Assembly (NCBI GenBank): GCA_964514585.1
Contig: CAZETU010000005.1
Coordinates: 10,904-74,903, forward strand
Direction: 5' to 3'
DNA: 64,000 bases
Source: Candidatus Woesearchaeota archaeon
GTDB lineage: Archaea > Nanobdellota > Nanobdellia > Pacearchaeales > GW2011-AR1
Shown: one piece after another, positions 1 through 64,000 of the stretch
How the letters are laid out: every line of letters starts with the position of its first letter
Position numbering within the stretch: the first letter of the stretch is position 1
Made by a program: the position numbers and the translations under genes
The notes under the pieces: model-generated
Database searches by the model: none
What the model saw: only the letters and a program-made list of their open reading frames with translations
What the model was told of the DNA's origin: nothing

Positions 1-15
1 ATTACAAGTTACAAC

Positions 16-762
16 CTAATCATCAGGACAACTATCCCACATAAATTGAAAGAATTTTCTATAACCATCGGCTAATGCCTTGGATTTCATAACAAACATC
101 AACGGCTCATCATAAAGTTCTCCAGGCTTAACCCCAACAAAAGTAACCACATAAGGACCAAATATATCAACAGCAGTAGAGCTAGAATATTTCTTAGGCA
201 TAAATTTGTAAGGCTTCCCCGCCAATTTTAATATCTCCGGCTTTTCCTCCTTTATTTCATGATCAAATAAATGCTTAAACTTAATTCCCTTCGCCTTCCT
301 ATCTCTTTCAAACATTGGCAAAAAATGCTTCAATCTTTCATCCAACCAAAAAGCCTTAGCTCCAATAAAATAAACCGTTTCCCCAGTATCAATAATATCT
401 TTAAGGTAATTCTTAAACCCCTCAATCCCTCTATAAAAATAAGCCTCTTCTTTTGCCTGCGTTATCGAAAACTTACTCTCCATTTCAGGAATTTTTTCAT
501 TTATCTTTTCTTCTTTTTCTTTTATCAACTCCAATAGTCGTCGAGGATTTACCGCTTTAAACCTTTTTTCTCCTTTAATAAATATCTCCGAAGCAAGACC
601 TTTCTCTATCAACTTACTCAAGGAATCATAAACATTTCTCCTATGAACCCCCGACCTATTTGATATCGACTGAACAGATACTTCCCCAACTTTCAATAAG
701 GTTTCGTATACTTTTGCCTCATTGCTACTTAAGCCCGCCTCTTTCAATGTTTCTTCATACAT
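16..762 (-). CDS. TrmB-family transcriptional regulator
   Basis: N-terminal wHTH (GLSSNEAKVYETLL...GVHRRNVYDSLSKLIEKGL) followed by TrmB-like effector domain. Confidence 0.85.
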   Translation of the reverse strand: MYEETLKEAGLSSNEAKVYETLLKVGEVSVQSISNRSGVHRRNVYDSLSKLIEKGLASEIFIKGEKRFKAVNPRRLLELIKEKEEKINEKIPEMESKFSITQAKEEAYFYRGIEGFKNYLKDIIDTGETVYFIGAKAFWLDERLKHFLPMFERDRKAKGIKFKHLFDHEIKEEKPEILKLAGKPYKFMPKKYSSSTAVDIFGPYVVTFVGVKPGELYDEPLMFVMKSKALADGYRKFFQFMWDSCPDD

Positions 763-801
763 AAAATTACAAACAAAGCCCCACTTAAAAATATTTCTAT
801 T

Positions 802-823
802 GTGGTGGCAATAACCACCGCCA
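802..823. promoter_or_regulatory. GC-rich inverted repeat in divergent promoter region (candidate operator)
   Basis: GGTGG-CAATAA-CCACC at 804-819 in AT-rich intergenic DNA between trmB-like gene and RHH/symporter genes. Confidence 0.35.
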
Positions 824-855
824 TCCCTTATAAGAAAGTAATAATGTAATAATAT

Positions 856-1035
856 ATGGAAAACAAAAAATCCAATAGGAAAGAATGGAGTAGATTAGAT
901 TCAATCTCCTTTAGGGGAGAAAGAGAAGTCTGGAATAAATTTCTTTCAGTCATAAAAAGAAAAGGAAAAAAGAACGCCTGGGAAGTATTGGGCAAACTTG
1001 TTCAAGAATATCTAAAGATAGGAGCCAAAGAATAA
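856..1035 (+). CDS. Small ribbon-helix-helix-like protein (59 aa, not in ORF track)
   Basis: Translated by hand: MENKKSNRKEWSRLDSISFRGEREVWNKFLSVIKRKGKKNAWEVLGKLVQEYLKIGAKE; TAA abuts ATG of symporter. Confidence 0.65.
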   Translation: MENKKSNRKEWSRLDSISFRGEREVWNKFLSVIKRKGKKNAWEVLGKLVQEYLKIGAKE

Positions 1036-2460
1036 ATGGCATTTATATCACAATCAGCAGGCTATTGGTTTTTACTAATATTTGGACTAGTAATGATATT
1101 AGTCACATATTTTTTTAGTAGAAGGAAAAAGTCTTCCACAAAAGAAGGATTCTTAGTCGCAGGGAGAAAAGTCGGATGGTTTCTCGGAGGTTCAAGCATA
1201 GCAGCTTCTTGGATTTGGGCACCAGCTCTTTTCGTCTCAGTTCAACTAGCTTATCAAAAAGGCTTGGCGGGAATTTTCTGGTTTACAGTTCCTAATATAT
1301 TCGCCTTAGCCATATTCGCATTCCTAGCTCCAACAATCAGGAAAAAAATGCCAGAGGGATATACCTTACCACAATACATCAAATATAAACTCAACAGCGA
1401 GAAAGCCCACAAAGTCTACCTCTTCCCCTACCTCTTCTACCAACTCATGGCAGTCACCGTCCAAATCTTTGCAGGAGGAAGCTTAATTTATTTACTAACT
1501 GGTATACCCTTAATTATAGTCATGCCAATACTTTTAGTCATAGCCCTAGCATATACATATATCTCCGGGCTCGAAGCATCAATCATAACAGACTTTGTAC
1601 AAATGACACTAATCTTCATAATAGGATTAATAATTCTTCCACTAACATGGTCTGCAGCAGGAGGCTTCTCAGCAATAACCGCAGGCTTAGGTGGGCTATC
1701 AGGAATCAAAAATGTATTCGACCCAGGAATTGCATTCTCACTAGGAATAGTAACCTCAATAGGTTTAATCTCTGGAGCTATTTCAGACCAGCAATATTGG
1801 CAAAGAGCATTTTCAATAAAAAAAGGACATTTATCAAAAGCATTCATATTCGGAGCAATCCTATTCGAAATAGTCCCAATCGCATTATCCACTTTAGGAT
1901 TTTTAGGAGCAAACCCCGCTCTAGGGATCACCCTCCCAGAAGGAGTTGACGCCTCAATGATTGGAGTCCAAACAGTTGCTACATTACTACCCACTTGGGC
2001 AGTATTCTTATTCGTAATAATGTTACTAGCAGGATTGAGCTCAACTTTAGATTCAGGATTATCAGCCACAAGCTCATTATGGGTAACAGACGTCACCAAA
2101 CCAAAAACAGACAAAGAAGCAATCAGCTCAGCAAGAAAAGCAATGTTCGGAGTTTCTATTCTAGGACTATTAGTAGCACTAGCGGTTGTTTACATTCCGC
2201 AATTCGGGCTCTTCCATTTATGGTGGATATTCAATACAATAGCTGCCTGCGTCGTCATTCCTACAATACTAAGTCTATACTGGAACAGATTAAGCGCAAA
2301 AGGAGTTTTGTACGGCGTCCTAATAGCATTCTTCGTAGGACTACCCCTATTCATCTACGGAAACATAATCGCAAATGATTTTTGGATCGTAGGCTCGTCA
2401 TTATTCATAATCGCAGTAAGTACCCCATTCTGCTTATTGATACCTAAAAATAATTTCTAA
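1036..2460 (+). CDS. Sodium:solute symporter family (urea/polyamine DUR3-like) transporter
   Basis: ~13 hydrophobic segments; FLVAGRKVG, SIAASWIWA, ASIITDFVQ, AGLSSTLDS motifs. Confidence 0.85.
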   Translation: MAFISQSAGYWFLLIFGLVMILVTYFFSRRKKSSTKEGFLVAGRKVGWFLGGSSIAASWIWAPALFVSVQLAYQKGLAGIFWFTVPNIFALAIFAFLAPTIRKKMPEGYTLPQYIKYKLNSEKAHKVYLFPYLFYQLMAVTVQIFAGGSLIYLLTGIPLIIVMPILLVIALAYTYISGLEASIITDFVQMTLIFIIGLIILPLTWSAAGGFSAITAGLGGLSGIKNVFDPGIAFSLGIVTSIGLISGAISDQQYWQRAFSIKKGHLSKAFIFGAILFEIVPIALSTLGFLGANPALGITLPEGVDASMIGVQTVATLLPTWAVFLFVIMLLAGLSSTLDSGLSATSSLWVTDVTKPKTDKEAISSARKAMFGVSILGLLVALAVVYIPQFGLFHLWWIFNTIAACVVIPTILSLYWNRLSAKGVLYGVLIAFFVGLPLFIYGNIIANDFWIVGSSLFIIAVSTPFCLLIPKNNF

Positions 2461-2543
2461 AAAAGCAGCAGCGCAAGTTACGCAGGTTAAAGAGTAGACG
2501 CCCCAACCACAACGACTGGAGATGTGTGTCTTTGGTGGGCGGA

Positions 2544-3488
2544 TTATTTAGGGATAAACTTCATAAAGTCTTCAAGAGTAAATTTATCAAGTCTCATTAC
2601 AACTTCAGAGTTTCTTTTTATACCTTTTTTCATACTAGGAGTTTCTTTTGGATGACTCTTTAAGTGTTCTATATACCAAGACAATATTCCAAAAAGTCTG
2701 TATTTCGCTAGGTAATAAATTGCTTTTCTCTCTTCATTATTTAACGCGAAGTATTTTGAATATTCTTTTAGGAATATTTTAGCCTTCATTCTTTGAATTC
2801 TTTTTCTAGATAAGTAAAAATGTGCAATAAAGATTGCTGTATCATAGGCAATATAATCATAATCACTATCATCAAAATCTATTATGGATATTAGTTTCTT
2901 ATTTTTTACCAACATGTTACCTTCACTAAGGTCTGAATGAATATATGAACTTCTTAATTTACTAAAGTTTAGCCCATTTAAATTTTTCAAAAGTTCATTA
3001 TATATTCCTTGAATTTTTTCTCCATCCTTTATGCTCTTAAAACTTCTTTTTTTATAAGAATGAGATTTATTTCCTTTAGAATATTTAGATTTTACCAGAG
3101 TTGAATGTAACTTCCCTATTTGTTTTCCCATTTCAATTGAGAGAGGGATCCCCATATCTTGTGCACTTTTTCCTTCAATGTATCTTTGAATGATATAATA
3201 TTTCTTACGGTAAGGTATTAATTCATTTCCCTTCTTATTTTTGATATTTTTTGCTACGGGGATTTTCTTAGAGTATAAGAAGTCAATATATTCTAATTGG
3301 TTCAAATATGAATTTTTATTAATTTTTTTATTAATTTTTATTATATATTTACCTGTTGATGTATTTAGAATATACATATGATTATCATAAACTCCCTTCA
3401 TATATGAATGAGATTTATACCTCCCTATTTTATAATTAGAGAGAATATCTACTATCTCTTTTCTGTTTAATTTTGAAAAAATCACCAT
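2544..3488 (-). CDS. Phosphotransferase (APH / homoserine kinase type II-like)
   Basis: HSDLSEGN catalytic loop, IIDFDD metal-binding motif; AT-rich coding. Confidence 0.75.
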   Translation of the reverse strand: MVIFSKLNRKEIVDILSNYKIGRYKSHSYMKGVYDNHMYILNTSTGKYIIKINKKINKNSYLNQLEYIDFLYSKKIPVAKNIKNKKGNELIPYRKKYYIIQRYIEGKSAQDMGIPLSIEMGKQIGKLHSTLVKSKYSKGNKSHSYKKRSFKSIKDGEKIQGIYNELLKNLNGLNFSKLRSSYIHSDLSEGNMLVKNKKLISIIDFDDSDYDYIAYDTAIFIAHFYLSRKRIQRMKAKIFLKEYSKYFALNNEERKAIYYLAKYRLFGILSWYIEHLKSHPKETPSMKKGIKRNSEVVMRLDKFTLEDFMKFIPK

Positions 3489-3626
3489 TCAAATATTTAG
3501 GATTTAAGATATTTAAGATTATACATAAATGGAATATTCCAACCGTCGTTATTAAGCGTGTGTGATTTTGAAGGGTGGGCAGAATGGACAGTATCCAACC
3601 GATAATAACAAAAAATTAATTTCTAG

Positions 3627-4535
3627 TTATCCCCCAGTAGTATTAACAACCTCTCCACCAGAAACAACAAAAGTATTCTCTTCCTGACTAACCGGCGCCT
3701 TACTCTTCTCAATCAACATCGGATAATGATGAAGTATACCCTGCTTAACCAATATAGCCAAAACAAATTTCAATTTACTAAATCCCTCTTTCACCAACCA
3801 CCTCAAACAAAACGGCCGCGTCTTATACTTATCCTTAATAAATTTCAAAACTGCGCGAGCGTCCCTATCACGAACATTATCATCACTCTGCAAAACATAA
3901 ATCCCACCTTCCTTTCCCTCATAAATATCCCCATCCCCCGTCGTCACAAACGGCTCAATCGCAAAAGCCATATCATCCAATTTTGTCTTATTATCATTCC
4001 TATAATTAGAAATCGTCAACCCAGCATGAATCTGATCCTGTCCCAAAGTATGTCCCGACAAACTCTTAATCACAGCAAAAGAAGAACCATTCTTAGAATT
4101 CCATTTCTCCAAAACATCCTGAACAGCATCGCCAATCTCACAAATTTCAAACCCAGGTTTAATCACACCAGTAGCCCTAGCCAACATCTCCTTATTCAAT
4201 CCAATCATTTCCTTAAATTTCCCATCTCCAGTCAAGTCAATCGAAAAAGCCGTATCAGCAATAAACCCATCAACAGCAACCCCAACATCAACCTTAAGTA
4301 TACCCTCGGCCACAGTTTCATCCCCAGGCACAGGAGTATAATGCGCAGCAATTTCATTCAAACTCAAGTTCACAGGAAACGCCGGTTCACCTCCAAGCTC
4401 CAAAATCTTCGCGTCAACTGCCTCAGCCACATCAATCAACTTAACCCCAGGATTAACAATACCCCGAACAAAATCCTTGATATCTCTAGCAATTTTCCCA
4501 GCCTTAATATACGAATTAACTTCATTCTGTTGCAT
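3627..4535 (-). CDS. map: Methionine aminopeptidase, type II
   Basis: AFPVNLSLNEIAAHYTP, KVDVGVAVDGFIADTA, GH, AIEPFVT, EENT motifs. Confidence 0.93.
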   Translation of the reverse strand: MQQNEVNSYIKAGKIARDIKDFVRGIVNPGVKLIDVAEAVDAKILELGGEPAFPVNLSLNEIAAHYTPVPGDETVAEGILKVDVGVAVDGFIADTAFSIDLTGDGKFKEMIGLNKEMLARATGVIKPGFEICEIGDAVQDVLEKWNSKNGSSFAVIKSLSGHTLGQDQIHAGLTISNYRNDNKTKLDDMAFAIEPFVTTGDGDIYEGKEGGIYVLQSDDNVRDRDARAVLKFIKDKYKTRPFCLRWLVKEGFSKLKFVLAILVKQGILHHYPMLIEKSKAPVSQEENTFVVSGGEVVNTTGG

Positions 4536-5196
4536 GTTCTCCTCCTATATTTACACCATTCAAAGTAATAATATCTTCCACCGCTCTTCTAACACGCCTA
4601 GCCGCAGCTTCTCCAGCATTGCCAAACATAGTTCTACCAGCACCAAGAGGAACCATTCGAACCAAATAAGACCCGGAATCAATCGAAGACGCATAAGAAG
4701 AGGGCAAAGCACTAACAAACAAATCACACCTTTCTCTAGAGACCTCATACTCTTCACTTGTATCAAAACCATCTCCCATAGTAACAGATCTAACTAAATG
4801 ACACAACCCCACATCATCTAAGGAACACCTCCTAGAAAAATTTACTGTACGATAAACTTCCCTACCCCTAGATACAACAGCTATAGGAGCTCTCTCAAGT
4901 TGCTTATCTGCCCTCGCCATAATAGGAAGCCCAAGCTCAAGAATAACATCGTTAGGAATATAAGTCGCCAAAACATCCTGTTCCATCTTCGCAGCCGCCG
5001 TTTTAATTAAAGTACGAAAAAGATCCCCATACCCCGTTCTAAGCTCTCGTAACCTTTCCTCAGTCGACCTTCTTAATGGCCCACCTATATCTGCATTAAT
5101 TATTTTCTCATTATGGAATCTCGCATCCATCTCATCCAACTCACGCTCCGCTAAAAATTCTATTACATAGCTCCTAATCCTTTTCCCAATACCCAT
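4522..5196 (-). CDS. Hypothetical protein
   Basis: 224-aa ORF co-directional with and overlapping map; no recognised motif. Confidence 0.6.
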   Translation of the reverse strand: MGIGKRIRSYVIEFLAERELDEMDARFHNEKIINADIGGPLRRSTEERLRELRTGYGDLFRTLIKTAAAKMEQDVLATYIPNDVILELGLPIMARADKQLERAPIAVVSRGREVYRTVNFSRRCSLDDVGLCHLVRSVTMGDGFDTSEEYEVSRERCDLFVSALPSSYASSIDSGSYLVRMVPLGAGRTMFGNAGEAAARRVRRAVEDIITLNGVNIGGEHATE

Positions 5197-5256
5197 AAAA
5201 TTTCCACAAAAACAAATTATTTATACATTCCTATAAGTCTCTAAAGCAATCTCACA

Positions 5257-6225
5257 CTAACGAAACAACTCACTAACACTCCGCCCATGAGAAATCCGCC
5301 CAATCGCATCAGCAAACAAACCCACCAAAGAAATAACCTCAATTTTCCCAGTACCTATTTGCGGAATCGAATCAGTAACAATCACTCTCTCAAAACAAGA
5401 AGAACTAATTCTATTAACAGCTTCCCCACTAAAAAGCCCATGCGTCGCACAAGCCCAAATCCGCAAAGCCCCTTCCTCCTTCAAAACCTCTCCAGCCTTA
5501 CAAAGCGTCCCAGCCGTATCAATCATATCATCAACCAAAATCACATTTTTTCCAGCAACGTCCCCAATCACCTTCATAGACCCAACAACCCCAGCCCTCT
5601 CCCTCGACTTATCAACAATCGCAACACCACATCCTAGCCGCTTCGCATAACTCTTCGCCATCTCCGCACTCCCAACATCCGGTGCAACAATGACAACATT
5701 GTTCAAAAAATTACTATACTTATCCTGAAGATATCCAATAATCGACAAATAAGCTCTCAAATTATCAAAAGGAATATCATAAGAACCCGTAATCGCAGGA
5801 TTATGCAAATCAGTCGTAATCACTCCATTACATTCCATCCCAATCATCCGCGCAATAATCCCAGAACTAATCGGTGTCCTAGGCTCAGTCATCCGGTCCT
5901 GCCTCGAATACTTCATATAAGGCAAAACATTATGTACCTCCCTCGCAGAACTCCGAACCAACGCATCATTCACCTCGACAAGCGACATCGCCCAATCCTG
6001 CGCCCCCATCGACGAATCATGCACAAAAAAACAATTTTTATTCCGAACATTACAATCAATCTTCACAAAAATCTCACCATCATTAAATTTCCTAACATCA
6101 ACATGTCCCAAAAGATATTTCACTCGACGATTCGGATCAGCATTCAATTTCTCATAAACACTCTTCGTAAAATCCCAAGCCGCCCCATTAGGATCAGCCA
6201 AAATCAACACCTCGCGTGTATCCAT
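5257..6225 (-). CDS. prs: Ribose-phosphate pyrophosphokinase
   Basis: FNDGEIFV, PYMKYSRQDR, DLH, VAPDVG, VDDMIDTAGT, THGLFS. Confidence 0.95.
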   Translation of the reverse strand: MDTREVLILADPNGAAWDFTKSVYEKLNADPNRRVKYLLGHVDVRKFNDGEIFVKIDCNVRNKNCFFVHDSSMGAQDWAMSLVEVNDALVRSSAREVHNVLPYMKYSRQDRMTEPRTPISSGIIARMIGMECNGVITTDLHNPAITGSYDIPFDNLRAYLSIIGYLQDKYSNFLNNVVIVAPDVGSAEMAKSYAKRLGCGVAIVDKSRERAGVVGSMKVIGDVAGKNVILVDDMIDTAGTLCKAGEVLKEEGALRIWACATHGLFSGEAVNRISSSCFERVIVTDSIPQIGTGKIEVISLVGLFADAIGRISHGRSVSELFR

Positions 6226-6281
6226 ACCTTTAAACCAAAAATACCATATTTAAGTTTTATCAATCTCAATCATACATCTCA

Positions 6282-6695
6282 TTATTCTCTTTCACTAAAC
6301 CCAGTTTCACGAATTGCCGCCCTAAGTAACTCCAAATCCTTTTCTTCTATACCCCTGGAATCATAAAAAAGAGACAACTCAGCATTCCACTCAAACGAAT
6401 TCAATCCAACATGATATCTAACCCCACACATTTTTATTAAAACTTCTGAGGCGAAAATTTTATTGATATCACAAGAATACATTGAAGCATCATGGGTAAT
6501 ATGAAAATCACTAAGGACACTTCCCTCCTCGCTTTCAGAGACTACATTAAATTTACATTCATTCCCAATAGCTCTTCCAATTCTTCTTGGAAATGGATTT
6601 CCTTCATAAGAGCGAAAATCAGCCTTAACCCCCTTTACTGAATATGTCTCTATAACTAAATTAGAATTTTCAGGTCTACTACTTCTCAATGTCAT
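6282..6695 (-). CDS. Hypothetical protein
   Basis: 137-aa ORF filling intergenic space. Confidence 0.5.
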   Translation of the reverse strand: MTLRSSRPENSNLVIETYSVKGVKADFRSYEGNPFPRRIGRAIGNECKFNVVSESEEGSVLSDFHITHDASMYSCDINKIFASEVLIKMCGVRYHVGLNSFEWNAELSLFYDSRGIEEKDLELLRAAIRETGFSERE

Positions 6696-6739
6696 AAAAA
6701 ATCAACCATATCTCCATTTATAAAAATTATTGTATTACA

Positions 6740-7246
6740 CTATATAATCCGCTCTTTCCGCCGTCTTTCCTTAGGCAAAAACCCAAACAACGTTTTTCCA
6801 GAATCCCCAATCTTCCCAGTCCCAACAAAATCTTTCCCAGACTTCACATTAACAAATTTCTTATCCATCCTAACAAACTCCTCACTCTGTTTCTCATTCA
6901 ACTCAACATTCTTTCCAGCAAACCAAGCAACCTCTTGTTCCTCCGTCAATTCCAAAACATTCTCCGTCAACTGATCTTTCCAAACATGCATCCCATCCAA
7001 ACTCAACCGAACCTCACGAACCCCATTCCGATTCACCATATCCTTCCCAACATAAAGCCCAACACCCTCAATCGGCAAAATTCTCCAAATATCCCAAATC
7101 TCCTCCGTCGACAAATGTCCAGAATACGCCCGAACCCTTTCGGTCCCAGTCTTAATTAACAACTCAGGAATCTTCCGCATCCCCAAATCACTAAGTCCCT
7201 CAATAAACTTTTTCTTCTTCGCCCTATCTAAAATATTTATCTTCAT
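6740..7246 (-). CDS. NIP7/PUA-like RNA-binding protein associated with NOP2-type methyltransferase
   Basis: EGVGLYVG, RLSLDG, LTEEQEVAWFAGKNV, DFVGTGK pattern; co-operonic with m5C methyltransferase. Confidence 0.55.
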   Translation of the reverse strand: MKINILDRAKKKKFIEGLSDLGMRKIPELLIKTGTERVRAYSGHLSTEEIWDIWRILPIEGVGLYVGKDMVNRNGVREVRLSLDGMHVWKDQLTENVLELTEEQEVAWFAGKNVELNEKQSEEFVRMDKKFVNVKSGKDFVGTGKIGDSGKTLFGFLPKERRRKERII

Positions 7247-7677
7247 ATCAGCTTACTCTCCTTAGCATCCCTAATTAGTTTCGAAGACGCCTGAATCTTA
7301 TCACCAAGTCCATCTATAATTTTAATACCATGCAATTCACAAACTACATCTTCAGGAATATTACCAACATTCCTATCTCCACCCTTCGCAAAAATATGAG
7401 GCTTAATAACAGCCAAAGATTTACAAACAGTAGCATCTTCATCAATACATTCAAAAACCTCGTCGACGACACCCAAAGATTCAACAATCTTAACTCTCTC
7501 CTTAAACGGCATAAACTCAACCCCTTTTTTCAAAATGGCCTGTTTATCATTATTCACAATAACAATCAACTTATCCCCAAGTTCCTTAGCTAACTCCAAA
7601 CACTCAATATGTCCAACATGCAACGGGTCAAAATATCCCGACGCAACAACAATTATTTCTTTCCTTTCTTCTTCCAT
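7243..7677 (-). CDS. Cytidylyltransferase/adenylyltransferase family protein (HxGH)
   Basis: SGYFDPLHVGH, IVNND, KGGDR motifs. Confidence 0.85.
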   Translation of the reverse strand: MEEERKEIIVVASGYFDPLHVGHIECLELAKELGDKLIVIVNNDKQAILKKGVEFMPFKERVKIVESLGVVDEVFECIDEDATVCKSLAVIKPHIFAKGGDRNVGNIPEDVVCELHGIKIIDGLGDKIQASSKLIRDAKESKLI

Positions 7678-8687
7678 TCATCCACCTCCCTTTCTTCCTC
7701 GCTAACCTTCCTAATCTTTGCAACAAAAAATCCATCAGTATTATTGTCCTGAGGATACAGCCTCAAGCATTTTTTACACTCCCCACTAAATTCCTTATCT
7801 TCCCACTTAACCACACCCTCACGAAATTTCAAAGGCAACTTAATCTGCTCAACCTCAACATCAAAATTCTTAATCAAGTGATCAACCACCATCTCGTCCT
7901 CTTCTGGCGCCAAAGTACAAGTTGAATAAATCATCTCACCACCAACCTTCAAAAGTTTCATAGCAGCCTCGACCAACTTCCTCTGAGTCGATGCAATTTT
8001 CTTAACCATATTCACATTCCACATCTGAAAAGTCCTAGGGCTTTTCCTCAACGTCCCCTCTCCAGAACACGGCGCATCAACCAAAATTTTATCAAACTTC
8101 ACCTGAGATTTTTTCAACAACCTCTCACAAAGCGCGACCCCTTCCTTCCGCGTCACAATCGTATTCATAACCCCACACCTCTCCAAATTAGAATTCAGTA
8201 TACCAATCCTCCCCATGTTCATCTCATTCGCAATAATCGTCCCACCATTCTCCATCATAGCAGCAGCCTGCGTCGTCTTACTCCCCGGACTCGCACATAA
8301 ATCCAAAACCATCTCCTCAGCTTTCGGCTTCAAAACCAACATCGGCAACATCGAACTAATTTCCTGAACATAATAATACCCAAGCAAATGCTCCTTCGTC
8401 TTCCCCAACTCACCAGGATTCAACTTCGACTCAATAACCATCACCTCAGGAAATTCCTCAAACGGCTGCCGCAACTTCCACCCATAGCCCTCAAGTCTAG
8501 ACTTCAATTCATCAACAGAAATTTTCAAAGTATTGCATCTAATTGAAATAGGCGTCGGCGTATAAGAAATCTCAAAAAATTCTTTAGCACCATCTTTGCC
8601 CAACAAAACTTCCATCCTCTGAACAAACCCTTCCTTCGGCGGAAATTTCTCTTTCAAATATTCAGAATAATCCTTTCTCTTATCCAT
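7653..8687 (-). CDS. RsmB/NOP2/NSUN RNA m5C methyltransferase
   Basis: YYVQEISSM, VLDLCASPGSKT, LVDAPCSGEG, YSTCT motifs; start placed at MDKRK. Confidence 0.93.
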   Translation of the reverse strand: MDKRKDYSEYLKEKFPPKEGFVQRMEVLLGKDGAKEFFEISYTPTPISIRCNTLKISVDELKSRLEGYGWKLRQPFEEFPEVMVIESKLNPGELGKTKEHLLGYYYVQEISSMLPMLVLKPKAEEMVLDLCASPGSKTTQAAAMMENGGTIIANEMNMGRIGILNSNLERCGVMNTIVTRKEGVALCERLLKKSQVKFDKILVDAPCSGEGTLRKSPRTFQMWNVNMVKKIASTQRKLVEAAMKLLKVGGEMIYSTCTLAPEEDEMVVDHLIKNFDVEVEQIKLPLKFREGVVKWEDKEFSGECKKCLRLYPQDNNTDGFFVAKIRKVSEEEREVDEWKKKGKK

Positions 8688-8812
8688 AATAAAATTTAGA
8701 AATGAAGGTATATATTTCTGTTGTTCCATTAATTATGAATACATGCCCAAAACTAAACATTTAAATAGTTTAATGCATATATATTCATAACTAAACATGG
8801 AGGAAAAATACA

Positions 8813-8995
8813 ATGCCAAATAGAGACAAAACAGGTCCAGAGGGAAAAGGACCTAAGACTGGACGACAGATGGGCGACTGCGAAGGTGCAGAACCTACTG
8901 GCGAAGAATTCGGACCAGGTGTAGGACTCGGAAGAGGCTTAGGTAGAGGCGCTGGAAGAGGCGCTGGCCGTGGACGAAGAGCAAGACAAAACTAA
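8813..8995 (+). CDS. DUF5320-like Gly/Arg-rich small protein
   Basis: MPNRDKTGPEGKGPKTGRQMGDC N-terminus and GRG repeats. Confidence 0.8.
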   Translation: MPNRDKTGPEGKGPKTGRQMGDCEGAEPTGEEFGPGVGLGRGLGRGAGRGAGRGRRARQN

Positions 8996-8996
8996 A

Positions 8997-9272
8997 ATGC
9001 CTAGACCACATAAAAGAAGAATAGTTCGAGGTAGACCTAACTCTTCTTACTTTAAACCTGCAGGGATAAGAATGTTTGACTTAGAAGAGTCTGAAATATC
9101 TCTGCCAGAGTTTGAAGCAATAAGATTAATTGATTTTGAAAGAATTTCTCAAGCAAAAGCAGGAGAAAGAATGCAAGTATCTCAATCTACATTATCTAGA
9201 ATATTATCTTCTGGTAGAAGAAAGATAGCAGATGCGATAATTAACGGGAAGGCAATTAAAATAAAAAAATGA
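8997..9272 (+). CDS. DUF134 family putative DNA-binding protein
   Basis: MPRP...YFKPAG, EFEAIRLID, MQVSQSTLSRILSSGRRKIADAIINGKAI. Confidence 0.88.
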   Translation: MPRPHKRRIVRGRPNSSYFKPAGIRMFDLEESEISLPEFEAIRLIDFERISQAKAGERMQVSQSTLSRILSSGRRKIADAIINGKAIKIKK

Positions 9273-10612
9273 AAAATAAATATGATATAATAATTATTGG
9301 AGGAGGTCCAGGCGGAGTTATCTCTGCAGTTACTTCAAGAATGTATAATCCAGATAAAAATATTTTGTTGATTAAAGATATTTCTCAGGGGGTTATACCG
9401 TGTGGAATCCCCTATATGTTTACTACCCTGAAAAGTCCGGAAGATAATGCTATGGGAAATATGCCTTTGGATAAAAATAAAATTGATTTGAAAATAGATA
9501 AGGTTGTTAAAATAAATAAAAAAGAAAAGCAGATATTTACTGAGAATAATTCTTGTATTAAGTACGATAAGCTTGTTCTGGCGATAGGGTCCAATCCAAT
9601 AATTCCACGGATAAAAGGAATAGAAAAGAAAGGAGTTTATCCAATATATAAAGAAATGAATTATCTTAAAGATTTTAAGAATAGAGTAAAAAAATCTAAA
9701 AATATTGTGATTATCGGTGGAGGTTTTATTGGAGTAGAATTTGCAGATGAATTATCTAATCTCAAAAATGCGAATATTAGTTTAGTTGAATTATTACCTG
9801 AGATATTGGGTAATTCTTTTGATAAGGAATTTTCGGAAAAAGTAGGTAAAGAACTCTTAGGAAAGGGTGTTAAAATTTATAATAATTTAAGTGTAAAAGA
9901 AATCAGAGGGAATAAGAAAGTAGAATCGGTTTTGCTTTCTAATGGAAAATCAATTTCAGCCGATTTAATAGTTCTTGGAATTGGATCAAATTCTAATGTG
10001 AATTTAGCAAGTGAATCAAAATTAAAAATAATTAAAAATAGTATTTTGGTTGACAAATATCTTCAAACTTCTGATAAAAATATATTTGCTATTGGGGATT
10101 GTGCTACGAAAAAAGATTTCTTTAGTAAAAATAAAATAAATGCAATGCTTGCATCTACTGCAACAACAGAAGCAAGAATTGCAGGATATAATTTGTTTAG
10201 TAAAAATTTACAAGAAAATAAAGGAACTCTCGCTTCTTATTCTACAAAAATTGGGAAATTGGTATTAGGCTCTACAGGCGTCAGTGAAAAAACAGCTGAG
10301 AAAAGGAATATGGAAGTAATTTCAGGAGTAGCTCAAACTGCTGATAAGCATCCAGGAAAACTTCCAAATACATCTTTGATAAATATTAAATTAATATTTT
10401 CAAAAAAAGATAAAATTCTTCTGGGAGGACAAGTCATGGGTGGAGATTCTGTTGGCGAAATGATTAATATAATTAGTGCTGCTATTCAGAAAAAATTTAC
10501 GATTAAGGAATTAGAGAGTTTGCAAATAGCAACTCATCCTAAACTGACTGCTGCGCCTACAACTTATCCAATAATAAATGCTGCACAGAATGCATTACAA
10601 AAAATAAAATGA
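9269..10612 (+). CDS. FAD-dependent pyridine nucleotide-disulfide oxidoreductase (NADH oxidase/CoA-disulfide reductase family)
   Basis: IIGGGPGG, redox Cys in PCGIPY, IIGGGFIGVE, FAIGDC, C-terminal dimerisation domain. Confidence 0.88.
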   Translation: MKNKYDIIIIGGGPGGVISAVTSRMYNPDKNILLIKDISQGVIPCGIPYMFTTLKSPEDNAMGNMPLDKNKIDLKIDKVVKINKKEKQIFTENNSCIKYDKLVLAIGSNPIIPRIKGIEKKGVYPIYKEMNYLKDFKNRVKKSKNIVIIGGGFIGVEFADELSNLKNANISLVELLPEILGNSFDKEFSEKVGKELLGKGVKIYNNLSVKEIRGNKKVESVLLSNGKSISADLIVLGIGSNSNVNLASESKLKIIKNSILVDKYLQTSDKNIFAIGDCATKKDFFSKNKINAMLASTATTEARIAGYNLFSKNLQENKGTLASYSTKIGKLVLGSTGVSEKTAEKRNMEVISGVAQTADKHPGKLPNTSLINIKLIFSKKDKILLGGQVMGGDSVGEMINIISAAIQKKFTIKELESLQIATHPKLTAAPTTYPIINAAQNALQKIK

Positions 10613-10727
10613 AAATTCTAATAAAAAATTTATTGATTAGAAAAGTTATAGGCATGGTTGGTATAGGTTGTTATTTTAATAAAGATAAAAAAAGTGTTTA
10701 TAATTTTATTAACCCAGGAGGGAAAGA

Positions 10728-11798
10728 ATGAAGGAAAAAATTGCAATAATTTCTATATTTGTTAATCTTATTCTTGCATTTGGAAAAACTATTGTAGGAT
10801 TTTTTTCCAATTCTGCTTCAGTTTTAGCCGAAGGAATTCATTCAGGAATGGATGTTTTATCTTCAGCAATAAGCTTAATAGGAATAAAAATATCAAAAAA
10901 ACCTGTTGATGAAAAACATCCCTATGGCCATTATAAATTTGAAGTTTTTTCAGGTCTAATTATTACATTTATTTTATTTCTTGCAGGAATTTGGATGATT
11001 TATGAAGCATATAAGGGGCTTATAGATCCCAAAATAATGTCGATTAGTTATCTAGCATTAGGAATAATGTTATTGTCAGTAATCTTAAATGAGATTATGT
11101 CAAGATTGAAAATATACTACGGAAAAAAGGAAAATTCCTTGAGTCTTCTCTCAGACGGCGTTCATGACAGAATAGACGTTTATACTTCAATTGCAGTTTT
11201 AATTGGAATATTTTTAATGCCATATTGGATTTATGTAGACTCTATTTTAGCCTTCTTGATTGGGTTATATATTCTCAAAGAATCCTTTGAATTAGGGAAA
11301 GAGGCAACAGATTCCTTATTAGATGTATCAGCTGGAAAAGAGGTTGAAAATAAAATAAAATTAATTGTTGAAAAAAATAAAATAGAAATTGGTAAATTAA
11401 AAACTCAAAAAAAGGGCTCTATGATTACTGCAAATATAGAAATAAAATTAGACAAAGATATTATTGTAGAAAAAGCGACACAAATTTCTGAAAAATTAAA
11501 AAGAAATTTGGTAAATTCAATTGAATCCCTAGAATATGTTGTTATTCAAATCAGTACACACAATATAACAAATGTATCTTTTGAGCCAAAAAATATTGAT
11601 TCAAAAATTAGTTTTGGAAAGGGTTTTAAATGGCAACGAAAAGAAAGATTCAAAAACAAAGTAGAGGGAGCAGAAGGAAAGGGTCCAGAAGGGAACTGTG
11701 TTTGCCCCAAATGCAAATATAAACTAAAACATAAAAAAGGAATACCTTGTTCAAAAATTAAATGCCCAAAATGTAAAATTCAAATGGAGAGAGAATAA
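10728..11798 (+). CDS. Cation diffusion facilitator (FieF-like) with C-terminal Cys-rich zinc-ribbon extension
   Basis: AEGIHSGMD, KHPYGHYKFE, DGVHDRID; tail CVCPKC..H..GIPC..IKCPKC. Confidence 0.88.
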   Translation: MKEKIAIISIFVNLILAFGKTIVGFFSNSASVLAEGIHSGMDVLSSAISLIGIKISKKPVDEKHPYGHYKFEVFSGLIITFILFLAGIWMIYEAYKGLIDPKIMSISYLALGIMLLSVILNEIMSRLKIYYGKKENSLSLLSDGVHDRIDVYTSIAVLIGIFLMPYWIYVDSILAFLIGLYILKESFELGKEATDSLLDVSAGKEVENKIKLIVEKNKIEIGKLKTQKKGSMITANIEIKLDKDIIVEKATQISEKLKRNLVNSIESLEYVVIQISTHNITNVSFEPKNIDSKISFGKGFKWQRKERFKNKVEGAEGKGPEGNCVCPKCKYKLKHKKGIPCSKIKCPKCKIQMERE

Positions 11799-11799
11799 A

Positions 11800-12138
11800 A
11801 TGAAAATATTAATAGCAATAAACGAAAATAAAGGAGAAGACTCAGTTCTAAGCGAACACTTTGGACATTGTTCCCATTTTGCAATATACGAAAAAGAAAT
11901 TAATAACCTAGCAATCCTTGAAAATAAAATTGACCACTCAAATCAAGAACTAACTCCAGTAGATCAAATAATGAAATTTAACCCAGACATTGTTTTTACA
12001 TTAGGGGTAGGACAAAGAGCGATAAATCTATTCAATGAAAAAGGTATAAAAATCAAAACAGGAGAATACAAGACTGTTAAAGAGGTCATAGAAAATATAG
12101 AAAATCTTAAAGAATTAAATTCAAACTGCAACCATTAA
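11800..12138 (+). CDS. NifB/NifX (dinitrogenase FeMo-cofactor biosynthesis-like) family protein
   Basis: SEHFGHCSHFAIYE, GVGQRAINLF. Confidence 0.82.
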   Translation: MKILIAINENKGEDSVLSEHFGHCSHFAIYEKEINNLAILENKIDHSNQELTPVDQIMKFNPDIVFTLGVGQRAINLFNEKGIKIKTGEYKTVKEVIENIENLKELNSNCNH

Positions 12139-12139
12139 A

Positions 12140-12553
12140 ATGAAGCAATCAATGACTAAAGCCGCAAAAGGATTATGGAATGCCTTTCCCATGATTCTAG
12201 GAACAATTCTACTTATAAGTTTAATATCTGCAATAGTCCCGAAATCATTCTACACAACACTCTTTAGTAAAAACATACTTATAGATTCTATCATCGGAAG
12301 TTCAGTCGGCAGTATCTCCGCAGGAAACCCAATAACAAGTTACATCTTCGGAGGAGAAATGTTAAATCAGGGAATCGGTCTTCTGGCCGTCACAGCTTTT
12401 TTAGTCGCATGGGTCACGGTAGGAATAATACAACTTCCAGCAGAATCAACAATCTTAGGTAAAAAATTCGCAATATTAAGAAACATCACAGCTTTCATTT
12501 TATCAATCATCGTCGCGATAGTAACAGTATTAATTTTAGGAGTAATAGCATGA
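12140..12553 (+). CDS. Permease (DUF318/ArsP-like), first part
   Basis: Hydrophobic; GSISAGNPITSY, AFLVAWVTVG. Confidence 0.7.
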   Translation: MKQSMTKAAKGLWNAFPMILGTILLISLISAIVPKSFYTTLFSKNILIDSIIGSSVGSISAGNPITSYIFGGEMLNQGIGLLAVTAFLVAWVTVGIIQLPAESTILGKKFAILRNITAFILSIIVAIVTVLILGVIA

Positions 12554-13059
12554 AATTTAAAAACAAATTAAAAAAACTTCCAGGCTCTTGGTATTTTCTA
12601 GGAGCAATAATTTTTATTTATCTTCTACTCTCAATATTCAGTAAAGAAATTTATCTCAATAGTCTAAACTTTTTTGGACAAATCATCTATAAAATAATTC
12701 CTATTTTCATAATGGTATTCGTTTTAATGAGCTTATCAAATTATTTTATAACCCCAGAATTTGTAATAAAACACCTAAAAGAAAAAGGAATAAAAAAATG
12801 GTTCTATGTTATTCTAGGTGGAATAATTTCAAGCGGACCAATTTATATGTGGTATCCTCTTTTAGCAGACCTAAAAAACAAAGGATTAAACTACGGATTA
12901 ATAGCCTGCTTCTTGTACAATCGTGCAATAAAAATCCCACTACTCCCACTAGCAATTATATATTTTAGCTGGCAATACATTATTATCCTAACTTTAGTCA
13001 TGGTTGCCATATCCATAATACAAGGAATACTAATAAATAAAATCATGGAGGTTAAATAA
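12550..13059 (+). CDS. Permease (DUF318/ArsP-like), second part
   Basis: Hydrophobic; GIISSGPIYMWYPLL, FLYNRAIKIPLLP; ATGA overlap with previous gene. Confidence 0.7.
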   Translation: MKFKNKLKKLPGSWYFLGAIIFIYLLLSIFSKEIYLNSLNFFGQIIYKIIPIFIMVFVLMSLSNYFITPEFVIKHLKEKGIKKWFYVILGGIISSGPIYMWYPLLADLKNKGLNYGLIACFLYNRAIKIPLLPLAIIYFSWQYIIILTLVMVAISIIQGILINKIMEVK

Positions 13060-13352
13060 TGAAAATTGCTATAGCATCAGAAGGAAAAACAATTGATTCC
13101 GACATAAGCGAAAAAGGCGGAAGAGCACCCTACTATCTTATTTTTGAAAACAAAGAGCTCATAGAAGCCATAAAAAATCCTTTTGCAAGTGGAGGCGGAG
13201 GAGCAGGATTTTCCGTAGCATATATGTTGGCTGATAAAAAAGTCAACTTAACAATTGCAGGGAAAATTGGCGGAAATATGGAATCTGCTTTAAACGAAAA
13301 AGAAATAAGCTTTAAACAAGAATCAGGTAAAAAAGTTAAAGAAGTTATTTAA
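13059..13352 (+). CDS. NifB/NifX family protein
   Basis: MKIAIASEG, GGRAPYYLIF, NPFASGGGGAG, GKIGGNM. Confidence 0.82.
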   Translation: MKIAIASEGKTIDSDISEKGGRAPYYLIFENKELIEAIKNPFASGGGGAGFSVAYMLADKKVNLTIAGKIGGNMESALNEKEISFKQESGKKVKEVI

Positions 13353-13382
13353 AAGAAAATTTAACTAATTTTTTTTGATATA

Positions 13383-14015
13383 TCATTCATGATCATGATA
13401 ATATCCACATTTCTTACAAGGCCTCTTGATAAACAAAAGCGGAAAAACAATATCGCTAATACAACACGGCACAAGCACAGCGACGAAAACGACCAACGAA
13501 ATAATCAAGATAATCCAAATATTAATTCCACTACTAAAAGCCAAAAGATAAAACAAGCTCGCAAACACAGATAAAAAAACATGAAGTAAATGCGACAACT
13601 TAGATAATCCCAAAAAAATACCAACCAAAGAACCAATTATTGCAACTCCAATTATTAAGAAAGGTTCTTCAATCAATGGCAAATGAAAATGTGTATCAAG
13701 CATAAGTAAGTTCCCAGAAATCCAAGGAAAAATAACATCACTTAAAGTTCCAATCAAAATCGCACCAATAGTTCCAATCAAAACAGATTCTAAAAAAGAT
13801 TTTTTATACCTATGAAAAATTGTAGCAGTAGCGGCAGCAGAAACCAAAACATGAGCAGGATGCAATATCTCAAAAGCTGCCATATCAAAATCCCCAAGAC
13901 CACCTTTAACCAAAAAAATAATAGCAACCAAAACCGAAGCAACCAAACTCGCAACTAAAGTAAATGGTAAGTGATGCTTTAATTCTTTAATTATGGTATC
14001 AAATTTTGTCTTCAT
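13383..14015 (-). CDS. His/Cys-rich integral membrane protein
   Basis: ~6 TM; HHLPFT, HPAHV, HFH, HLLH, PCCISD, CKKCGYYHDHE. Confidence 0.7.
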   Translation of the reverse strand: MKTKFDTIIKELKHHLPFTLVASLVASVLVAIIFLVKGGLGDFDMAAFEILHPAHVLVSAAATATIFHRYKKSFLESVLIGTIGAILIGTLSDVIFPWISGNLLMLDTHFHLPLIEEPFLIIGVAIIGSLVGIFLGLSKLSHLLHVFLSVFASLFYLLAFSSGINIWIILIISLVVFVAVLVPCCISDIVFPLLFIKRPCKKCGYYHDHE

Positions 14016-14072
14016 TAAAAATCAAGAATAAAAGAGTTTTTATTGTTTTTGAAAAGGAAATTTAAATAAAAA

Positions 14073-14444
14073 TTATTTAAGTTTTCTCATCTTAGAATCT
14101 TTATAATAATATTCATCTAAAAACATCCCAGCACCTACTATAGCAGCATACCCTAACACTACAGTAGAAGCTCCAAATGCCAAAGGTGTCACAATTTGTC
14201 CTGCCACATATCCCACCTGCCCAAAAATTTCTTCTATTTGGGGTTGAAATCTATTAACTCTTTCTGCAGCAGAAAGTGCAGTTTCTATAGCCTCATCTAT
14301 AAATACTAACCCAACAGCACCTTGAAGTATAACCCTAATTGGCTTTTCTTTAATTCTATCAATTAATTTTTTTGTCATATAACTATTTTTAAAAATTTCA
14401 ACTATATAAAACTTTTTATTGTAACTATTATTAAAAAGTAACAA
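14073..14444 (-). CDS. Hypothetical membrane protein (true start probably the internal MTKKL)
   Basis: Two hydrophobic stretches. Confidence 0.5.
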   Translation of the reverse strand: MLLFNNSYNKKFYIVEIFKNSYMTKKLIDRIKEKPIRVILQGAVGLVFIDEAIETALSAAERVNRFQPQIEEIFGQVGYVAGQIVTPLAFGASTVVLGYAAIVGAGMFLDEYYYKDSKMRKLK

Positions 14445-14462
14445 AACAGATTATAGTAAACT

Positions 14463-16871
14463 TCATAAAAAATCCCCCAAACTAGTCTGCCTTTTTCCGT
14501 CGGCAACAGATTTAACATCAACCCCAAACACATCAAAAATATTCTCAACCGCCGGCAAAATCTGATTATTCATATAATATTTAATATCGTACTTTGACTT
14601 TTCCTCTGGCAAATAGACCCTATCCCCAATCCTCTTACTAGAACCCTCTCCAATATAGTATTCAATTAGCATCCCAGGATTAACAGGCACACCTTGAGCC
14701 ACCATTTTTTTCGCAGCAAGAACATGAGGTCCCTCAGCCACGTACTCACCCAACGGCCGACGCAACTGAGTCCGAATCATCAAATCATGCAAACCAACTT
14801 CCCGATTATTCAACTTCCTCACAACCTCTTTCAAAAGTTTCAAAGCATTCTCTTCATTCCCATCCTCCAAAATCTTTTTCAAAACCTCGCTTTGCAAATT
14901 CCGAGTCAACTTACACCAATCCCGTCTCACCGTCTCAAACCCACGAATCTTTATCTTGTTTTTCTCATCAAGCAACGCATACTTCTTCTTAGCTCCAGTC
15001 TCACTCCCTCTCTTCGAAACAAACAGTCCCCGAACATAAAAATCCTCAAGATCTAATTCCATAATACCAGGCAAATCATCATTAATCTTTTTCAAAAATT
15101 TTAAAATCTCATCCTTACTTTTATCACCCTGTAAAAACGCAATCGAATCCGTATCCCCATAAATAATTTTATAATCAGCATCCTTAATTATCCCAATCGC
15201 ATTCAAAATATTCTCTTTAGCAAACCGTGCCGTCGCTGCAGCAGCTTCTCGACAATAATACCTAGCTCCAAAAAATCCCTGATAACCATAAGCCGCATTC
15301 GCAAGCAACTTGTAAGCATTGCTCCGAGCCCGAAGCATCCCAGACGGATTCTTGGCAAACTCTTTCTTATGTTTCTTTCTCTTCTCAATAATATCAAGAA
15401 GCATCGTAGGAAAAAATCCAACATCCTTGGAGAAGTTCCCATTTTCTTCCAGCGTCGTCTTCGATAAATTATAAGTCACAATCACCGACGCATACATACT
15501 AGTAAAATCAAACATAACCAAATTCTCGTAAAGCCCAGGCGTCGGTTCAAAAACATAAGCACCCTCATACTTACCTCTAGCCTTCCTCTCCTCGCTCTCC
15601 CCATACATCGGCCGCTTCTCAACAATCTCATTATAATTATCCAAATTATGAATAAGATAATTCTCAACATGAGCCGACATTCTGTCACGCGTCACATCAA
15701 ACAAAGGCTCCCGAACAATCTTCGAAAACTCAACAACGTCAGGCCAAATCTTACGCGCAAGTTTATACGTCACAACAGAATCCTGCAAATTATAAGAGAA
15801 AAAATCCTTCCAATCATTATCCTTCATATTCGCCAACCTCTTAAAATCAAAATCCTCTTTCCTCTCCCCAACCAACTCACCAGCCACCTCATTCAAAGAC
15901 AAAGTCTCACTCTGCAAATACTGAGAAAAAACAGCATCGATAAAACGATACAAATCAACATGAACAATCCCAGAAATTTTCCCACTTGGAATTCTACCCC
16001 TCGCGAATACAGGACCCTTTCCGTCAACTCCCAAACCAAGCTTCACTCCATTAGTATGAGACGCCGCTTTCAAATAAGGCAAATCAAAACCATCACTAAA
16101 ATACCCAGTCAAAACATCCGGATCGTACTCATTAACCAACTCAACAAACCGCTCAATCATCGAACCCTCGTCCCCCCAAAACTCAACATACTCCGGCTTC
16201 TCCTTACATTTCTTCCACGTCAAAACTTTCTTCAGTCCCTCCCCATAAAGCGAAATCATCAAAATATCACCCTTCCCAATTTCTGTGCTATCAGTCTCAA
16301 TATCATACGCCAAAATCTTAGGCTCAAACCCCTCCTTATTTTTCATCGGTTCAATCTTAGTCGCACCAACGCAAACATCAATATTCAAAGCTCCAGCCAA
16401 ACCACCATAATCGCCAACATCCAAAACCTCGCCCTCAACAAAATGCCAACTCAAAGGATTCACACCTTTCTCTTTAATATACTTAGTAATCAAGGGAATA
16501 TCATACTCACGCCGAGACTTAATCTCCTCCATATCCCCAATCTCCGAAGCAATATCATGCGCATCCTTATGATTCGTAACAAAAACCCGAATAGCCTTAA
16601 CCTTCTTCCCCAAAAATTTCTTCCCCAAAATCTCAGTCTTCAAAACCGTAGTCTTCCGCCCAGCCTTCTCAGTCTCCAACTTTGAAATCTTATCAGCAAC
16701 TTCACTCGCCTTATCCTCAAACCCATTCTTCAAAACAACCCAAAAATTAGGCTCATAAGAGTCCACTACACAAATCTTCTTACCCTTACCATTCCGACCA
16801 ATCAACTTAACATAGTTCCGACCCTCAAAATCAAAATAGTCATAATCGACGGGAACAAACTCAAATCTCAT
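14463..16871 (-). CDS. polB: Family B DNA polymerase (archaeal), with C-terminal PIP box
   Basis: ExoI AYDIETD, ExoII SDGFDLPYL, PolA DFTSMYAS, PolB KLLANAAYGY, PolC YGDTDS; QTSLGDF. Confidence 0.96.
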   Translation of the reverse strand: MRFEFVPVDYDYFDFEGRNYVKLIGRNGKGKKICVVDSYEPNFWVVLKNGFEDKASEVADKISKLETEKAGRKTTVLKTEILGKKFLGKKVKAIRVFVTNHKDAHDIASEIGDMEEIKSRREYDIPLITKYIKEKGVNPLSWHFVEGEVLDVGDYGGLAGALNIDVCVGATKIEPMKNKEGFEPKILAYDIETDSTEIGKGDILMISLYGEGLKKVLTWKKCKEKPEYVEFWGDEGSMIERFVELVNEYDPDVLTGYFSDGFDLPYLKAASHTNGVKLGLGVDGKGPVFARGRIPSGKISGIVHVDLYRFIDAVFSQYLQSETLSLNEVAGELVGERKEDFDFKRLANMKDNDWKDFFSYNLQDSVVTYKLARKIWPDVVEFSKIVREPLFDVTRDRMSAHVENYLIHNLDNYNEIVEKRPMYGESEERKARGKYEGAYVFEPTPGLYENLVMFDFTSMYASVIVTYNLSKTTLEENGNFSKDVGFFPTMLLDIIEKRKKHKKEFAKNPSGMLRARSNAYKLLANAAYGYQGFFGARYYCREAAAATARFAKENILNAIGIIKDADYKIIYGDTDSIAFLQGDKSKDEILKFLKKINDDLPGIMELDLEDFYVRGLFVSKRGSETGAKKKYALLDEKNKIKIRGFETVRRDWCKLTRNLQSEVLKKILEDGNEENALKLLKEVVRKLNNREVGLHDLMIRTQLRRPLGEYVAEGPHVLAAKKMVAQGVPVNPGMLIEYYIGEGSSKRIGDRVYLPEEKSKYDIKYYMNNQILPAVENIFDVFGVDVKSVADGKRQTSLGDFL

Positions 16872-16980
16872 TTATAACAAAACCCAATCAACTTTATATT
16901 CTTTTTGAGATATACTGTTGTAACTACCATTAAGATACAACAAACAAAAAACTTATAAACACAAAAAATTTCTTTCAATT

Positions 16981-17145
16981 ATGAAAATAGATGATTATTC
17001 TTGCTATAAAGTTCAGCCAGTTAGTCGCGTCTATGAAACAGGCAATAATAGACCTCCAGAGCCACCTTATTTTAGACAAATTACCCCAACTAAATATGCA
17101 GATCCTTCAAGACAAGGTGATGGTCTCGTCAATTCTTTAGCATAA
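16981..17145 (+). CDS. Small Pro-rich hypothetical protein (54 aa, not in ORF track)
   Basis: MKIDDYSCYKVQPVSRVYETGNNRPPEPPYFRQITPTKYADPSRQGDGLVNSLA; TATA-like CTTATAAA upstream; TAATG overlap with next ORF. Confidence 0.5.
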   Translation: MKIDDYSCYKVQPVSRVYETGNNRPPEPPYFRQITPTKYADPSRQGDGLVNSLA

Positions 17146-17555
17146 TGGAAACTCCAATATACGGCAACTTAGACGAATTTGCAAAAAAAGTTCAATCATA
17201 CTCAGATTTTGCAACACGTCTTTGCAAACACTCCCAATCATTTAGTGTAGAAGTTTCATCCGGAATAAATTATTCAGAAGGACCGAGGGTCTTGTACGGT
17301 ATGCACATAGATGCAAAATCAGAAATGATCATAGGAATAAAATCCAGTGAAAACGTTTTTGCTATATATCACGATAGCACCCCGAGAAGCCACGATAGAG
17401 ATGTTAAACCATTCAACTTAGAAGAAGAAACAGAAAGTTTTGTAGCCGATGTAGCCAAAGCAATTCAAAAAACAGGCATGAGAACAAAAGTTAATGAATT
17501 AGAAATAGCCCTAGAGTTAGTTCCAGAATTAGCTCCTGTAACATCAAACCAATAA
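17145..17555 (+). CDS. Hypothetical protein
   Basis: 136-aa ORF between polB and fen. Confidence 0.55.
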   Translation: METPIYGNLDEFAKKVQSYSDFATRLCKHSQSFSVEVSSGINYSEGPRVLYGMHIDAKSEMIIGIKSSENVFAIYHDSTPRSHDRDVKPFNLEEETESFVADVAKAIQKTGMRTKVNELEIALELVPELAPVTSNQ

Positions 17556-17585
17556 TCTTATTAATTTCTTTCACATTCTCAAAAC

Positions 17586-18617
17586 ATGGGAGTCCAGATA
17601 TCAGAAATAATTCCAAGAAAAGAAATCACAATCTCAGACCTAAAAGGAAAAGTGCTAGCAATAGACGCGTACAACACACTCTACCAATTCTTAACAACAA
17701 TCCGCCAACCAGACGGCACGGCTCTTATGGACAAAGAAGGCAGAATAACTTCACACCTCTCAGGGCTTTTCTACCGAAACATAAACCTGCTCCAAGAAGG
17801 AATCAAACCAGTATACGTTTTTGACGGAATACCTCCCGAATTAAAACAAGAAGAAATAAAAAAACGAAAAGAAGCAAAAATAATTGCAGAACAAAAATAC
17901 GAAAAAGCAAAACTTTCAGAAGACATTCAAGAAATGAAAAAGTATTCTGGAAGGTTCGTAAAAATAACTGATGAAATTATTCAAGAAAGCAAAGACTTAC
18001 TACAAGCTATGGGTATACCCGTCATTCAAGCCCCAAGCGAAGGTGAAGCTGAGGCAGCCACACTTTGCAGAGCTAACAAAGTTTGGGCAGCAGCCTCTCA
18101 GGATTACGACGCCTTACTTTACGGAACCCCAATGTTAATCAGAAACCTAACTCTAGCCCGAAGAAAAAAATTACCCTCAGGAATTTTCGTCGACACAAAA
18201 ACAGAACTAATAGAATTCCAACAAGTCCTAAACCAACTCCAAATAGATAAAGACCAACTAATATGCCTAGCAATCCTCGTCGGAACAGACTACAATCCAG
18301 GAGGAGTCAGGGGCCTAGGTCAAAAAAGAGCATTAGAAATCGTGCAAAAATACAAATACCCAGTAGAAATATTCAAGCACGTCCAAGAACACGACAAATA
18401 CAACTTCGTCTTCGAATGGCAAGAAGTTTTCAAACAATTCCACGAATACGAGTCCTCATACGACGAACCAATAAATTTCCAAGAAGTCAACGAATCAAAA
18501 GTAAAAAAAATCCTACTCTCCCACGACTTCTCAGAAAATCGAATAGAATCAGGACTCCAAAAATTAAAAAAATTAACAGAGTCAAAAAAACAAAAAGGCC
18601 TAGGCGACTTCTTCTAA
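17586..18617 (+). CDS. fen: Flap endonuclease 1
   Basis: MGVQI, AIDAYNTLYQFL, VFDG, APSEGEAEAA, SQDYDALLYG, GTDYNPGG, PIP box QKGLGDFF. Confidence 0.96.
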   Translation: MGVQISEIIPRKEITISDLKGKVLAIDAYNTLYQFLTTIRQPDGTALMDKEGRITSHLSGLFYRNINLLQEGIKPVYVFDGIPPELKQEEIKKRKEAKIIAEQKYEKAKLSEDIQEMKKYSGRFVKITDEIIQESKDLLQAMGIPVIQAPSEGEAEAATLCRANKVWAAASQDYDALLYGTPMLIRNLTLARRKKLPSGIFVDTKTELIEFQQVLNQLQIDKDQLICLAILVGTDYNPGGVRGLGQKRALEIVQKYKYPVEIFKHVQEHDKYNFVFEWQEVFKQFHEYESSYDEPINFQEVNESKVKKILLSHDFSENRIESGLQKLKKLTESKKQKGLGDFF

Positions 18618-19585
18618 CCCCGCCAAATCAAAAACACAATATACAAAATATAAAACAAGACAAACACAATTCCATCTTTCCTTCTAAGTCCATGCCTCTT
18701 CCCCGTAAACATAAAAATAAACAATAAGAGAGTCGCGAAAAACATCACAGCAATATCAAACGAAACAAATGTTGGAATTAATATCGGTCTAATAAAAGGA
18801 ACAATTCCTAAGACCCACAAAATATTGAAAATATTACTACCAATAATGTTCCCAACAGCCAAGTCAACCTTATTCTTCAAAGCCGCAGAAACACAAACAA
18901 CTAACTCAGGCAATGAAGTCCCAAGTGCAATAATCGTAGCAGAAACCAAAAATTCACTAATCCCAAATTGAGTCGCCATAAAAACAGCCCCGTCCACTAC
19001 CCACCTACCACCAAAATAAATCCCAACCAACCCAACAACAAGCTTAATCAATATTTTCCAACCACCCTCAATAGTCTCCCTGTCCCCAAAATTCACAACC
19101 TTAGTCCGATCCTTCCTAGCCATCCTAACTATATGATACATAAAAACTCCAAACAAACAAAGAAAAATCATACCGTCAAACCGAGTCAAATAAAGGTTAA
19201 AATTACTAACACCAAAAAGCACCTTGTTAGAAAACACAAACAAAACAAAAGCCGCCAAAAGAGCAAAGGGAATTTCCCTCCAAATCGTCGCAGACTTCAG
19301 CTTAATATTCCTAACAATTGCAGTAACTCCAAGAGCAAGCAAAATATTAGAAATATTACTCCCAACAATACTACCAAAAGCAACCTGTTCAGCACCTTCC
19401 AACGACGCAAAAATATTAACAATCAACTCAGGCAAGCTAGTCCCAAAAGCAACAACCGTAAGCCCAACAACCATCGTAGAAATCCCAAACTTCTTAGCCA
19501 AAGACGACGAACTATCAATTATCAAGTCAGCTCCCTTAATCAAGCAATAAATCCCAAGCGCAAAAAGAAAATACGTCACCACCAT
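18614..19585 (-). CDS. Calcium/sodium antiporter (YrbG/CaCA family)
   Basis: Two alpha repeats GTSLPEL...GSNISNI and GTSLPEL...GSNIFNI. Confidence 0.92.
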   Translation of the reverse strand: MVVTYFLFALGIYCLIKGADLIIDSSSSLAKKFGISTMVVGLTVVAFGTSLPELIVNIFASLEGAEQVAFGSIVGSNISNILLALGVTAIVRNIKLKSATIWREIPFALLAAFVLFVFSNKVLFGVSNFNLYLTRFDGMIFLCLFGVFMYHIVRMARKDRTKVVNFGDRETIEGGWKILIKLVVGLVGIYFGGRWVVDGAVFMATQFGISEFLVSATIIALGTSLPELVVCVSAALKNKVDLAVGNIIGSNIFNILWVLGIVPFIRPILIPTFVSFDIAVMFFATLLLFIFMFTGKRHGLRRKDGIVFVLFYILYIVFLIWRG

Positions 19586-19633
19586 CCTACACCAAACATA
19601 AACTTATATAAAAGTTTAATCATTACTACATAC

Positions 19634-19849
19634 ATGATAATAGGACTACTTCTAGGGCTAAGTATTGCAGTCGCACTAGCTTCAGCCGGAATAATCATAA
19701 CAGGCTTAACCGGAGCCCTCCAAGAAAATATCGTTACAGGAGCCGTCATAGGCACCACAGGAGCCATATCCTACGCAGTCATCACATTAATTATCTCACT
19801 AGTTGCAGCATTCTTCTTGTCTCTAGTCCTCAAAAACCCAAGCCGATAA
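19634..19849 (+). CDS. Small 2-TM membrane protein (71 aa)
   Basis: MIIGLLLGLSIAVALASAG...LVLKNPSR; tail of the spurious 18968 ORF. Confidence 0.55.
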   Translation: MIIGLLLGLSIAVALASAGIIITGLTGALQENIVTGAVIGTTGAISYAVITLIISLVAAFFLSLVLKNPSR

Positions 19850-20038
19850 TTACAAATAATATATCTTAGCCTTTCCACTATCCTTAGACCTAATTTTCCC
19901 AAGGTCTACAAGACACCTAAGATAACCAAGAAGAACTGCTCGATTCATATTAGGCAACATCCTAGACAATTCCTTCTGAGTCAAAGGTTCCCCACTCTTT
20001 CTCAAATGAGAGATTATTTTTTGATTTATGGTTGGCAT
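19850..20038 (-). CDS. Winged-helix DNA-binding protein (62 aa)
   Basis: PLTQKELSRML..NRAVLLGYLRCLVDLGKIRSK wHTH; first 14 aa of the tracked ORF come from the IS end and spacer. Confidence 0.7.
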   Translation of the reverse strand: MPTINQKIISHLRKSGEPLTQKELSRMLPNMNRAVLLGYLRCLVDLGKIRSKDSGKAKIYYL

Positions 20039-20064
20039 ACGATATTGTAGACAATAGACTTTAA

Positions 20065-20723
20065 AAGTTTGCCGCATCAAGAAATCTCCCTAGTTTAGTG
20101 GGGAGATGAATTGTGCTTCTAGTTGGCAAACTTTTGTCTTGGAAAATTATTTATTCTAGAAAGTATTAAAGAAAATAGGAAGTTAATCCTACTTTCTCGA
20201 ATGTAAACGTAGTTGTAACTTTCTGAAACTAAATAAACTTATCGGAGATTAAAATGAAATTTGAAACACGTAGCTACGCACATGCCGTCGGGGAATTCAA
20301 CTACCACATCCAATTGACAGTTGCTTACCGACGAGAGATTTTCTCAAACGAGAAAGTTTTGAGATTGACAAGAGCTTATCTCGTCGAGAAATTGAAAGAA
20401 ATTAATGTCGAACTCGTTTGCTTAGAATTTGGTCCAGAGCATGTTCACCTTTTTGTGACGAACTGTAAAAATTATGCGCCTTGTCAGATTGTGCAATTTT
20501 TGAAAGGTTTCTCGTCGAGAATGATGTGAAAGAATCACTTGGAACTCTTCAGGAATTTTCTTTGGGGCAAAAAGTTTTGGAGCGAAGGTTATTTTGCTAG
20601 GAGTATTGGATGTGTCACGACGGAGCGAGTTCGGTATTATATCGAAGATTCGCAAGGGAAGCATTGGGATTAGGTTTGGAAATTAGCTGGTCACGCTCCG
20701 GACTTCAGTCCGGGGTAGTTGAC
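20065..20723 (+). mobile_element. IS200-like element, copy 1 (659 bp; tnpA only)
   Basis: Subterminal hairpins with 4-nt loops at both ends, Y1 transposase frame, near-identical copy at 48510-49168 with different flanks. Confidence 0.9.
20254..20673 (+). pseudogene. tnpA: IS200/IS605 HUH (Y1) transposase TnpA interrupted by in-frame TGA at 20527-20529
   Basis: YH, EHVH (HUH) before the stop; FWSEGYF and RYYIEDSQ (catalytic Tyr region) in frame after it. Confidence 0.88.
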
Positions 20724-20790
20724 AAGATTTTCCAATCATAATACATCATATAGTATACTATAATAGATAAATAAAAACACCATCCATCCA

Positions 20791-20820
20791 GTCGCTCTCT
20801 TAATGCACTAAGAGAGCGAC
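20791..20820. terminator. Perfect 12-bp hairpin at 3' end of the minus-strand island
   Basis: GTCGCTCTCTTA-ATGCAC-TAAGAGAGCGAC, ~20 bp downstream of the 20840 stop. Confidence 0.55.
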
Positions 20821-20839
20821 CTTCGGGACGGGTTGGACG

Positions 20840-21376
20840 TTACTTGCTGCCGGCTGGCGTGACGTGTTCAGTGAGAGCAAAGTATGCGACAGATGGGAAG
20901 GAATCCCGAGTCTTTATCTCAAGCAAAACCATTTCCCTTCCATTTATCACAACTTTGTCTCCATTTTTAACGCCAGAGAGATTGACCTCTTCGGGCAGAG
21001 GGGGAATGGTCGATAGGGCCATCAGGTCCATCAGGTCCAATAGGCTGAAGACACCCATAGATAATGAAACCCCAACCAAATACTTTTCGCCTATAATGCC
21101 AAGCAGACCTGAAATCCCATGCGAGACAATCCTGGACTCGCCACATTCGCAACCACCAAACATCACCCGATCGACGGTTGCGAGGTCTTCGAATCTCACG
21201 GGCAAAACTGGCTCGTCCGAAAAACAGCCCATGAATTTTTGGTTGAGCATCTCAATAGACGCGGGATAATCGTTTGGGGTCATCAAAGCCTTCATGACCC
21301 ATTGGTTCCCTTCGCTCGCCTCAATGATCTTGGGAACGTTCGAAAACACTCTCTTGCTTGCCTTCTTTTCCGTCAT
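20840..21376 (-). CDS. Hypothetical protein
   Basis: GGAAGG upstream; C-terminus GDKVVINGREMVLLE resembles that of the next gene. Confidence 0.6.
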   Translation of the reverse strand: MTEKKASKRVFSNVPKIIEASEGNQWVMKALMTPNDYPASIEMLNQKFMGCFSDEPVLPVRFEDLATVDRVMFGGCECGESRIVSHGISGLLGIIGEKYLVGVSLSMGVFSLLDLMDLMALSTIPPLPEEVNLSGVKNGDKVVINGREMVLLEIKTRDSFPSVAYFALTEHVTPAGSK

Positions 21377-21526
21377 AAAATCAATCCTTCCTATGAAGCC
21401 CCAATTATTACTCTTGTTGAAACAAAAAACCCCGCACCATCAAGCTCTCCAAACTTCGAAGAAACTGTATCGGTACGGGGCTCTTCGCCATAGCCCAGCC
21501 ACCCCCTTAGCGGACTACCCGACCAC

Positions 21527-22156
21527 TTAGCAGTCTACCAGAATGCGCTCTTTAGGTGCACACTCCACAAGGCTGTTTTCCGTGTCAAACTCGAGAATCA
21601 CGAATTGTTTACCCTGAATTTTGACAACCTCCCCAATTTTTCCAAGGCACATCACGTGAAGATGTACAACGCCGCATTTTTTGGCCGCATCCTTGCTAGT
21701 CGCCCACGTGAATATAGGGATGTTGAATTTCTTGTGAGCTCCATTCGTAACCATGAGATACCCAGGCTGAAATCCTTCAACTCCCAGACAGATAGTCATT
21801 TCTTCCTGTGCAATCGACGAGAGTTCAACTGGGCCATCCTCAACATTCTGAAAACAGTCCCTATGACTACGGGCAAGTTGTTTTGCCCTGTCAGATCCCA
21901 GGTCAACAAAGGATAGTTCCATGCGAAGACCATAATTCTCCACCTCGCATATACCCTTCCAATTTCTGTACAATACCTTTTTAGCCATAAGCCAATCCTT
22001 TTCGATATAGCCGTCTTCACCATTGAAACCAAAAAGCTCCGCGCCATGAAGTTCATCAAGGCAGTGCGTCATCCGTTGACGCGAAGCTAACCACAGACCT
22101 CTACCCTTCCCTGTTAGAGGACTATATCGTCGACACTCACCTATCCGCGAACTCAT
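21527..22156 (-). CDS. Hypothetical protein
   Basis: ATGA coupling to upstream ORF; C-terminus GEVVKIQGKQFVILE. Confidence 0.6.
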   Translation of the reverse strand: MSSRIGECRRYSPLTGKGRGLWLASRQRMTHCLDELHGAELFGFNGEDGYIEKDWLMAKKVLYRNWKGICEVENYGLRMELSFVDLGSDRAKQLARSHRDCFQNVEDGPVELSSIAQEEMTICLGVEGFQPGYLMVTNGAHKKFNIPIFTWATSKDAAKKCGVVHLHVMCLGKIGEVVKIQGKQFVILEFDTENSLVECAPKERILVDC

Positions 22157-22365
22157 CCCTTGGCGCGATCGATCCAAAGCGGGTCTTGATCAACAGTTAC
22201 CACACCAAACAGCGGGACATACACCACGTGGCAAGCATAAGTTTCATTCGTTTTGTACAATACCCCACCTGGAACACGAAGGACCCAAGTGTAAGGTGTA
22301 ATCCGAACATACTCATGCATCTTCAAATTCTTGAGTTCATCTACTGTTAACACCTTTATGTCCAT
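22153..22365 (-). CDS. Small hypothetical protein (70 aa) with WxxRVPGGxLY motif
   Basis: Start at MDIK with GAAGGA upstream. Confidence 0.55.
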   Translation of the reverse strand: MDIKVLTVDELKNLKMHEYVRITPYTWVLRVPGGVLYKTNETYACHVVYVPLFGVVTVDQDPLWIDRAKG

Positions 22366-22384
22366 AACAAATTCCTTCCTGGGA

Positions 22385-22942
22385 CTATATCCCAATATCG
22401 TTGTCATTCGGACCGACACCGAACTCGACCAAGCGATTTATCTCGGCCTCCGTGATGTCAAGACCGTAATCCCCTATCCAGCCCTTCATTTCCTTCGCTT
22501 CTTCTTCTGGCGAAGACCATGGAGGGAAAGAGTCGAGACTCTCAAACATCTCAGTTCTCTTTTTCCCGAGCCGAACAATTTCAGCCTCGCGCTTTTCAAT
22601 CTCCCTGTCCATCGCCTCGAGCATAACTCTCTCTAAGGAGACTTTCCTCTCCATCTCCCAAATTACAGAATCCCCCCATTCTGCTCCTTCCCTCTTCATG
22701 ATTTCGAGAATCCCAGAACTCTCGGCGAGATTCTTTTTGAGGAACCATCTTGAATCCCCCAAGAATCCCATCTGGGAATGAATCTTTTCCATCTCAGAAG
22801 AAAGCGCGGCAAACTGTCCCCTTGGACTTTCCCTATACTCCGCGTCATGTTTTCCGGCCACGTTCACCACCCACCCCATCAGACAAAAAATCAAGGCGAT
22901 TACCACAACCAACAACAACAATCGTTTTTTCTCACGAGTCAT
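22385..22942 (-). CDS. Membrane-anchored coiled-coil protein, paralog family A
   Basis: Basic N-terminus + TM; RGQ, WG....E....L.RVMLEAM shared with 24623 and 25267 ORFs; GAGGTGAG RBS. Confidence 0.7.
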   Translation of the reverse strand: MTREKKRLLLLVVVIALIFCLMGWVVNVAGKHDAEYRESPRGQFAALSSEMEKIHSQMGFLGDSRWFLKKNLAESSGILEIMKREGAEWGDSVIWEMERKVSLERVMLEAMDREIEKREAEIVRLGKKRTEMFESLDSFPPWSSPEEEAKEMKGWIGDYGLDITEAEINRLVEFGVGPNDNDIGI

Positions 22943-23315
22943 AACTCACCTCTTCTCTCTGGGAATCAATCCCGATACTGTTGTCTTCCACGACGTTCAC
23001 GTCATTGGGCTCATTAGAATCATAAATGTCAAGAAGAGCCCGAGCCTCTTCAACGAGCCTCAGATTTTCCTCGAATCGAGCAGCCCGAGCATCCAGTGAC
23101 AATTTTCTTTCTTCTCTCGACTTGCTCTCAAGGTTCTTCAGGAACTCACCCCATTCCGCCGCCGCCTCATCGACTTCGACATTCTTACCCACTCCCCCTC
23201 GAATCGCGATGAATTTTGGAGCAGTAATCCCAGCCAAAAACAAGAGAACAGCTACAGTAATTAGGAGGTCAAGAGGAGTAATCCCAAAGAACCACGTTCG
23301 CTTATGCCACTCCAT
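22932..23315 (-). CDS. Type IV pilin/pseudopilin-like membrane protein
   Basis: G|ITPLDLLITVAVLLFLAGITAPKF resembles GFTLIELL...AIPKF. Confidence 0.55.
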   Translation of the reverse strand: MEWHKRTWFFGITPLDLLITVAVLLFLAGITAPKFIAIRGGVGKNVEVDEAAAEWGEFLKNLESKSREERKLSLDARAARFEENLRLVEEARALLDIYDSNEPNDVNVVEDNSIGIDSQREEVSYDS

Positions 23316-23533
23316 TATCCACCTACCTTCCCTACGTCCACCATGGTATCGTTTGCGTCCACTCCAGACGTCTCATTCGGATCACCCACCCCATTCGGAT
23401 CACACCGAACATCATTAGGGTCAGTTTCCCATGACTTGTCAGCAAAATCACTAGCTAACAAGAATTTGATATGATAATCCTCAAGCTGTCTCTCACTAAT
23501 AAAAGAGCCATCGGTTGCAGGCCCTAAAACCTA
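23315..23533 (-). pseudogene. Start-less in-frame continuation beyond a TAG, with DPN repeats
   Basis: *VLGPATDGSFISERQLEDYHIKFLLASDFADKSWETDPNDVRCDPNGVGDPNETSGVDANDTMVDVGKVGG*; ends in TAATG overlap with pilin-like gene. Confidence 0.5.
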
Positions 23534-23536
23534 CTC
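23490..23536. repeat. 47-bp direct repeat, copy 1 (copy 2 at 24031-24077)
   Basis: CTCTCACTAATAAAAGAGCCATCGGTTGCAGGCCCT[A/G]AAACCTACTC, one mismatch. Confidence 0.92.
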
Positions 23537-23659
23537 ATGTTCGCCAATCCGAAGAAAGACTCCCTTCTTCATCACGACCACCCCCAGCACCATCGCTACA
23601 GCCCACCCCATAATCGCTTTCTTTATCGGGAGGGGGATACTACCTTTTTCATTCGACAT
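23531..23659 (-). CDS. Small 1-TM protein (42 aa, not in ORF track)
   Basis: MSNEKGSIPLPIKKAIMGWAVAMVLGVVVMKKGVFLRIGEHE; GGAG RBS; C-terminus homologous to the 24072 ORF. Confidence 0.55.
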   Translation of the reverse strand: MSNEKGSIPLPIKKAIMGWAVAMVLGVVVMKKGVFLRIGEHE

Positions 23660-23713
23660 CGTCCTGTCTCCTTTTATTGGGCTCATTCACATCGTCCCCT
23701 CACGCCAACTTCC

Positions 23714-23839
23714 CTAATCAATCCAGGTTAGCAACAGGAACAAAATAAACGGTAACAACAACGTCACCGCGATAACCCACCTCGGAATCCTCTTCCCCTT
23801 ATATGTCAACATCTCAACCTTTCCTTCCTCGGAAATCAT
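23714..23839 (-). CDS. Small 1-TM protein (41 aa, not in ORF track)
   Basis: MISEEGKVEMLTYKGKRIPRWVIAVTLLLPFILFLLLTWID. Confidence 0.4.
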   Translation of the reverse strand: MISEEGKVEMLTYKGKRIPRWVIAVTLLLPFILFLLLTWID

Positions 23840-23943
23840 GTCCCGATATCGTTCACTTCCACAACACTTATCCAAAAACTAACCAAATACGACCTTTAAG
23901 TCGCAACGACAACAGCAATTGTAATACCACGTCGCGTATTCAT
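23836..23943 (-). pseudogene. Collapsed remnant of an island paralog
   Basis: GGTGAGGT RBS, MNTRRGITIAVVVAT*RSYLVSFWISVVEVNDIGT*; ends resemble MDTRRRGG and DNSIGI/DNDIGI of neighbours. Confidence 0.4.
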
Positions 23944-24030
23944 ACCTCACCGTCCTTTTCCAAGAGTGTCACGCAAATATTATGAGAGGCCTTCACATAA
24001 AGACCTTATCTCACAACCCATAACCTCTGG

Positions 24031-24077
24031 CTCTCACTAATAAAAGAGCCATCGGTTGCAGGCCCTGAAACCTACTC
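24031..24077. repeat. 47-bp direct repeat, copy 2
   Basis: See copy 1; 541 bp apart. Confidence 0.92.
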
Positions 24078-24466
24078 GTGCTCGTTCGGATCCAAAAAGA
24101 CCCCCTTCTTCATCACAAACACCCCATAGGTTCCGCTATTAAGCTGGACATCCTCACCACTCTCAAAGTCTTTTCGAATCCCTTCTTCGGAGAAATTGAG
24201 CAAAGAGAGTTTCTGTGCCTTTTCCCAGTCTTTCGCCTCAATGTTGCAGAGAAATACCCACATCGTCCCAGACTCTTGATTCCCAGCGTCAGAGACAATA
24301 AAATAAATCGCCCCCTTCCATCCGATAGGCTCAATTTTCTCAACGACAAACTCACCCCCATTCGCATCACCCACCCCATCTTTTCATCAATGGAACGAGT
24401 AGCTGCGAACGCCCTGCTAATATACCGACGAATTTCAGCTTTGACCCCACTTTTGTCGATTTTCAT
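24072..24466 (-). pseudogene. Probable frameshifted gene (shift in A4 run at 24381-24384)
   Basis: RBS-led MKIDKSG frame joins the DGVGDANG...FLDPNEHE frame if one A is added. Confidence 0.45.
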
Positions 24467-24622
24467 TGTTACACTCCCTTATATCCTTAGTCATCATTTA
24501 GTTCATTTTGCACTCCCCAACACCCACTCCCAATCATTAGAGAACACTAAGGCAGCCTCTGCTCCTAAGCACGCAGTCCCAGAAGCTTTCAGAGCAGATC
24601 CACCGCGTCATACACACGAGCA

Positions 24623-25222
24623 TCAGTTGCCATTCGCATCCACATCAAGCAAGACAAGTTCGCCCAACATATATGGCTCATTCGGATCAGGATTATCCGC
24701 CGCAATTCTTCTGATTGCATTGTCCATGAGACGCAGCCTATGTTTCCTGTTGAGCCGAATCATCCCTAGAACATGATACTCAAGAGGTTTCCATGTCGGA
24801 GCCTCATTAAGTCTCTCTGCAATAGTCTTCCTGACCACCGAAACCGAATTCATCTCTTCGTACAGTTCGACAAGCTTGACCTTCATCGCTTCAAGAACCA
24901 CTTTTCTCAGCGCGAGGTTCTTCCGAACTTCCATAATCCTCTCTTCTCCCCAGCCATCCCTCTGGAAAAATCTCAACATCTCCAACCAAGCTTCAATCTC
25001 CAACTCGAGAATTTTCTTGTCGGTCTCAAGCTGACCGATATCAACCTGCAAATCGATTCCCATCATCAAGGTAGTATGCCACTGCCCCCGAAGACTACTT
25101 CCCCCCTCTCTGTCCCCCTGATTTCGATTCATCAATGCCAAGACCATGGCACTTGCAATCCCAACAATCCCCAGCGTAATCAAAACCTGAATCGACATAC
25201 CTCCGCGTCGTCTCGTATCCAT
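24623..25222 (-). CDS. Membrane-anchored coiled-coil protein, paralog family A
   Basis: RRRGG|MSIQ class III-like signal; WGEERIMEVRKNLALRKVVLEAM; DPNEP. Confidence 0.7.
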   Translation of the reverse strand: MDTRRRGGMSIQVLITLGIVGIASAMVLALMNRNQGDREGGSSLRGQWHTTLMMGIDLQVDIGQLETDKKILELEIEAWLEMLRFFQRDGWGEERIMEVRKNLALRKVVLEAMKVKLVELYEEMNSVSVVRKTIAERLNEAPTWKPLEYHVLGMIRLNRKHRLRLMDNAIRRIAADNPDPNEPYMLGELVLLDVDANGN

Positions 25223-25266
25223 ATCCCACCTTTCCTTTCCCTATATTCCCCCGTTGCCATTCAGTT

Positions 25267-25821
25267 CTACTTCACAATATACAGCCACGTATTGGGGTCG
25301 ATAAATTCGGCCAAGTTCTTAGGCCAATCAATCCCCTCTCCGTACATGACCAATTCAAGGTTCTTCTCGCTAAGACCCAGCTCATAGGTCTCATTAAGAG
25401 AAAAGACTACTTTCAACTCATCCCACTGAGTCACAGGAGGATCATCACTCACAATCCCACTCTTTTTTTCAAGAGCAACAATTGCAGCGATATGCTTCTT
25501 CTTCTTTTCACCAATCGCATCGAGCAAAATCCTTTTCACCAGGATGATACCCTCCAATCTCCTCAAGGCAGCCCCATCAGAGTAGAACCCCTTCTTCATA
25601 CTCTGTACAACCTTGCCCTTGTTCATCACGTGTCCATATATCTCAAGCTCCACAATACCCACTATCCTGTCGAGCTCACCAATTTTCCTAAGGAGCCCAT
25701 CAATCTCTCCCGAAATATCGACATTACCCACCTCTTCTTCGAAAGGAGGAGAAAGAATTGTCACGCTCAAAATAATTACAATCCCCACAATCAGGATATA
25801 TCTGTTCTTCCGACTGTTCAT
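25267..25821 (-). CDS. Membrane-anchored coiled-coil protein, paralog family A (divergent)
   Basis: Basic N-terminus + TM; LVKRILLDAI; DPPVTQW; FIDPN. Confidence 0.65.
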   Translation of the reverse strand: MNSRKNRYILIVGIVIILSVTILSPPFEEEVGNVDISGEIDGLLRKIGELDRIVGIVELEIYGHVMNKGKVVQSMKKGFYSDGAALRRLEGIILVKRILLDAIGEKKKKHIAAIVALEKKSGIVSDDPPVTQWDELKVVFSLNETYELGLSEKNLELVMYGEGIDWPKNLAEFIDPNTWLYIVK

Positions 25822-26073
25822 AAAACACCAACCTTCCCATATGTCCCGTCATCATCCAGTTCGTTTAGCACTCTCCAAAACCCTCTCCAAAAATTGGAGA
25901 ATACAAAAAGCAGAGCTCTGCCCCTCAGACATCTCCTCCTCCATGAAAAGAGTCTTTGAGGCAGAGCCCATATGCTACTCGGCGAAACAAAAGCGAACTC
26001 TACTCCTACGGCTTTGCAGCAGCCAGAAGAAAGCTTTCAAAGTAAAGCTCGCCAAAAATACAACCTCGGCGAA

Positions 26074-26997
26074 TTAGTCGTCCAATCGGCTCCGTTCAAC
26101 GGCGACAGCTATAGCCATCTCTTTCGCAAGATCAGTCTTCAATCGCTCGATCCGCCCCTGCTTTTCACCGGAGTAATTATCGAGAACCACAAGATCATTC
26201 CTACATTTCCCGATTCTCTGATAAAGGACATCGATTTCTAGACCAAGCCGTTCGACGATGTCCCAGCCGCGACGTTTCTCTGAAACAGAGCGTGTCTTCA
26301 TGGCTAGTTTCACTTTCTCTACGGCTACCGCCTTCCGAAGCCTGTCGCCTTTCATCTCGACGATCTCGTCCTCGATATCCTTTCTCGAGACAACCATCTC
26401 CTTCAGTTCCTCTTCGCCCTCACTGATAGCTCGTTCGATTCTGACTATCTCGAATCCGCTCGGCAAAGTCACCCCAACCCCAACCGCTTCATATGGGTCA
26501 ATCGCCACCCGCTCTTCAACAATTGGTTCCTCAGGCTCGGTGGCAATCATCTCTTCGACCCCATCCACAACGACAGTCGTAGTCGGCGCCACCGGCTCAT
26601 TCGGATCATCCACAACGACAGTCGTAGTCGGCGCCACACTGTTCACGTCAGCAGCCACGATAAGGCCATCACGACCGAATTGCTTAGGCAACTCCCTGGC
26701 AAGCTTAGGCAACTCCCTGGCAATCATCCAGCCTACAATACCCAGCGCCGCAAAACCTATCGCGAGAAAAGCGAAACCGCCAAAAGAAAGATCCTCCATG
26801 AAGGGAGTTTTCTTCCTCTTCTTAATAACCCTTTTCGCCTTCGCCGTAGCCCTTTTCGCCTTCGGCGTAACCCTTTTCGCCTTCGGCGTAACCCTTTTCG
26901 CCTTCGCCGTAACCCTTTTCGCCTTCGCCGTAGCTTTCTTCGCCGTAGCCCTTTTCGCCTTCGCCGTCTTCTTAATTACCTTCGTCATAATACACAT
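26074..26997 (-). CDS. Membrane protein with histone-H1-like KAKR repeats, PT-rich linker and coiled coil
   Basis: (TAKAKRV)n N-terminus, one TM, duplicated VAPTTTVVVD, DPNEP. Confidence 0.75.
   Translation of the reverse strand: MCIMTKVIKKTAKAKRATAKKATAKAKRVTAKAKRVTPKAKRVTPKAKRATAKAKRVIKKRKKTPFMEDLSFGGFAFLAIGFAALGIVGWMIARELPKLARELPKQFGRDGLIVAADVNSVAPTTTVVVDDPNEPVAPTTTVVVDGVEEMIATEPEEPIVEERVAIDPYEAVGVGVTLPSGFEIVRIERAISEGEEELKEMVVSRKDIEDEIVEMKGDRLRKAVAVEKVKLAMKTRSVSEKRRGWDIVERLGLEIDVLYQRIGKCRNDLVVLDNYSGEKQGRIERLKTDLAKEMAIAVAVERSRLDD
26829..26969. repeat. 21-bp tandem coding repeat (six units plus one 15-bp unit)
   Basis: CCCTTTTCGCCTTCG[C/G]CGT.. units. Confidence 0.9.
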
Positions 26998-27112
26998 CCT
27001 TTTTCAGTTACTGAATATTTTGATGGATTCCCACGCGAGAATCCTTCATCTCAACAACCCAAAACCTCAGGCCCCATAACAAGAACCCAAGAGTCCACGC
27101 TGTTTCCCAGAA

Positions 27113-27610
27113 TCAACACTCAACACCCAATCCTGCAGACACCCCGAGAACCAACCCTATGCCCATACATAGCCCGAATCCAAGAACCATAAAAACCATA
27201 TCCGGCTCTCCGATTAGTGCATTAGACACCCCGATACTCGGCACAACAATCAATACCATACACAGTCCAGTAAGATTCCCACAAACCAACGCATGAATCA
27301 ATCCATGTCTACTAGGAGGTCTCAGATTTCCCAATCCTCCCTTTCGCCAAGCCACAAAGAAAATAACGGCGAGGCTTATCAGTACACATTCAACCCACAA
27401 CAAAACCAATCCTCCCAATACAACAAAGAAGAGTTGCCCCCCCAAATTCCTTAAGCCAAAAACCTGGAGGAAAAAACCAACAATCAAAGCCCCATTAGAA
27501 ATTGCCGCCACACTAATGGCAATCGAGAAAAAACCAATACGTCTTCGCATCAACACAGTACACCTACTTTCTAAGTAACCTATTCCGCATATTTCGAGGG
27601 ATTTCCACAC
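27113..27610 (-). CDS. Hypothetical multi-pass membrane protein
   Basis: Four hydrophobic stretches; start uncertain. Confidence 0.5.
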   Translation of the reverse strand: MWKSLEICGIGYLESRCTVLMRRRIGFFSIAISVAAISNGALIVGFFLQVFGLRNLGGQLFFVVLGGLVLLWVECVLISLAVIFFVAWRKGGLGNLRPPSRHGLIHALVCGNLTGLCMVLIVVPSIGVSNALIGEPDMVFMVLGFGLCMGIGLVLGVSAGLGVEC

Positions 27611-27906
27611 GAAAATCCTTTCTCTCGTAAAGTTCTTACTATAAAAATCTCCGAAATGCCCTCGCTAAAACAAGCTATTTCCTAGCTGTTTCAGGGTATT
27701 CCGTTTTCATTTCAACAAATTGTTTCCAACCTGTATCAAATCCCACAAATCTCTAGAGAATCAACACAAAATTCTGCGCGTCATCAGTGGTACAAATAGT
27801 AACGTAAGTTACGAATGTGGGTGCCAAAAGGCCTAATTTAATAATAGAATAAACACCAACTTTCACTATAAAAACCTTACTATTTGTTACTATTTGCAAA
27901 TGACAA

Positions 27907-28632
27907 TCATTCACCAGTTATCCCTTCAACCGTTTTATGCAAAACTTGTCTATCAACCGATTCCTGAGATTTCGCCTTCTTATCAGTTTTCTCCCGAATC
28001 CCAGAAAGAATCTTCTTCATAACCTGAGGAAAGAAAATAGCTAAAATAACACCAGCAATCACAATTCCCAAAATTCCAATCCAACCATAATCCCAAACAA
28101 AATTAAGAGTAGTATGGGAAAACCTTCCCAAATTCAAAGGAACCTTTAAAACCAAAATAAAAGCAAATAAAACCAACCCAATAATTTGAGCAATCGAAAG
28201 AGGTATTAAATCCAAGTTGTCAGTAGGGTTCCCCTTGACTTCTTTAAATGCAAAAACAACATCATAAATCATCTCTCCCACAACCCCATTCAAAGCCTGA
28301 GCCAAAAAGAACAGCCAAAAATAAAGCACAAAAGCAAACAACCAAGTAATCGAAGGCACCATTCCAAAAACCACTTTCAACCAAACCGCGTTCTCCTCAA
28401 GCCACATATTAATCGCATCAATCCGAATCTCAGCCTCAGACTTACCAAAAACCCTACTAGGGTCAAACTTCCCACTCTCTGGATCAATCGGAATCTTCTT
28501 CTTCATATCCTGCAACTTGTCATAATCTTCACTATCAACTCCAGTGTCAAGCGGCTTAATAGCAACAACAGTTACAAACATAAAAACAACAATCAACAAA
28601 ACCCACAACTTTTTCATAATTTCTTTAAGCAC
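27907..28632 (-). CDS. Signal-peptide-bearing multi-pass membrane protein
   Basis: MKKLWVLLIVV signal; ~4 TM; basic tail. Confidence 0.7.
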   Translation of the reverse strand: MLKEIMKKLWVLLIVVFMFVTVVAIKPLDTGVDSEDYDKLQDMKKKIPIDPESGKFDPSRVFGKSEAEIRIDAINMWLEENAVWLKVVFGMVPSITWLFAFVLYFWLFFLAQALNGVVGEMIYDVVFAFKEVKGNPTDNLDLIPLSIAQIIGLVLFAFILVLKVPLNLGRFSHTTLNFVWDYGWIGILGIVIAGVILAIFFPQVMKKILSGIREKTDKKAKSQESVDRQVLHKTVEGITGE

Positions 28633-28688
28633 CTCTAACTTTTAAATCTTGTGAGAAACTATTTAAACATCCCACGACTATAAACAAC

Positions 28689-29330
28689 ATGAAAAGAGGC
28701 CTCATAACACTAACCCTACTGTTCCTATTATTCAGTCCAATAGTCTTAGCAGCTAACGATACAGTAGATCAAACAAAAGAAAAACTAAGCGCACTAGCAG
28801 GCGGACTAGACGAACAAACAGAAGACATTTTAACAAAAGAAGCCCCAGTCCCCCCTGTCATAAGACCATTTCTCAAATTCATATTCGGAGTTGACGAAGG
28901 AGCAACTTGGCAAGAATTAATTGTAACGCTAGGAGTTTGGATAGGCTTCTTCATATTAATCTTAGGCATAACCGGATTTTTCCCATTTTTCAAAGAGGAT
29001 TTCGTAAAATTTTTAGTATCAATTATAATAACAACTCTAGTCTCAATCACAGGATCTCTAAACATTATGGCAACATTCTTCTTCGATGTAGCCGGCTTCT
29101 TCGAGTGGACAGCTTCATGGGGACCCCTACAAACAATAATAGCAATATTGTTAGCGGGATTAACAATCGCCGCAGTCAGTTGGTTTTCACGTAAGTTTAG
29201 AAATAAAATAAAAATTGGAAAAGCAGAAGAAACAGGAAGAAAATTAAAAGAAGGTTCTGAAGATGCAGAAATATTATCAGAAGGAGTTGAGAAAATAGCA
29301 AGTAAAGCATCAAGCAAAAAGCAATCGTAG
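28689..29330 (+). CDS. Signal-peptide-bearing multi-pass membrane protein
   Basis: MKRGLITL signal; ~3 TM; basic tail; TATA-like ~21 nt upstream. Confidence 0.7.
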   Translation: MKRGLITLTLLFLLFSPIVLAANDTVDQTKEKLSALAGGLDEQTEDILTKEAPVPPVIRPFLKFIFGVDEGATWQELIVTLGVWIGFFILILGITGFFPFFKEDFVKFLVSIIITTLVSITGSLNIMATFFFDVAGFFEWTASWGPLQTIIAILLAGLTIAAVSWFSRKFRNKIKIGKAEETGRKLKEGSEDAEILSEGVEKIASKASSKKQS

Positions 29331-29377
29331 TCAACTCAATAATGAGAAGCAAATAAAAGATTTAAAAATTAATTATC

Positions 29378-30229
29378 TTAATTCTTAAACCCAGCCACAT
29401 AATCTTCCTGATCTTCTTTAGAAAGTTTATCAAAAGCCGCCGCCGTCATATTTGAATAATCAATCGACTTATTAAGTTTACTAACTGCAGCCTGTTTTCT
29501 TTCTTTGTATTTAGCATGAAGGTATTTGGCAGCCAACCAAGTCCCTAATCCAAGTGCCCAAGCAAGTGATATGAGCACGGTTATTATATAAATATACCCA
29601 AGATTAGAACCTTCAGGAAGATTCAGCCATCTATACAAAAGATATACTGAAAACAAAATCATCAAAGGTTTATCTATAATTTTAGAAACTTCAGGATGAG
29701 ATTTTTTCAGTTCCCAACTAAAAACAAGTAATATTACTAAAGGAATAACAGAGGTTAAGGCAACTCCCAAAGCCTCATAGCTAGTTAAGATAGCCATCAC
29801 GTCAGCACTAGGTATAAAGATAAAAGAAAGTATTCCAACTATAATAGAAACACCCCATCTAGCAACATCTTTACCCTCTCCTTTTAGAAAAGGTAATTCA
29901 GATGCAACAGCATAAACCATTAAAATAACAAGAAGAATAAATAATATTCTAGCAAAAGAGGCCTTCGCAGAATCAGAAACACTAGAAAAACCACCAATAT
30001 TAATTTTTTCCAGAATTCTAGAACCAACTGTTCCGCCTCCACTCTCAGCAACATAATCAGCAGCTTCCTTTTCGGCAGTACTCTCATCCGCAGCAACAAC
30101 AAACCCGCTCATCAAACTAACTAAAAATAATCCCAAAATAACTAAAACAAAAACCTTACTCATTCCCCTCTTGTCTACAACCATAACAAACCCACACGAT
30201 AATTCTTTATAAATATTTCTAAACTCCAC
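29378..30229 (-). CDS. Multi-pass membrane protein (start probably near VDKRG|MSK)
   Basis: KRG|M class III-like signal; FARILFILL...PFLK...SIIVGILSFIFIP. Confidence 0.7.
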   Translation of the reverse strand: MEFRNIYKELSCGFVMVVDKRGMSKVFVLVILGLFLVSLMSGFVVAADESTAEKEAADYVAESGGGTVGSRILEKINIGGFSSVSDSAKASFARILFILLVILMVYAVASELPFLKGEGKDVARWGVSIIVGILSFIFIPSADVMAILTSYEALGVALTSVIPLVILLVFSWELKKSHPEVSKIIDKPLMILFSVYLLYRWLNLPEGSNLGYIYIITVLISLAWALGLGTWLAAKYLHAKYKERKQAAVSKLNKSIDYSNMTAAAFDKLSKEDQEDYVAGFKN

Positions 30230-30288
30230 AACAACATAGGTACCATGGAAAAGTCAATATACTTTATCACACAAGTCAAATGTATTAT

Positions 30289-30320
30289 ATAATTCCGAGA
30301 GTCGCGTCTCGCGGAATTAT
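30289..30320. repeat. Imperfect palindrome, copy 1
   Basis: ATAATTCCG-A-GAGTCGCGTCTC-G-CGGAATTAT. Confidence 0.8.
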
Positions 30321-30414
30321 GGACATGAGAAAGCAATAGCTTTCTCTTTAGTGAAAATCAAAGATTTTCAACATACAAACAAATCTTTAAAAAGTTCAAA
30401 CCTTTAACTCCTAT

Positions 30415-31185
30415 ATGAAAAAGACTCCAGGTGTATTTGCATTCTTATCAATTTTTTTAACTAGTCTCGTCACCGCCGGTCCAATTCAAGGCGTCCAACA
30501 ATTAGCAGATGGCTTCAGAGAAGTTCTTTATATTTTAATCAGATTCATCGGAGACGTAATCTGGGACATAAATTCCTTCGACGAATATCTCTTCGCAAGA
30601 CTCCTCCTTGCTCTAGTCATCTTCTTCGTAGTATATACAGTCCTAAGAAGAAACCAAATTTTCGGATCAAACAAAAACATAACAATCATCATAGCTGCCG
30701 CAGTAACAATCCTATCAGTAAAATATATCCCTACAAAATTTGTCGAAGTAATCCTATTACAATACAGCACATTCGCAGTCGCCATAACAACCCTCCTACC
30801 TCTCCTAATATTCTTCTTCTTCATCTACCAGTCCGGCTTCGGACCCTTCGGCAGAAAAACAGGTTGGCTCGTATACGGAATAATTTTAGTCTCACTCTAT
30901 TTATCCCGAGGAGAAAACCTAGGCGAAGCCCAATACGTTTATTATGCAGGAATAATAGCAGTCTTCATCTTCATTGTCTTTGATAAACTTATCGACGCCC
31001 AATTCAAGCAACACGGCAATAACGAACAAAAAAAGGTAATAAAAGACAAAATGAGAAGCCAGGCATTAAATGAATACAACGAACTCAAAGAAAATTATAA
31101 GAAGGGACATTATGCCGGCAGAGAAAGATTCTACGAAAAAAGAAAAAAACATTGGGAAAAAGTAATCAAAGAAAACACAGTATAA
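30415..31185 (+). CDS. Multi-pass membrane protein, paralog of 29378 ORF
   Basis: FARLLLALVIFFVVY...IIAAAVTILSVKYIP; AITTLLPLLI. Confidence 0.72.
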   Translation: MKKTPGVFAFLSIFLTSLVTAGPIQGVQQLADGFREVLYILIRFIGDVIWDINSFDEYLFARLLLALVIFFVVYTVLRRNQIFGSNKNITIIIAAAVTILSVKYIPTKFVEVILLQYSTFAVAITTLLPLLIFFFFIYQSGFGPFGRKTGWLVYGIILVSLYLSRGENLGEAQYVYYAGIIAVFIFIVFDKLIDAQFKQHGNNEQKKVIKDKMRSQALNEYNELKENYKKGHYAGRERFYEKRKKHWEKVIKENTV

Positions 31186-31266
31186 CTTTACCTAAATCAG
31201 TCTCACTTCTTTCTATATCCCCCTATCTTATCAAGAAGATTGAAACAAGAAGTTTATAACTAATAT

Positions 31267-32607
31267 TTAATATCTAGTAAATTCCCCAGCAAAAAACCCA
31301 GATATATCTAATGGTTGTTTTTCAGGCTTTGTGGTAGTATTCCCTGTCGGCCTGTTGACAACTTTATTATTTTTCTCATAAGTTTTCTTTATTTCTTTCA
31401 TAAGTTCCATCTTTTCTCCAATAGTAGTATCTCTTTTCTCCATCGGTTTAATAGTTACTTTCTTACTTGGTAAATAGGGCACATTATATGTACTAATAAA
31501 AGAATCCCTAACATATCCCCATGCATTTGCCGGGCCATTTTCAGCCACACTCTCCATATTTTCTCTAAAACCATTCTCTTGTGTTTCAATTTTTCTATAA
31601 ACCTCTTCCTCGGCATAACCCTTATACCATCTGCCATGTTTTTTTCTTTTTGCCCATATATCAGCCCATCCATATGCCTCTTCCTTGCTCATTCTCCCAT
31701 CCTTTTTCTCTAATTTCTCCACATAGGCAGGGACCTTCTTCTTATCCATTTCTCTAAAATTTCTTACATACACCGCTATCTCTTTTCGTGGCATACCTTT
31801 ATCTTTCGCCTCGAATACAAAGTCTTTTAATGTGTCTGTCTGTATATTGTATTTTTTTATTATTATCTTTGTTGGCATATCTTTCATATACCCATTATAA
31901 ACAACTTCATCTTCAACCTCTTGGCCCCCATCTTCTCTCCCCCCACTAGTTTCAATTTCATCAATCACCTCATTTACCTCCCTAATTTCTTCTTCTAAAT
32001 CATCTTGGCTGCCCCTATATTTCTGTCTCAAAGGACCAATTTTTTCAGAAGCTTCAGTCAAATATGCCATTAATCCTTCTCGAGATTTACATTCAGGTAA
32101 TCCAGAAACAAGAGCTCTATACGCTTCAGCCATCTCACTCCTACCCTCACGTTTCTTCCTAGCTCCTCCACTGACACCTTTTTCAACCTCGCCCTCTAAA
32201 CCCTTGCTTCGACCCTTAGACTTTTTCACATCAACACCCTTTCCTCTACTCTCATAAGCTTTTTCTTCCGTCTTATCTTTTCCAGTCTCTCCAGCCACCT
32301 CATAATCCATAACACTTTCATCTACAGTATGGTTAAAATCATCCTTAGGAAAAATTCTAAAATCATCCTTAGCCACAACCCTAAAATCATGTTCAGTCTT
32401 ATAAAAATCTACAACTCCATCAATCCCAACAATAGCCCCAAGCGCATAAGCAGCCAAAAATCCAATTTTCCCAAAAATCCCCTTAGAGCCAAAATCAACA
32501 GCAATCCTTTGCGAATCTTCTTGAGATCCAGAATAATAATCAAATCCAGCACTATAACCTTCATTAGTTCCCAACCGAGCATCAGCTACAATATCTCTCA
32601 ATGCCAT
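31267..32607 (-). CDS. Hypothetical protein (charged, one N-terminal hydrophobic segment)
   Basis: 446-aa ORF; no recognised motif. Confidence 0.6.
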   Translation of the reverse strand: MALRDIVADARLGTNEGYSAGFDYYSGSQEDSQRIAVDFGSKGIFGKIGFLAAYALGAIVGIDGVVDFYKTEHDFRVVAKDDFRIFPKDDFNHTVDESVMDYEVAGETGKDKTEEKAYESRGKGVDVKKSKGRSKGLEGEVEKGVSGGARKKREGRSEMAEAYRALVSGLPECKSREGLMAYLTEASEKIGPLRQKYRGSQDDLEEEIREVNEVIDEIETSGGREDGGQEVEDEVVYNGYMKDMPTKIIIKKYNIQTDTLKDFVFEAKDKGMPRKEIAVYVRNFREMDKKKVPAYVEKLEKKDGRMSKEEAYGWADIWAKRKKHGRWYKGYAEEEVYRKIETQENGFRENMESVAENGPANAWGYVRDSFISTYNVPYLPSKKVTIKPMEKRDTTIGEKMELMKEIKKTYEKNNKVVNRPTGNTTTKPEKQPLDISGFFAGEFTRY

Positions 32608-32768
32608 CTTACAACTTCAAATTTAACCCCATTTTCATAATTATATTATGCAAAAATACTATATAAATCTTTCTATATGTCGTCTCTAAGCGATAGTAAC
32701 AAAACCTATCAAATAGACAGAATTAACATTACACACTTTAAGTCAACACCAAAAAATAAACCCCAAAA

Positions 32769-33044
32769 TTAATCCTTCCGATACCCAACTATCATTCTCT
32801 TTTTTCCAACGCCTTCATAAATCGGAACTTCAGTTCTTCCCTTCGTTTTATCCTGCCTTCTTCGACCAGTTCCATCAGCCATAGTCAAAACAACTCCAAT
32901 CACAACACCAACAATTCCAGCTCCAGCAACATACGTCCCCATTATACCTTCCATCATAGCAATATTCAAACCCAAAGCATCAAATCCCAAGACCATTAAA
33001 ACAAGTCCACCAACCGCAAAAACATAACCAATACCTCTATTCAT
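32769..33044 (-). CDS. Small 2-TM protein
   Basis: Two TM and basic tail EVPIYEG. Confidence 0.6.
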   Translation of the reverse strand: MNRGIGYVFAVGGLVLMVLGFDALGLNIAMMEGIMGTYVAGAGIVGVVIGVVLTMADGTGRRRQDKTKGRTEVPIYEGVGKKRMIVGYRKD

Positions 33045-33133
33045 GAAATATACAAGATTTAATTATTTAAAAATCTTACCATCGCCCAGCACTTAGGCAA
33101 ATATTACCTTTATCTTGACAATTAAATGTATAA

Positions 33134-33167
33134 TATTTTTCCAGGAGTCGCGTCTCGTGGAAAAATA
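33134..33167. repeat. Imperfect palindrome, copy 2
   Basis: TATTTTTCCA-G-GAGTCGCGTCTC-G-TGGAAAAATA. Confidence 0.8.
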
Positions 33168-33259
33168 GATTTATAATTTTTCACAAGAAAAATTATACTT
33201 AATCTCTTGAAGAGATTAACCACAATAATATTTATAAACAAAGTAAGTTTCCAACAATC

Positions 33260-33445
33260 ATGAATAAATTCATCGGAATCTTAATCGGGTTGGTTCTTCT
33301 TTTAGTACCAATCTATGCATGGATCGTAGACTTTTGGGGCATCAGCACCGCAGCGCTAATCTTCTTCAAAGGCGGCCTAGCGTGGATGTTAATCCTTATC
33401 GGCGCAGTCTCTCTATTAGTCAGCTTAAGCAGTCTTAAAGAGTAA
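33260..33445 (+). CDS. Small 2-TM protein
   Basis: 61 aa hydrophobic hairpin; TATA-like TTTATAAA upstream. Confidence 0.6.
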   Translation: MNKFIGILIGLVLLLVPIYAWIVDFWGISTAALIFFKGGLAWMLILIGAVSLLVSLSSLKE

Positions 33446-33484
33446 TACAATAATTTCTTTAAACTCACAAGTCGATCTTCTAAA

Positions 33485-34684
33485 ATGGATAGCTTGTGCA
33501 TTAAGTGTAAAGGAAAAGGTCTCTGCGGAAAACCATGCGAAATCTTAAACAAATTCATAGATAATGCTCCAAAGCCAAAACTCCACTTCTCAGGAAAATC
33601 AGCACCAGAACTTTTCGTCGGCAGAATCGGTTATCCATTCGTCAACTCCGGAATCCTAGCCCCCTCAGAAAACGACAATATCTCAAATTTCGCAACAGCC
33701 GAAGAATGGTCAAAAAATAATTTCTCAGTAGCCAATGTCCTTCGACTCCGAGGTCAACTAATCTACGGCAAAGGCCAATCCCACATCAAAACCTCATCAA
33801 AACTAAAACAAGTAACCCAAGAACTAGCCCTCTCATCAAAACCAGTTTCAACAGAATTCTTCCTAAAGAAAAAGCCCACAATGAGTTTTACGCCAGACTC
33901 AGTCTTCCGACCAATGACAAACCCCGCCCCCATAAAAAAAGTCCTCCTCGAAGAAAACCCAACAGTTTCAAAAAAAGTCGACTACATAACTTCCGACTGC
34001 GACGTCACAGCAACCGACGCATTACAAGAACTCTATCAATCAAACACAAAAGTCGACCACCTCCAAAAACTCTTATCAATAGGACTCCTTGGTAAAAAAA
34101 TCCGAAGACGAATGGTCCCAACAAGATGGAGCATCACAGCAACCGACGACACAATCTCAAAACAACAACTAGAAAAAATAAGATACTATCCAGAAATAAA
34201 CCAAATAATTCTATTCTCAGGAAACTTCGTCGGCAACTACGTCGAAGCACTTCTTCTCCCAGGACATTTTTCATTCGAAGCAATCGAAGCATGGCTTCCA
34301 GGAGCAACCTACACAGGCGACACAGTCCAATTTTCCCAAGACTACGAAACTTTCAAAGGCCGAACAAAATACGCATTCAACGTCACTGGCGGCTACTACG
34401 CAATGCGACTCCCCTTAACAGAATACTTAAGCAAGATAAAACGCCAAGCAACTTCTCTAATCTTCAGAGAAATAAAACCAGAATACTACGCGCCCCTCGG
34501 AGTCGGAATAGTCAGAGAAGCAACAAGACGAGCTTTCAAAAACCAACCACAAAACTTCGACACAATCGAAGATGCCCTCAAAAACATACAAGGCAGAATT
34601 TCAGCCTCGACAGAAAAAATCAAAACTGAATCATGGATTCTAAACAACTACGGCAAACAAAAATCCCTCAAACAATTCTTCTAA
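33485..34684 (+). CDS. Nre-family archaeal DNA repair protein
   Basis: CIKCKGKGLCGKPC Zn motif, FVGRIGYP, VPTRWSITATD, GGYYA, PLGV..VRE, PIP box QKSLKQFF. Confidence 0.9.
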   Translation: MDSLCIKCKGKGLCGKPCEILNKFIDNAPKPKLHFSGKSAPELFVGRIGYPFVNSGILAPSENDNISNFATAEEWSKNNFSVANVLRLRGQLIYGKGQSHIKTSSKLKQVTQELALSSKPVSTEFFLKKKPTMSFTPDSVFRPMTNPAPIKKVLLEENPTVSKKVDYITSDCDVTATDALQELYQSNTKVDHLQKLLSIGLLGKKIRRRMVPTRWSITATDDTISKQQLEKIRYYPEINQIILFSGNFVGNYVEALLLPGHFSFEAIEAWLPGATYTGDTVQFSQDYETFKGRTKYAFNVTGGYYAMRLPLTEYLSKIKRQATSLIFREIKPEYYAPLGVGIVREATRRAFKNQPQNFDTIEDALKNIQGRISASTEKIKTESWILNNYGKQKSLKQFF

Positions 34685-34995
34685 TCACCTAAACCCCAGC
34701 TCCCATTTTCCAAACGATAACCATTATTTATCAAATATCTATGCACTTGCTCATAAGTCAATTCTGGAGATTCATTCCGCTTACATTTCCCAGTTATTAT
34801 TTTATACATTGTATTCATCTCAGAAGGAGATGTTCCATCTCTATCATCAGTATCAGCCAATTTTGCAATTTCAGAATAAGCCGCATCATATTTCGCCCTA
34901 TCATCGCCCCATTTCCGAATTCCATTCTTAACTCCCGTCGCACCAGCCAATACAATTACAGTAGCCACAAGAAGAGTCAAAGGTCGCTTTCCCAT
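34681..34995 (-). CDS. Hypothetical membrane-anchored protein with EF-hand-like loop
   Basis: N-terminal TM; ADTDDRDGTSPSE. Confidence 0.5.
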   Translation of the reverse strand: MGKRPLTLLVATVIVLAGATGVKNGIRKWGDDRAKYDAAYSEIAKLADTDDRDGTSPSEMNTMYKIITGKCKRNESPELTYEQVHRYLINNGYRLENGSWGLGD

Positions 34996-35027
34996 AAAAC
35001 ACCAAGGACAATTTTCTATATAAACAT

Positions 35028-36068
35028 TTAGATACTCTTCAGCGCCTTATCAATCTCAGAAAATAATTTCCCATAATTAGGATTATACTTCTTCAACTTC
35101 CCAAGATAAAAATTCAACTTCCCCAAAAATTTTCCAACATCCTTCTCACTCAACTCCTCAGTCCAATCTCCAAACCCAACCTTCTCCAAAAATACAGCGT
35201 TCATGATTTGTTCAATTTGCCCCAACAAAGGAATCGCTAAATAAGGTTTATTCAAATAAATAGCCTCACTCATCAAACTAAACCCCGCTGTCCCAATCAC
35301 ACATTTGCAATTTCCCAAATCCCTCAAAAAAGTTTCCCTCGTCCGAAACTCAATATTCCCAACGGTCTTCTTTATATTAAACCCATAAACAACAAACTTC
35401 TCATCGAACTTCCCCAAAACTTTCAAGCTACTCTTATCACTCTTAGAAAGATAAACCAAAATCGGACCACTAGTCTTCGGCTTCAATTTCTGCACCTCTC
35501 CCCTAACAATCGGCGGCACAATCACGCTATTCTTTTTCCGAGCTTTCAAATTAGCAAACGACGTCACAATAAATTTATCAGCCTTCCGAACAAAAGTCTT
35601 TATAGTTTCTTTAGTCAACAAAAATTCCTTCCGATATTTCCGCGGAACATCAACCTTAAAGTTCGTCAACAAATGCTGATTATCAATACTCACCAAGGGC
35701 AAACGATACCAACAACTTAAAATAGGCACCAACGGTTCCATATCAGAAATACACAAATCAGGCTGAAAATTCTTCATCATGCGATAAAATTTCCGCCACC
35801 CCAAAAAATTCTTAGGAAAACTTTTCACATTATACCTAAACGTCTTCTTCTTTTTCAAGCTCCCCTTTTCAAAAACCAAATTCAAACCATTAACTTTCAT
35901 ACAATCAAACTTATCTCTCAAAACATTCCAGCCGTCACCATAGGTCACAATCTTAACCCGATGCCCCCTGTTCTCAAGATACTTCGCAATAAGCAAGGCT
36001 CTAGAAGAATGACCAAATCCAACACCCGCAACACCATACAATATATTCATCTTAAACAGCCAACCCAA
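35028..36068 (-). CDS. MJ1255/VC2487-like glycosyltransferase
   Basis: ILYGVAGVGFGHSSRA, ISDMEP, IDNQH, GTAGFSLMSEA, GQIEQ. Confidence 0.82.
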   Translation of the reverse strand: MGWLFKMNILYGVAGVGFGHSSRALLIAKYLENRGHRVKIVTYGDGWNVLRDKFDCMKVNGLNLVFEKGSLKKKKTFRYNVKSFPKNFLGWRKFYRMMKNFQPDLCISDMEPLVPILSCWYRLPLVSIDNQHLLTNFKVDVPRKYRKEFLLTKETIKTFVRKADKFIVTSFANLKARKKNSVIVPPIVRGEVQKLKPKTSGPILVYLSKSDKSSLKVLGKFDEKFVVYGFNIKKTVGNIEFRTRETFLRDLGNCKCVIGTAGFSLMSEAIYLNKPYLAIPLLGQIEQIMNAVFLEKVGFGDWTEELSEKDVGKFLGKLNFYLGKLKKYNPNYGKLFSEIDKALKSI

Positions 36069-36633
36069 TTAAAACACCCTCAATAATCCCAGCAACCAAC
36101 AACAAAGGAAAAATAACAAAAACAAAAAACCTCAAACCCTCTCTAAAATTATACCTCAAATTTTTCTTAACATCTTTCCCAAACAGCCCAGTTCCAATCT
36201 TCAAACCAATTCCAATCGAGAAAAGAATCGCCGGCAATTCAAAAATTCCATGAGGGGCAAGTCGCCATAAAACCAACATCCCACCTTCGTTTACAACCTC
36301 TCTAGAAACAAACCCAAGCAAATACCCATTAATAATCCCAGTCACCAAAGGAAAAATCCCAGCACCAATCCCAAGAATCATCGCAAAAAAACTCGCCCTC
36401 AAATTATTAAAGAAAATAAAAATTACAATCTCAAAAGAACTCTTCCCCTCAAGCATCGCAACCATCTCCTTCATGAATCCAAAAATCTCACCTCGCCAAA
36501 ACACAGGAAAAGCAAACCCTACCAAAAACATCAAAGCAAAAATCCCAAGCGAAAAAACAATATGCCAACGAGACTGAACAAAAAATTTCCAACACGCCGA
36601 ATAATTCCTAGCAAAAAATCCCTTCTTCTTCAT
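36052..36633 (-). CDS. Stage II sporulation protein M (SpoIIM)-like membrane protein
   Basis: IFFNN, NGYLLG, PHGIFELPA, AGIIEG. Confidence 0.85.
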   Translation of the reverse strand: MKKKGFFARNYSACWKFFVQSRWHIVFSLGIFALMFLVGFAFPVFWRGEIFGFMKEMVAMLEGKSSFEIVIFIFFNNLRASFFAMILGIGAGIFPLVTGIINGYLLGFVSREVVNEGGMLVLWRLAPHGIFELPAILFSIGIGLKIGTGLFGKDVKKNLRYNFREGLRFFVFVIFPLLLVAGIIEGVLIGLAV

Positions 36634-36670
36634 CCCTAATCAAAACATTCAAGTCTTTTATATCTTATTA

Positions 36671-37222
36671 TCAAGCAACCATCTCGCCATAAACCATTCT
36701 CTTCATTTTTCTTCTGGCAGCATTTAGCCCACTTTTCACAGTCCCAAGAGAAAATTTTTCCAATTCAGAAATTTTACTATACCCCTTCCCTTGTACCGTA
36801 CTCATTAAAATTCTCCTCTGTTTATCAGGAAGATCGTCAATTAACCCAAGAGCCAGATCAATAGTATCCTTATCACCAACAACCTCAGTATGATTCCTAT
36901 CTCTAGATGGTACCTGTGAAAGAATATCAATCTCACTTCCATCCCCAAATTGATAGTTACCAGAAGAACCCACAGCAGAAACCTGTCTCTGTCTCCTTCT
37001 AATCTCATCAAGACACAAGTTTCGACACATAGTGGCCAAATAAGTAATAGCAGGTCGAGTAGTATCGTAAGTAGTATTATTAAGTGCTCTCACATAAGTA
37101 TTTTGACAAACATCCCTAGCATCCTCATCATTAAATCCAAAACTCCTAGCCACACCCATAAGCCTCAGTCTAACAATGTCTATATTCTTCTCTAAATAAT
37201 CAGCTAGTTTATTTTCTCCCAT
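36671..37222 (-). CDS. ECF-type sigma-70 family factor
   Basis: sigma2 DARDVCQNTYVRAL...MCRNLCLDEIRRR; sigma4 LPDKQRRIL...YSKIS...SLGTVKSGLNAARRKM. Confidence 0.85.
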   Translation of the reverse strand: MGENKLADYLEKNIDIVRLRLMGVARSFGFNDEDARDVCQNTYVRALNNTTYDTTRPAITYLATMCRNLCLDEIRRRQRQVSAVGSSGNYQFGDGSEIDILSQVPSRDRNHTEVVGDKDTIDLALGLIDDLPDKQRRILMSTVQGKGYSKISELEKFSLGTVKSGLNAARRKMKRMVYGEMVA

Positions 37223-37273
37223 ACAAAAACTCCATAAAAAACCCTTTAATACTTATCGTTATCAGAGTGAGCA

Positions 37274-37918
37274 CTACTTAGAAAAATATTTACTAATCAT
37301 CTGCGTCTTCCTCGGATACTTCTTCTTAAGATAAAACCCATAGCCAACTCCAACAATCAAACCACCAAGATGAGCAATATTCCCAATAGGAAGACCAAGC
37401 CCAATCGAAAGAGCCCAAAGTGCAACCATCAAAAATACCATCGCAGCCCACATCGGCATAGGTATAACAAAGAAAACCAAAACTGGTAACCGTGGAGTTA
37501 AAACTGCCAAAAGTCCACCAAGTCCAAAAATCGCACCCGAAGCACCAACGGCATAAACATTTAAATCAATCCCAGTCAAACCAGCAATCGCCACAAAAAA
37601 CAAACCAGCAAAAAGCCCAGCCCCAAAATAAATAGCCAAAAATCTCTTCTTCCCAACAAGTCTCTCAACAAAACTTCCAATGAACATCAACGAAATCATA
37701 TTCACAAACAAGTGCCCAATCCCCGCGTGCATAAACATGCTCGTAACAAAAGTCCAAAGAGCATGACCAGCCAAAATCATCGAAGGCTGTAAAGCAATCA
37801 AAGAAATCGCTCGACTCTCATCCATAACATTCATTAAAATCAAAAACAAAACAAAAGCTATAACATTCACACCAATAATAATCCCAGTATAGCTAGAAAA
37901 GATACTCTTATTTTTCAT
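37274..37918 (-). CDS. Rhomboid intramembrane serine protease
   Basis: TSMFMH, HLFVNM, GASGAIFG, AHLGG. Confidence 0.92.
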   Translation of the reverse strand: MKNKSIFSSYTGIIIGVNVIAFVLFLILMNVMDESRAISLIALQPSMILAGHALWTFVTSMFMHAGIGHLFVNMISLMFIGSFVERLVGKKRFLAIYFGAGLFAGLFFVAIAGLTGIDLNVYAVGASGAIFGLGGLLAVLTPRLPVLVFFVIPMPMWAAMVFLMVALWALSIGLGLPIGNIAHLGGLIVGVGYGFYLKKKYPRKTQMISKYFSK

Positions 37919-37920
37919 GA

Positions 37921-38754
37921 TTATTTTTTCTTTCCAACGGCTTTCTTTATTTTGTTAAAGACGCTAATTTTCTTCTTAGCAACAATTTTCTTAACAACTT
38001 TCTTCTTAGCCAAAATTTTCTTAACAACTTTCTTCTTAGCCAAAATTTTCTTAACAACCTTCTTCTTCACAGGAGCTTTCTTCTTGACAATTTTCTTAAC
38101 AACCTTTTTCTTTGGAGCAAGTTTTGCCCTTGCTGCTGCCCTTGCTGCTTTGAGTATAGCCTTCTTCTCAATCTCTTCCTTAGCAAGTTTCTTATCGGCT
38201 CTAGCCCTCTTTTTAGATTCTTTATCTCTAATATTCACAAGCTCACCTTGAATCAATTCCAAATTCTTCTCAGTTCTCGTAATCTTAGCCTTAGTATCTC
38301 GAATGGCTCCACTATTATCAGACAACTCATAAACCTCAGCGCATTCCTCACAAGTAAACCCATGTTCAAGACCCTTCTCCTCGCTAACCTCAATCCCACA
38401 AGGTTTACAAATATAAAATCTCTTCGTCTCCCGACTATTCAGCGTCGCATTAAAATCCCCAATCTTACGAATCAAAGATTGCTCCAATACAACCAAGCAT
38501 TTCTCAATCTTCAACGTCCAATAATAAATATACCAGCCCTTCCTTTTATCTTTCTTCCTAATAAAAGAAACAAGCCCGTCGGCAGAAAGCTTATATAAAA
38601 TATTTCGAACCTGATTTATCGTCAACTCCATTTTCTTTGCTATCAAAAACTCATTAACATCTTTCTTTCCAAAAAGAATCTCAACTATACGGCCGGTCCC
38701 AACACCTGCCAATTCCTCGACGAGATCATGTAGAAGTTTAACTTGCATGTACAA
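37921..38754 (-). CDS. tfe: Transcription factor E (TFIIE-alpha homolog) with Lys-rich repeat tail
   Basis: INQVRNILYKL, KGWYIYYW, CKPC...CEEC Zn ribbon; KKVVKKILAK repeats. Confidence 0.88.
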   Translation of the reverse strand: MYMQVKLLHDLVEELAGVGTGRIVEILFGKKDVNEFLIAKKMELTINQVRNILYKLSADGLVSFIRKKDKRKGWYIYYWTLKIEKCLVVLEQSLIRKIGDFNATLNSRETKRFYICKPCGIEVSEEKGLEHGFTCEECAEVYELSDNSGAIRDTKAKITRTEKNLELIQGELVNIRDKESKKRARADKKLAKEEIEKKAILKAARAAARAKLAPKKKVVKKIVKKKAPVKKKVVKKILAKKKVVKKILAKKKVVKKIVAKKKISVFNKIKKAVGKKK

Positions 38755-38872
38755 TGATAATAATTTCCGTTTAAATACTTTCTCATTTTACCAAAGACAA
38801 AGTAATCTAAAGAACTGTTACTATTACAAAATTACCATAAACCTATAAAAAAGAAATCACCTAAACAATATC

Positions 38873-39538
38873 ATGGGGTTATTTAAAAAAGACGAAGAGG
38901 TTCCAGAACTACCGAAGCTTCCCTCCTTGCCAGAACTACCAAATAAAGAACTTTCAGAGAAAAAAGAACTCCCAGAACTTCCTTCTTTCCCAGCAACTCA
39001 AAACAACGAAAACATCAATCAAGAAATGGTCAAATCAGCCGTTACCGACGCTCCTTCAAAATTAAGCATGGAAGCACCTTCTGGGGAAGAAGAGGTGAAA
39101 ACTCCAGAAGGACTTCAAATAAAAGAGGACCCATCATTATCCCCACTTCCTTCACCTGCCCCAGGACTTCCCTCAATTCAATCAATTCAATCAACAAAAG
39201 AACCAGCAAAAATGCAATCTCCAATGTCTCTCCCAGAACCACCAAGACCCCAAGAAAAGAAATCTCTAGAACTACATGCTTCAATATCAGACAAATCAAT
39301 CAATACTCCAGCAACAAAACAATCAGAGCCAATCTTTGTCAGAATAGATAAATTTCAAGCAGCTCAAAAGAACTTCGAACAAATCAGAGACAAAGTAAAA
39401 GAAATAGAATCAGTTTTGAAAAAAATCAAAGATGTAAAATCTCAAGAAGAGACTGAAATAAAAGGCTGGACCGAAGACGTCGAAAAAATCAAAGCACGAC
39501 TATCAGAAATAGACACAGGCATCTTCGACCAAATTTAA
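38873..39538 (+). CDS. Pro-rich protein with C-terminal coiled coil
   Basis: ELPELP repeats; PIFVRIDKF then heptads. Confidence 0.7.
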   Translation: MGLFKKDEEVPELPKLPSLPELPNKELSEKKELPELPSFPATQNNENINQEMVKSAVTDAPSKLSMEAPSGEEEVKTPEGLQIKEDPSLSPLPSPAPGLPSIQSIQSTKEPAKMQSPMSLPEPPRPQEKKSLELHASISDKSINTPATKQSEPIFVRIDKFQAAQKNFEQIRDKVKEIESVLKKIKDVKSQEETEIKGWTEDVEKIKARLSEIDTGIFDQI

Positions 39539-39542
39539 TTTT

Positions 39543-39905
39543 ATGGCATCAAAAGAAGAACTCTACATTTCAATCAGTCCAAAAGAATACAGGGCAAACA
39601 AACTAAGCATTCTAGGTTGCCAAATCGACCTTCTTCAAACCCTAAAAAGACTTCACAACTTAAGCGTCCTCGCAAGACAAAAACACGACCTAAAAATCAG
39701 ACTCCAAAAATTACTATCATCAACAATGTTAGAAATCGACTCCGCTCAAAGCAAAATGCCAACACCCCAAGTCCCAAAAACGATAATAAAAAAACCAGAA
39801 GAACCAAAGATCGTCAAAGAAACAAAAAGAGACTTATCTATACAAAGTAACATAGACGAAGAATTAAGATCAATCCAAGAAAAGCTTCAAACACTAAATG
39901 GCTAA
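39543..39905 (+). CDS. Coiled-coil hypothetical protein
   Basis: LYISISPKEY then heptads; co-operonic. Confidence 0.65.
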   Translation: MASKEELYISISPKEYRANKLSILGCQIDLLQTLKRLHNLSVLARQKHDLKIRLQKLLSSTMLEIDSAQSKMPTPQVPKTIIKKPEEPKIVKETKRDLSIQSNIDEELRSIQEKLQTLNG

Positions 39906-39935
39906 ATTTAAAAGTCGACCTTCCTAAATTATTCT

Positions 39936-41690
39936 ATGAACAGAAAAGAACTAATCAAGAAATATATTGAATTCTTCAAGTCGAAAGACCACGCCGAAAT
40001 TAAAAACTCAAGCCTAATCCCAGAAAACGATCCAACGGTTTTATTCACAACCGCAGGAATGCAACCATTAGTGCCAAATCTATTAGGCGAATCCCACCCT
40101 CAGGGGAAAAGATTAGCAAACGTCCAACGATGCATTAGAACCGTAGACATAGAAGAAGTAGGTGACACATGCCACCATACCCTTTTCGAAATGCTCGGAA
40201 ACTGGTCTCTAGGCGATTATTTCAAAAAAGAAGCAATCCAAATGACATTTGAATTTGTAACAAAAGTTCTAAAATTACCAATTGAAAGATTAGCAGTATC
40301 AGTTTTCAAAGGAAACGAGAATGCCCCAAAAGATGAAGAATCCGCAGAGGCTTGGAGGTCATCAGGGTTCCCTCAGGAAAGAATTGCATTTTTAGAAGCA
40401 AAAGAAAATTTCTGGGGGCCCGCAGGAGAAACAGGACCATGCGGACCAAATACCGAAATATTTTATTGGAAGCTAAATGATGTTCCAGCACCAAAAGAAT
40501 ATGATTACACCGACGAAAACTGGGTAGAAATCGGAAACGATGTCATTATGGAATACGAAAAAGACAAAAAAGGAAATTACAAACTTCTTAACCAAAAAAA
40601 TATTGACTTCGGCGGCGGCGTAGAAAGAACAGTCGCAATTCTTAACGGCCTCGAAGATAACTATCTAGCAGACATGTGGCAACCAGTAATAAAAGAAATA
40701 GAAAAAATCTCAAATAAAAAATATGAAGATAATAAAAAAGAAATGCGAATCATAGCAGACCACATCAAGGCAGCAACTTTCATAATCGCCGATGGGGCAG
40801 TCCCGGGCAATGCAGAACAAGGCTATGTCCTAAGAAGACTAATTAGAAGAGCAATCAGAAACCTAAGAAAAATAGACATCCCAATTTTAGAAATGGATGC
40901 AACAGTTGAAATCGCAAAAATAATAATCGACATCTACGACGATTACGAAATATTACAAAACAACAAAGAAAAAATATTATCAGAGCTAAAAGCCGAAGAA
41001 GACAAATTTCAAAAAACTCTCGACAAAGGATTAAGAGAATTCGAAAAAATGAGCTCAGACGACAAAATCGACGCAAAAGAATCATTCCTACTTTACCAAT
41101 CATACGGCTTCCCAATCGAAATGATAAAAGAGCTAGCAAAAGAAAAAGGAATCAAAGTCGACGAAAAAGGTTTCAACAAAGAATTCAACAAACACCAAGA
41201 ACTTTCACGTACAGCCTCAGCAGGAAAATTCAAATCCGGTCTAGCAGATAATTCCGACGCAACAAAAAAACTACACACAGCTTGCCACCTCCTTAACGAA
41301 GCCCTCAGGGTTGTTCTAAAAAACAAAGAGATTTTCCAGAAAGGTTCCAATATCACACCAGAAAGATTACGTTTCGATTTTAACTTCGATAGAAAATTAA
41401 CAGACGAAGAAAAACAGGCAATCGAAGATTTAGTAAATAAAAAAATTCAAGAAAACATACCAGTAGAATTACAAGAACTAACGTTAGACGAAGCAAAGCA
41501 ACAAGGAGCCCAAGGTGTATTCGACTCAAAATACGGAGACAAAGTAAAGGTCTACTCTGTTGGAGATTTTAGCAAAGAAATTTGCGCAGGCCCCCACGCC
41601 GAAAACACTTCAGAATTAGGAACCTTCAAAATCAAAAAAGAACAATCAAGCTCTTCGGGCGTTAGAAGAATCAAAGCAGTACTTGAATAA
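39936..41690 (+). CDS. alaS: Alanine--tRNA ligase, short form lacking C-Ala domain
   Basis: LFTTAGMQP, FEMLGNWSLGDYFK, GPCGPNTE, DFGGGVER, HTACHLL, EICAGPH, GVRRIKA terminus. Confidence 0.95.
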   Translation: MNRKELIKKYIEFFKSKDHAEIKNSSLIPENDPTVLFTTAGMQPLVPNLLGESHPQGKRLANVQRCIRTVDIEEVGDTCHHTLFEMLGNWSLGDYFKKEAIQMTFEFVTKVLKLPIERLAVSVFKGNENAPKDEESAEAWRSSGFPQERIAFLEAKENFWGPAGETGPCGPNTEIFYWKLNDVPAPKEYDYTDENWVEIGNDVIMEYEKDKKGNYKLLNQKNIDFGGGVERTVAILNGLEDNYLADMWQPVIKEIEKISNKKYEDNKKEMRIIADHIKAATFIIADGAVPGNAEQGYVLRRLIRRAIRNLRKIDIPILEMDATVEIAKIIIDIYDDYEILQNNKEKILSELKAEEDKFQKTLDKGLREFEKMSSDDKIDAKESFLLYQSYGFPIEMIKELAKEKGIKVDEKGFNKEFNKHQELSRTASAGKFKSGLADNSDATKKLHTACHLLNEALRVVLKNKEIFQKGSNITPERLRFDFNFDRKLTDEEKQAIEDLVNKKIQENIPVELQELTLDEAKQQGAQGVFDSKYGDKVKVYSVGDFSKEICAGPHAENTSELGTFKIKKEQSSSSGVRRIKAVLE

Positions 41691-42158
41691 CTATATACCT
41701 GAAAGAGATATGCCTAAAGACCTTAAACTTTCTCCCGAATCTTTTATAAGTTTATCAATCTTAGCCCCAGAAGCTGTCGCAATATATCCCAAAGCCACAG
41801 AAGGAAAAAGTTCCGAAGCAGTATTATCCCAATTGTATATCCCAATTAATTCTGGAGTTTTGTCGACTAAAATAGAATATTCTCTCCATTCAGGAATATC
41901 GCGTGCGCCACTACTCCATTCATTGCCATGAATCCTTTCATCCTCAACCATAGCCGAAAGAGAAGCCTCAATTGCTTTATATATTTTTGTTCCAATATCA
42001 TCTCCCCTCAGCGCAAGAAGAATCTGATCCTCATTTCCATTATTAAATCCGTGAAGATTATCGACAGTTACATCAGAAGCATTAAATGCAGGTCTAATAT
42101 AATGTTCAAAAGAGGGAACTCTCCAATACCGTCTCCCAAGGATAATCGCCGAACCCAT
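41691..42158 (-). CDS. Hypothetical protein
   Basis: 155-aa ORF convergent on alaS. Confidence 0.5.
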   Translation of the reverse strand: MGSAIILGRRYWRVPSFEHYIRPAFNASDVTVDNLHGFNNGNEDQILLALRGDDIGTKIYKAIEASLSAMVEDERIHGNEWSSGARDIPEWREYSILVDKTPELIGIYNWDNTASELFPSVALGYIATASGAKIDKLIKDSGESLRSLGISLSGI

Positions 42159-42197
42159 AAATTCTCAACCAAAAGACCCTTTATAATAATTTATATT

Positions 42198-43244
42198 CTA
42201 GAAAGGAATATCATCTTCAGGTTGCAAAGGCAACAAATCGTGCGGCCCAAATTCCTCTTCACCCCTAGCTAACCATTTCGTCAATCGATCCAATCTTTCA
42301 ATTTCCTCTCTCGACAAATGACTAGTATCAACGACAACACTCTCTTCTCCAAGCAAGCTCATTCCAACAGTTTTCTCTATTCCGTCCAACATCCCAACGC
42401 ACTCCTGCCTCTCCGCATCAACTCCCTCAACAATCTCTCTCCGCTCCCCAACAACTTTCCTCATCTGATTATTAAACACATCATGAACATCATCCTCACA
42501 CAAAGCATATATCGAATTCCCATTGGGCCCATCCAACGTAACACGCTTCAAATCATCAACCTTCTCAAATCTTCGCCTCATCAACTCAACCCTCTCCTGT
42601 CCATCCTTCGTCGTCAATGTCATATCGCCCTGATGAATCGCCAAAATATCCCTAGCGTAAAGATTCTGATGCGAATGCCCAGTACTCTTCCTATCATAAT
42701 AATTCATCGGAGTTCCATCATTAATATCGTCTTCTATCATATTAAGCAACCTCTTCTCAATCTCCCCAATATCCTCCCTCGTTCTCATGTGCCGACTTAT
42801 AGCAAAAGCATGAAAAGCATAATCATGAGGAACAAAAAACATATCATTATATCTAAGTCTTATCGTAGAGAACCTACTCTTGATATGCTCAGACTTAACA
42901 CCATTCGGTTTGCACACAACCCCATAATACAACCTAGAATTCCGCTCCTCCTCCATTATACCAGAAAACAAATCGTCCCCATCCGGCTCATGCCCAAAAA
43001 GCGCAACATGCTCTTCAACACTTCTAACCCCACACTGAAGCTGATAATCAACCATCACCCCCTTATCTTTTCCAGCCTTCAATTCAATCGTAACACGCGG
43101 ATCGTAAAGCCCCCTAATCGTCACAAAATCAGGTCGCTTACTCCCAGGCTGATGGTACATCATAAGCAATCTAGACATATAATGCTCAGCATCATTTCCA
43201 AAGTCACCAGTCTTATCATGCCGACCCTTCTTTTTGCCCATCAA
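42198..43244 (-). CDS. Hypothetical protein with possible N-terminal PD-(D/E)xK nuclease motif
   Basis: GNDAE...RPDF...IELKAG. Confidence 0.5.
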   Translation of the reverse strand: MMGKKKGRHDKTGDFGNDAEHYMSRLLMMYHQPGSKRPDFVTIRGLYDPRVTIELKAGKDKGVMVDYQLQCGVRSVEEHVALFGHEPDGDDLFSGIMEEERNSRLYYGVVCKPNGVKSEHIKSRFSTIRLRYNDMFFVPHDYAFHAFAISRHMRTREDIGEIEKRLLNMIEDDINDGTPMNYYDRKSTGHSHQNLYARDILAIHQGDMTLTTKDGQERVELMRRRFEKVDDLKRVTLDGPNGNSIYALCEDDVHDVFNNQMRKVVGERREIVEGVDAERQECVGMLDGIEKTVGMSLLGEESVVVDTSHLSREEIERLDRLTKWLARGEEEFGPHDLLPLQPEDDIPF

Positions 43245-43296
43245 AAAATCGCGTAAACATCATTATAAACAATATCTATCCTAGAAACTATATATT

Positions 43297-43704
43297 CTAC
43301 TTCTTAATCTTCTTCTCCAACTTCCCTAACCTACTCAAAATCTCCTCAATCCCCTTCTCCGACTTTCGATTAACCTGATAATCATACTCAACCTTCAACC
43401 TATCCTTTTGACTCTGCCTATTCTGACTCATCAAAATTACAGGCGCCTGAATCGCAGCCAAACACGACAAAAACAAATTCAAAAGAATAAACGGATAAGG
43501 ATCCACCAAACTCCCCTGAAGATATTTCAACAAAAACAGCCCATTAGTCGCCATCCATATACCCAAGAAAACAAAAAATATTATAATAAAAGTCCAACTC
43601 CCAGCCCATTTCGAAATAAAATCAGCCGCCTTCTGCCCAAAAGTCTGAGGATGAATCAAATTCTGAAAAATACCATTTATCTTCCCAACCTTCACCTTTT
43701 TCAT
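43297..43704 (-). CDS. DUF1003 membrane protein
   Basis: ADFISKWAGSWTF, DPYPFILLNLFLSCLAAIQAPVILMSQNRQ. Confidence 0.9.
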   Translation of the reverse strand: MKKVKVGKINGIFQNLIHPQTFGQKAADFISKWAGSWTFIIIFFVFLGIWMATNGLFLLKYLQGSLVDPYPFILLNLFLSCLAAIQAPVILMSQNRQSQKDRLKVEYDYQVNRKSEKGIEEILSRLGKLEKKIKK

Positions 43705-43816
43705 AGCCTAATAATCCAGAATGACTTTATATATTTAGTCATCAACGCCAACAAAGTAATTACTATAAAATTACAGCAATAACAAACTTTATAACTCTCT
43801 TTTTAGGATTAATAGT

Positions 43817-44185
43817 ATGGAAATACCACATCAATATAAATTTGGATTTTGCAAGGATCCTAAAGAAATTATTCCAGTAGGAGAAAGAACTTATGGGGAA
43901 CACGTTAACGGAACAATAGCTTTCGGAAATATAATGGGAATTTTTAAAGGATCACATAAATCTTCAGATGGATTAGTAGTTTTACATTTTAGTGCAACAG
44001 CCATATGCGAAGACCCAAGAAAAGTGCCAGAGATATCAGAGAATTATTTCTCTCACACAGTGCTAGAACCGATAAATATAACACAAATCCCAGAAGGTCT
44101 ACATAAATATGTGGCAAGACTAAAGGCAAATAAGGGACTTGACACTTTGCAAGACGAACCCCAACCAAAAATAATTCTACTCTAA
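43817..44185 (+). CDS. Hypothetical protein
   Basis: 122-aa ORF; TATA-like CTTTATAA upstream. Confidence 0.5.
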   Translation: MEIPHQYKFGFCKDPKEIIPVGERTYGEHVNGTIAFGNIMGIFKGSHKSSDGLVVLHFSATAICEDPRKVPEISENYFSHTVLEPINITQIPEGLHKYVARLKANKGLDTLQDEPQPKIILL

Positions 44186-47100
44186 TCACTCCAACCAAAC
44201 AGATGGCTTCCCCGGCTTAGCTTTCTTAGCCCGATTCTCCGGATCACGTTTCCCAGCATCATTAACCGCGTAAACCTCAACTTCCTTCCCAACACCTTTC
44301 GAAATCTTCTTCTCATCAATCTTCCCAATCTCAAACGGCATCACATAAATACAAACTTTCTCAACATCACCCTCAGTCTTATCCAAAATCCCCTTCACAT
44401 TCTCAATAACCTTTCCATTAAAATCTCCAGCCTCACCTTTTTTCAAAATCTTTTTCTCATCAACCTTAGGCCAACTCGACTTGGAAATAAAACCCTTATT
44501 CCCAATCTTCTCCCAAAGCTCCTCGGCAATATGCGGACAAATCGGACTAAGCAATTGCAAGAATTTTTCATAAGTTTCTTTTGAAACTATTTTTTCAGCT
44601 TCAATTAAACCAAATAAAGCTCGAATGAGAATAGTTGCCTTACGATATTCAAAATTGTCATAATAACCCGTGACCATTTTTACCACATTATTTATTCTAA
44701 TTTCCAATCCTTTTGAGTCTTTTCCAAAAGTTATCTTATCAGAAAATTCAAAAATTTTCTTCACAAATCTACTAGACCCATTAATCCCCTTCTCACTCCA
44801 ATCAATATTCTTATCAGGACTAGCCAAACTCGACAAGAAAAACCGCGCCGTATCAATCCCATACTTAGAAGAAACCTCCTCAGGCAAAACCCCATTCCCC
44901 TTAGACTTACTCATCTTCTCCCCGTCCTCACCATGCAACATTCCCTGATGAAACAACCGAACCGCCGGCTCATCAAAATCAATCAACCCAAGGTCCCTCA
45001 AAAACTTCACATAAAACCGCGAATAAATCAAATGCATACAAGCATGCTCAGCCCCGCCAACATAAGTATCAACCGGACACCAATACTTCACCTTCTTCGG
45101 ATCAAAAATAGCCTTATCATTCCCAGGATCACAATACCTCAAAAAATACCAAGAAGAATTAACAAAAGTATCCATAGTATCAGATTCTCGCCGACCTTTA
45201 CCCCCACACTTAGGGCATTTCACATTCAACCATTTCTCATTAGTCTCCAAGGGATTCCCATCCCCAAACTTAACATCCTTCGGTAATTCAATAGGCAAGT
45301 CTTTTTCAGCCACACCAACAACCCCACACTTCTCACAATAAATCACAGGAATCGGCGTCCCCCAATATCTCTGACGACTAACTCCCCAATCCCGAAGCTT
45401 AAAATTAACAACATCCCGACCAACCCCTTTCTTCTTCAACCACGAAGTAATCTTCTTCTTTGCCTCAACATTATCAACCCCATCAAACTCACCAGAATTA
45501 CAAAGCTTACCCCCGCCAACATAAGCCTCACTCTTTCCCAAATATTCCAACAGCCCAGCACAATTATCCTTATGTGTCATCTGTTCCAAAGCCTCATCAG
45601 CCCCAAGCCAAATCGCATCATGCCTATTCTTTTCTTTCTCTTCAACCTCCACAGGCTTCTCATCTATCAACTCCAACAAAACCGGCTGATCCACCCGAGC
45701 CCTCCAAACCTTTTTATTATCAGCATAAAAATAAGACTCAACCTTCTCTCCCAAAGTCCTAACAAATTTCGTCTTATAACCAGTCTCTTCCAAGGCCTCC
45801 CTAACGGCAGCATCTTCAACCGACTCACCCTCGTCAACTCCACCAACAACAGGCGCAATCCAACCAAACTCCTTCCACTTCACCAACAAAAACTTATCAT
45901 CACTCTTCCGATGCACAACAACAGAAATCGTATCCCTATAAACAGCATCCTTATGCGCCTCCCCATAAACAGGACGAACAACCTGCCTAACCTCAATCCC
46001 ATACTTCTTAGCAAACTCAAAATCCCGAGCATCATGCGCAGGAACAGCCATCACCATCCCAGCCCCATAATCCGCAACAACAAAATTCCCAGCCCAAACA
46101 GGAACTCGCCTACCATTAACAGGATTAACAGCATACGACCCAGTAAAAACCCCTTCCTTCTCTAAGTCACCAGCGTCCTTCTCGGAAACCGATTTCAACT
46201 TCTTCAAAAACTTATCAACTTCTTCCCTTTGCCCCTTGGTAACCAACGAATCCAAATTAGCATGCTGCGCAGAAACAACCATAAATGTAACCCCAAAAAT
46301 AGTATCAGGACGAGTCGTAAAAATCGGCCACTTATCCTTTTTGAAAAACTCTAAAACCTCCTCAAGCTTTTTGACTCCCTCACTATCACTCATATGCTTC
46401 TTGCCTTTCAGAATTTCAACATTTTCAAAATTCTCTTTAAAAAAATCAACAACCTCACCATTTATGTAAGGATCATCTGCTCCAAATATAAAATCAATTT
46501 TTCTAGCATTATTTTTAACCTTATCAACATCTAAACCATGAGACTGATATTTTTTAAAAATCTCCAGCTCCTCTTTCGGCAAAGAATTCTTGAACTGAGA
46601 AAAATATTTATCACTAGGATTAAACCCAACAGGTGAAACTAAAACTAATTTATCAACATTATATTTTTCAGCAAGCTTCAACGCAAGATGTCCACCCATA
46701 CTATGCCCAACAATGGAAAAATTCTTCAACCCATTTTTTTTAATCTTCTTTTCAGCAAAGTTCATCCATTCATCAAAATCAGGAGAATTAGTATCAGGAA
46801 AATCAAAATCAAAAACCTCCTTCCCATCATTTTCCAACTTATCTTTTAACCAAGGAATAAATCCAGATTTAGAAGTGTCTTCCCATCCATGCAAAATCAA
46901 AACTTGTTCCTTCACCCTATTGATTTCATTCAACAACTCAGGAAATTCATGAGTTCCCATAGAACCAAAAACAAAATGACCATGATTTTTCAAATCAATA
47001 ATTTTGCCCCCAATATCTTTTTCAAAAAGCTTAACACTCTTTTTCCCATCATCTTCTTCATTATCCGAAGTAAAAATAACAGCCTCATCAATATTTTCCT

Positions 47101-48202
47101 TAACACATTTATCAATTTTATAATCATAAAAATCTTTATCGCTACCATCTTCTCTATAAGGAATTTTCCAAGGAGCAACTAAAATCAATTTCTTTATCTT
47201 CTGTTTTGTGTCTCCAAGCCATCTACCCAAAAAAGCACAACCACAACTATGCCCAACTAAAATACTATTTTCATTAATATCTAATTTATCAAATTCTTTT
47301 TTCCATTTTTTATAATCTGGAGCCCAAGGTTCTGGCATTAATGGAGCATCAACTTTAATATTTTCTTTTTCTAAATTATCCTTAAGCCACAATCTCCAAT
47401 GTTTTTCATAAGACCTTTTCTCGGGGTCTCTTGGCTCATTACTATCTGGACACCCATGCACAATCACAACATTACTAATTTTACCCCCACCCTTTGATAT
47501 CTCAAAATCAATCTCAGTCCCATGCGACTTCCCAATCCAATTCCTCTGCATCGCCTTAGTCTTATCCGGCCAATCCATCTTGTCTAAATTCTCATACAAT
47601 TCATCAGCATACTCCGTCGTCTTCAAAAACCACTGTTTCAAATGCCTAACCTCAACTTCACAATCATCATGCCTCCAACACTTCCCCTCATGTACCTGCT
47701 CATTCGCCAAAACAGTATTACACTTACTACACCAATTAACCGCCGACGTCTTTTGATAAGCAAGCCCCTTCTCCAACATCTTCAAAAAAATCCACTGATC
47801 CCACTTATAATAACTAGGCTCATGCGTCGAAAAAGTCCTAGACCAATCATAAGAAAGCCCAATCTCCTTCATCTGCCTCATAAAATTAGGAATTGTCTTA
47901 TTTGTATAATCATCCGGATGTTCCCCAGCAAGGGTAGCCGCATTCTCCGCCGGCAACCCAAAAGAATCATACCCCATCGGGTATAAAACATTCATGCCAC
48001 TCATCCGTTTAAACCGCGCCATAATATCCCCAATCGTATAATTCCAAGCATGCCCCATATGAAGCCCCGAACCCGACGGATACGGAAACATCTCTAAAAC
48101 ATAATAAGGATTCTTGCCCTTCTCAGAAACCCCAAAAACCTTCTCGGCTTCCCATCTATCCTGCCACTTCTTCTCTAGTCCCGCAAAGTCAATTTCTACC
48201 AT
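44186..48202 (-). CDS. leuS: Leucine--tRNA ligase (bacterial-type core) with two inserted alpha/beta hydrolase domains and a Nudix domain
   Basis: EMFPYPSG..LHMGH, TTRPDT, WGVSRQRYWGTPIP, KMSKS; inserts ~46337-47497 and ~45535-45965. Confidence 0.95.
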   Translation of the reverse strand: MVEIDFAGLEKKWQDRWEAEKVFGVSEKGKNPYYVLEMFPYPSGSGLHMGHAWNYTIGDIMARFKRMSGMNVLYPMGYDSFGLPAENAATLAGEHPDDYTNKTIPNFMRQMKEIGLSYDWSRTFSTHEPSYYKWDQWIFLKMLEKGLAYQKTSAVNWCSKCNTVLANEQVHEGKCWRHDDCEVEVRHLKQWFLKTTEYADELYENLDKMDWPDKTKAMQRNWIGKSHGTEIDFEISKGGGKISNVVIVHGCPDSNEPRDPEKRSYEKHWRLWLKDNLEKENIKVDAPLMPEPWAPDYKKWKKEFDKLDINENSILVGHSCGCAFLGRWLGDTKQKIKKLILVAPWKIPYREDGSDKDFYDYKIDKCVKENIDEAVIFTSDNEEDDGKKSVKLFEKDIGGKIIDLKNHGHFVFGSMGTHEFPELLNEINRVKEQVLILHGWEDTSKSGFIPWLKDKLENDGKEVFDFDFPDTNSPDFDEWMNFAEKKIKKNGLKNFSIVGHSMGGHLALKLAEKYNVDKLVLVSPVGFNPSDKYFSQFKNSLPKEELEIFKKYQSHGLDVDKVKNNARKIDFIFGADDPYINGEVVDFFKENFENVEILKGKKHMSDSEGVKKLEEVLEFFKKDKWPIFTTRPDTIFGVTFMVVSAQHANLDSLVTKGQREEVDKFLKKLKSVSEKDAGDLEKEGVFTGSYAVNPVNGRRVPVWAGNFVVADYGAGMVMAVPAHDARDFEFAKKYGIEVRQVVRPVYGEAHKDAVYRDTISVVVHRKSDDKFLLVKWKEFGWIAPVVGGVDEGESVEDAAVREALEETGYKTKFVRTLGEKVESYFYADNKKVWRARVDQPVLLELIDEKPVEVEEKEKNRHDAIWLGADEALEQMTHKDNCAGLLEYLGKSEAYVGGGKLCNSGEFDGVDNVEAKKKITSWLKKKGVGRDVVNFKLRDWGVSRQRYWGTPIPVIYCEKCGVVGVAEKDLPIELPKDVKFGDGNPLETNEKWLNVKCPKCGGKGRRESDTMDTFVNSSWYFLRYCDPGNDKAIFDPKKVKYWCPVDTYVGGAEHACMHLIYSRFYVKFLRDLGLIDFDEPAVRLFHQGMLHGEDGEKMSKSKGNGVLPEEVSSKYGIDTARFFLSSLASPDKNIDWSEKGINGSSRFVKKIFEFSDKITFGKDSKGLEIRINNVVKMVTGYYDNFEYRKATILIRALFGLIEAEKIVSKETYEKFLQLLSPICPHIAEELWEKIGNKGFISKSSWPKVDEKKILKKGEAGDFNGKVIENVKGILDKTEGDVEKVCIYVMPFEIGKIDEKKISKGVGKEVEVYAVNDAGKRDPENRAKKAKPGKPSVWLE

Positions 48203-48509
48203 ATCAATTACCTATTTCCAATCTTTAAAAGATTTCCTTCTATATCATAAAAAACCGGAGCCCCAACAAAAAATTCTCCATGAAAATTCTTTTTCAAAAA
48301 TTCCATCTTCCGCGCTCCCTTAGGAATTGCCCACCTATTCAAATCAGACCCCCGAATATCTTTTTTATCACAAAAAAAACATCCAACCAAACCCTCGTCC
48401 CGAAGAATTTTATATCCCCTAATTAAACCGTCTCGGCTTTCCCTAGGTAACGCAAATCTTCTTTCATAGACATAAGTCTCACAGGATAAATATTGTACAA
48501 CCATTTTAA

Positions 48510-49168
48510 AAGTTTGCCGCATCAAGAAATCTCCCTAGTTTAGTGGGGAGATGAATTGTGCTTCTAGTTGGCAAACTTTTGTCTTGGAAAATTATTTATT
48601 CTAGAAAGTATTAAAGAAAATAGGAAGTTAATCCTACTTTCTCGAATGTAAACGTAGTTGTAACTTTCTGAAACTAAATAAACTTATCGGAGATTAAAAT
48701 GAAATTTGAAACACGTAGCTACGCACATGCCGTCGGGGAATTCAACTACCACATCCAATTGACAGTTGCTTACCGACGAGAGATTTTCTCAAACGAGAAA
48801 GTTTTGAGATTGACAAGAGCTTATCTCGTCGAGAAATTGAAAGAAATTAATGTCGAACTCGTTTGCTTAGAATTTGGTCCAGAGCATGTTCACCTTTTTG
48901 TGACGAACTGTAAAAATTATGCGCCTTGTCAGATTGTGCAATTTTTGAAAGGTTTCTCGTCGAGAATGATGTGAAAGAATCACTTGGAACTCTTCAGGAA
49001 TTTTCTTTGGGGCAAAAAGTTTTGGAGCGAAGGTTATTTTGCTAGGAGTATTGGATGTGTCACGACGGAGCGAGTTCGGTATTATATCGAAGATTCGCAA
49101 GGGAAGCATTGGGATTAGGTTTGGAAATTAGCTGGTCACGCTCCGGACTTTAGTCCGGGGTAGTTGAC
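48510..49168 (+). mobile_element. IS200-like element, copy 2
   Basis: Identical to 20065-20723 by eye except C->T in right-end hairpin loop (20706 vs 49151). Confidence 0.9.
48699..49118 (+). pseudogene. tnpA: TnpA with the same in-frame TGA (48972-48974)
   Basis: As copy 1. Confidence 0.88.
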
Positions 49169-49280
49169 AAAATCAGCCGCACTTACAAGAGCACGACAGT
49201 CAAGACTAACATTAATGCCAAAGCAGAAATCTGTGTTAATCCTTTCATGAAAAATTAAGGAAATTAAAGTTTATAGATGT

Positions 49281-50177
49281 TTACTTCTTCCCAAACTTCT
49301 TCCCTTCCTTAGCAATCTCTTCCCCAACCTCTTCAATAAGTTCTTTAACAAGATTAGGGCTAGTTAACCTCTTAATTTGCCTCAAAGACTTCTTAGCAGC
49401 CCTCTCCCCTCGACGAATCGCCTTCTTAGCCTTATGAAAATCCATCATATTAATTTTAGAAACCCTCGGACAAATAACAACATCAGCCTTATTCTTCAAC
49501 AGCTCAAACTCACAATTCTCATGAGTCATCATATTAGAAGCACTTTGAAGCACTTTCAAAATATTAGGAAAAGCATGTTTCTTATCACTTCGCCTAGCAG
49601 TCGCCTCAATCGGAGGTTTACCTTCAAACTCTTCAACATTAACAACAATAATAATATCAGCCCCCTTCTTCTTCAAAATCTCAATAGGCAAAGGATCAAC
49701 CACTCCCCCATCAACCAAATTCTTCCCGCCATTTCTCGTAGGAAAAAACACCCCAGGAATAGAAATACTAGATCGAACAGCCTTAGCAACATTTCCTCGA
49801 TTAAAAACAATTTCCTGATTATTATCAATATCAAACGCAGTCACATAAAGCGGAATCTTTAAATCCTTAAACTTCAAATTCCCAAGCCGCTCATCCAAAA
49901 AATTCTCAATCCTCTTCCCCTTAATAAAGCCAGACCGCGAAATCGTATAATCAAAAAGCTTATTCAAATTCATACTCAACGCATCCTTCTTCAACTTCTT
50001 ACTATTCATCTCAGCAGAATAAAGTGCCCCAATCAACGCCCCAATACTCGCCCCAGAAATCATATCAATCTCAATCCCATTCTCCTCAAAAACCTTCAAA
50101 ACCCCGATGTGCGCAAGTCCCCGCGCTCCACCACTACCAAGAACCAACCCCACCTTCTTCTTCTTGAACATAAACAA
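49281..50177 (-). CDS. Patatin-like phospholipase
   Basis: GSGGARG, GASIG nucleophile elbow, DGG. Confidence 0.92.
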   Translation of the reverse strand: MFMFKKKKVGLVLGSGGARGLAHIGVLKVFEENGIEIDMISGASIGALIGALYSAEMNSKKLKKDALSMNLNKLFDYTISRSGFIKGKRIENFLDERLGNLKFKDLKIPLYVTAFDIDNNQEIVFNRGNVAKAVRSSISIPGVFFPTRNGGKNLVDGGVVDPLPIEILKKKGADIIIVVNVEEFEGKPPIEATARRSDKKHAFPNILKVLQSASNMMTHENCEFELLKNKADVVICPRVSKINMMDFHKAKKAIRRGERAAKKSLRQIKRLTSPNLVKELIEEVGEEIAKEGKKFGKK

Positions 50178-50290
50178 AAATGGGATACAATCTTTATAAG
50201 ATTACTCTAGGTGCACCTTCAGTTCTCCTATCCTAACGCTTTTTTTCAAATCCTTACAAAGTCAAATTAAATAATAGTAAGATTTATATA

Positions 50291-50310
50291 GGTATATCAA
50301 CTGATATACC
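50291..50310. promoter_or_regulatory. Palindromic operator candidate for the TA pair
   Basis: GGTATATC-AACT-GATATACC directly after TATA-like ATTTATATA. Confidence 0.55.
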
Positions 50311-50367
50311 CATGAAAAAAAAGGGTGTCCTAGGGGAGCAAGCGGGATAAAGAGGAGAATTGAAATA

Positions 50368-50652
50368 ATGGGAAATAAAACTATTGTAAGGTCTCCTCGA
50401 CTGGACACTGTCCTAATGGTAGAAGGGTTCATAAAAGAAAACGATGGAGAATACAAAAAAAAACAACTATGGGGAGAATTACCCAAGAAAATGATGTATC
50501 AAACATATAGTACAATAATTGACTATTTGTTAATTTCAGGGAAGATTTCTGTAGATAGCCAAGGAAAAATTGGTTGGATATTCTATCCAGAACAAGCAAG
50601 AAAAAGACTCGAAAAAGCACATCTAACATGGAGAGGGCAAGGAAGAAAATGA
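50368..50652 (+). CDS. Putative wHTH antitoxin
   Basis: PRLDTVLMVE, KKMMYQTYSTIIDYL; ATGA overlap with toxin. Confidence 0.65.
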   Translation: MGNKTIVRSPRLDTVLMVEGFIKENDGEYKKKQLWGELPKKMMYQTYSTIIDYLLISGKISVDSQGKIGWIFYPEQARKRLEKAHLTWRGQGRK

Positions 50653-50966
50653 ACAAGCCTTGTGAAGTCCAATTCGTAGATGAAAAAATAAAGGAAACAT
50701 ATAAAAATACAGACGACCCATTGAAAAAACAACTAGAAAGAGCACTATATGATATAGAAGAAGACCCATTCTGCGGAATTCAAATTCCAAAAAAATTAAT
50801 TCCAAAAGAATACATTCAGAAGTATGATGTTAAAAATATATGGAAATACAATCTCCCAGGAGCATGGCGACTTATTTACTCAATTGAGGGTGGAGAAGCA
50901 GTAGTTATAACGATAATTCTAGATTGGATGGATCATAAAGAATATGAAAGAAGATTCAAATATTAG
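50649..50966 (+). CDS. RelE/YoeB-like toxin (105 aa)
   Basis: IWKYNLPGAWRLIYSI, ILDWMDHKEYERRF. Confidence 0.7.
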   Translation: MNKPCEVQFVDEKIKETYKNTDDPLKKQLERALYDIEEDPFCGIQIPKKLIPKEYIQKYDVKNIWKYNLPGAWRLIYSIEGGEAVVITIILDWMDHKEYERRFKY

Positions 50967-51284
50967 CTCACTCCAACCACCCCCAACACAAACCCACAGT
51001 CTCTAACTTTATTTTATTCCGTGGAATAAACAACTCAATATCATTTCCAAATTAATATCTTAATATGTTTTGAAAGACTTCAATTATCGTATCGGATTAG
51101 GAGTCCTTTCGGATTGACAAATAACCCGGATAAATTTATTCTTATACTCAATCTTAATATCCACAAAATCAAAATCCCCCCAAAATGCGACCGAGACCCA
51201 ACCCCAACCCCCAGTTGAAACATGTACCTCTTTCAAGTAGTAACAAAAGATAAGGTTTAAATAGTAATTAATCTTTAATATAGT

Positions 51285-51647
51285 ATGGCAAATAAAGCAG
51301 GTGAAGCATACGTAGTCTTTAGTTGTAGTGCTCCTAGAGATGTAGTTGAAGATATAACTAGATGTGCAAATGCAAATTCCGACTTAGAATTATCCCTAAT
51401 GGATGAAAATCAGGAGTTTAATGGAGATACTCAATTAACCGATTTAGCCCAAGAGGCTAAAGAAAAGGGAAGAAACTATATGATTCACGCATCATACCCG
51501 GATCATACAAATCCCGAAACAGTTGAAGAATTAAAAGTCGACTTTGATAATAAGGTTTATAATTCACCACAATTCCCAAGAGAAGAATCATTCCATGCAG
51601 AAATAGCGTACAAAAAAGAGGATGGACATTATTATATTATAGAATAA
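51285..51647 (+). CDS. Hypothetical protein
   Basis: 120-aa acidic ORF; TATA-like GTTTAAAT upstream. Confidence 0.55.
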   Translation: MANKAGEAYVVFSCSAPRDVVEDITRCANANSDLELSLMDENQEFNGDTQLTDLAQEAKEKGRNYMIHASYPDHTNPETVEELKVDFDNKVYNSPQFPREESFHAEIAYKKEDGHYYIIE

Positions 51648-51696
51648 TTATTTAGGGCATCAAACCATTAATAGACCTAGCGATTGGAGTGTTTAT

Positions 51697-54234
51697 CTAT
51701 TCCTCTAACCTCTTCCTAAGCTTCCCAACCCTCTCACGAATCGCAATCGCCCTCTCAAACTCAAGGCACTCAGCCGCCTCTTTCATATCAGCCTCCAACT
51801 CAATAATCACATTCGCAACCTCAGCCCTAGGTATACTCTTTATGTCCTTAATCTCCACAACCTTCTCCTTAATCGGCTTAACAATCGTCTGCGGCACAAT
51901 CCCATTCTTCTCATTATACTTCTCCTGAATTTTCCGCCGCCTCTCAGTCTCACCTATTGCCCCCCGAATCGACCCCGTAATATTATCAGCATAAAGAACA
52001 ACCCGAGCGTCCCTATTCCTAGCCGCCCTTCCAATAATCTGAATCAAACTCCTCTCATCCCTAAGGAAACCCTCCTTATCAGCGTCAAGAACCCCAACAA
52101 ACCCAACCTCCGGAATATCAATCCCCTCCCTAAGCAAATTAATCCCAACCAAACAATCAAACTTCCCCAACCTCAACTCCCGAATAATCTCAGTCCTCTC
52201 AAACGTATCAATCTCCGAATGCAAATACCGACACTTAATCCCATTCTCACCAAGAAAATCAGTCAACTCCTCAGCCATCCTCTTAGTAAGCGTAGTAAGC
52301 AAAATCCGATTCCCATCCTTAACAGTCCTCCGAATCTCTCCCAAAACATCCTTAATCTGTCCTGGATAATTTTTACTATCAATAATTTCTTCCAAAACCT
52401 CAGGAACACCCGAAGCAACATTACTCCCAAAATGTTTTTTATTTTCATAAACCTTAAACTTAGCCCCCAATTTCTCAGCATTTTCCTCCCCTCTAAAAAA
52501 AGGTACAATAGAATCATCTCTCGAATGAATAACTACAAAATCTTTACAATGAGATTTTATTTTTTCAAAATCATAACCATCTTCTGTGTAAAATCCGTCA
52601 CCACTTCCAGTTCTCCCCTCCCTATCAGGATTTCCAGAATTCGTACTCACCAAAATAACCCGCTTAACCTTTTCCCCCTTAGGAAGTTTTTCCAACCACC
52701 TCAAAAGTGTGACACCTCCTCTAGAATGACCAACCAAAATACTGTTTTTATCAACCTTCATCTTATCAAGCTCATTGAACCATTCTTTCAAAACAGGCTC
52801 GCTCCCTTCGGGTAAAGTCGGAGCAAAAAAGTCAATTCCTTTATTCTCAATTTCTTTTCTCAGCCAAGGATACCACTTGTCATTCGGGAGAGCATTCTTG
52901 CCATGAAGAAGAATCACATTGCTAACTTCCTCTGTCTCACTAGAAGACGAAATCCCCCGAATCTCAACCTCAGGATCAATAAGCCCAGTCGGCCGAATAA
53001 TCTGCTCAACCACCCCCAAGCTATTCAGACCCTCATAATTCCCCGGCGTCGCCGAAACAAAAACAACCTTATTCTTTTTCATAACATCCTCAAACTCACC
53101 AAAATTAAGCGGCCGATTATCATAAGCAGAAGTCAACCTAAATCCATAATCAATCAAACTTTTCTTCCGAGCCCTGTCCCCATTATGCATCCCCCCAATC
53201 TGCGGAATCGTTCTATGCGACTCATCAATAATCATCAAAAAATCCTCAGGAAAATAATCAAGCAAACAAAACGCCCTCTCCCCCTCGGCCCGACCATCAA
53301 AATGCCGCGAATAATTCTCAATTCCCTTACAAGTCCCAGTCTCTTTAAGCATCTCCAAATCATAATTCGTCCTCTGATTCAACCGATGCTTAATCAACGG
53401 ATCACTAATATCCTTCAAATCAACCTTCAACTGATCCCGAATCTCCCCAGTCGCTCGATCAAAAACAGCCTCGGGCACAACATAATTCCGCGCCGGCCAA
53501 ACATAAAAATATTCCATCCTATCAATCACCTCCCCCGTATTCTTATCAACTTCAACAATTCGCTCAATCTCATCCCCAAAAAATTCAACCCGAATAATAT
53601 TATTCCCATAACCCGGAACAAAATCAACAACGTCCCCCTTAACTCGGAAACGCCCACTAGTCAAATCCATATCATTCCGCTCAAAAGTCATCCCAACAAG
53701 TTTCTCAATAAATCCCCGACGACCAATCTTCATTCCAACCTCCAAATCACATCCCATCATCTTATACATCTTAGGGTCCGACAAACCATAAATACAAGAA
53801 ACAGAAGCAACAACAATCACATCACTCCTAGACAAAAGCGCAGCAGTCGTCGCATGCCTCATCTGTTCAATCCTAGGATTAATCGCCGAGTCCTTCTCAA
53901 TATACTGATCCCTCGCCGGCAAATAACTCTCAGGCTGATAATAGTCATAATACGAAATAAAATACTCAACCCGATTCTCAGGAAAAAACTCCCTCATCTC
54001 CTCATAAAGCTGCGCCGCCAAAGTCTTATTATGCGCAATAATCAAAGTCGCCTTATTCGTCTTCGCAATCACATTCGCCATCGTAAAAGTCTTCCCAGAA
54101 CCAGTAACCCCAAGAAGCGTCTGCATACTTTTCCCCTCCTTAATCCCAGCAACCAGTTTATCAATAGCCTCAGGCTGATCCCCCTTAGGCTTAAACTTGC
54201 TAGCTAACTTAAATTTCTTATTTTCAATTTCCAT
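51697..54234 (-). CDS. uvrB: Excinuclease ABC subunit B with inserted alpha/beta hydrolase domain
   Basis: GVTGSGKT, YYDYYQPE, DESH, SATPG, GINLLREG, QIIGRAAR; insert ~52365-52955. Confidence 0.95.
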   Translation of the reverse strand: MEIENKKFKLASKFKPKGDQPEAIDKLVAGIKEGKSMQTLLGVTGSGKTFTMANVIAKTNKATLIIAHNKTLAAQLYEEMREFFPENRVEYFISYYDYYQPESYLPARDQYIEKDSAINPRIEQMRHATTAALLSRSDVIVVASVSCIYGLSDPKMYKMMGCDLEVGMKIGRRGFIEKLVGMTFERNDMDLTSGRFRVKGDVVDFVPGYGNNIIRVEFFGDEIERIVEVDKNTGEVIDRMEYFYVWPARNYVVPEAVFDRATGEIRDQLKVDLKDISDPLIKHRLNQRTNYDLEMLKETGTCKGIENYSRHFDGRAEGERAFCLLDYFPEDFLMIIDESHRTIPQIGGMHNGDRARKKSLIDYGFRLTSAYDNRPLNFGEFEDVMKKNKVVFVSATPGNYEGLNSLGVVEQIIRPTGLIDPEVEIRGISSSSETEEVSNVILLHGKNALPNDKWYPWLRKEIENKGIDFFAPTLPEGSEPVLKEWFNELDKMKVDKNSILVGHSRGGVTLLRWLEKLPKGEKVKRVILVSTNSGNPDREGRTGSGDGFYTEDGYDFEKIKSHCKDFVVIHSRDDSIVPFFRGEENAEKLGAKFKVYENKKHFGSNVASGVPEVLEEIIDSKNYPGQIKDVLGEIRRTVKDGNRILLTTLTKRMAEELTDFLGENGIKCRYLHSEIDTFERTEIIRELRLGKFDCLVGINLLREGIDIPEVGFVGVLDADKEGFLRDERSLIQIIGRAARNRDARVVLYADNITGSIRGAIGETERRRKIQEKYNEKNGIVPQTIVKPIKEKVVEIKDIKSIPRAEVANVIIELEADMKEAAECLEFERAIAIRERVGKLRKRLEE

Positions 54235-54311
54235 AAAACACCGACAATAAACGAGGTTATAAGATTTTTGTTTCCCCAAATACTTATATAATTCAACAAC
54301 GATAAAAATCC

Positions 54312-54992
54312 ATGGTGATGAGAATAGGACACAGGGGCGCCATGGGCTACGAACCCGAAAATACAATCAAGTCATTCAAAAAAGCCCTCAAACTAAACGT
54401 CGACATTATCGAACTAGATGTCCACGTCTGCAAATCAGGGGAATTAATAGTTATACACGACGAAAAAGTAAATAGAACAACAAACAGGAAAGGCCTCGTC
54501 TCAGAAAAAACATTATCAGAGCTAAAAAAACTAGACGCAGGCAAAGGCGAAAAAATCCCAACATTATCAGAAGTTCTAGATATCATCGACAGAAAAGCCA
54601 AAATCAACATCGAACTCAAAGGCCCAAAAACCGCAAAGCCCGTACACGAATTAATCAAAAATTTTACAAAAAATAAAGGATGGAATAATAGCGATTTTAT
54701 CGTATCATCTTTCTATCCAAAAGAGCTAATAAAATTCCATAAACTTAATCCCAAAATCAAAGCCGGGTTTTTAATACAAAGAAAGCCCAATCTCTATATG
54801 AAACTAATAAAAAAAGCAGGCGCAAGCTCCATGAATGTGTCGATGAAATTCGTAAACAAAGAACTCATAAAAGATGCCCACAATATCGGACTAAAGGTAT
54901 ACGTTTGGACAGTCAACAATCCCAAAGATATTGAAAGAATGAAAAAACTCGGCGTCGACGGCATTTTCTCAAATTTCCCAGACCGACTATAA
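54312..54992 (+). CDS. Glycerophosphodiester phosphodiesterase
   Basis: GHRGA, PENT, ELDVH, IHD, NIELK, WTVN, DGIFSNFP. Confidence 0.92.
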   Translation: MVMRIGHRGAMGYEPENTIKSFKKALKLNVDIIELDVHVCKSGELIVIHDEKVNRTTNRKGLVSEKTLSELKKLDAGKGEKIPTLSEVLDIIDRKAKINIELKGPKTAKPVHELIKNFTKNKGWNNSDFIVSSFYPKELIKFHKLNPKIKAGFLIQRKPNLYMKLIKKAGASSMNVSMKFVNKELIKDAHNIGLKVYVWTVNNPKDIERMKKLGVDGIFSNFPDRL

Positions 54993-54994
54993 CG

Positions 54995-56554
54995 CTACCC
55001 CAAAACCTTCTTCCGCCTCAACAGCCTATTATAATTTATCGCAAACCGATGCGCCTCATCCCGAATCTCCTGCAAATATTTCAAAGCAACACCTTTCTTA
55101 TCAAGTCTAATACTCAAAGCTCGCCCAGGAATAAAAACTTCCTCATCTCTCTTAGCAATCGAAATCACAGGAATTTTCAGCTCAAGCTCACTCAAAACTT
55201 CCATAACACAAGAAAGCTGCCCCTTTCCTCCATCAATCAAAATCAAATCAGGCATCTCAAGATTATCTCTCTTCAACTTGGTATACCGCCGCCTAACAAC
55301 CTCCTGCATACAAGCAAAATCATCATTCCCCTCAACGCTCCGAATCTTAAACCGCCGATAATTATTTTTATCCGCCTTCCCATCCCTAAACTGAACCATC
55401 GACCCAACAGTACTAGTCCCAGACAAATGCGAAATATCAAAGCACTCAATCACCGACGGACTTTCATTCAAATTCAATTTATTCTTTAACTGGACAACCT
55501 TCTCAGAGTCACCAAACAACTTAATCTCAATATTTTTCCGAGCCAAATCCAACAATTCTTTCTTCTCTCCCATCTTCGGAACAACAATCCGAGTCTTGCC
55601 CAACCTATTCAAAAATTCCTCCAAAGTCGAATCAATTTTCTCCGGAAAAATAATCTCCCCCGGAACAGGATAATCACTATAATACTGAATCAAAAATTCC
55701 TCCAAAAAATTATCTCTAAAATCAAACTCAAAATCCTGCTTATTCTCCATAATCCCTTTCTTAGAATTAAACAAAATCAGGTATACCTTACCCTCGTGAA
55801 TAATCCAATTAATTATATCCTCATCATAACTCTTATTCCTCTCCATCTTCTGCCTCTCTCTCAATTCCTTAACCGCCCTAATCTGATTCCTAATTTCAAG
55901 AGCCCTCTCAAAATCAAGATTCCTAGAAAAATCCTTCATCTTAAAATCCAAAGTCTTAACAAGACTCCCAGTCTTCCCTTTCAAAACAAGTTCAGCCGCC
56001 TTCACATTCTCCAAATAATCCTTCTCGCTAATTTTCCCAATACAAGGCCCCGAACAAAGTCCAATATCATACCTCATACATTTTCTCTTCGGCAACTTAT
56101 TGCAAGTCCTAATCTTAAAAATTTTCCTCAACACTCTCAAAACATAATCACGACTAAGTCCCGAAACAAACGGCCCAAAATATTTTCCATTCCCACCCCT
56201 CTTCCTAGCAATCAATAACCGAGGAAACTTCTCGCCAGTCACTTCGATAAACGCATACCTCTTCGAATCCTTCAAATCAATATTATACTTCGGCTTATAT
56301 CTCTTAATCAAATTATTCTCCAAAATCAAAGCCTCAACCTCACTATCAGTCACAAAAAATTCAACATCTTTAATCTTCGAAACCAAAACATTAGTCTTCA
56401 CTTCCTCATGCTCACGATTAAAATAACTCTTCACCCGCTTCGCTAAGTTTTTTGCCTTCCCGACATAAATAATCTTACCCTCAGAGTCCTTAAACAAATA
56501 ACAGCCAGGATTCTTCGGAACATTTTCCAAGCTTACCATAAAACTATTCAACAA
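54995..56554 (-). CDS. uvrC: Excinuclease ABC subunit C
   Basis: GIY-YIG (GCY...IIYVGKAKNL), IECFDISH, IDGGKGQ, RDEAHRFA; appears to lack C-terminal HhH. Confidence 0.95.
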   Translation of the reverse strand: MLNSFMVSLENVPKNPGCYLFKDSEGKIIYVGKAKNLAKRVKSYFNREHEEVKTNVLVSKIKDVEFFVTDSEVEALILENNLIKRYKPKYNIDLKDSKRYAFIEVTGEKFPRLLIARKRGGNGKYFGPFVSGLSRDYVLRVLRKIFKIRTCNKLPKRKCMRYDIGLCSGPCIGKISEKDYLENVKAAELVLKGKTGSLVKTLDFKMKDFSRNLDFERALEIRNQIRAVKELRERQKMERNKSYDEDIINWIIHEGKVYLILFNSKKGIMENKQDFEFDFRDNFLEEFLIQYYSDYPVPGEIIFPEKIDSTLEEFLNRLGKTRIVVPKMGEKKELLDLARKNIEIKLFGDSEKVVQLKNKLNLNESPSVIECFDISHLSGTSTVGSMVQFRDGKADKNNYRRFKIRSVEGNDDFACMQEVVRRRYTKLKRDNLEMPDLILIDGGKGQLSCVMEVLSELELKIPVISIAKRDEEVFIPGRALSIRLDKKGVALKYLQEIRDEAHRFAINYNRLLRRKKVLG

Positions 56555-56599
56555 CTAAATCACCAATATATTTAAATATATTCTTAACTCGAAAAAAAT

Positions 56600-57451
56600 A
56601 TGAGAAACAAAAAAGGCGCATTTTTCCTTATCTCTTTCGTAATCTTAGCCGCAGTTGCCACAGGAGTAGTCCTCTACAGCTCAGGAAATTCAAGTCCTTC
56701 AATAACAGGAAGCGCAATCTCTGGCTCAGGCTACAACTCAGACCCGATGTATTACACTAACAACGAAGACCCATCATGCGGCGACTACGGGCAACAATGC
56801 TGCAATGGAATATGCGACCAAGGAGAATGCCAAGGCGGAATGTGCATCCACTGCGGTTACTTCGGCGAAACATGTTGCTACAATTCAGTCGACGGAAAAC
56901 AATGCGACTCTGGCTCGGTCTGCACATCCGGAAGATGCCAAGTAACTGACGATTACAACGTCTACAATGAATGCGGTCACATCGGATTCCCACCATGCCA
57001 AGACGACTACGGATACTATTGCTCTTACGGAGTATTAAACTACCAAGCAGGAGTATGCGAACACTGCGGATTTCTAGAACAACCATGCTGCCCAAACACC
57101 GACTACGAATGCGACTACGGAACATGCACAAACGGAATATGCAAAACAACAACAACTCAAAACACAAATACTAACACAGCAAACACAAACACAAATTACC
57201 CAGACCCCTATGAGCCAGATTACGACCCAGGATACGATGATGAGGATTATGATTACGATTCAGGTTCAAACACAAATACAGACCCTTCCTGCGGAGGATT
57301 AAACGAAGACTGCTGCGAGGTAGGAATACAAACATCCATGTGGGGCGGAATTGAAGCAGCAGGCTCAGGATGTGACGATGATTTAGAATGTCGAGGCGGA
57401 GCTTGCGTAACAGGGCCAGTATACGAATCATCACCAAGAGGCGGATATTAG
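56600..57451 (+). CDS. Secreted/anchored cysteine-rich repeat protein
   Basis: KKG|AFF class III-like signal + TM; five CGxxxxxCC-type repeats. Confidence 0.75.
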   Translation: MRNKKGAFFLISFVILAAVATGVVLYSSGNSSPSITGSAISGSGYNSDPMYYTNNEDPSCGDYGQQCCNGICDQGECQGGMCIHCGYFGETCCYNSVDGKQCDSGSVCTSGRCQVTDDYNVYNECGHIGFPPCQDDYGYYCSYGVLNYQAGVCEHCGFLEQPCCPNTDYECDYGTCTNGICKTTTTQNTNTNTANTNTNYPDPYEPDYDPGYDDEDYDYDSGSNTNTDPSCGGLNEDCCEVGIQTSMWGGIEAAGSGCDDDLECRGGACVTGPVYESSPRGGY

Positions 57452-57468
57452 ATTACAAAATATAAAAT

Positions 57469-58539
57469 CTATTGAGAAACATTATCATCAACTTTTTTCT
57501 CTTTTGTAGAGACAATATCTTTCTTTTCCTTAATTCCAGCCTTTCCCTTAAGCTGCTCAATCTCCTTCTTCAACTCAACCATTTTCATCTCCCTTCCAAT
57601 TGCCATCTTATTAAAAGTCTCAAGTTCTCCATTCTTTTTAACAAGGTCTTTCTTGGAAGATTCAAGCTCCTCAGTCCTTTTTTCAACAAGCTTCTGCAAA
57701 TTAATTTCATTCCCACGAATAACCCTTCTCATTCTCTCAAACGATGTTGCAAGATCCCCAACTTCATCATTAGAGTCGATCTTTACAGAGGTATCAATTT
57801 TACCACTAGAGATAATCTCTGCCACATCCCTCAAATTAATAATAGGTTGAGAAATAGATTTGGCAATCAAATAAGCCAGAATAAACCCTAAAGACAACAT
57901 CAGTAAGGAAAAAAGCAAATTCAAAGTTTTTATAGTTTCAATCAATTTTTTCTGTCTATCTGAGATATATAACAACTCATCATTTATATTATTTTGAAAT
58001 TCAGCCAAATCCCCACTCAATGAGTTAATAGAACTATAAAGATTATAAGTTACAGTATTCCCACTATCCAAACTCAGCAATAAAAGAGTTTCCTTAAGAG
58101 AAGCAATTTCTAAATTTATATTATCAATTATTATATCATCCTTTTCTTCGATATCACTATTCTCAAATTCATCATCCTTTTTTGATTCATCATCAAATTC
58201 ATCATCCTCAATATTAGCTAACTCACGCATATCTATCTCAAATTCATCAAGATATAGTCTAATATTTTCTATATTATTATTAGACCCAGATATCAAGTAT
58301 TTATCAAGATTAAACTCAATATCATCAATCATACGTATTAATTCAGAAGTAATTTCAGACTGATCGGTTCTCGATGGAAGCATCCCAGACAAACTTTCCA
58401 ATTTCAAAACAAAGAAAAAATTTGCAAAAACGAGTATAAGCGTAATTAAGAAAATAGCTCCAAAACCAAAAAGAATTTTACTAAAAATTGTAAATCTTCT
58501 CCCCTTATCAGGTTTAATATTACTCTCAATTTGATCCAT
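57469..58539 (-). CDS. Membrane sensor with HAMP domain and coiled-coil tail, no catalytic output domain
   Basis: Two TM; ISQPIINLRD...DEVGDLATSFERM; FNKMAIGREMKMVELK. Confidence 0.8.
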   Translation of the reverse strand: MDQIESNIKPDKGRRFTIFSKILFGFGAIFLITLILVFANFFFVLKLESLSGMLPSRTDQSEITSELIRMIDDIEFNLDKYLISGSNNNIENIRLYLDEFEIDMRELANIEDDEFDDESKKDDEFENSDIEEKDDIIIDNINLEIASLKETLLLLSLDSGNTVTYNLYSSINSLSGDLAEFQNNINDELLYISDRQKKLIETIKTLNLLFSLLMLSLGFILAYLIAKSISQPIINLRDVAEIISSGKIDTSVKIDSNDEVGDLATSFERMRRVIRGNEINLQKLVEKRTEELESSKKDLVKKNGELETFNKMAIGREMKMVELKKEIEQLKGKAGIKEKKDIVSTKEKKVDDNVSQ

Positions 58540-58540
58540 T

Positions 58541-59551
58541 TTAAGAATAAACAGTTTCTGCTACCTTGAGAAGTGAAGAATCAAATTCAATTCCCAACTT
58601 ATCTGCATGTTTAATATTCAAAATAATATTACCCTTCTTGTTTTCGACAACACCTACATCAGAAGGACTTTCCCCATCTAAGATTCTCAAAGCAGCTTTT
58701 GCAGACCATTCACCCTGCTCTTCTGGAACCTTAACAAATCCAATCAAAGAATAAAATGTCATCCAATAATCAATGGCACCCACAGGAACCGCTACATTTT
58801 CTTCACTAAAGGATTTCATTTCATCATCATCCCATTCATCAATTCCAGCATTATTTCCAATAATCAATATATCTACATCTTCTTGAATATTAACAAACTC
58901 TGTTTTCCATTCATCAAGAGTTTTAACATACACCTCGGTAAGATCCAAATTAAAAAATTTCTTATAATATTCACCCTCTTTTCTAGAAGTCAAAGTATCC
59001 GCAGAAAAATAACCTATTTTATCTCCCTTAACATATGGAGTCAAGTGTCCCAAAAGTTGAGGAATCAACGCAACTTCAACCATGCCCGCGGTATTACTAT
59101 ACGGAGCCCCATAGAGTGATGCATCCCAATTCAGTCCACAAAAAACTACGGGTAATTCAACATCCTTGTAATAGGGCATCACCAAATATTTAAATGCATT
59201 GTCATCTGAAACAAGAAGAACATCAGGATTAAATTCTTCAATTATTTTTTTGACATCCAATCCTGCCTGAACTTTAAATTCTTCATCCCCATTCCTTTTC
59301 GTATCCATTCTGTAAATTTTAAGCTCAACCCCAGTACCTTCAAAGACATCCCTAACCCCTTTAGTTATGCTATCGCTCCACTCATAACCTTCATGATAAG
59401 AATCAATATACAAAACCTTATATCCACTATAAGGAATTGTGGCAGAAACAATTTCTTCAGAATCTTCAACTCCCCCTAACCCAACAACAACAATTAACGC
59501 AGCTATAACTATAGAAATCCCAACAAAAAGATAAAGCAAAAATTTACTCAT
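58541..59551 (-). CDS. Periplasmic-binding-protein-like (ABC substrate-binding) protein
   Basis: SYHEGYEWS, MDTKR, SDDNA, PVVFCG, EQGEWSA. Confidence 0.8.
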   Translation of the reverse strand: MSKFLLYLFVGISIVIAALIVVVGLGGVEDSEEIVSATIPYSGYKVLYIDSYHEGYEWSDSITKGVRDVFEGTGVELKIYRMDTKRNGDEEFKVQAGLDVKKIIEEFNPDVLLVSDDNAFKYLVMPYYKDVELPVVFCGLNWDASLYGAPYSNTAGMVEVALIPQLLGHLTPYVKGDKIGYFSADTLTSRKEGEYYKKFFNLDLTEVYVKTLDEWKTEFVNIQEDVDILIIGNNAGIDEWDDDEMKSFSEENVAVPVGAIDYWMTFYSLIGFVKVPEEQGEWSAKAALRILDGESPSDVGVVENKKGNIILNIKHADKLGIEFDSSLLKVAETVYS

Positions 59552-59747
59552 TCATCAACCTCAAAAACAACACGCATTATTTCTTTATATGCTTTTCTCT
59601 AATTTTACCGTCGACAAATTAATGATTTTTGAAATTTAATTAGGAATTCTGACTCATATTAAAAACAAAAACAAAATTCTTAATTTCATAATGAAATCAA
59701 TTAGATAATAAAAGAAATAAACTGAAACTCACAATATTAAATCAAAA

Positions 59748-62552
59748 TCATCCCCTTTCCAAAATTTCCTTCAAATATTTCCCAGTCCAACTCTTATCAT
59801 TCTTAATAATTTCTTCAGGAGATCCAGTCGCAATAACTTCCCCACCACCTTCCCCACCCTCAGGTCCAAGATCAATAATATAATCAGCGCTCTTAATCAC
59901 ATCCAAATTATGCTCAATAATAACCACCGTATTCCCCTTAGCAACAAGCCCATCAATAACCTTCAACAATTTTCTAACATCGTGAAAATGCAATCCCGTC
60001 GTCGGTTCATCCAAAATATAAAGCGTCTTCCCCGTTCCCTTCTTAGCCAACTCACGAGTCAACTTAATCCTCTGCGACTCTCCTCCAGACAAAGTAGTCG
60101 AACTCTGTCCCAACTTAATATAACCAAGCCCAACCTTATTCAACGTATCCAACTTCCTCCTCACCGACGGCACATTCTCAAACAAAACCAAAGACTCCTC
60201 AACGCTCATGTCAAGAATATCAGCAATACTCTTTCCCTTATACAAAATCTGCAACGTTTCCTTATTGTACCGCTTCCCCTTGCAGTCCTCACATTCAACA
60301 TGCACATCTGGCAAAAAATTCATCTCAATCTTAATCGTCCCATCGCCCTGACACTTCTCACATCGTCCCCCAAAAACATTAAACGAAAATCTTCCAGGCC
60401 CATACCCTCGAATCTTAGACTCCCTCGTGCTCGCAAAAAAACTCCTAATCTCATCAAAAACTTTAATGTATGTCGCAGGATTACTTCGCGGCGTTTTCCC
60501 AATCGGCGACTGATCAATAACAATAACCTTGTCAATCTTCTCATCTAACTTTATACTCTTATGTTTCCCAGGACGAATCTTCGAATCCTTATTTAATTTC
60601 TTCTCCATCCCCTTATACAAAATCTCATTCATCAAAGTCGACTTCCCAGACCCCGAAACTCCAGTAATACAATTCAGTATACCAATCGGAATATCAACAT
60701 CAATGTCCTTCAAATTATTTTCACCACACCCACTCATTTGAATATACTTATTACTTTGCCGTCGACGATTAGGCGTCTCAATTTTCATCTCACCAGAAAG
60801 ATACTGCCCCGTCAAAGAATTCTTATTTTTCTCAATTTCCGCAGGTATACCTTTCGCTACAATTTCCCCACCATGAATCCCAGCACCAGGCCCCATATCA
60901 ACAACATAATCAGCAGCCCGAATCGTATCCTCGTCATGCTCAACAACAATTAAACTATTTCCCAAATCCCGGAGCTTATGCAAAGTATCAATCAACTTTT
61001 TATTATCTCGCTGATGTAGTCCTATAGAAGGTTCATCTAAAATATACATAACCCCCATTAAATTGGCCCCAATCTGCGTCGCTAAACGAATTCTCTGAGC
61101 CTCCCCACCAGACAAAGTTCCAGCCTTCCTCGACAAATTCAAATAACCAAGCCCGACATTTTGCAAAAACCCAAGCCGGTCCCCAATTTCCTTCAATATC
61201 AACTTCGCAATCTCAAGTCGCTTATCATCCAGCTTTAAATTCTTAAAAAAATCAACACACTTTTCAATAGACATCTCAGTAACTTCAGCAATCGAAGCCC
61301 CACCAACGGTAACTGCCAACATCTTACTCTTCAGTCGTTTGCCCTTACAAACAGGACAAATCTTACTTCTCTGAAATTTCTCCAACATCCGTCGACGATA
61401 ATCACTATCCGTCTTCTTATACAGCCTCTCACTTTGCGGAATCAAACCCTCCCATCCATTTTCCATTCTCATCTGCGCACCGTTAGACCACTTCCCATAA
61501 ATCGGCTCCTCCGAACCATAAAACAAAATCGTCAATTGCTCAGTAGAAAAACCATCAACAGGACTAAGAACATCAAATCCAAATTTCTTCCCAACGGCCG
61601 CCATCTGCTGAATCCTCCAAGAGCTATCCATCTTCCCATAAAGCCTAATCGCCCCGTCCACTATGGGCACAGACCTATCAGGAATAATCAAATCAGGATC
61701 AAACTCAGTCTTAACCCCAAGTCCATGACATTCCTCACAAGCCCCAAAAGGACTATTAAAAGAAAACATCCTAGGCTGCAACTCCTCAAAACCAATCCCA
61801 CATTTCGGACAAGACATCAGCGTAGAGTAAACATATTTCTTATTCTTAGAATCCAAAATCTCAATCAACCCATCCTCAGATTTCTTCGTCGCATTCTCAA
61901 CCGACTCCCTCAACCTCGAAACATCATCAACAGAAACCCTATCAATCACAATTTCAATATCATGCTTCTTATATCGAGCCAACTTAACCTTCTCATCAGT
62001 CCGATAAATCTCACCATCAACTCGAACCCGAGCAAATCCATCCTTATTCAAATCATAAAGCAACTGCTCATAAGTCCCTTTCTTATGCCTGACAATTGGA
62101 GCAAGCACAGTAATGGTTCCACTCACATCAGAAGCAATTTTATCCGCAACTTTCTCAGGAGTCTGCGCCTCAATCGTTGTCCCATGCTCAGGACAATGAG
62201 GTATACCAACCCTCGCAAAAAGCAATCTTAAATAATCATAAATCTCAGTAACAGTCCCAACAGTGCTTCGCGGATTCTTGCTCGTAGTCTTTTGCTCAAT
62301 AGAAATCGCAGGACTCAGTCCCTCAATTGTATCAACATCAGGCTTATTCATCAACCCCAAAAACTGCCGCGCATAAGAAGACAAAGATTCAACATAACGT
62401 CGCTGCCCCTCAGCATAAAGCGTATCAAAAGCCAAGGTCGATTTCCCCGACCCAGACAACCCAGTCACAACTACAAATTTCTCCCTCGGCAAATCAATGC
62501 TAATGTTCTTGAGGTTATGCTCTCTCGCGCCCTTAATTCGTATGTCTTTCAT
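59748..62552 (-). CDS. uvrA: Excinuclease ABC subunit A
   Basis: Two Walker A ([16 protein letters not shown]), LSGGE signatures, Zn fingers. Confidence 0.97.
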
Positions 62553-62696
62553 AGTCTAGAAAAAGTAATCTATAACAAATAATACAAACAGGGGTTTAAA
62601 TTTCTTCCGATAACACTGTTTCCAGTTAAGCTTTTAAACCCACAAGCCCCTAAAATAACAGGTGATTAGTCACCAGACTATTTCTGGCAAAACAAG

Positions 62697-63767
62697 ATGG
62701 ACCCAAGAACAAGAAAATTAGCAAAATTAGCAGTAGATTACGCCCTAAAAGTTAAACCAAAACAAAATGTAATTATCTCAGGTGGAGTCGAAGCTCAAGA
62801 TTTCATAATAGAACTCTATAAGCAAGTAATTCTAAGAGGAGCCCACCCAGCAACAAGAGTCGGACTTCCAGGAACAGCAGCATTCTTTTACAAAAACGCA
62901 AAAAAACACCAAATAGAAAAATTCCCAGAAAACTTCAACCACCTAGTAAACAATTCTCAAAAATACATAGGAATCAACACGACATCAAATTCCAGGCAAT
63001 TAGCAAACTGCGACCCTAAAAAAATCTCCGCAAGACAAAAAGTCATAAAACCAATTTCAAAATACATTTGCAACGGTAGACCAGATATGCAAAGAAGCAC
63101 AGTTGCATTCCCTTGTGTGGCTCTAGCCCAAGAAGCAGAAATGGACATCACAGAATACGAAAATTTCGTATACGGCGCATGCCTACAAGATTGGAAAAGA
63201 ATCGGAAAACGAATGAATCAAATTCTAGCCAAATTCAAGCAAGGAAAATCAGTTCACTTAATCGGCAAAAGAGTCGATTTAAAATTTGACATCCACGGCA
63301 AATTAGCAAAAACAGATTTAGACGGCGACAATATACCAATGGGCGAAGTCTTCATGGCACCAGTCAGAGAATCTCTAAACGGATGGATAAAATTCGACTA
63401 TCCTGCAATCGAAGCCAGCAAAGAAGTAACAGACATCTATCTAAAATTCCAAGACGGAAAAGTAATTGAGGCAACCGCATCAAAAAACGAAAAATTCTTA
63501 CACGAAATGTTAGCAACAGACGAAAACTCATCTTACGTCGGAGAATTCGGAATAGGAATGAATCCAAAAGTAATCAAATTCACAAAAAACCTTTTATTCG
63601 ACGAAAAAATGGGCGGAACAATCCACCTAGCTCTCGGCACAGCTTACGAAGACAACGGCGGCGGAAACGACTCGGCAATCCACTGGGACATCGTCAAAGA
63701 TATGTCAAAAGCAAAGATAATTCTCGACGGCAAAGTCGTCCAACAAAACGGCAAGTGGAAAATTTAG
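62697..63767 (+). CDS. Aminopeptidase, M29 (AmpS/PepS) family
   Basis: NIPMGEVF, GEFGIG, LFDEKMGGTIHLALG, SAIHWD. Confidence 0.92.
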   Translation: MDPRTRKLAKLAVDYALKVKPKQNVIISGGVEAQDFIIELYKQVILRGAHPATRVGLPGTAAFFYKNAKKHQIEKFPENFNHLVNNSQKYIGINTTSNSRQLANCDPKKISARQKVIKPISKYICNGRPDMQRSTVAFPCVALAQEAEMDITEYENFVYGACLQDWKRIGKRMNQILAKFKQGKSVHLIGKRVDLKFDIHGKLAKTDLDGDNIPMGEVFMAPVRESLNGWIKFDYPAIEASKEVTDIYLKFQDGKVIEATASKNEKFLHEMLATDENSSYVGEFGIGMNPKVIKFTKNLLFDEKMGGTIHLALGTAYEDNGGGNDSAIHWDIVKDMSKAKIILDGKVVQQNGKWKI

Positions 63768-63769
63768 TT

Positions 63770-63780
63770 AAACTTTTAAA
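63770..63780 (+). promoter_or_regulatory. BRE/TATA promoter of tRNA-Glu
   Basis: AAACTTTTAAA ending 23 nt before tRNA G1. Confidence 0.7.
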
Positions 63781-63803
63781 CCAACCAACTTACTACATAA
63801 TAT

Positions 63804-63956
63804 GCTCTCGTAGTCTAGTGGCCAAGGATGCCGCCCTCTCAAAATGGGGATTTTAGTCGATGAGATGTCAAATCCACGTCCTCTTGGGCGACCATTAGTC
63901 TCTTAGAGACTTCTTGGAGAACGGCGGTGACCCGGGTTCAAATCCCGGCGGGAGCA
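63804..63956 (+). tRNA. tRNA-Glu(CTC) with 80-nt intron at 37/38 (63842-63921); CCA not encoded
   Basis: Acceptor GCTCTCG/CGGGAGC, anticodon stem CCGCC/GGCGG, T-arm CCGGG-TTCAAAT-CCCGG; bulge-helix-bulge with CTCT:GGAG central helix. Confidence 0.93.
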
Positions 63957-64000
63957 TGATACCTTTTTGACCAATCAAGGGGACAACTTTTTGTTTAAAA

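What the first reader, a model, noticed from the sequence alone, without database searches (positions are those of the whole stretch)
36671..37222. Complete bacterial ECF-type sigma factor in an archaeal genome, next to TFE and a rhomboid protease
Seen: intact sigma2 and sigma4 motifs; an archaeal TATA-like TATTAAA 22 nt upstream of a leaderless ATG; co-directional run tfe-rhomboid-sigma-spoIIM-glycosyltransferase. Known: archaeal RNAP uses TBP/TFB/TFE rather than sigma factors; sigma-like genes have been noted in DPANN genomes before, but their function is unknown. Inference: repurposed as a DNA-binding regulator, or acting on a bacterial partner's RNAP. No anti-sigma is evident.
Basis: partly seen in the sequence, partly recalled or inferred. 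Interest (0 to 1): 0.72.

Follow-up and report, generated by a model that had tools for sequence, protein, structure and literature searches.

The report
Bacterial-type sigma gene in DPANN archaeon
A tiny archaeon carries an intact bacterial-style (ECF) sigma factor gene with its own archaeal promoter, but such genes were reported in these archaea in 2021, its place beside TFE and rhomboid comes from insertion into a variable slot, and its function remains unknown.

Summary
Window 36671-37222 (minus strand) encodes a 183-aa protein with Sigma70_r2 and Sigma70_r4_2 domains. It passes the ECF superfamily cut-off, folds confidently (pLDDT 90) and matches only ECF sigma structures. The genome is archaeal (TBP, RpoH, TFE, Nre; no bacterial alpha-CTD), and the contig is not chimeric.

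The phenomenon is not new. Castelle et al. 2021 reported sigma-70 genes in DPANN archaea with no anti-sigma. I find sigma region 2 in 103/301 genomes of the order and 156/401 of the phylum sample. This scan has noted the same thing in at least 35 other genomes.

The link to TFE and rhomboid is not functional. TFE-rhomboid-SpoIIM is a conserved string in the genus, with the rhomboid stop usually overlapping the SpoIIM start. The sigma gene sits in that junction in only 2 of 45 loci, and other genomes hold unrelated genes there.

The gene is long resident:
- its composition equals the host's;
- its TATA lies at -29, the genome-wide position;
- no relative exceeds 32% identity.

It evolves very fast: the syntenic copy is 22% identical, against 42-60% for the flanking genes.

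My favoured reading, which is inferred, is a dispensable accessory DNA-binding regulator working with the archaeal machinery. This is a new member of a known kind, of modest interest.

The parts
36671..37222 (-). ECF-type sigma-70 family gene, 183 aa, intact
   Evidence: ORF. Pfam r2 + r4_2. TIGR02937 above cut-off. AF2 pLDDT 90.3. Foldseek top hits are all ECF sigmas.
36986..37165 (-). Sigma region 2 domain (aa 20-79). In bacteria this is the core-binding and -10-recognition domain.
   Evidence: PF04542, E 4.3e-11. It keeps D37, Q40, Y61 (consensus W), N68, D72 and R75.
36704..36847 (-). Sigma region 4.2 HTH domain (aa 126-173). In bacteria this is the -35-recognition domain.
   Evidence: PF08281, E 5.7e-6. 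It keeps L131, P132, R136 and G160-T-V-K-S164. R165G and R168A depart from the consensus.
37245..37251 (-). TATA-like box TATTAAA of the sigma gene, starting at -29 from the ATG (leaderless architecture)
   Evidence: Sequence. The genome-wide TATA peak lies at -29..-27. The syntenic gene in G042 has TTTAAA at -29.
36634..37273 (-). About 640-bp inserted segment relative to sigma-less relatives: 51-nt spacer, sigma gene, 37-nt spacer
   Evidence: In most genomes of the genus the rhomboid stop overlaps the SpoIIM start (ATGA).
36657..36662 (-). TATAAA at -29 of SpoIIM, which gives it its own promoter downstream of the insert
   Evidence: The G042 locus has the equivalent TTTAAA at -29 of its SpoIIM.
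37274..37918 (-). Rhomboid protease gene, a conserved flank and not a dedicated partner
   Evidence: PF01694, E 4.5e-32. It lies next to SpoIIM without any sigma in 43 of 45 loci of the genus.
36052..36633 (-). SpoIIM-family membrane protein gene, a conserved flank and not a dedicated partner
   Evidence: PF01944, E 2.5e-23. It is present in 45 of 49 genomes of the genus.
37921..38754 (-). TFE-alpha gene with a Lys-rich C-terminal tail, a conserved flank
   Evidence: PF02002, E 8e-15; NF004910, 113 bits. Synteny.

Best explanation
This is a genuine, intact, long-resident archaeal chromosomal gene for an ECF-family (group 4) sigma-70 homologue. It is one more member of the patchy, fast-evolving sigma-70-family genes already reported in DPANN archaea.

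It arrived as a single-gene cassette in a variable slot that splits an otherwise translationally coupled rhomboid-SpoIIM pair. It is transcribed by the archaeal polymerase from its own TATA box at -29, as a leaderless mRNA.

Inferred, not shown:
- The product is a cytoplasmic two-domain helix-turn-helix protein with no cognate anti-sigma and no bacterial RNA polymerase to serve.
- It most likely acts as a dispensable, lineage-specific DNA-binding regulator. It would bind through the region-4 HTH, perhaps with help from region 2, and modulate initiation by TBP/TFB/TFE and the archaeal polymerase.
- It has no functional tie to the neighbouring TFE, rhomboid or SpoIIM genes.
For: Identity:
- Domains, superfamily cut-off and fold all fit an ECF sigma.
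- The protein keeps 25 of 46 consensus positions, including D37, Q40, N68, D72, R75, L131 and GTVKS.

Native and not chimeric:
- The same protein is seen on 9 contigs, the longest 218.8 kb.
- The flanks are syntenic with 44 other genomes of the genus.
- GC is 0.382 against a genome mean of 0.373, the codon-usage score is at the 57th percentile, and the coding-strand GC skew matches the neighbours.
- The TATA box is at the genome-wide -29 position.

Not recent:
- The best non-self relative among 1.84 billion representatives is 32% identical.

Archaeal machinery only:
- TBP and RpoH are present; no alpha-CTD was found.
- In the phylum sample, alpha-CTD occurs in 14/401 genomes and sigma region 2 in 156/401.

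Known kind:
- Castelle et al. 2021.
- 103/301 genomes of the order carry sigma region 2.

Insertion into a slot:
-.

Region-4-type HTH already works in archaea:
- PF08281 matches in all four archaeal control genomes, whereas PF04542 matches in none.

Constraint over the long term:
- The syntenic G042 copy is intact, has its own -29 TATA and shares the signature residues at 22% identity.
- A second ECF-like lineage is held between FtsZ and deoxyhypusine synthase across three genera.
Against: - There is no expression, binding or interaction data.
- The gene is present at this slot in only 2 of 45 loci of the genus, so it is dispensable.
- The one close pair available, in another archaeal ECF-like lineage, gives dN/dS of about 0.65 (7 non-synonymous, 3 synonymous changes). 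Its neighbours give 0 and 0.02.
- One relative carries an in-frame stop. Weak constraint or ongoing loss is therefore possible.
- Retention of the region-2.2 D/Q helix, which in bacteria contacts the polymerase clamp, is not explained by a plain HTH-regulator role.
- RpoD-like sigmas with regions 1.1-4 in the same class hint at a polymerase-directed function for the class.
Confidence: 0.5

Rival explanations
1. Weakly constrained passenger. The gene is an old import that no longer does anything important. It drifts fast and is being lost lineage by lineage. It happens to be still intact here.
For: - The distribution is patchy: 2 of 45 loci in the genus and 34% of genomes in the order.
- Divergence at fixed positions is extreme. 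Here the sigma copies are 22% identical against 42-60% for the flanks. Elsewhere they are 23-29% identical against 65-90% for the FtsZ and DHS flanks.
- dN/dS is about 0.65 in the only close pair, against 0-0.02 for the neighbours.
- There is an in-frame TAA in G310.
Against: - At this depth of divergence a neutral ORF in a 38% GC genome would not stay open, keep a canonical promoter, keep 25 of 46 consensus residues or fold at pLDDT 90.
- Both syntenic copies are intact.
- Sigma genes are retained in 136 of 280 genera sampled, in genomes that are otherwise reduced.
Confidence: 0.25
2. True archaeal sigma. Region 2 docks on the clamp coiled-coil of the archaeal RNA polymerase, which is the homologue of the bacterial beta-prime clamp helices and the site used by TFE and Spt5. 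The protein then either directs promoter-specific initiation or competes with TFE/Spt5.
For: - The region-2.2 residues D37 and Q40 are kept here. Across 26 archaeal ECF-like sequences D37 is 77% identical (100% similar) and Q40 is 77% identical. The region-2.3 aromatic residue is 100% similar.
- Full RpoD-like sigmas with regions 1.1, 1.2, 3 and 4 exist in the same class without a bacterial polymerase.
- From general knowledge, not tested here: the clamp coiled-coil is conserved in all cellular polymerases.
Against: - No such interaction has ever been reported.
- TBP, TFB and TFE are present and sufficient.
- The gene is dispensable within the genus.
- Adjacency to TFE is accidental.
Confidence: 0.12
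3. Effector aimed at a bacterial partner. The protein is delivered into a bacterial host or neighbour and redirects that cell's RNA polymerase.
For: - It is a complete canonical ECF architecture.
- Very fast evolution fits a host-symbiont arms race.
- Weak affinity to Bacteroidota ECF models and loci.
Against: - No signal peptide or hydrophobic N-terminus is visible in the translation.
- No secretion genes are adjacent.
- The tools give no evidence of any bacterial host for this lineage.
Confidence: 0.06
4. Assembly or binning artefact. A bacterial fragment has been joined to an archaeal contig.
For: None was found. The only prior is that sigma factors are bacterial.
Against: - The gene lies inside a 74.9-kb contig between genes syntenic with 44 relatives.
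- The same protein is assembled on 9 contigs, the longest 218.8 kb.
- It has host composition, host GC skew and a host-type promoter.
- Genome contamination is 0.54%.
Confidence: 0.01

Closest known systems
Sigma-70 family genes of DPANN archaea (protein family fam00359; Castelle et al. 2021, Front Microbiol, PMC8204110)
   Same: Both are bacterial-type sigma genes in small DPANN archaeal genomes. They are prevalent in Woesearchaeota-like lineages, not due to mis-binning, lack a recognisable anti-sigma, and have unknown function. My tallies agree: 103/301 genomes in the order and 156/401 in the phylum sample.
   Different: As quoted, the paper describes the family only in general terms as sigma-70. 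This copy is the short ECF form (region 2 + region 4). It has no relative above 32% identity and sits in a genus-specific variable slot. Membership of fam00359 itself could not be tested because no model is at hand.
Bacterial ECF (group 4) sigma factors, e.g. B. subtilis SigW (PDB 5wuq), M. tuberculosis SigH/SigL/SigE (5zx2, 6dv9, 9m9d), E. coli sigmaE (1or7, 6jbq)
   Same: It has the two-domain region 2 + region 4 architecture, the superfamily HMM score, the predicted fold and the signature residues.
   Different: The host has only an archaeal polymerase. There is no co-transcribed anti-sigma. The promoter is an archaeal TATA rather than an autoregulated ECF promoter. Several -35-contact consensus positions are changed (R165G, R168A), as is E41N in region 2.2.
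Bacteroidota ECF groups: NCBIfam NF058625 (GFO_1088 / PG0214 family) and TIGR02985 (Sig70_bacteroi1)
   Same: These are the best-scoring specific models (64.3 and 57.6 bits). The only named genome hits are Bacteroidaceae and Flavobacteriales, at 29% identity.
   Different: Scores are far below the curated cut-offs of 130 and 126.4, so it is not a member. The tree gives no supported affinity.
Region-4/LuxR-type HTH regulators native to archaea
   Same: The region-4.2 HTH domain model matches in all four archaeal control genomes. This DNA-binding module therefore already works with archaeal transcription.
   Different: Those proteins lack sigma region 2. PF04542 matches no archaeal control genome.

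Membership tests
ECF (group 4) sigma-70 family | Sigma region 2 domain present | tested here: met
   PF04542 at aa 20-79, E 4.3e-11, 42.9 bits against cut-off 24.
ECF (group 4) sigma-70 family | Sigma region 4 (4.2 HTH) domain present | tested here: met
   PF08281 at aa 126-173, 26.3 bits against cut-off 25.7. The match is also found in the genome scan.
ECF (group 4) sigma-70 family | No regions 1.1, 1.2 or 3; only a short linker between region 2 and region 4 | tested here: met
   The protein is 183 aa, and no r1 or r3 Pfam match was found. The model shows a linker of about 45 aa holding a small hairpin.
ECF (group 4) sigma-70 family | Scores above the curated superfamily model | tested here: met
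   TIGR02937 sigma70-ECF scores 55.3 bits against cut-off 42.9.
ECF (group 4) sigma-70 family | ECF sigma fold | tested here: met
   AF2 mean pLDDT is 90.3. There are 26 Foldseek hits at E<=1e-3, and the listed ones are almost all sigma-70-family chains, mainly ECF sigmas led by SigH, SigE, SigL and sigmaE.
ECF (group 4) sigma-70 family | Binds bacterial core RNA polymerase and directs promoter-specific initiation | not testable with these tools
   This needs biochemistry. The host genome shows only archaeal machinery.
ECF (group 4) sigma-70 family | Cognate anti-sigma factor, usually co-transcribed (typical of the family, not universal) | tested here: not met
   The neighbours are conserved rhomboid and SpoIIM genes that are present without any sigma in relatives. 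No zf-HC2, RskA_C or FecR match was found in the genome.
Specific ECF groups (NF058625 GFO_1088 family; TIGR02985; SigW NF007223) | Score above the curated cut-off of the group model | tested here: not met
   Scores are 64.3 against 130, 57.6 against 126.4, and 51.7 against 209.
DPANN archaeal sigma-70 genes (Castelle et al. 2021) | Sigma-70 family gene lying on a genuinely archaeal DPANN-type contig | tested here: met
   The genome is about 1.04 Mb with TBP, RpoH, TFE, Nre and PolB. The taxon name is not given by the tools.
DPANN archaeal sigma-70 genes (Castelle et al. 2021) | Membership of the paper's protein family fam00359 | not testable with these tools
   The family model is not available here.

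The most novel reading that the evidence does not exclude
The sigma region 2 of this and other DPANN sigma homologues docks on the clamp coiled-coil of the archaeal RNA polymerase. These proteins would then act as real sigma-like initiation or anti-TFE/Spt5 factors. That would be sigma-dependent control of an archaeal, eukaryote-like polymerase, with fast evolution reflecting conflict with viruses or hosts.
Probability: 0.1. Interest if true: 0.9.

Novelty: new member of a known kind. Interest (0 to 1): 0.33.

Why it matters
What bacterial sigma factors do in cells that have only an archaeal polymerase is an open question, raised in 2021 and still unanswered. This locus does not answer it, and it removes a false lead, namely the TFE/rhomboid neighbourhood.

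It does offer a clean candidate for experiment:
- it is the only sigma gene in a 1-Mb genome;
- it is short;
- it is confidently folded;
- it has its own archaeal promoter;
- it has no partner genes to complicate the picture.

The comparison also documents two properties of the class that any functional model must explain. The genes occupy fixed slots between housekeeping genes. They diverge several times faster than their flanks while keeping the sigma signature residues.

Tried and rejected
I could therefore not inspect the contigs of the nearest database relatives (P0003-P0010) or of the 99% identical P0001. Whether those relatives are bacterial or archaeal is unknown.
- No dN/dS was possible for the window's own gene. 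Nothing lies between 32% and 99% identity in 15 billion proteins, and P0001 differs by a single residue, N48S.
- The genome contigs and metagenome-contig scans returned only 26-29% identical hits.
- The AU test on the full 84-row tree did not finish in three runs. I replaced it with a 30-row subset.
- The sigma tree is largely unresolved, and no donor can be named.
- A functional link to rhomboid (as a site-1 protease) or to SpoIIM (as a membrane anti-sigma) was considered and rejected. Both are conserved without sigma in the genus. Neither lies beside sigma genes in about 65 other archaeal loci.
- Recurrent neighbours of other archaeal sigmas are housekeeping genes, not anti-sigma candidates. 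They are FtsZ, deoxyhypusine synthase, a nucleotidyltransferase, a metallophosphoesterase and a PLD-like protein.
- A dCas12f/TnpB-type partner, suggested by Foldseek hit 9n9q, was considered. The unknown 446-aa and 348-aa ORFs nearby have no Pfam match and are separated from the sigma gene by conserved genes.
- Literature searches for ECF sigmas in archaea found nothing beyond Castelle et al. 2021.
- A Woesearchaeota metatranscriptome paper does not mention sigma factors.

Full report
**Observation.**
The ORF at 36671-37222 on the minus strand encodes 183 aa. Pfam finds Sigma70_r2 (aa 20-79, E 4.3e-11) and Sigma70_r4_2 (aa 126-173, E 5.7e-6), both above their gathering scores. The NCBIfam ECF superfamily model TIGR02937 scores 55.3 bits against a cut-off of 42.9. 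Every specific ECF group model falls far below its cut-off, the best being NF058625 at 64.3 against 130.

An AlphaFold2 model built on a 78-sequence alignment has mean pLDDT 90.3. It shows four helices, a linker with a small hairpin, then four more helices. Foldseek against the PDB is led by ECF sigma factors: M. tuberculosis SigH, SigE and SigL, E. coli sigmaE, SigW, AlgU and CnrH. The best sequence match among solved structures is B. subtilis SigW.

The TATTAAA box is at 37251-37245, with 22 nt between it and the ATG.

**The host is archaeal and the contig is sound.**
The genome is 1.04 Mb in 18 contigs, 89.65% complete with 0.54% contamination. The window lies inside a 74.9-kb contig.
- The genome has TBP and RpoH and no bacterial alpha-CTD.
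- The window also holds Nre, a family-B DNA polymerase and an intron-containing tRNA.
- The exact protein has been assembled on 9 contigs from several sources, the longest 218.8 kb.
- GC is 0.382 against a genome mean of 0.373. The codon-usage likelihood is at the 57th percentile. The coding-strand GC skew of +0.39 matches its minus-strand neighbours.

The genome is strongly leaderless. A TATA-like hexamer starts at -30..-27 in 34% of 940 ORFs, against 6% in a control window, with a sharp peak at -29..-27. The sigma gene's TATTAA starts at -29.

**Already known, and common.**
Castelle et al. 2021 (PMC8204110) reported sigma-70 genes in DPANN genomes. They found them 'particularly prevalent in Woesearchaeota', ruled out mis-binning, and found no anti-sigma factors.

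My own counts agree:
- PF04542 is found in 103 of 301 genomes of the order, in 31 of 82 high-quality genomes, and in 53 of 122 genera.
- It is found in 156 of 401 genomes of the phylum-level sample.
- As a contamination control, bacterial alpha-CTD is found in only 14 of the 401 genomes of an equal-sized phylum-level draw.

The phylum tallies include two unpublished genomes, G560 and G639, both positive for sigma. Without them the sigma count is 154/399. No sequence from either was fetched or used.

The class holds three architectures:
- ECF-like forms of 170-240 aa;
- forms with regions 2-3-4, of 260-350 aa;
- RpoD-like forms with regions 1.1/1.2-2-3-4, including giants up to 1741 aa with the sigma part at the C-terminus.

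This scan has noted the same phenomenon in at least 35 other genomes.

**The neighbourhood is an accident of insertion.**
I searched the genus with the SpoIIM protein and examined all 45 loci found. TFE-rhomboid-SpoIIM, with a convergent Nre, is a conserved string. In most genomes the rhomboid stop overlaps the SpoIIM start as ATGA.

A sigma gene lies in that junction only in this genome and in G042 (L060:913-1470, 185 aa). In other genomes the same junction holds a 363-aa protein, a 104-aa membrane protein or a 135-aa receiver-like protein. It is therefore a variable slot.

In both sigma-bearing genomes the sigma gene and the displaced SpoIIM gene each have a TATA box at -29. Among about 65 sigma loci from other genera, none has rhomboid, SpoIIM or TFE beside it. 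The genome holds no other sigma region 2, and no zf-HC2, RskA_C or FecR match was found.

**History and rate.**
The nearest relative in 1.84 billion representative proteins is 32% identical (E 6e-15), apart from a 99% identical copy that differs by N48S. No donor can be named. The tree is unresolved, and the archaeal ECF-like sequences are scattered on long branches.

The G042 copy is only 22% identical (E 5e-9), while its flanking genes are 42% (rhomboid), 56% (SpoIIM) and 60% (Nre) identical. A tree constrained to join the two syntenic sigmas is not rejected, and is in fact slightly better (lnL +3.4, p-AU 0.64). Long branches limit the power of this test.

Adjacency of rhomboid and SpoIIM looks ancestral in both subgroups of the genus. 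So either the cassette moved between genus members through the homologous flanks, or it was lost many times. I cannot decide between these.

The same pattern holds elsewhere. In four genomes of three other genera an ECF-like sigma sits between FtsZ (85-90% identical) and deoxyhypusine synthase (65-70% identical). Those sigmas are only 23-29% identical to each other. One locus has a tandem duplicate, and one has an in-frame TAA.

The only close pair, G101 and G268, gives dN/dS of about 0.65 for the sigma (7 non-synonymous, 3 synonymous changes). FtsZ gives 0 (0/20) and DHS gives 0.02 (2/23). These genes are thus held at fixed places for a long time and evolve far faster than their neighbours.

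**Is it constrained at all?**
The window's protein keeps 25 of 46 positions that are at least 60% conserved among its nearest database relatives:
- D37 and Q40 in region 2.2;
- Y61 in place of the region-2.3 tryptophan;
- N68, D72 and R75;
- L131, P132 and R136;
- G-T-V-K-S at 160-164.

It departs at E41N, R165G and R168A. Across 26 archaeal ECF-like sequences the same positions are kept at 58-85% identity, against 74-98% in the reference set.

An ORF drifting neutrally to about 25% identity would not keep these residues, an open frame, a canonical promoter and a confident fold. I therefore infer long-term purifying selection that is weak and uneven. 'Recent transfer' can be excluded.

**Mechanism.**
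Shown:
- It is an intact ECF-type protein.
- It has native archaeal transcription signals.
- No bacterial alpha-CTD domain, used here as the marker of the bacterial polymerase, was found in the 89.65%-complete assembly.
- No anti-sigma is evident.
- No hydrophobic N-terminus is visible in the translation.
- It has no conserved partner genes.

Inferred:
- It works inside the archaeal cell as an accessory DNA-binding regulator.
- Region-4-type HTH domains already occur in all four archaeal control genomes, whereas region 2 occurs in none. The HTH half has a ready role, and the region-2 half is the puzzle.
- Region 2.2 is the helix that, in bacteria, contacts the beta-prime clamp helices. This is from my own knowledge of sigma70 mutants at Q406/E407 and is not tested here. 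Its conserved D/Q residues, together with the RpoD-like forms in the class, keep alive the more radical reading that these proteins touch the archaeal polymerase clamp.
- Fast evolution would also fit an arms race, but nothing else here supports delivery to a bacterial partner.

**Verdict.**
This is a new member of a kind already published and repeatedly met in this scan. The suggestive neighbourhood is explained away, and the function is still open.

Noticed in passing
L045:674-1765, L055:2103-2417, L056:2082-2489, L086:1664-2498 (genus relatives); window 36634-37273: The rhomboid/SpoIIM junction is a variable slot in this genus. Different genomes hold a 363-aa orphan, a 104-aa membrane protein, a 135-aa receiver-like protein or an 830-bp unexamined gap there. 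Most genomes instead have an ATGA stop/start overlap. How genes get inserted there is unknown.
   Followed up: partly
L072:1264-2697, L073:1327-1974, L075:1486-2046, L076:1486-2046, L077:1330-1990: A second ECF-like sigma lineage is fixed between FtsZ and deoxyhypusine synthase in three other genera. The sigmas are 23-29% identical while their flanks are 65-90% identical. L072 has a tandem duplicate, L077 has an in-frame TAA, and dN/dS is about 0.65 in the one close pair.
   Followed up: partly
L098:1016-6241, L099:834-3905, L100:783-3491, L107:820-3006, L109:1236-2351: Archaea of the same class encode RpoD-like sigmas with regions 1.1/1.2, 2, 3 and 4. Some have N-terminal extensions that bring them to 700-1741 aa. 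One also has weak MarR_2 and other HTH-type matches without a significant stretch in its extension.
   Followed up: partly
window 37921-38754 (-), aa about 175-277: TFE-alpha carries a roughly 100-aa Lys-rich repetitive C-terminal tail (KKKVVKKI-type repeats, with a weak histone-H1-like HC2 match). Relatives align only to about residue 215.
   Followed up: no
window 44186-48202 (-) and 51697-54366 (-): LeuRS (1338 aa) has serine-hydrolase and NUDIX domains inserted in frame, and UvrB (889 aa) has a serine-hydrolase domain inserted in frame. Other agents of this scan have already followed this up.
   Followed up: no
window 20000-28000: A GC-richer island (0.44-0.47 against about 0.37) holds many overlapping ORFs on both strands and has no Rfam match. 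Other readers have already noted it.
   Followed up: no
window 33000-42000 and whole genome: There is a strong strand-linked GC skew in coding sequences. Minus-strand genes run at +0.26 to +0.56 and plus-strand genes at -0.03 to -0.31 on their coding strand.
   Followed up: no
window 63804-63956 (+): Rfam finds a 153-nt tRNA, probably intron-containing, that ARAGORN misses.
   Followed up: no
G580:C25:124161-124322, G455:C12:16171-16347, G547:C1:32139-32312 and others: A bacterial RNA polymerase alpha-CTD-like domain occurs in 14 of 401 genomes of the phylum sample, mostly in ORFs of about 400 aa. What these proteins are was not examined.
   Followed up: no

What the first reader, a model, noticed from the sequence alone, without database searches (positions are those of the whole stretch)
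46337..47497. Two tandem RBBP9/YdeN-like serine hydrolase domains inserted in frame in the LeuRS editing region
Seen: between IDFEI and WPIFTTRPDT, ~387 aa are inserted and form two complete alpha/beta hydrolases. Both keep apparent triads (GHSCG/SDNE/HGHF and GHSMG/ADDP/KKHM), run from first strand to last helix, and look AT-richer than the flanking leuS DNA. Known: RBBP9/YdeN are stand-alone hydrolases, and these junctions lack intein signatures (no N-terminal C/S with C-terminal HN-C/S/T). Inference: a domain that repeatedly colonises essential genes as an unspliced passenger, or gives LeuRS an extra deacylase/esterase activity.
Basis: partly seen in the sequence, partly recalled or inferred. 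Interest (0 to 1): 0.8.

Follow-up and report, generated by a model that had tools for sequence, protein, structure and literature searches.

The report
Swappable hydrolase domains nested inside LeuRS
The only leucyl-tRNA synthetase of this tiny salt-lake archaeon carries two complete RBBP9/YdeN-type serine hydrolases in frame in a surface hairpin; such small-hydrolase modules are gained, lost and exchanged between essential genes even among species of one genus, and I found no paper describing this.

Summary
leuS (44186-48202, minus strand, 1338 aa) is a bacterial-type LeuRS. A 387-aa insert (aa 236-622) replaces a 3-residue hairpin turn just before the TTRPDT editing motif. It consists of two PF06821 (RBBP9/YdeN) alpha/beta-hydrolase domains, hydA and hydB, both with the Ser nucleophile and His base. 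hydB has the canonical Asp; hydA has Asn there, with an Asp beside it.

This is not a misassembly, because contigs from other samples bridge every junction. It is not an intein, and hydB is not a duplicate of hydA. hydB is about 30% identical to hydA but 57-62% identical to copies at another LeuRS site in distant lineages.

The same family sits in UvrB 5 kb away. Elsewhere it occurs in SRP54/FtsY, PheRS-beta, GatB, Fmt and GT2, and at three or more LeuRS slots. Nudix, HAD and Ham1 domains use the same slots.

Among 25 congeneric LeuRS genes, the slot is empty in 11, and occupancy is scattered on the core tree. Near-identical cores carry hydrolases only 50-55% identical.

Best reading: unspliced, probably active accessory modules drawn from an exchangeable cassette pool. 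Their substrate and their mode of transfer are unknown. This scan has noted the same phenomenon before in other CPR and DPANN genomes.

The parts
44186..48202 (-). leuS, 1338 aa, bacterial-type leucyl-tRNA synthetase. It is the only LeuRS found in this 90%-complete genome.
   Evidence: ORF and translation. TIGR00396 857 bits against cut-off 548. HMGH and KMSKS motifs are present. No archaeal-type LeuRS scores above cut-off in the genome.
47498..48202 (-). LeuRS N-terminal catalytic core, aa 1-235, ending ...NWIGKSHGTEIDFEI.
   Evidence: Aligns to T. thermophilus LeuRS residues 8-236. GC 0.44, GC3 0.50.
46919..47497 (-). hydA, aa 236-428: linker SKGGGKI plus an RBBP9/YdeN-type serine hydrolase. 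Ser319 lies in GHSCG and His409 in HGHF. The canonical acid position is Asn381, with Asp380 beside it.
   Evidence: PF06821 53.3 bits. Model pLDDT is above 90 over the domain, with best PDB matches 1UXO and 2QS9. It is 80% identical to the insert of its nearest LeuRS relative, P0004, whose core is 81-83% identical. Acid motif analysis.
46337..46918 (-). hydB, aa 429-622: a second serine hydrolase of a different subtype. Ser501 lies in GHSMG, Asp577 in ADDP and His603 in KKHM. It sits in the C-terminal linker of hydA.
   Evidence: PF06821 43.2 bits. Model pLDDT 95, pTM 0.92, best matches 1UXO and 2QS9. It is 29-32% identical to hydA, 62% to G003 hydB, and 57-62% to slot-3 copies in LeuRS whose cores are 48-50% identical. 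It is absent from P0004-P0007, which have hydA only.
45947..46336 (-). First part of the CP1 editing domain, aa 623-752, with the TTRPDT and AVPAHD editing motifs.
   Evidence: PF13603 181.7 bits. Aligns to Tt LeuRS 240-363.
45533..45946 (-). NUDIX domain nested at a second LeuRS slot, aa 753-890.
   Evidence: PF00293 52.3 bits. It replaces Tt 364-374. Its GC equals that of the host gene. The slot is filled in 7 of 25 congeners and needs at least 7 changes on the core tree.
44186..45532 (-). LeuRS C-terminal catalytic half, anticodon-binding domain and C-terminal domain, aa 891-1338.
   Evidence: Aligns to Tt LeuRS 375-815. PF08264 59.8 bits.
51697..54366 (-). uvrB. The likely true start is the ATG at 54234.
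   Evidence: Pfam UvrB_inter, UvrB, Helicase_C and UVR. 763 bits to the solved UvrB 9gy7_E. uvrC and uvrA follow at 54995-56554 and 59748-62552.
52369..52953 (-). Third PF06821 hydrolase domain of the genome, nested in UvrB exactly between residues 426 and 427 of solved UvrB. Motifs GHSRG, SRDD, KKHF.
   Evidence: PF06821 54-59 bits. Insertion point. It is 37% identical to hydA. It lies in a 100%-supported (SH-aLRT, the branch-support value of the tree) clade of six, with copies from LeuRS, Fmt, PheRS-beta and a Ham1 fusion.

Best explanation
The 387-aa insert is two complete, independently acquired RBBP9/YdeN-family serine hydrolase domains. They are nested in frame in the turn of a surface beta-hairpin, about ten residues before the T-rich editing motif of an otherwise intact bacterial-type LeuRS.

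Inferred: they are translated and kept in the mature enzyme as extra globular modules on flexible linkers, without splicing. Inferred: they are catalytically competent. Because the family's solved member RBBP9 removes aminoacyl groups that carry a free alpha-amine, I take an amino-acid ester or amide as the most likely substrate class. Their activity need not depend on LeuRS.

Shown by comparison: the modules belong to a pool of small 'house-cleaning-type' hydrolases (PF06821, Nudix, HAD, Ham1). In DPANN archaea and CPR bacteria these exist both as free genes and nested in a few permissive loops of essential proteins. They are gained, lost and replaced on the time scale of species within a genus.

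Inferred: exchange happens mostly by recombination through the conserved host flanks or the conserved domain ends, with rare illegitimate in-frame insertions creating new slots.
For: Anatomy.
- Insertion point and intact LeuRS motifs.
- Both halves are PF06821 with YdeN/RBBP9 folds.

Constraint.
- Across 148 inserted copies, the nucleophile Ser is kept in 146, the His in 146 and the oxyanion His in 147.
- In the vertical pair G000/P0004, hydA is 80% identical against 81-83% for the N core and CP1.
- This is the only LeuRS in the genome.

Real DNA. Logan contigs (independent public assemblies of the runs) from samples not flagged as the source bridge all three junctions with no differences. Other contigs break exactly at 46330 and at 47485-47502; one of them (read at the 46330 break) runs on as an empty-slot LeuRS hairpin.

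Recurrence.
- More than 100 LeuRS clusters carry the domain, at slot 1 (235/622), slot 2 (744/891) and slot 3 (959/960).
- Other hosts are UvrB, SRP54/FtsY, PheRS-beta, GT2, Fmt and GatB, with end-to-end fusions to ribosomal protein L22, adenylate kinase, Nudix and Ham1.

Turnover.
- In 25 LeuRS of one GTDB genus, slot 1 is empty in 11. It holds 9-20 aa in 4, one hydrolase in 5, a HAD domain in 2, an unknown segment plus a hydrolase in 1, and two hydrolases in 2.
- On the core tree, hydrolase presence needs at least 6 changes and Nudix at least 7.

Cassette replacement.
- G043 and G024 share 95% of the N core but only 50% of the hydrolase. G001 and G003 share 89% and 98% of the flanks but 55% of the hydrolase.
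- The nearest relatives of G003 hydA are a free 193-aa protein (62%) and a UvrB insert (59%).
- hydB lies in a 100%-supported clade with slot-3 LeuRS and SRP/FtsY copies.

Substrate class. RBBP9 is a serine aminopeptidase that needs a free alpha-amine (PMC8866121).
Against: - No protein, RNA or activity data exist. That the inserts stay in the mature protein and are active is inferred only.
- hydA lacks the canonical Asp: Asn381 aligns with RBBP9 Asp138. Two of 148 inserted copies have lost the Ser.
- No DNA-level trace of a transfer mechanism was found at these borders. There are no terminal repeats or target duplications.
- The domain is short, so deep branches of its tree are weak. Only 21 of 98 inner branches are strongly supported in the IQ-TREE run.
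- Metagenome-assembled genomes can be chimeric across strains. That could inflate the apparent mosaicism.
- Thirteen of the 24 congeners searched with the PF06821 model have no PF06821 at all. Whatever the module does is dispensable.
Confidence: 0.75

Rival explanations
1. Cis-acting quality control. The tethered hydrolases work on LeuRS-bound substrates. They would act as an additional deacylase for mischarged tRNA-Leu, or as a hydrolase of non-cognate aminoacyl-adenylate or ester by-products, and the neighbouring Nudix would clear nucleotide by-products.
For: - The insertion point is about ten residues before the TTRPDT editing motif.
- Many hosts handle aminoacyl-tRNA: LeuRS, another class I synthetase, PheRS-beta, GatB and Fmt.
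- RBBP9 hydrolyses aminoacyl groups with a free alpha-amine.
- PF06821 is fused with Nudix, Ham1 and adenylate kinase outside LeuRS. That suggests a nucleotide-linked substrate.
- No Pth, Pth2 or DTD2 is recognisable in the genome.
Against: - The same domain sits in UvrB, SRP54/FtsY, GT2 and ribosomal protein L22 fusions.
- It occupies three distant LeuRS slots.
- The CP1 editing motifs are intact.
- Eleven of 25 congeners have an empty slot.
- All 31 genus genomes lack Pth and Pth2 whether or not they hold PF06821, so there is no complementarity.
Confidence: 0.15
2. Selfish or neutral passenger. The modules persist because a gene nested in an essential gene is sheltered from the strong deletion bias of these reduced genomes. 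Their enzymatic function is irrelevant to the host protein and perhaps to the cell.
For: - Distribution is patchy within the genus.
- There are many unrelated hosts and slots.
- In this genome all three PF06821 copies are nested and none is free.
- GC3 is lower than in the host gene in all ten congeners examined (marginally in G004).
- Short remnants in some slots look like deletion scars. For example, G042 keeps the start of the linker seen in its sister G023.
Against: - Catalytic Ser and His are kept in 146 of 148 inserted copies.
- Substitution rates are core-like in vertical pairs.
- No mobility genes, terminal repeats or target duplications were found.
- Free copies are common in related families of the same order.
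Confidence: 0.25
3. Self-excising element. The hydrolase removes itself, intein-like, or cuts the host chain at its linkers, so that the mature LeuRS lacks it or is a two-piece enzyme.
For: - Its distribution resembles that of inteins: in-frame inserts in conserved essential genes, polymorphic among relatives.
- The family includes a serine peptidase, RBBP9.
- A natural two-subunit LeuRS exists in the PDB hits: chains named 'Leucyl-tRNA synthetase subunit alpha', 3o0a.
Against: - No Hint or intein family was found in the Pfam scan.
- There is no C-terminal His-Asn, and +1 is Trp.
- The linkers differ in length and sequence between relatives.
- RBBP9 removes only single N-terminal residues.
Confidence: 0.03
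4. Assembly or binning artefact that joins a hydrolase gene into leuS.
For: The insert differs in composition from its flanks.
Against: - Contigs from four runs, two of them not flagged as possible sources, cover or bridge all junctions without differences.
- The same architecture occurs in more than 100 independent assemblies, and in G003.
Confidence: 0.01

Closest known systems
RBBP9 (human) and YdeN (B. subtilis) serine hydrolases, Pfam PF06821; PDB 2QS9, 7OEX, 9FCR, 1UXO
   Same: A lid-less alpha/beta-hydrolase fold of about 190 aa, with an HG oxyanion motif, a GHSxG nucleophile elbow and a C-terminal catalytic His. They are the best sequence and fold matches for both halves.
   Different: The known members are free-standing proteins. 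Here two copies are nested inside another enzyme. hydA has Asn at the position of the catalytic Asp. Sequence identity to the solved members is only 20-21%. The substrate is unknown.
Bacterial LeuRS with its CP1 editing domain (T. thermophilus 1H3N/2BYT, E. coli 4AQ7), itself a classic nested domain
   Same: The same core, HIGH and KMSKS motifs and CP1 editing motifs. The architecture is domain-within-domain (PMC13114784).
   Different: CP1 is universal and functionally coupled to aminoacylation. The hydrolase, Nudix and HAD modules are optional, interchangeable and shared with unrelated host proteins.
Inteins
   Same: In-frame inserts in conserved sites of essential genes, with a patchy presence among close relatives and a phylogeny that does not follow the host gene.
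   Different: No Hint fold, no splicing residues and no homing endonuclease. The insert encodes a normal metabolic-type enzyme and is probably retained in the mature protein.
Rickettsia palindromic elements (selfish repeats inserted in frame and kept in proteins; from my own knowledge, Ogata et al. 2000, not checked here)
   Same: Foreign DNA tolerated in frame in surface loops of housekeeping proteins of reduced genomes.
   Different: Those elements are short (100-150 bp), repetitive and encode no enzyme. Here whole enzyme domains of about 190 aa are inserted, without repeat borders in this genome.
Synthetases with an appended accessory enzyme domain, e.g. IleRS with a GNAT domain (NCBIfam NF040702, listed)
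   Same: An aminoacyl-tRNA synthetase permanently joined to an unrelated small enzyme.
   Different: I did not examine whether that domain is terminal or fixed in its lineage. Here the modules are internal, multiple, polymorphic within a genus and shared with DNA-repair and secretion proteins.

Membership tests
PF06821 Ser_hydrolase (RBBP9/YdeN) | Sequence match above Pfam's gathering score (22 bits) | tested here: met
   hydA 53.3 bits, hydB 43.2 bits, UvrB insert 58.7 bits.
PF06821 Ser_hydrolase (RBBP9/YdeN) | Compact lid-less alpha/beta-hydrolase fold like 1UXO and 2QS9 | tested here: met
   The hydA model has pLDDT above 90 over the domain. The hydB model has pLDDT 95.2. The top Foldseek hits for both are 1UXO, 2QS9, 7OEX and 9FCR, at TM 0.78-0.87 normalised to the target and rmsd 2.4-2.8.
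PF06821 Ser_hydrolase (RBBP9/YdeN) | Nucleophile Ser in G-x-S-x-G, and catalytic His after the last strand | tested here: met
   hydA has Ser319 and His409. hydB has Ser501 and His603. These columns are invariant in the alignment of the three window copies. They are kept in 146 of 148 inserted copies.
PF06821 Ser_hydrolase (RBBP9/YdeN) | Catalytic Asp at the position of RBBP9 Asp138 | tested here: inconclusive
   hydB (ADDP) and the UvrB copy (RDDS) have Asp there. hydA has Asn381, with Asp380 before it and Glu382-383 after. Its clade varies between SDNEE, SNDEE, SDDEE and SNNEE.
PF06821 Ser_hydrolase (RBBP9/YdeN) | Hydrolytic activity (ester or aminoacyl-amide) | not testable with these tools
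   Needs an enzyme assay or activity-based probes.
Bacterial-type LeuRS (TIGR00396) | Full-length match above the curated cut-off, with HIGH, KMSKS and CP1 editing motifs | tested here: met
   857 bits against 548.4. HMGH, KMSKS, TTRPDT and AVPAHD are all present. 689 bits to 1H3N.
Inteins / Hint-domain splicing elements | Hint fold; N-terminal Cys/Ser/Thr, C-terminal His-Asn and a +1 Cys/Ser/Thr | tested here: not met
   No Hint or intein family in the Pfam scan. The insert ends ...KKDK and +1 is Trp. Junction linkers vary among relatives.
Transposable or repeat elements (IS, MITE, RPE-like) | Terminal inverted or direct repeats, target-site duplication, multiple near-identical copies | tested here: not met
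   No border repeats. The three copies in the genome are only 29-37% identical. The 10-nt-period triple repeat seen at this slot in congeners is not found in the assembled part of this genome (about 90% complete).
Known aminoacyl-tRNA or peptidyl-tRNA hydrolases (Pth, Pth2, DTD2) | Sequence membership in PF01195, PF01981 or PF04414 | tested here: not met
   The insert matches none of these families. The families are also not found elsewhere in the genome.

The most novel reading that the evidence does not exclude
PF06821, Nudix, HAD and Ham1 domains in DPANN archaea and CPR bacteria form a previously unrecognised class of in-frame 'domain cassettes'. They would move between a small set of permissive loops in essential proteins, and between the free and the nested state. 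The route would be dedicated or strongly favoured, for example recombination through conserved domain ends, or the short 10-nt-period repeats seen at the same slot in congeners. No splicing and no endonuclease of their own would be involved. Nesting would act as a refuge from gene loss in streamlined genomes.
Probability: 0.3. Interest if true: 0.9.

Novelty: new variant of a known kind. Interest (0 to 1): 0.72.

Why it matters
Aminoacyl-tRNA synthetases and UvrB are among the most conserved proteins known. Here they act as scaffolds into which whole small enzymes are plugged, unplugged and exchanged between species of one genus, and across the archaeal and bacterial ultra-small lineages.

If the modules are active, they are a new way of organising accessory metabolism in minimal genomes. 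They are also a candidate link between house-cleaning hydrolases and translation quality control.

If they move as cassettes, they are a new form of gene mobility at the level of protein domains. That would give a natural map of permissive insertion sites in LeuRS, UvrB, SRP54/FtsY, GatB and PheRS, which is useful for protein engineering.

There is also a practical warning for annotation pipelines and marker-gene phylogenies. They treat these genes as single orthologues, while parts of them have different histories.

Tried and rejected
- Misassembly: rejected. Contigs from four runs cover or bridge all junctions.
- Expression: no RNA holder listed. Nothing can be said about expression.
- Intein or other splicing element: no Hint family, and the junction residues do not fit.
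- hydB as a tandem duplicate of hydA: rejected. They are 29-32% identical, against 57-62% between hydB and slot-3 copies elsewhere. hydB falls in a 100%-supported clade with slot-3 and SRP/FtsY copies.
- Border repeats or target duplications around the insert: none convincing. One 19-nt match (47471-47489 and 46994-47012) encodes GGKI in a linker and in a conserved strand, and I judge it chance.
It is not in this genome or window.
- AT-richness as a mark of recent import: not supported. hydA predates the split from the P0004 lineage. The slot-1 inserts of all ten congeners examined show the same direction of offset (small in G004). Several ordinary genes in the window are equally AT-rich.
- Complementarity with missing Pth, Pth2 or DTD2: none. 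The whole genus lacks recognisable Pth and Pth2, whatever its PF06821 content.
- Free PF06821 genes next to leuS: not seen in this genus. The free copies lie on other contigs than leuS.
- First structure job: it gave low confidence for hydB because the alignment held few B-type sequences. I repeated it with a B-type alignment.
- Literature: seven full-text searches found no description of hydrolase domains nested in LeuRS, or of this cassette behaviour. The domain-insertion survey PMC13114784 does not mention it.
- Equivalence of an acidic loop residue with RBBP9 Glu108, the alpha-amine anchor: the alignment in that loop is ambiguous. I make no claim.

Full report
**What is in the window**

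The minus-strand ORF 44186-48202 encodes a 1338-aa protein. It is a bacterial-type leucyl-tRNA synthetase, scoring 857 bits against TIGR00396 with a cut-off of 548. The HMGH and KMSKS motifs are present, as are the CP1 editing motifs TTRPDT and AVPAHD.

I aligned it to the solved T. thermophilus enzyme 1H3N.
- aa 8-235 pair with Tt 8-236.
- aa 622-743 pair with Tt 240-363.
- aa 892-1089 pair with Tt 375-577.

Two blocks are therefore extra.
- aa 236-622 (window 46337-47497) replace a three-residue hairpin turn, about ten residues before the T-rich editing motif.
- aa 753-890 (45533-45946) replace Tt 364-374 and form a NUDIX domain (PF00293, 52 bits).

No archaeal-type LeuRS scores above cut-off elsewhere in this 90%-complete, 1.04-Mb genome. 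This gene must therefore supply LeuRS activity.

The neighbourhood holds DUF1003, a patatin-like lipase, uvrB, uvrC, uvrA, a short AlaRS and a family-B DNA polymerase. The closest homologues carry the names Nanoarchaeota and Pacearchaeota.

**The two hydrolases**

Both halves of the first block match Pfam PF06821 (Ser_hydrolase, the RBBP9/YdeN family) above threshold. hydA (aa 236-428) scores 53 bits and hydB (aa 429-622) scores 43 bits.
- The AlphaFold model of the whole block is confident for hydA, with pLDDT above 90.
- With an alignment of B-type relatives, hydB reaches pLDDT 95 and pTM 0.92.
- Both models match B. subtilis YdeN (1UXO) and human RBBP9 (2QS9, 7OEX, 9FCR) best, at TM 0.78-0.87 normalised to the target.
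- The HG oxyanion motif, the GHSxG nucleophile elbow and the C-terminal His are invariant in the three copies in the window.
- Across 148 nested copies from public data, the Ser is kept in 146 and the His in 146.

The acid residue is less simple. The family motif is S-x-[DN]-D, and RBBP9 Asp138 aligns with the last position. hydB (ADDP) and the UvrB copy (RDDS) have that Asp. hydA has Asn381, flanked by Asp380 and Glu382.

**Artefact and splicing**

Logan contigs (independent public assemblies) from four salt-lake runs were laid on the region. Two of the runs are not flagged as possible sources of this DNA. The contigs cover or bridge the upstream, middle and downstream junctions with no differences.

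Contigs of other strains match the leuS core and break off exactly at 46330 and at 47485-47502. One of them, read at the 46330 break, continues into an empty-slot hairpin sequence.

No Hint or intein family is detected. The insert ends ...KKDK before Trp. The linkers at both ends differ in length and sequence among relatives. There are no terminal repeats or target duplications. No RNA run holds the sequence, so retention in the mature protein remains an inference.

**Composition**

The insert has GC 0.32 and GC3 0.22-0.28. The flanks have GC 0.44-0.45 and GC3 0.40-0.50. This does not mark a recent import, for three reasons.
- The nearest LeuRS relative, P0004, has an orthologous hydA that is 80% identical, while its core is 81-83% identical. 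hydA is therefore old and as constrained as the core.
- The slot-1 inserts of all ten congeners examined show lower GC3 than their flanks; the gap is small in G004, whose flanks are also AT-rich.
- Ordinary genes in the window span GC3 0.18-0.59.

**Recurrence**

The genome holds three PF06821 copies, and all three are nested. The third sits in UvrB (window 52369-52953), exactly between residues 426 and 427 of solved UvrB.

A region-restricted search found more than 100 LeuRS clusters with the domain. They come from DPANN archaea (Nano-, Pace-, Woese- and Aenigmarchaeota) and from CPR bacteria (Paceibacterota, Portnoybacteria). The same search found it in SRP54/FtsY-type proteins, PheRS-beta and UvrB.

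A profile search of 1.8 billion representatives found many free proteins of about 190 aa and further hosts. These include GT2 glycosyltransferase, Fmt and another class I synthetase. There are also fusions with Ham1, ribosomal protein L22, adenylate kinase and Nudix, the last in both orders. A congener carries the domain in GatB.

I mapped flanks onto this LeuRS. The domain occupies at least three slots: 235/622, 744/891 (the Nudix slot here) and 959/960. The same slots hold Nudix, Ham1, HAD and a DUF559 domain in other genomes.

**Turnover within one genus**

I recovered 25 LeuRS genes from species of the same GTDB genus. They range from 804 to 1338 aa. Slot 1 holds:
- the bare two-residue turn in 11,
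- 9-20 aa in 4,
- one hydrolase in 5,
- a HAD domain in 2,
- an unknown segment plus a hydrolase in 1,
- two hydrolases in this genome and in G003.

The Nudix slot is filled in 7.

On a tree of the insert-free core, hydrolase presence needs at least 6 changes and Nudix at least 7. Neither is more clustered than shuffled labels.

Pairs with nearly identical flanks carry very different hydrolases.
- G043 and G024: N core 95% identical, CP1 87%, hydrolase 50%.
- G001 and G003: N core 89%, CP1 98%, hydrolase 55%.
- The hydrolase of G001 is closer (62%) to those of LeuRS with 68-70% core identity.
- The hydrolase of G003 is closest to a free protein (62%) and to a UvrB insert (59%).

**Origin of the tandem**

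hydB is not a duplicate of hydA.
- They share 29-32% identity.
- hydB is 62% identical to the second domain of G003.
- hydB is 57-62% identical to slot-3 copies in LeuRS whose cores are only 48-50% identical.
- In an IQ-TREE analysis of 101 domains, hydB lies in a 100%-supported clade of 19, made of slot-3 LeuRS and SRP/FtsY copies.
- In the same tree the UvrB copy lies in a 100%-supported clade of six, with copies from LeuRS, Fmt, PheRS-beta and a Ham1 fusion.
- The free-or-nested state changes at least 7 times and the host at least 15 times. A 261-sequence FastTree agrees.

The closest relatives with hydA (P0004 to P0007) lack hydB entirely. In them hydA ends ...PELL-EI-linker-W. In this genome hydB sits inside that linker.

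Second domains in other double-insert LeuRS are polyphyletic: 8 rows need 6 changes. The linker after a resident module therefore seems to be a favoured landing place.

**How it most likely works**

Shown:
- the anatomy,
- family membership,
- conservation of the nucleophile and base,
- reality of the DNA,
- recurrence, polymorphism and incongruent histories.

Inferred:
- The modules stay in the mature LeuRS as extra globular domains on flexible linkers.
- They are active.
- By analogy with RBBP9, they act on amino-acid esters or amides. RBBP9 is a serine aminopeptidase that needs a free alpha-amine on its substrate (PMC8866121).

A role in cis on LeuRS substrates is attractive. The site is close to the editing pocket, and many hosts handle aminoacyl-tRNA. 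Three findings speak against it.
- UvrB, SRP/FtsY and GT2 are also hosts.
- Three distant LeuRS slots are used.
- Many congeners have empty slots.

The absence of recognisable Pth, Pth2 and DTD2 does not track the domain.

The repeated fusion with Nudix, Ham1, HAD and adenylate kinase hints at a nucleotide-linked substrate. This is guilt by association only.

How the cassettes move is unknown. Replacement at a fixed slot can be explained by homologous recombination through the conserved host flanks or the conserved domain ends. New slots need rare illegitimate in-frame events.

**Comparison with what is known, and novelty**

Nested domains are a known kind of architecture, and CP1 itself is one. 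Synthetases with extra enzyme domains exist, for example IleRS with a GNAT domain (NCBIfam NF040702). Inteins show a similar population behaviour.

What differs here is the combination:
- whole ordinary enzymes,
- nested without splicing motifs,
- interchangeable among several passenger families and several essential hosts,
- polymorphic within a genus,
- shared between archaeal and bacterial ultra-small lineages.

Seven full-text searches and one relevant survey gave no description of this. Earlier notes of this scan report the same phenomenon in other CPR and DPANN genomes. I re-derived the main points here independently on this genus.

**Verdict**

The 'extra deacylase' reading stays open and is less likely. 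I class the finding as a new variant of a known kind and rate its interest as high.

Noticed in passing
L014 (G042), L025 (G023), L022 (G015), L010 (G019): LeuRS slot 1 of congeners: Short tandem DNA repeats with a 10-nt period sit at the same LeuRS hairpin slot. G042 has CACGGATGAA x2.7 in a 20-aa remnant. Its sister G023 has the same element at the N-border of a HAD insert. G015 has CACAGAT x3 at the N-border of its HAD insert, plus one copy at the C-border. G019 has GGAGAGG x3. They are not in this genome or window. They might mark a grafting mechanism or a deletion scar.
   Followed up: partly
window 45533-45946 (-): A NUDIX domain is nested at a second LeuRS slot, with GC like the host gene. 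Nudix inserts of congeners are only 23-42% identical while the flanking cores are 60-83% identical. The slot is filled in 7 of 25 congeners, which needs at least 7 changes on the core tree.
   Followed up: partly
whole genome G000: There are sixteen NUDIX matches in a 1.04-Mb genome, fifteen of them in small ORFs of their own (130-296 aa). That is an unusually large house-cleaning repertoire for so small a genome.
   Followed up: no
G000 and 30 genomes of the same genus: No peptidyl-tRNA hydrolase of either type (PF01195, PF01981) was found above cut-off in any of the 31 genomes. No DTD2 (PF04414) was found in the window's own genome. Either these activities are missing or they are carried by unrecognised proteins.
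   Followed up: partly
L031 (G003:C5) 433-2412 (+): GatB of a congener carries an insert of about 230 aa with an alpha/beta-hydrolase between GatB_N and the GatB_Yqey domain. It is 42% identical to hydA.
   Followed up: partly
L025 (G023) 376-3714 (+); L028 (G001) 336-2546 (+): G023 LeuRS has a further 141-aa insert at slot 3 with no Pfam match. G001 LeuRS has an extra segment of about 120 aa of unknown family in front of its hydrolase in slot 1.
   Followed up: no
window 44186-48202 compared with congeners: The LeuRS core itself looks mosaic between congeners. For G043 against G024, the N core is 95% identical, CP1 87% and the C-terminal core 81%. This suggests recombination within leuS, or chimeric bins.
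   Followed up: no
window 39936-41690 (+): The AlaRS ORF is only 584 aa. It has the catalytic domain and the tRNA_SAD domain but ends there, which is short compared with typical AlaRS.
   Followed up: no
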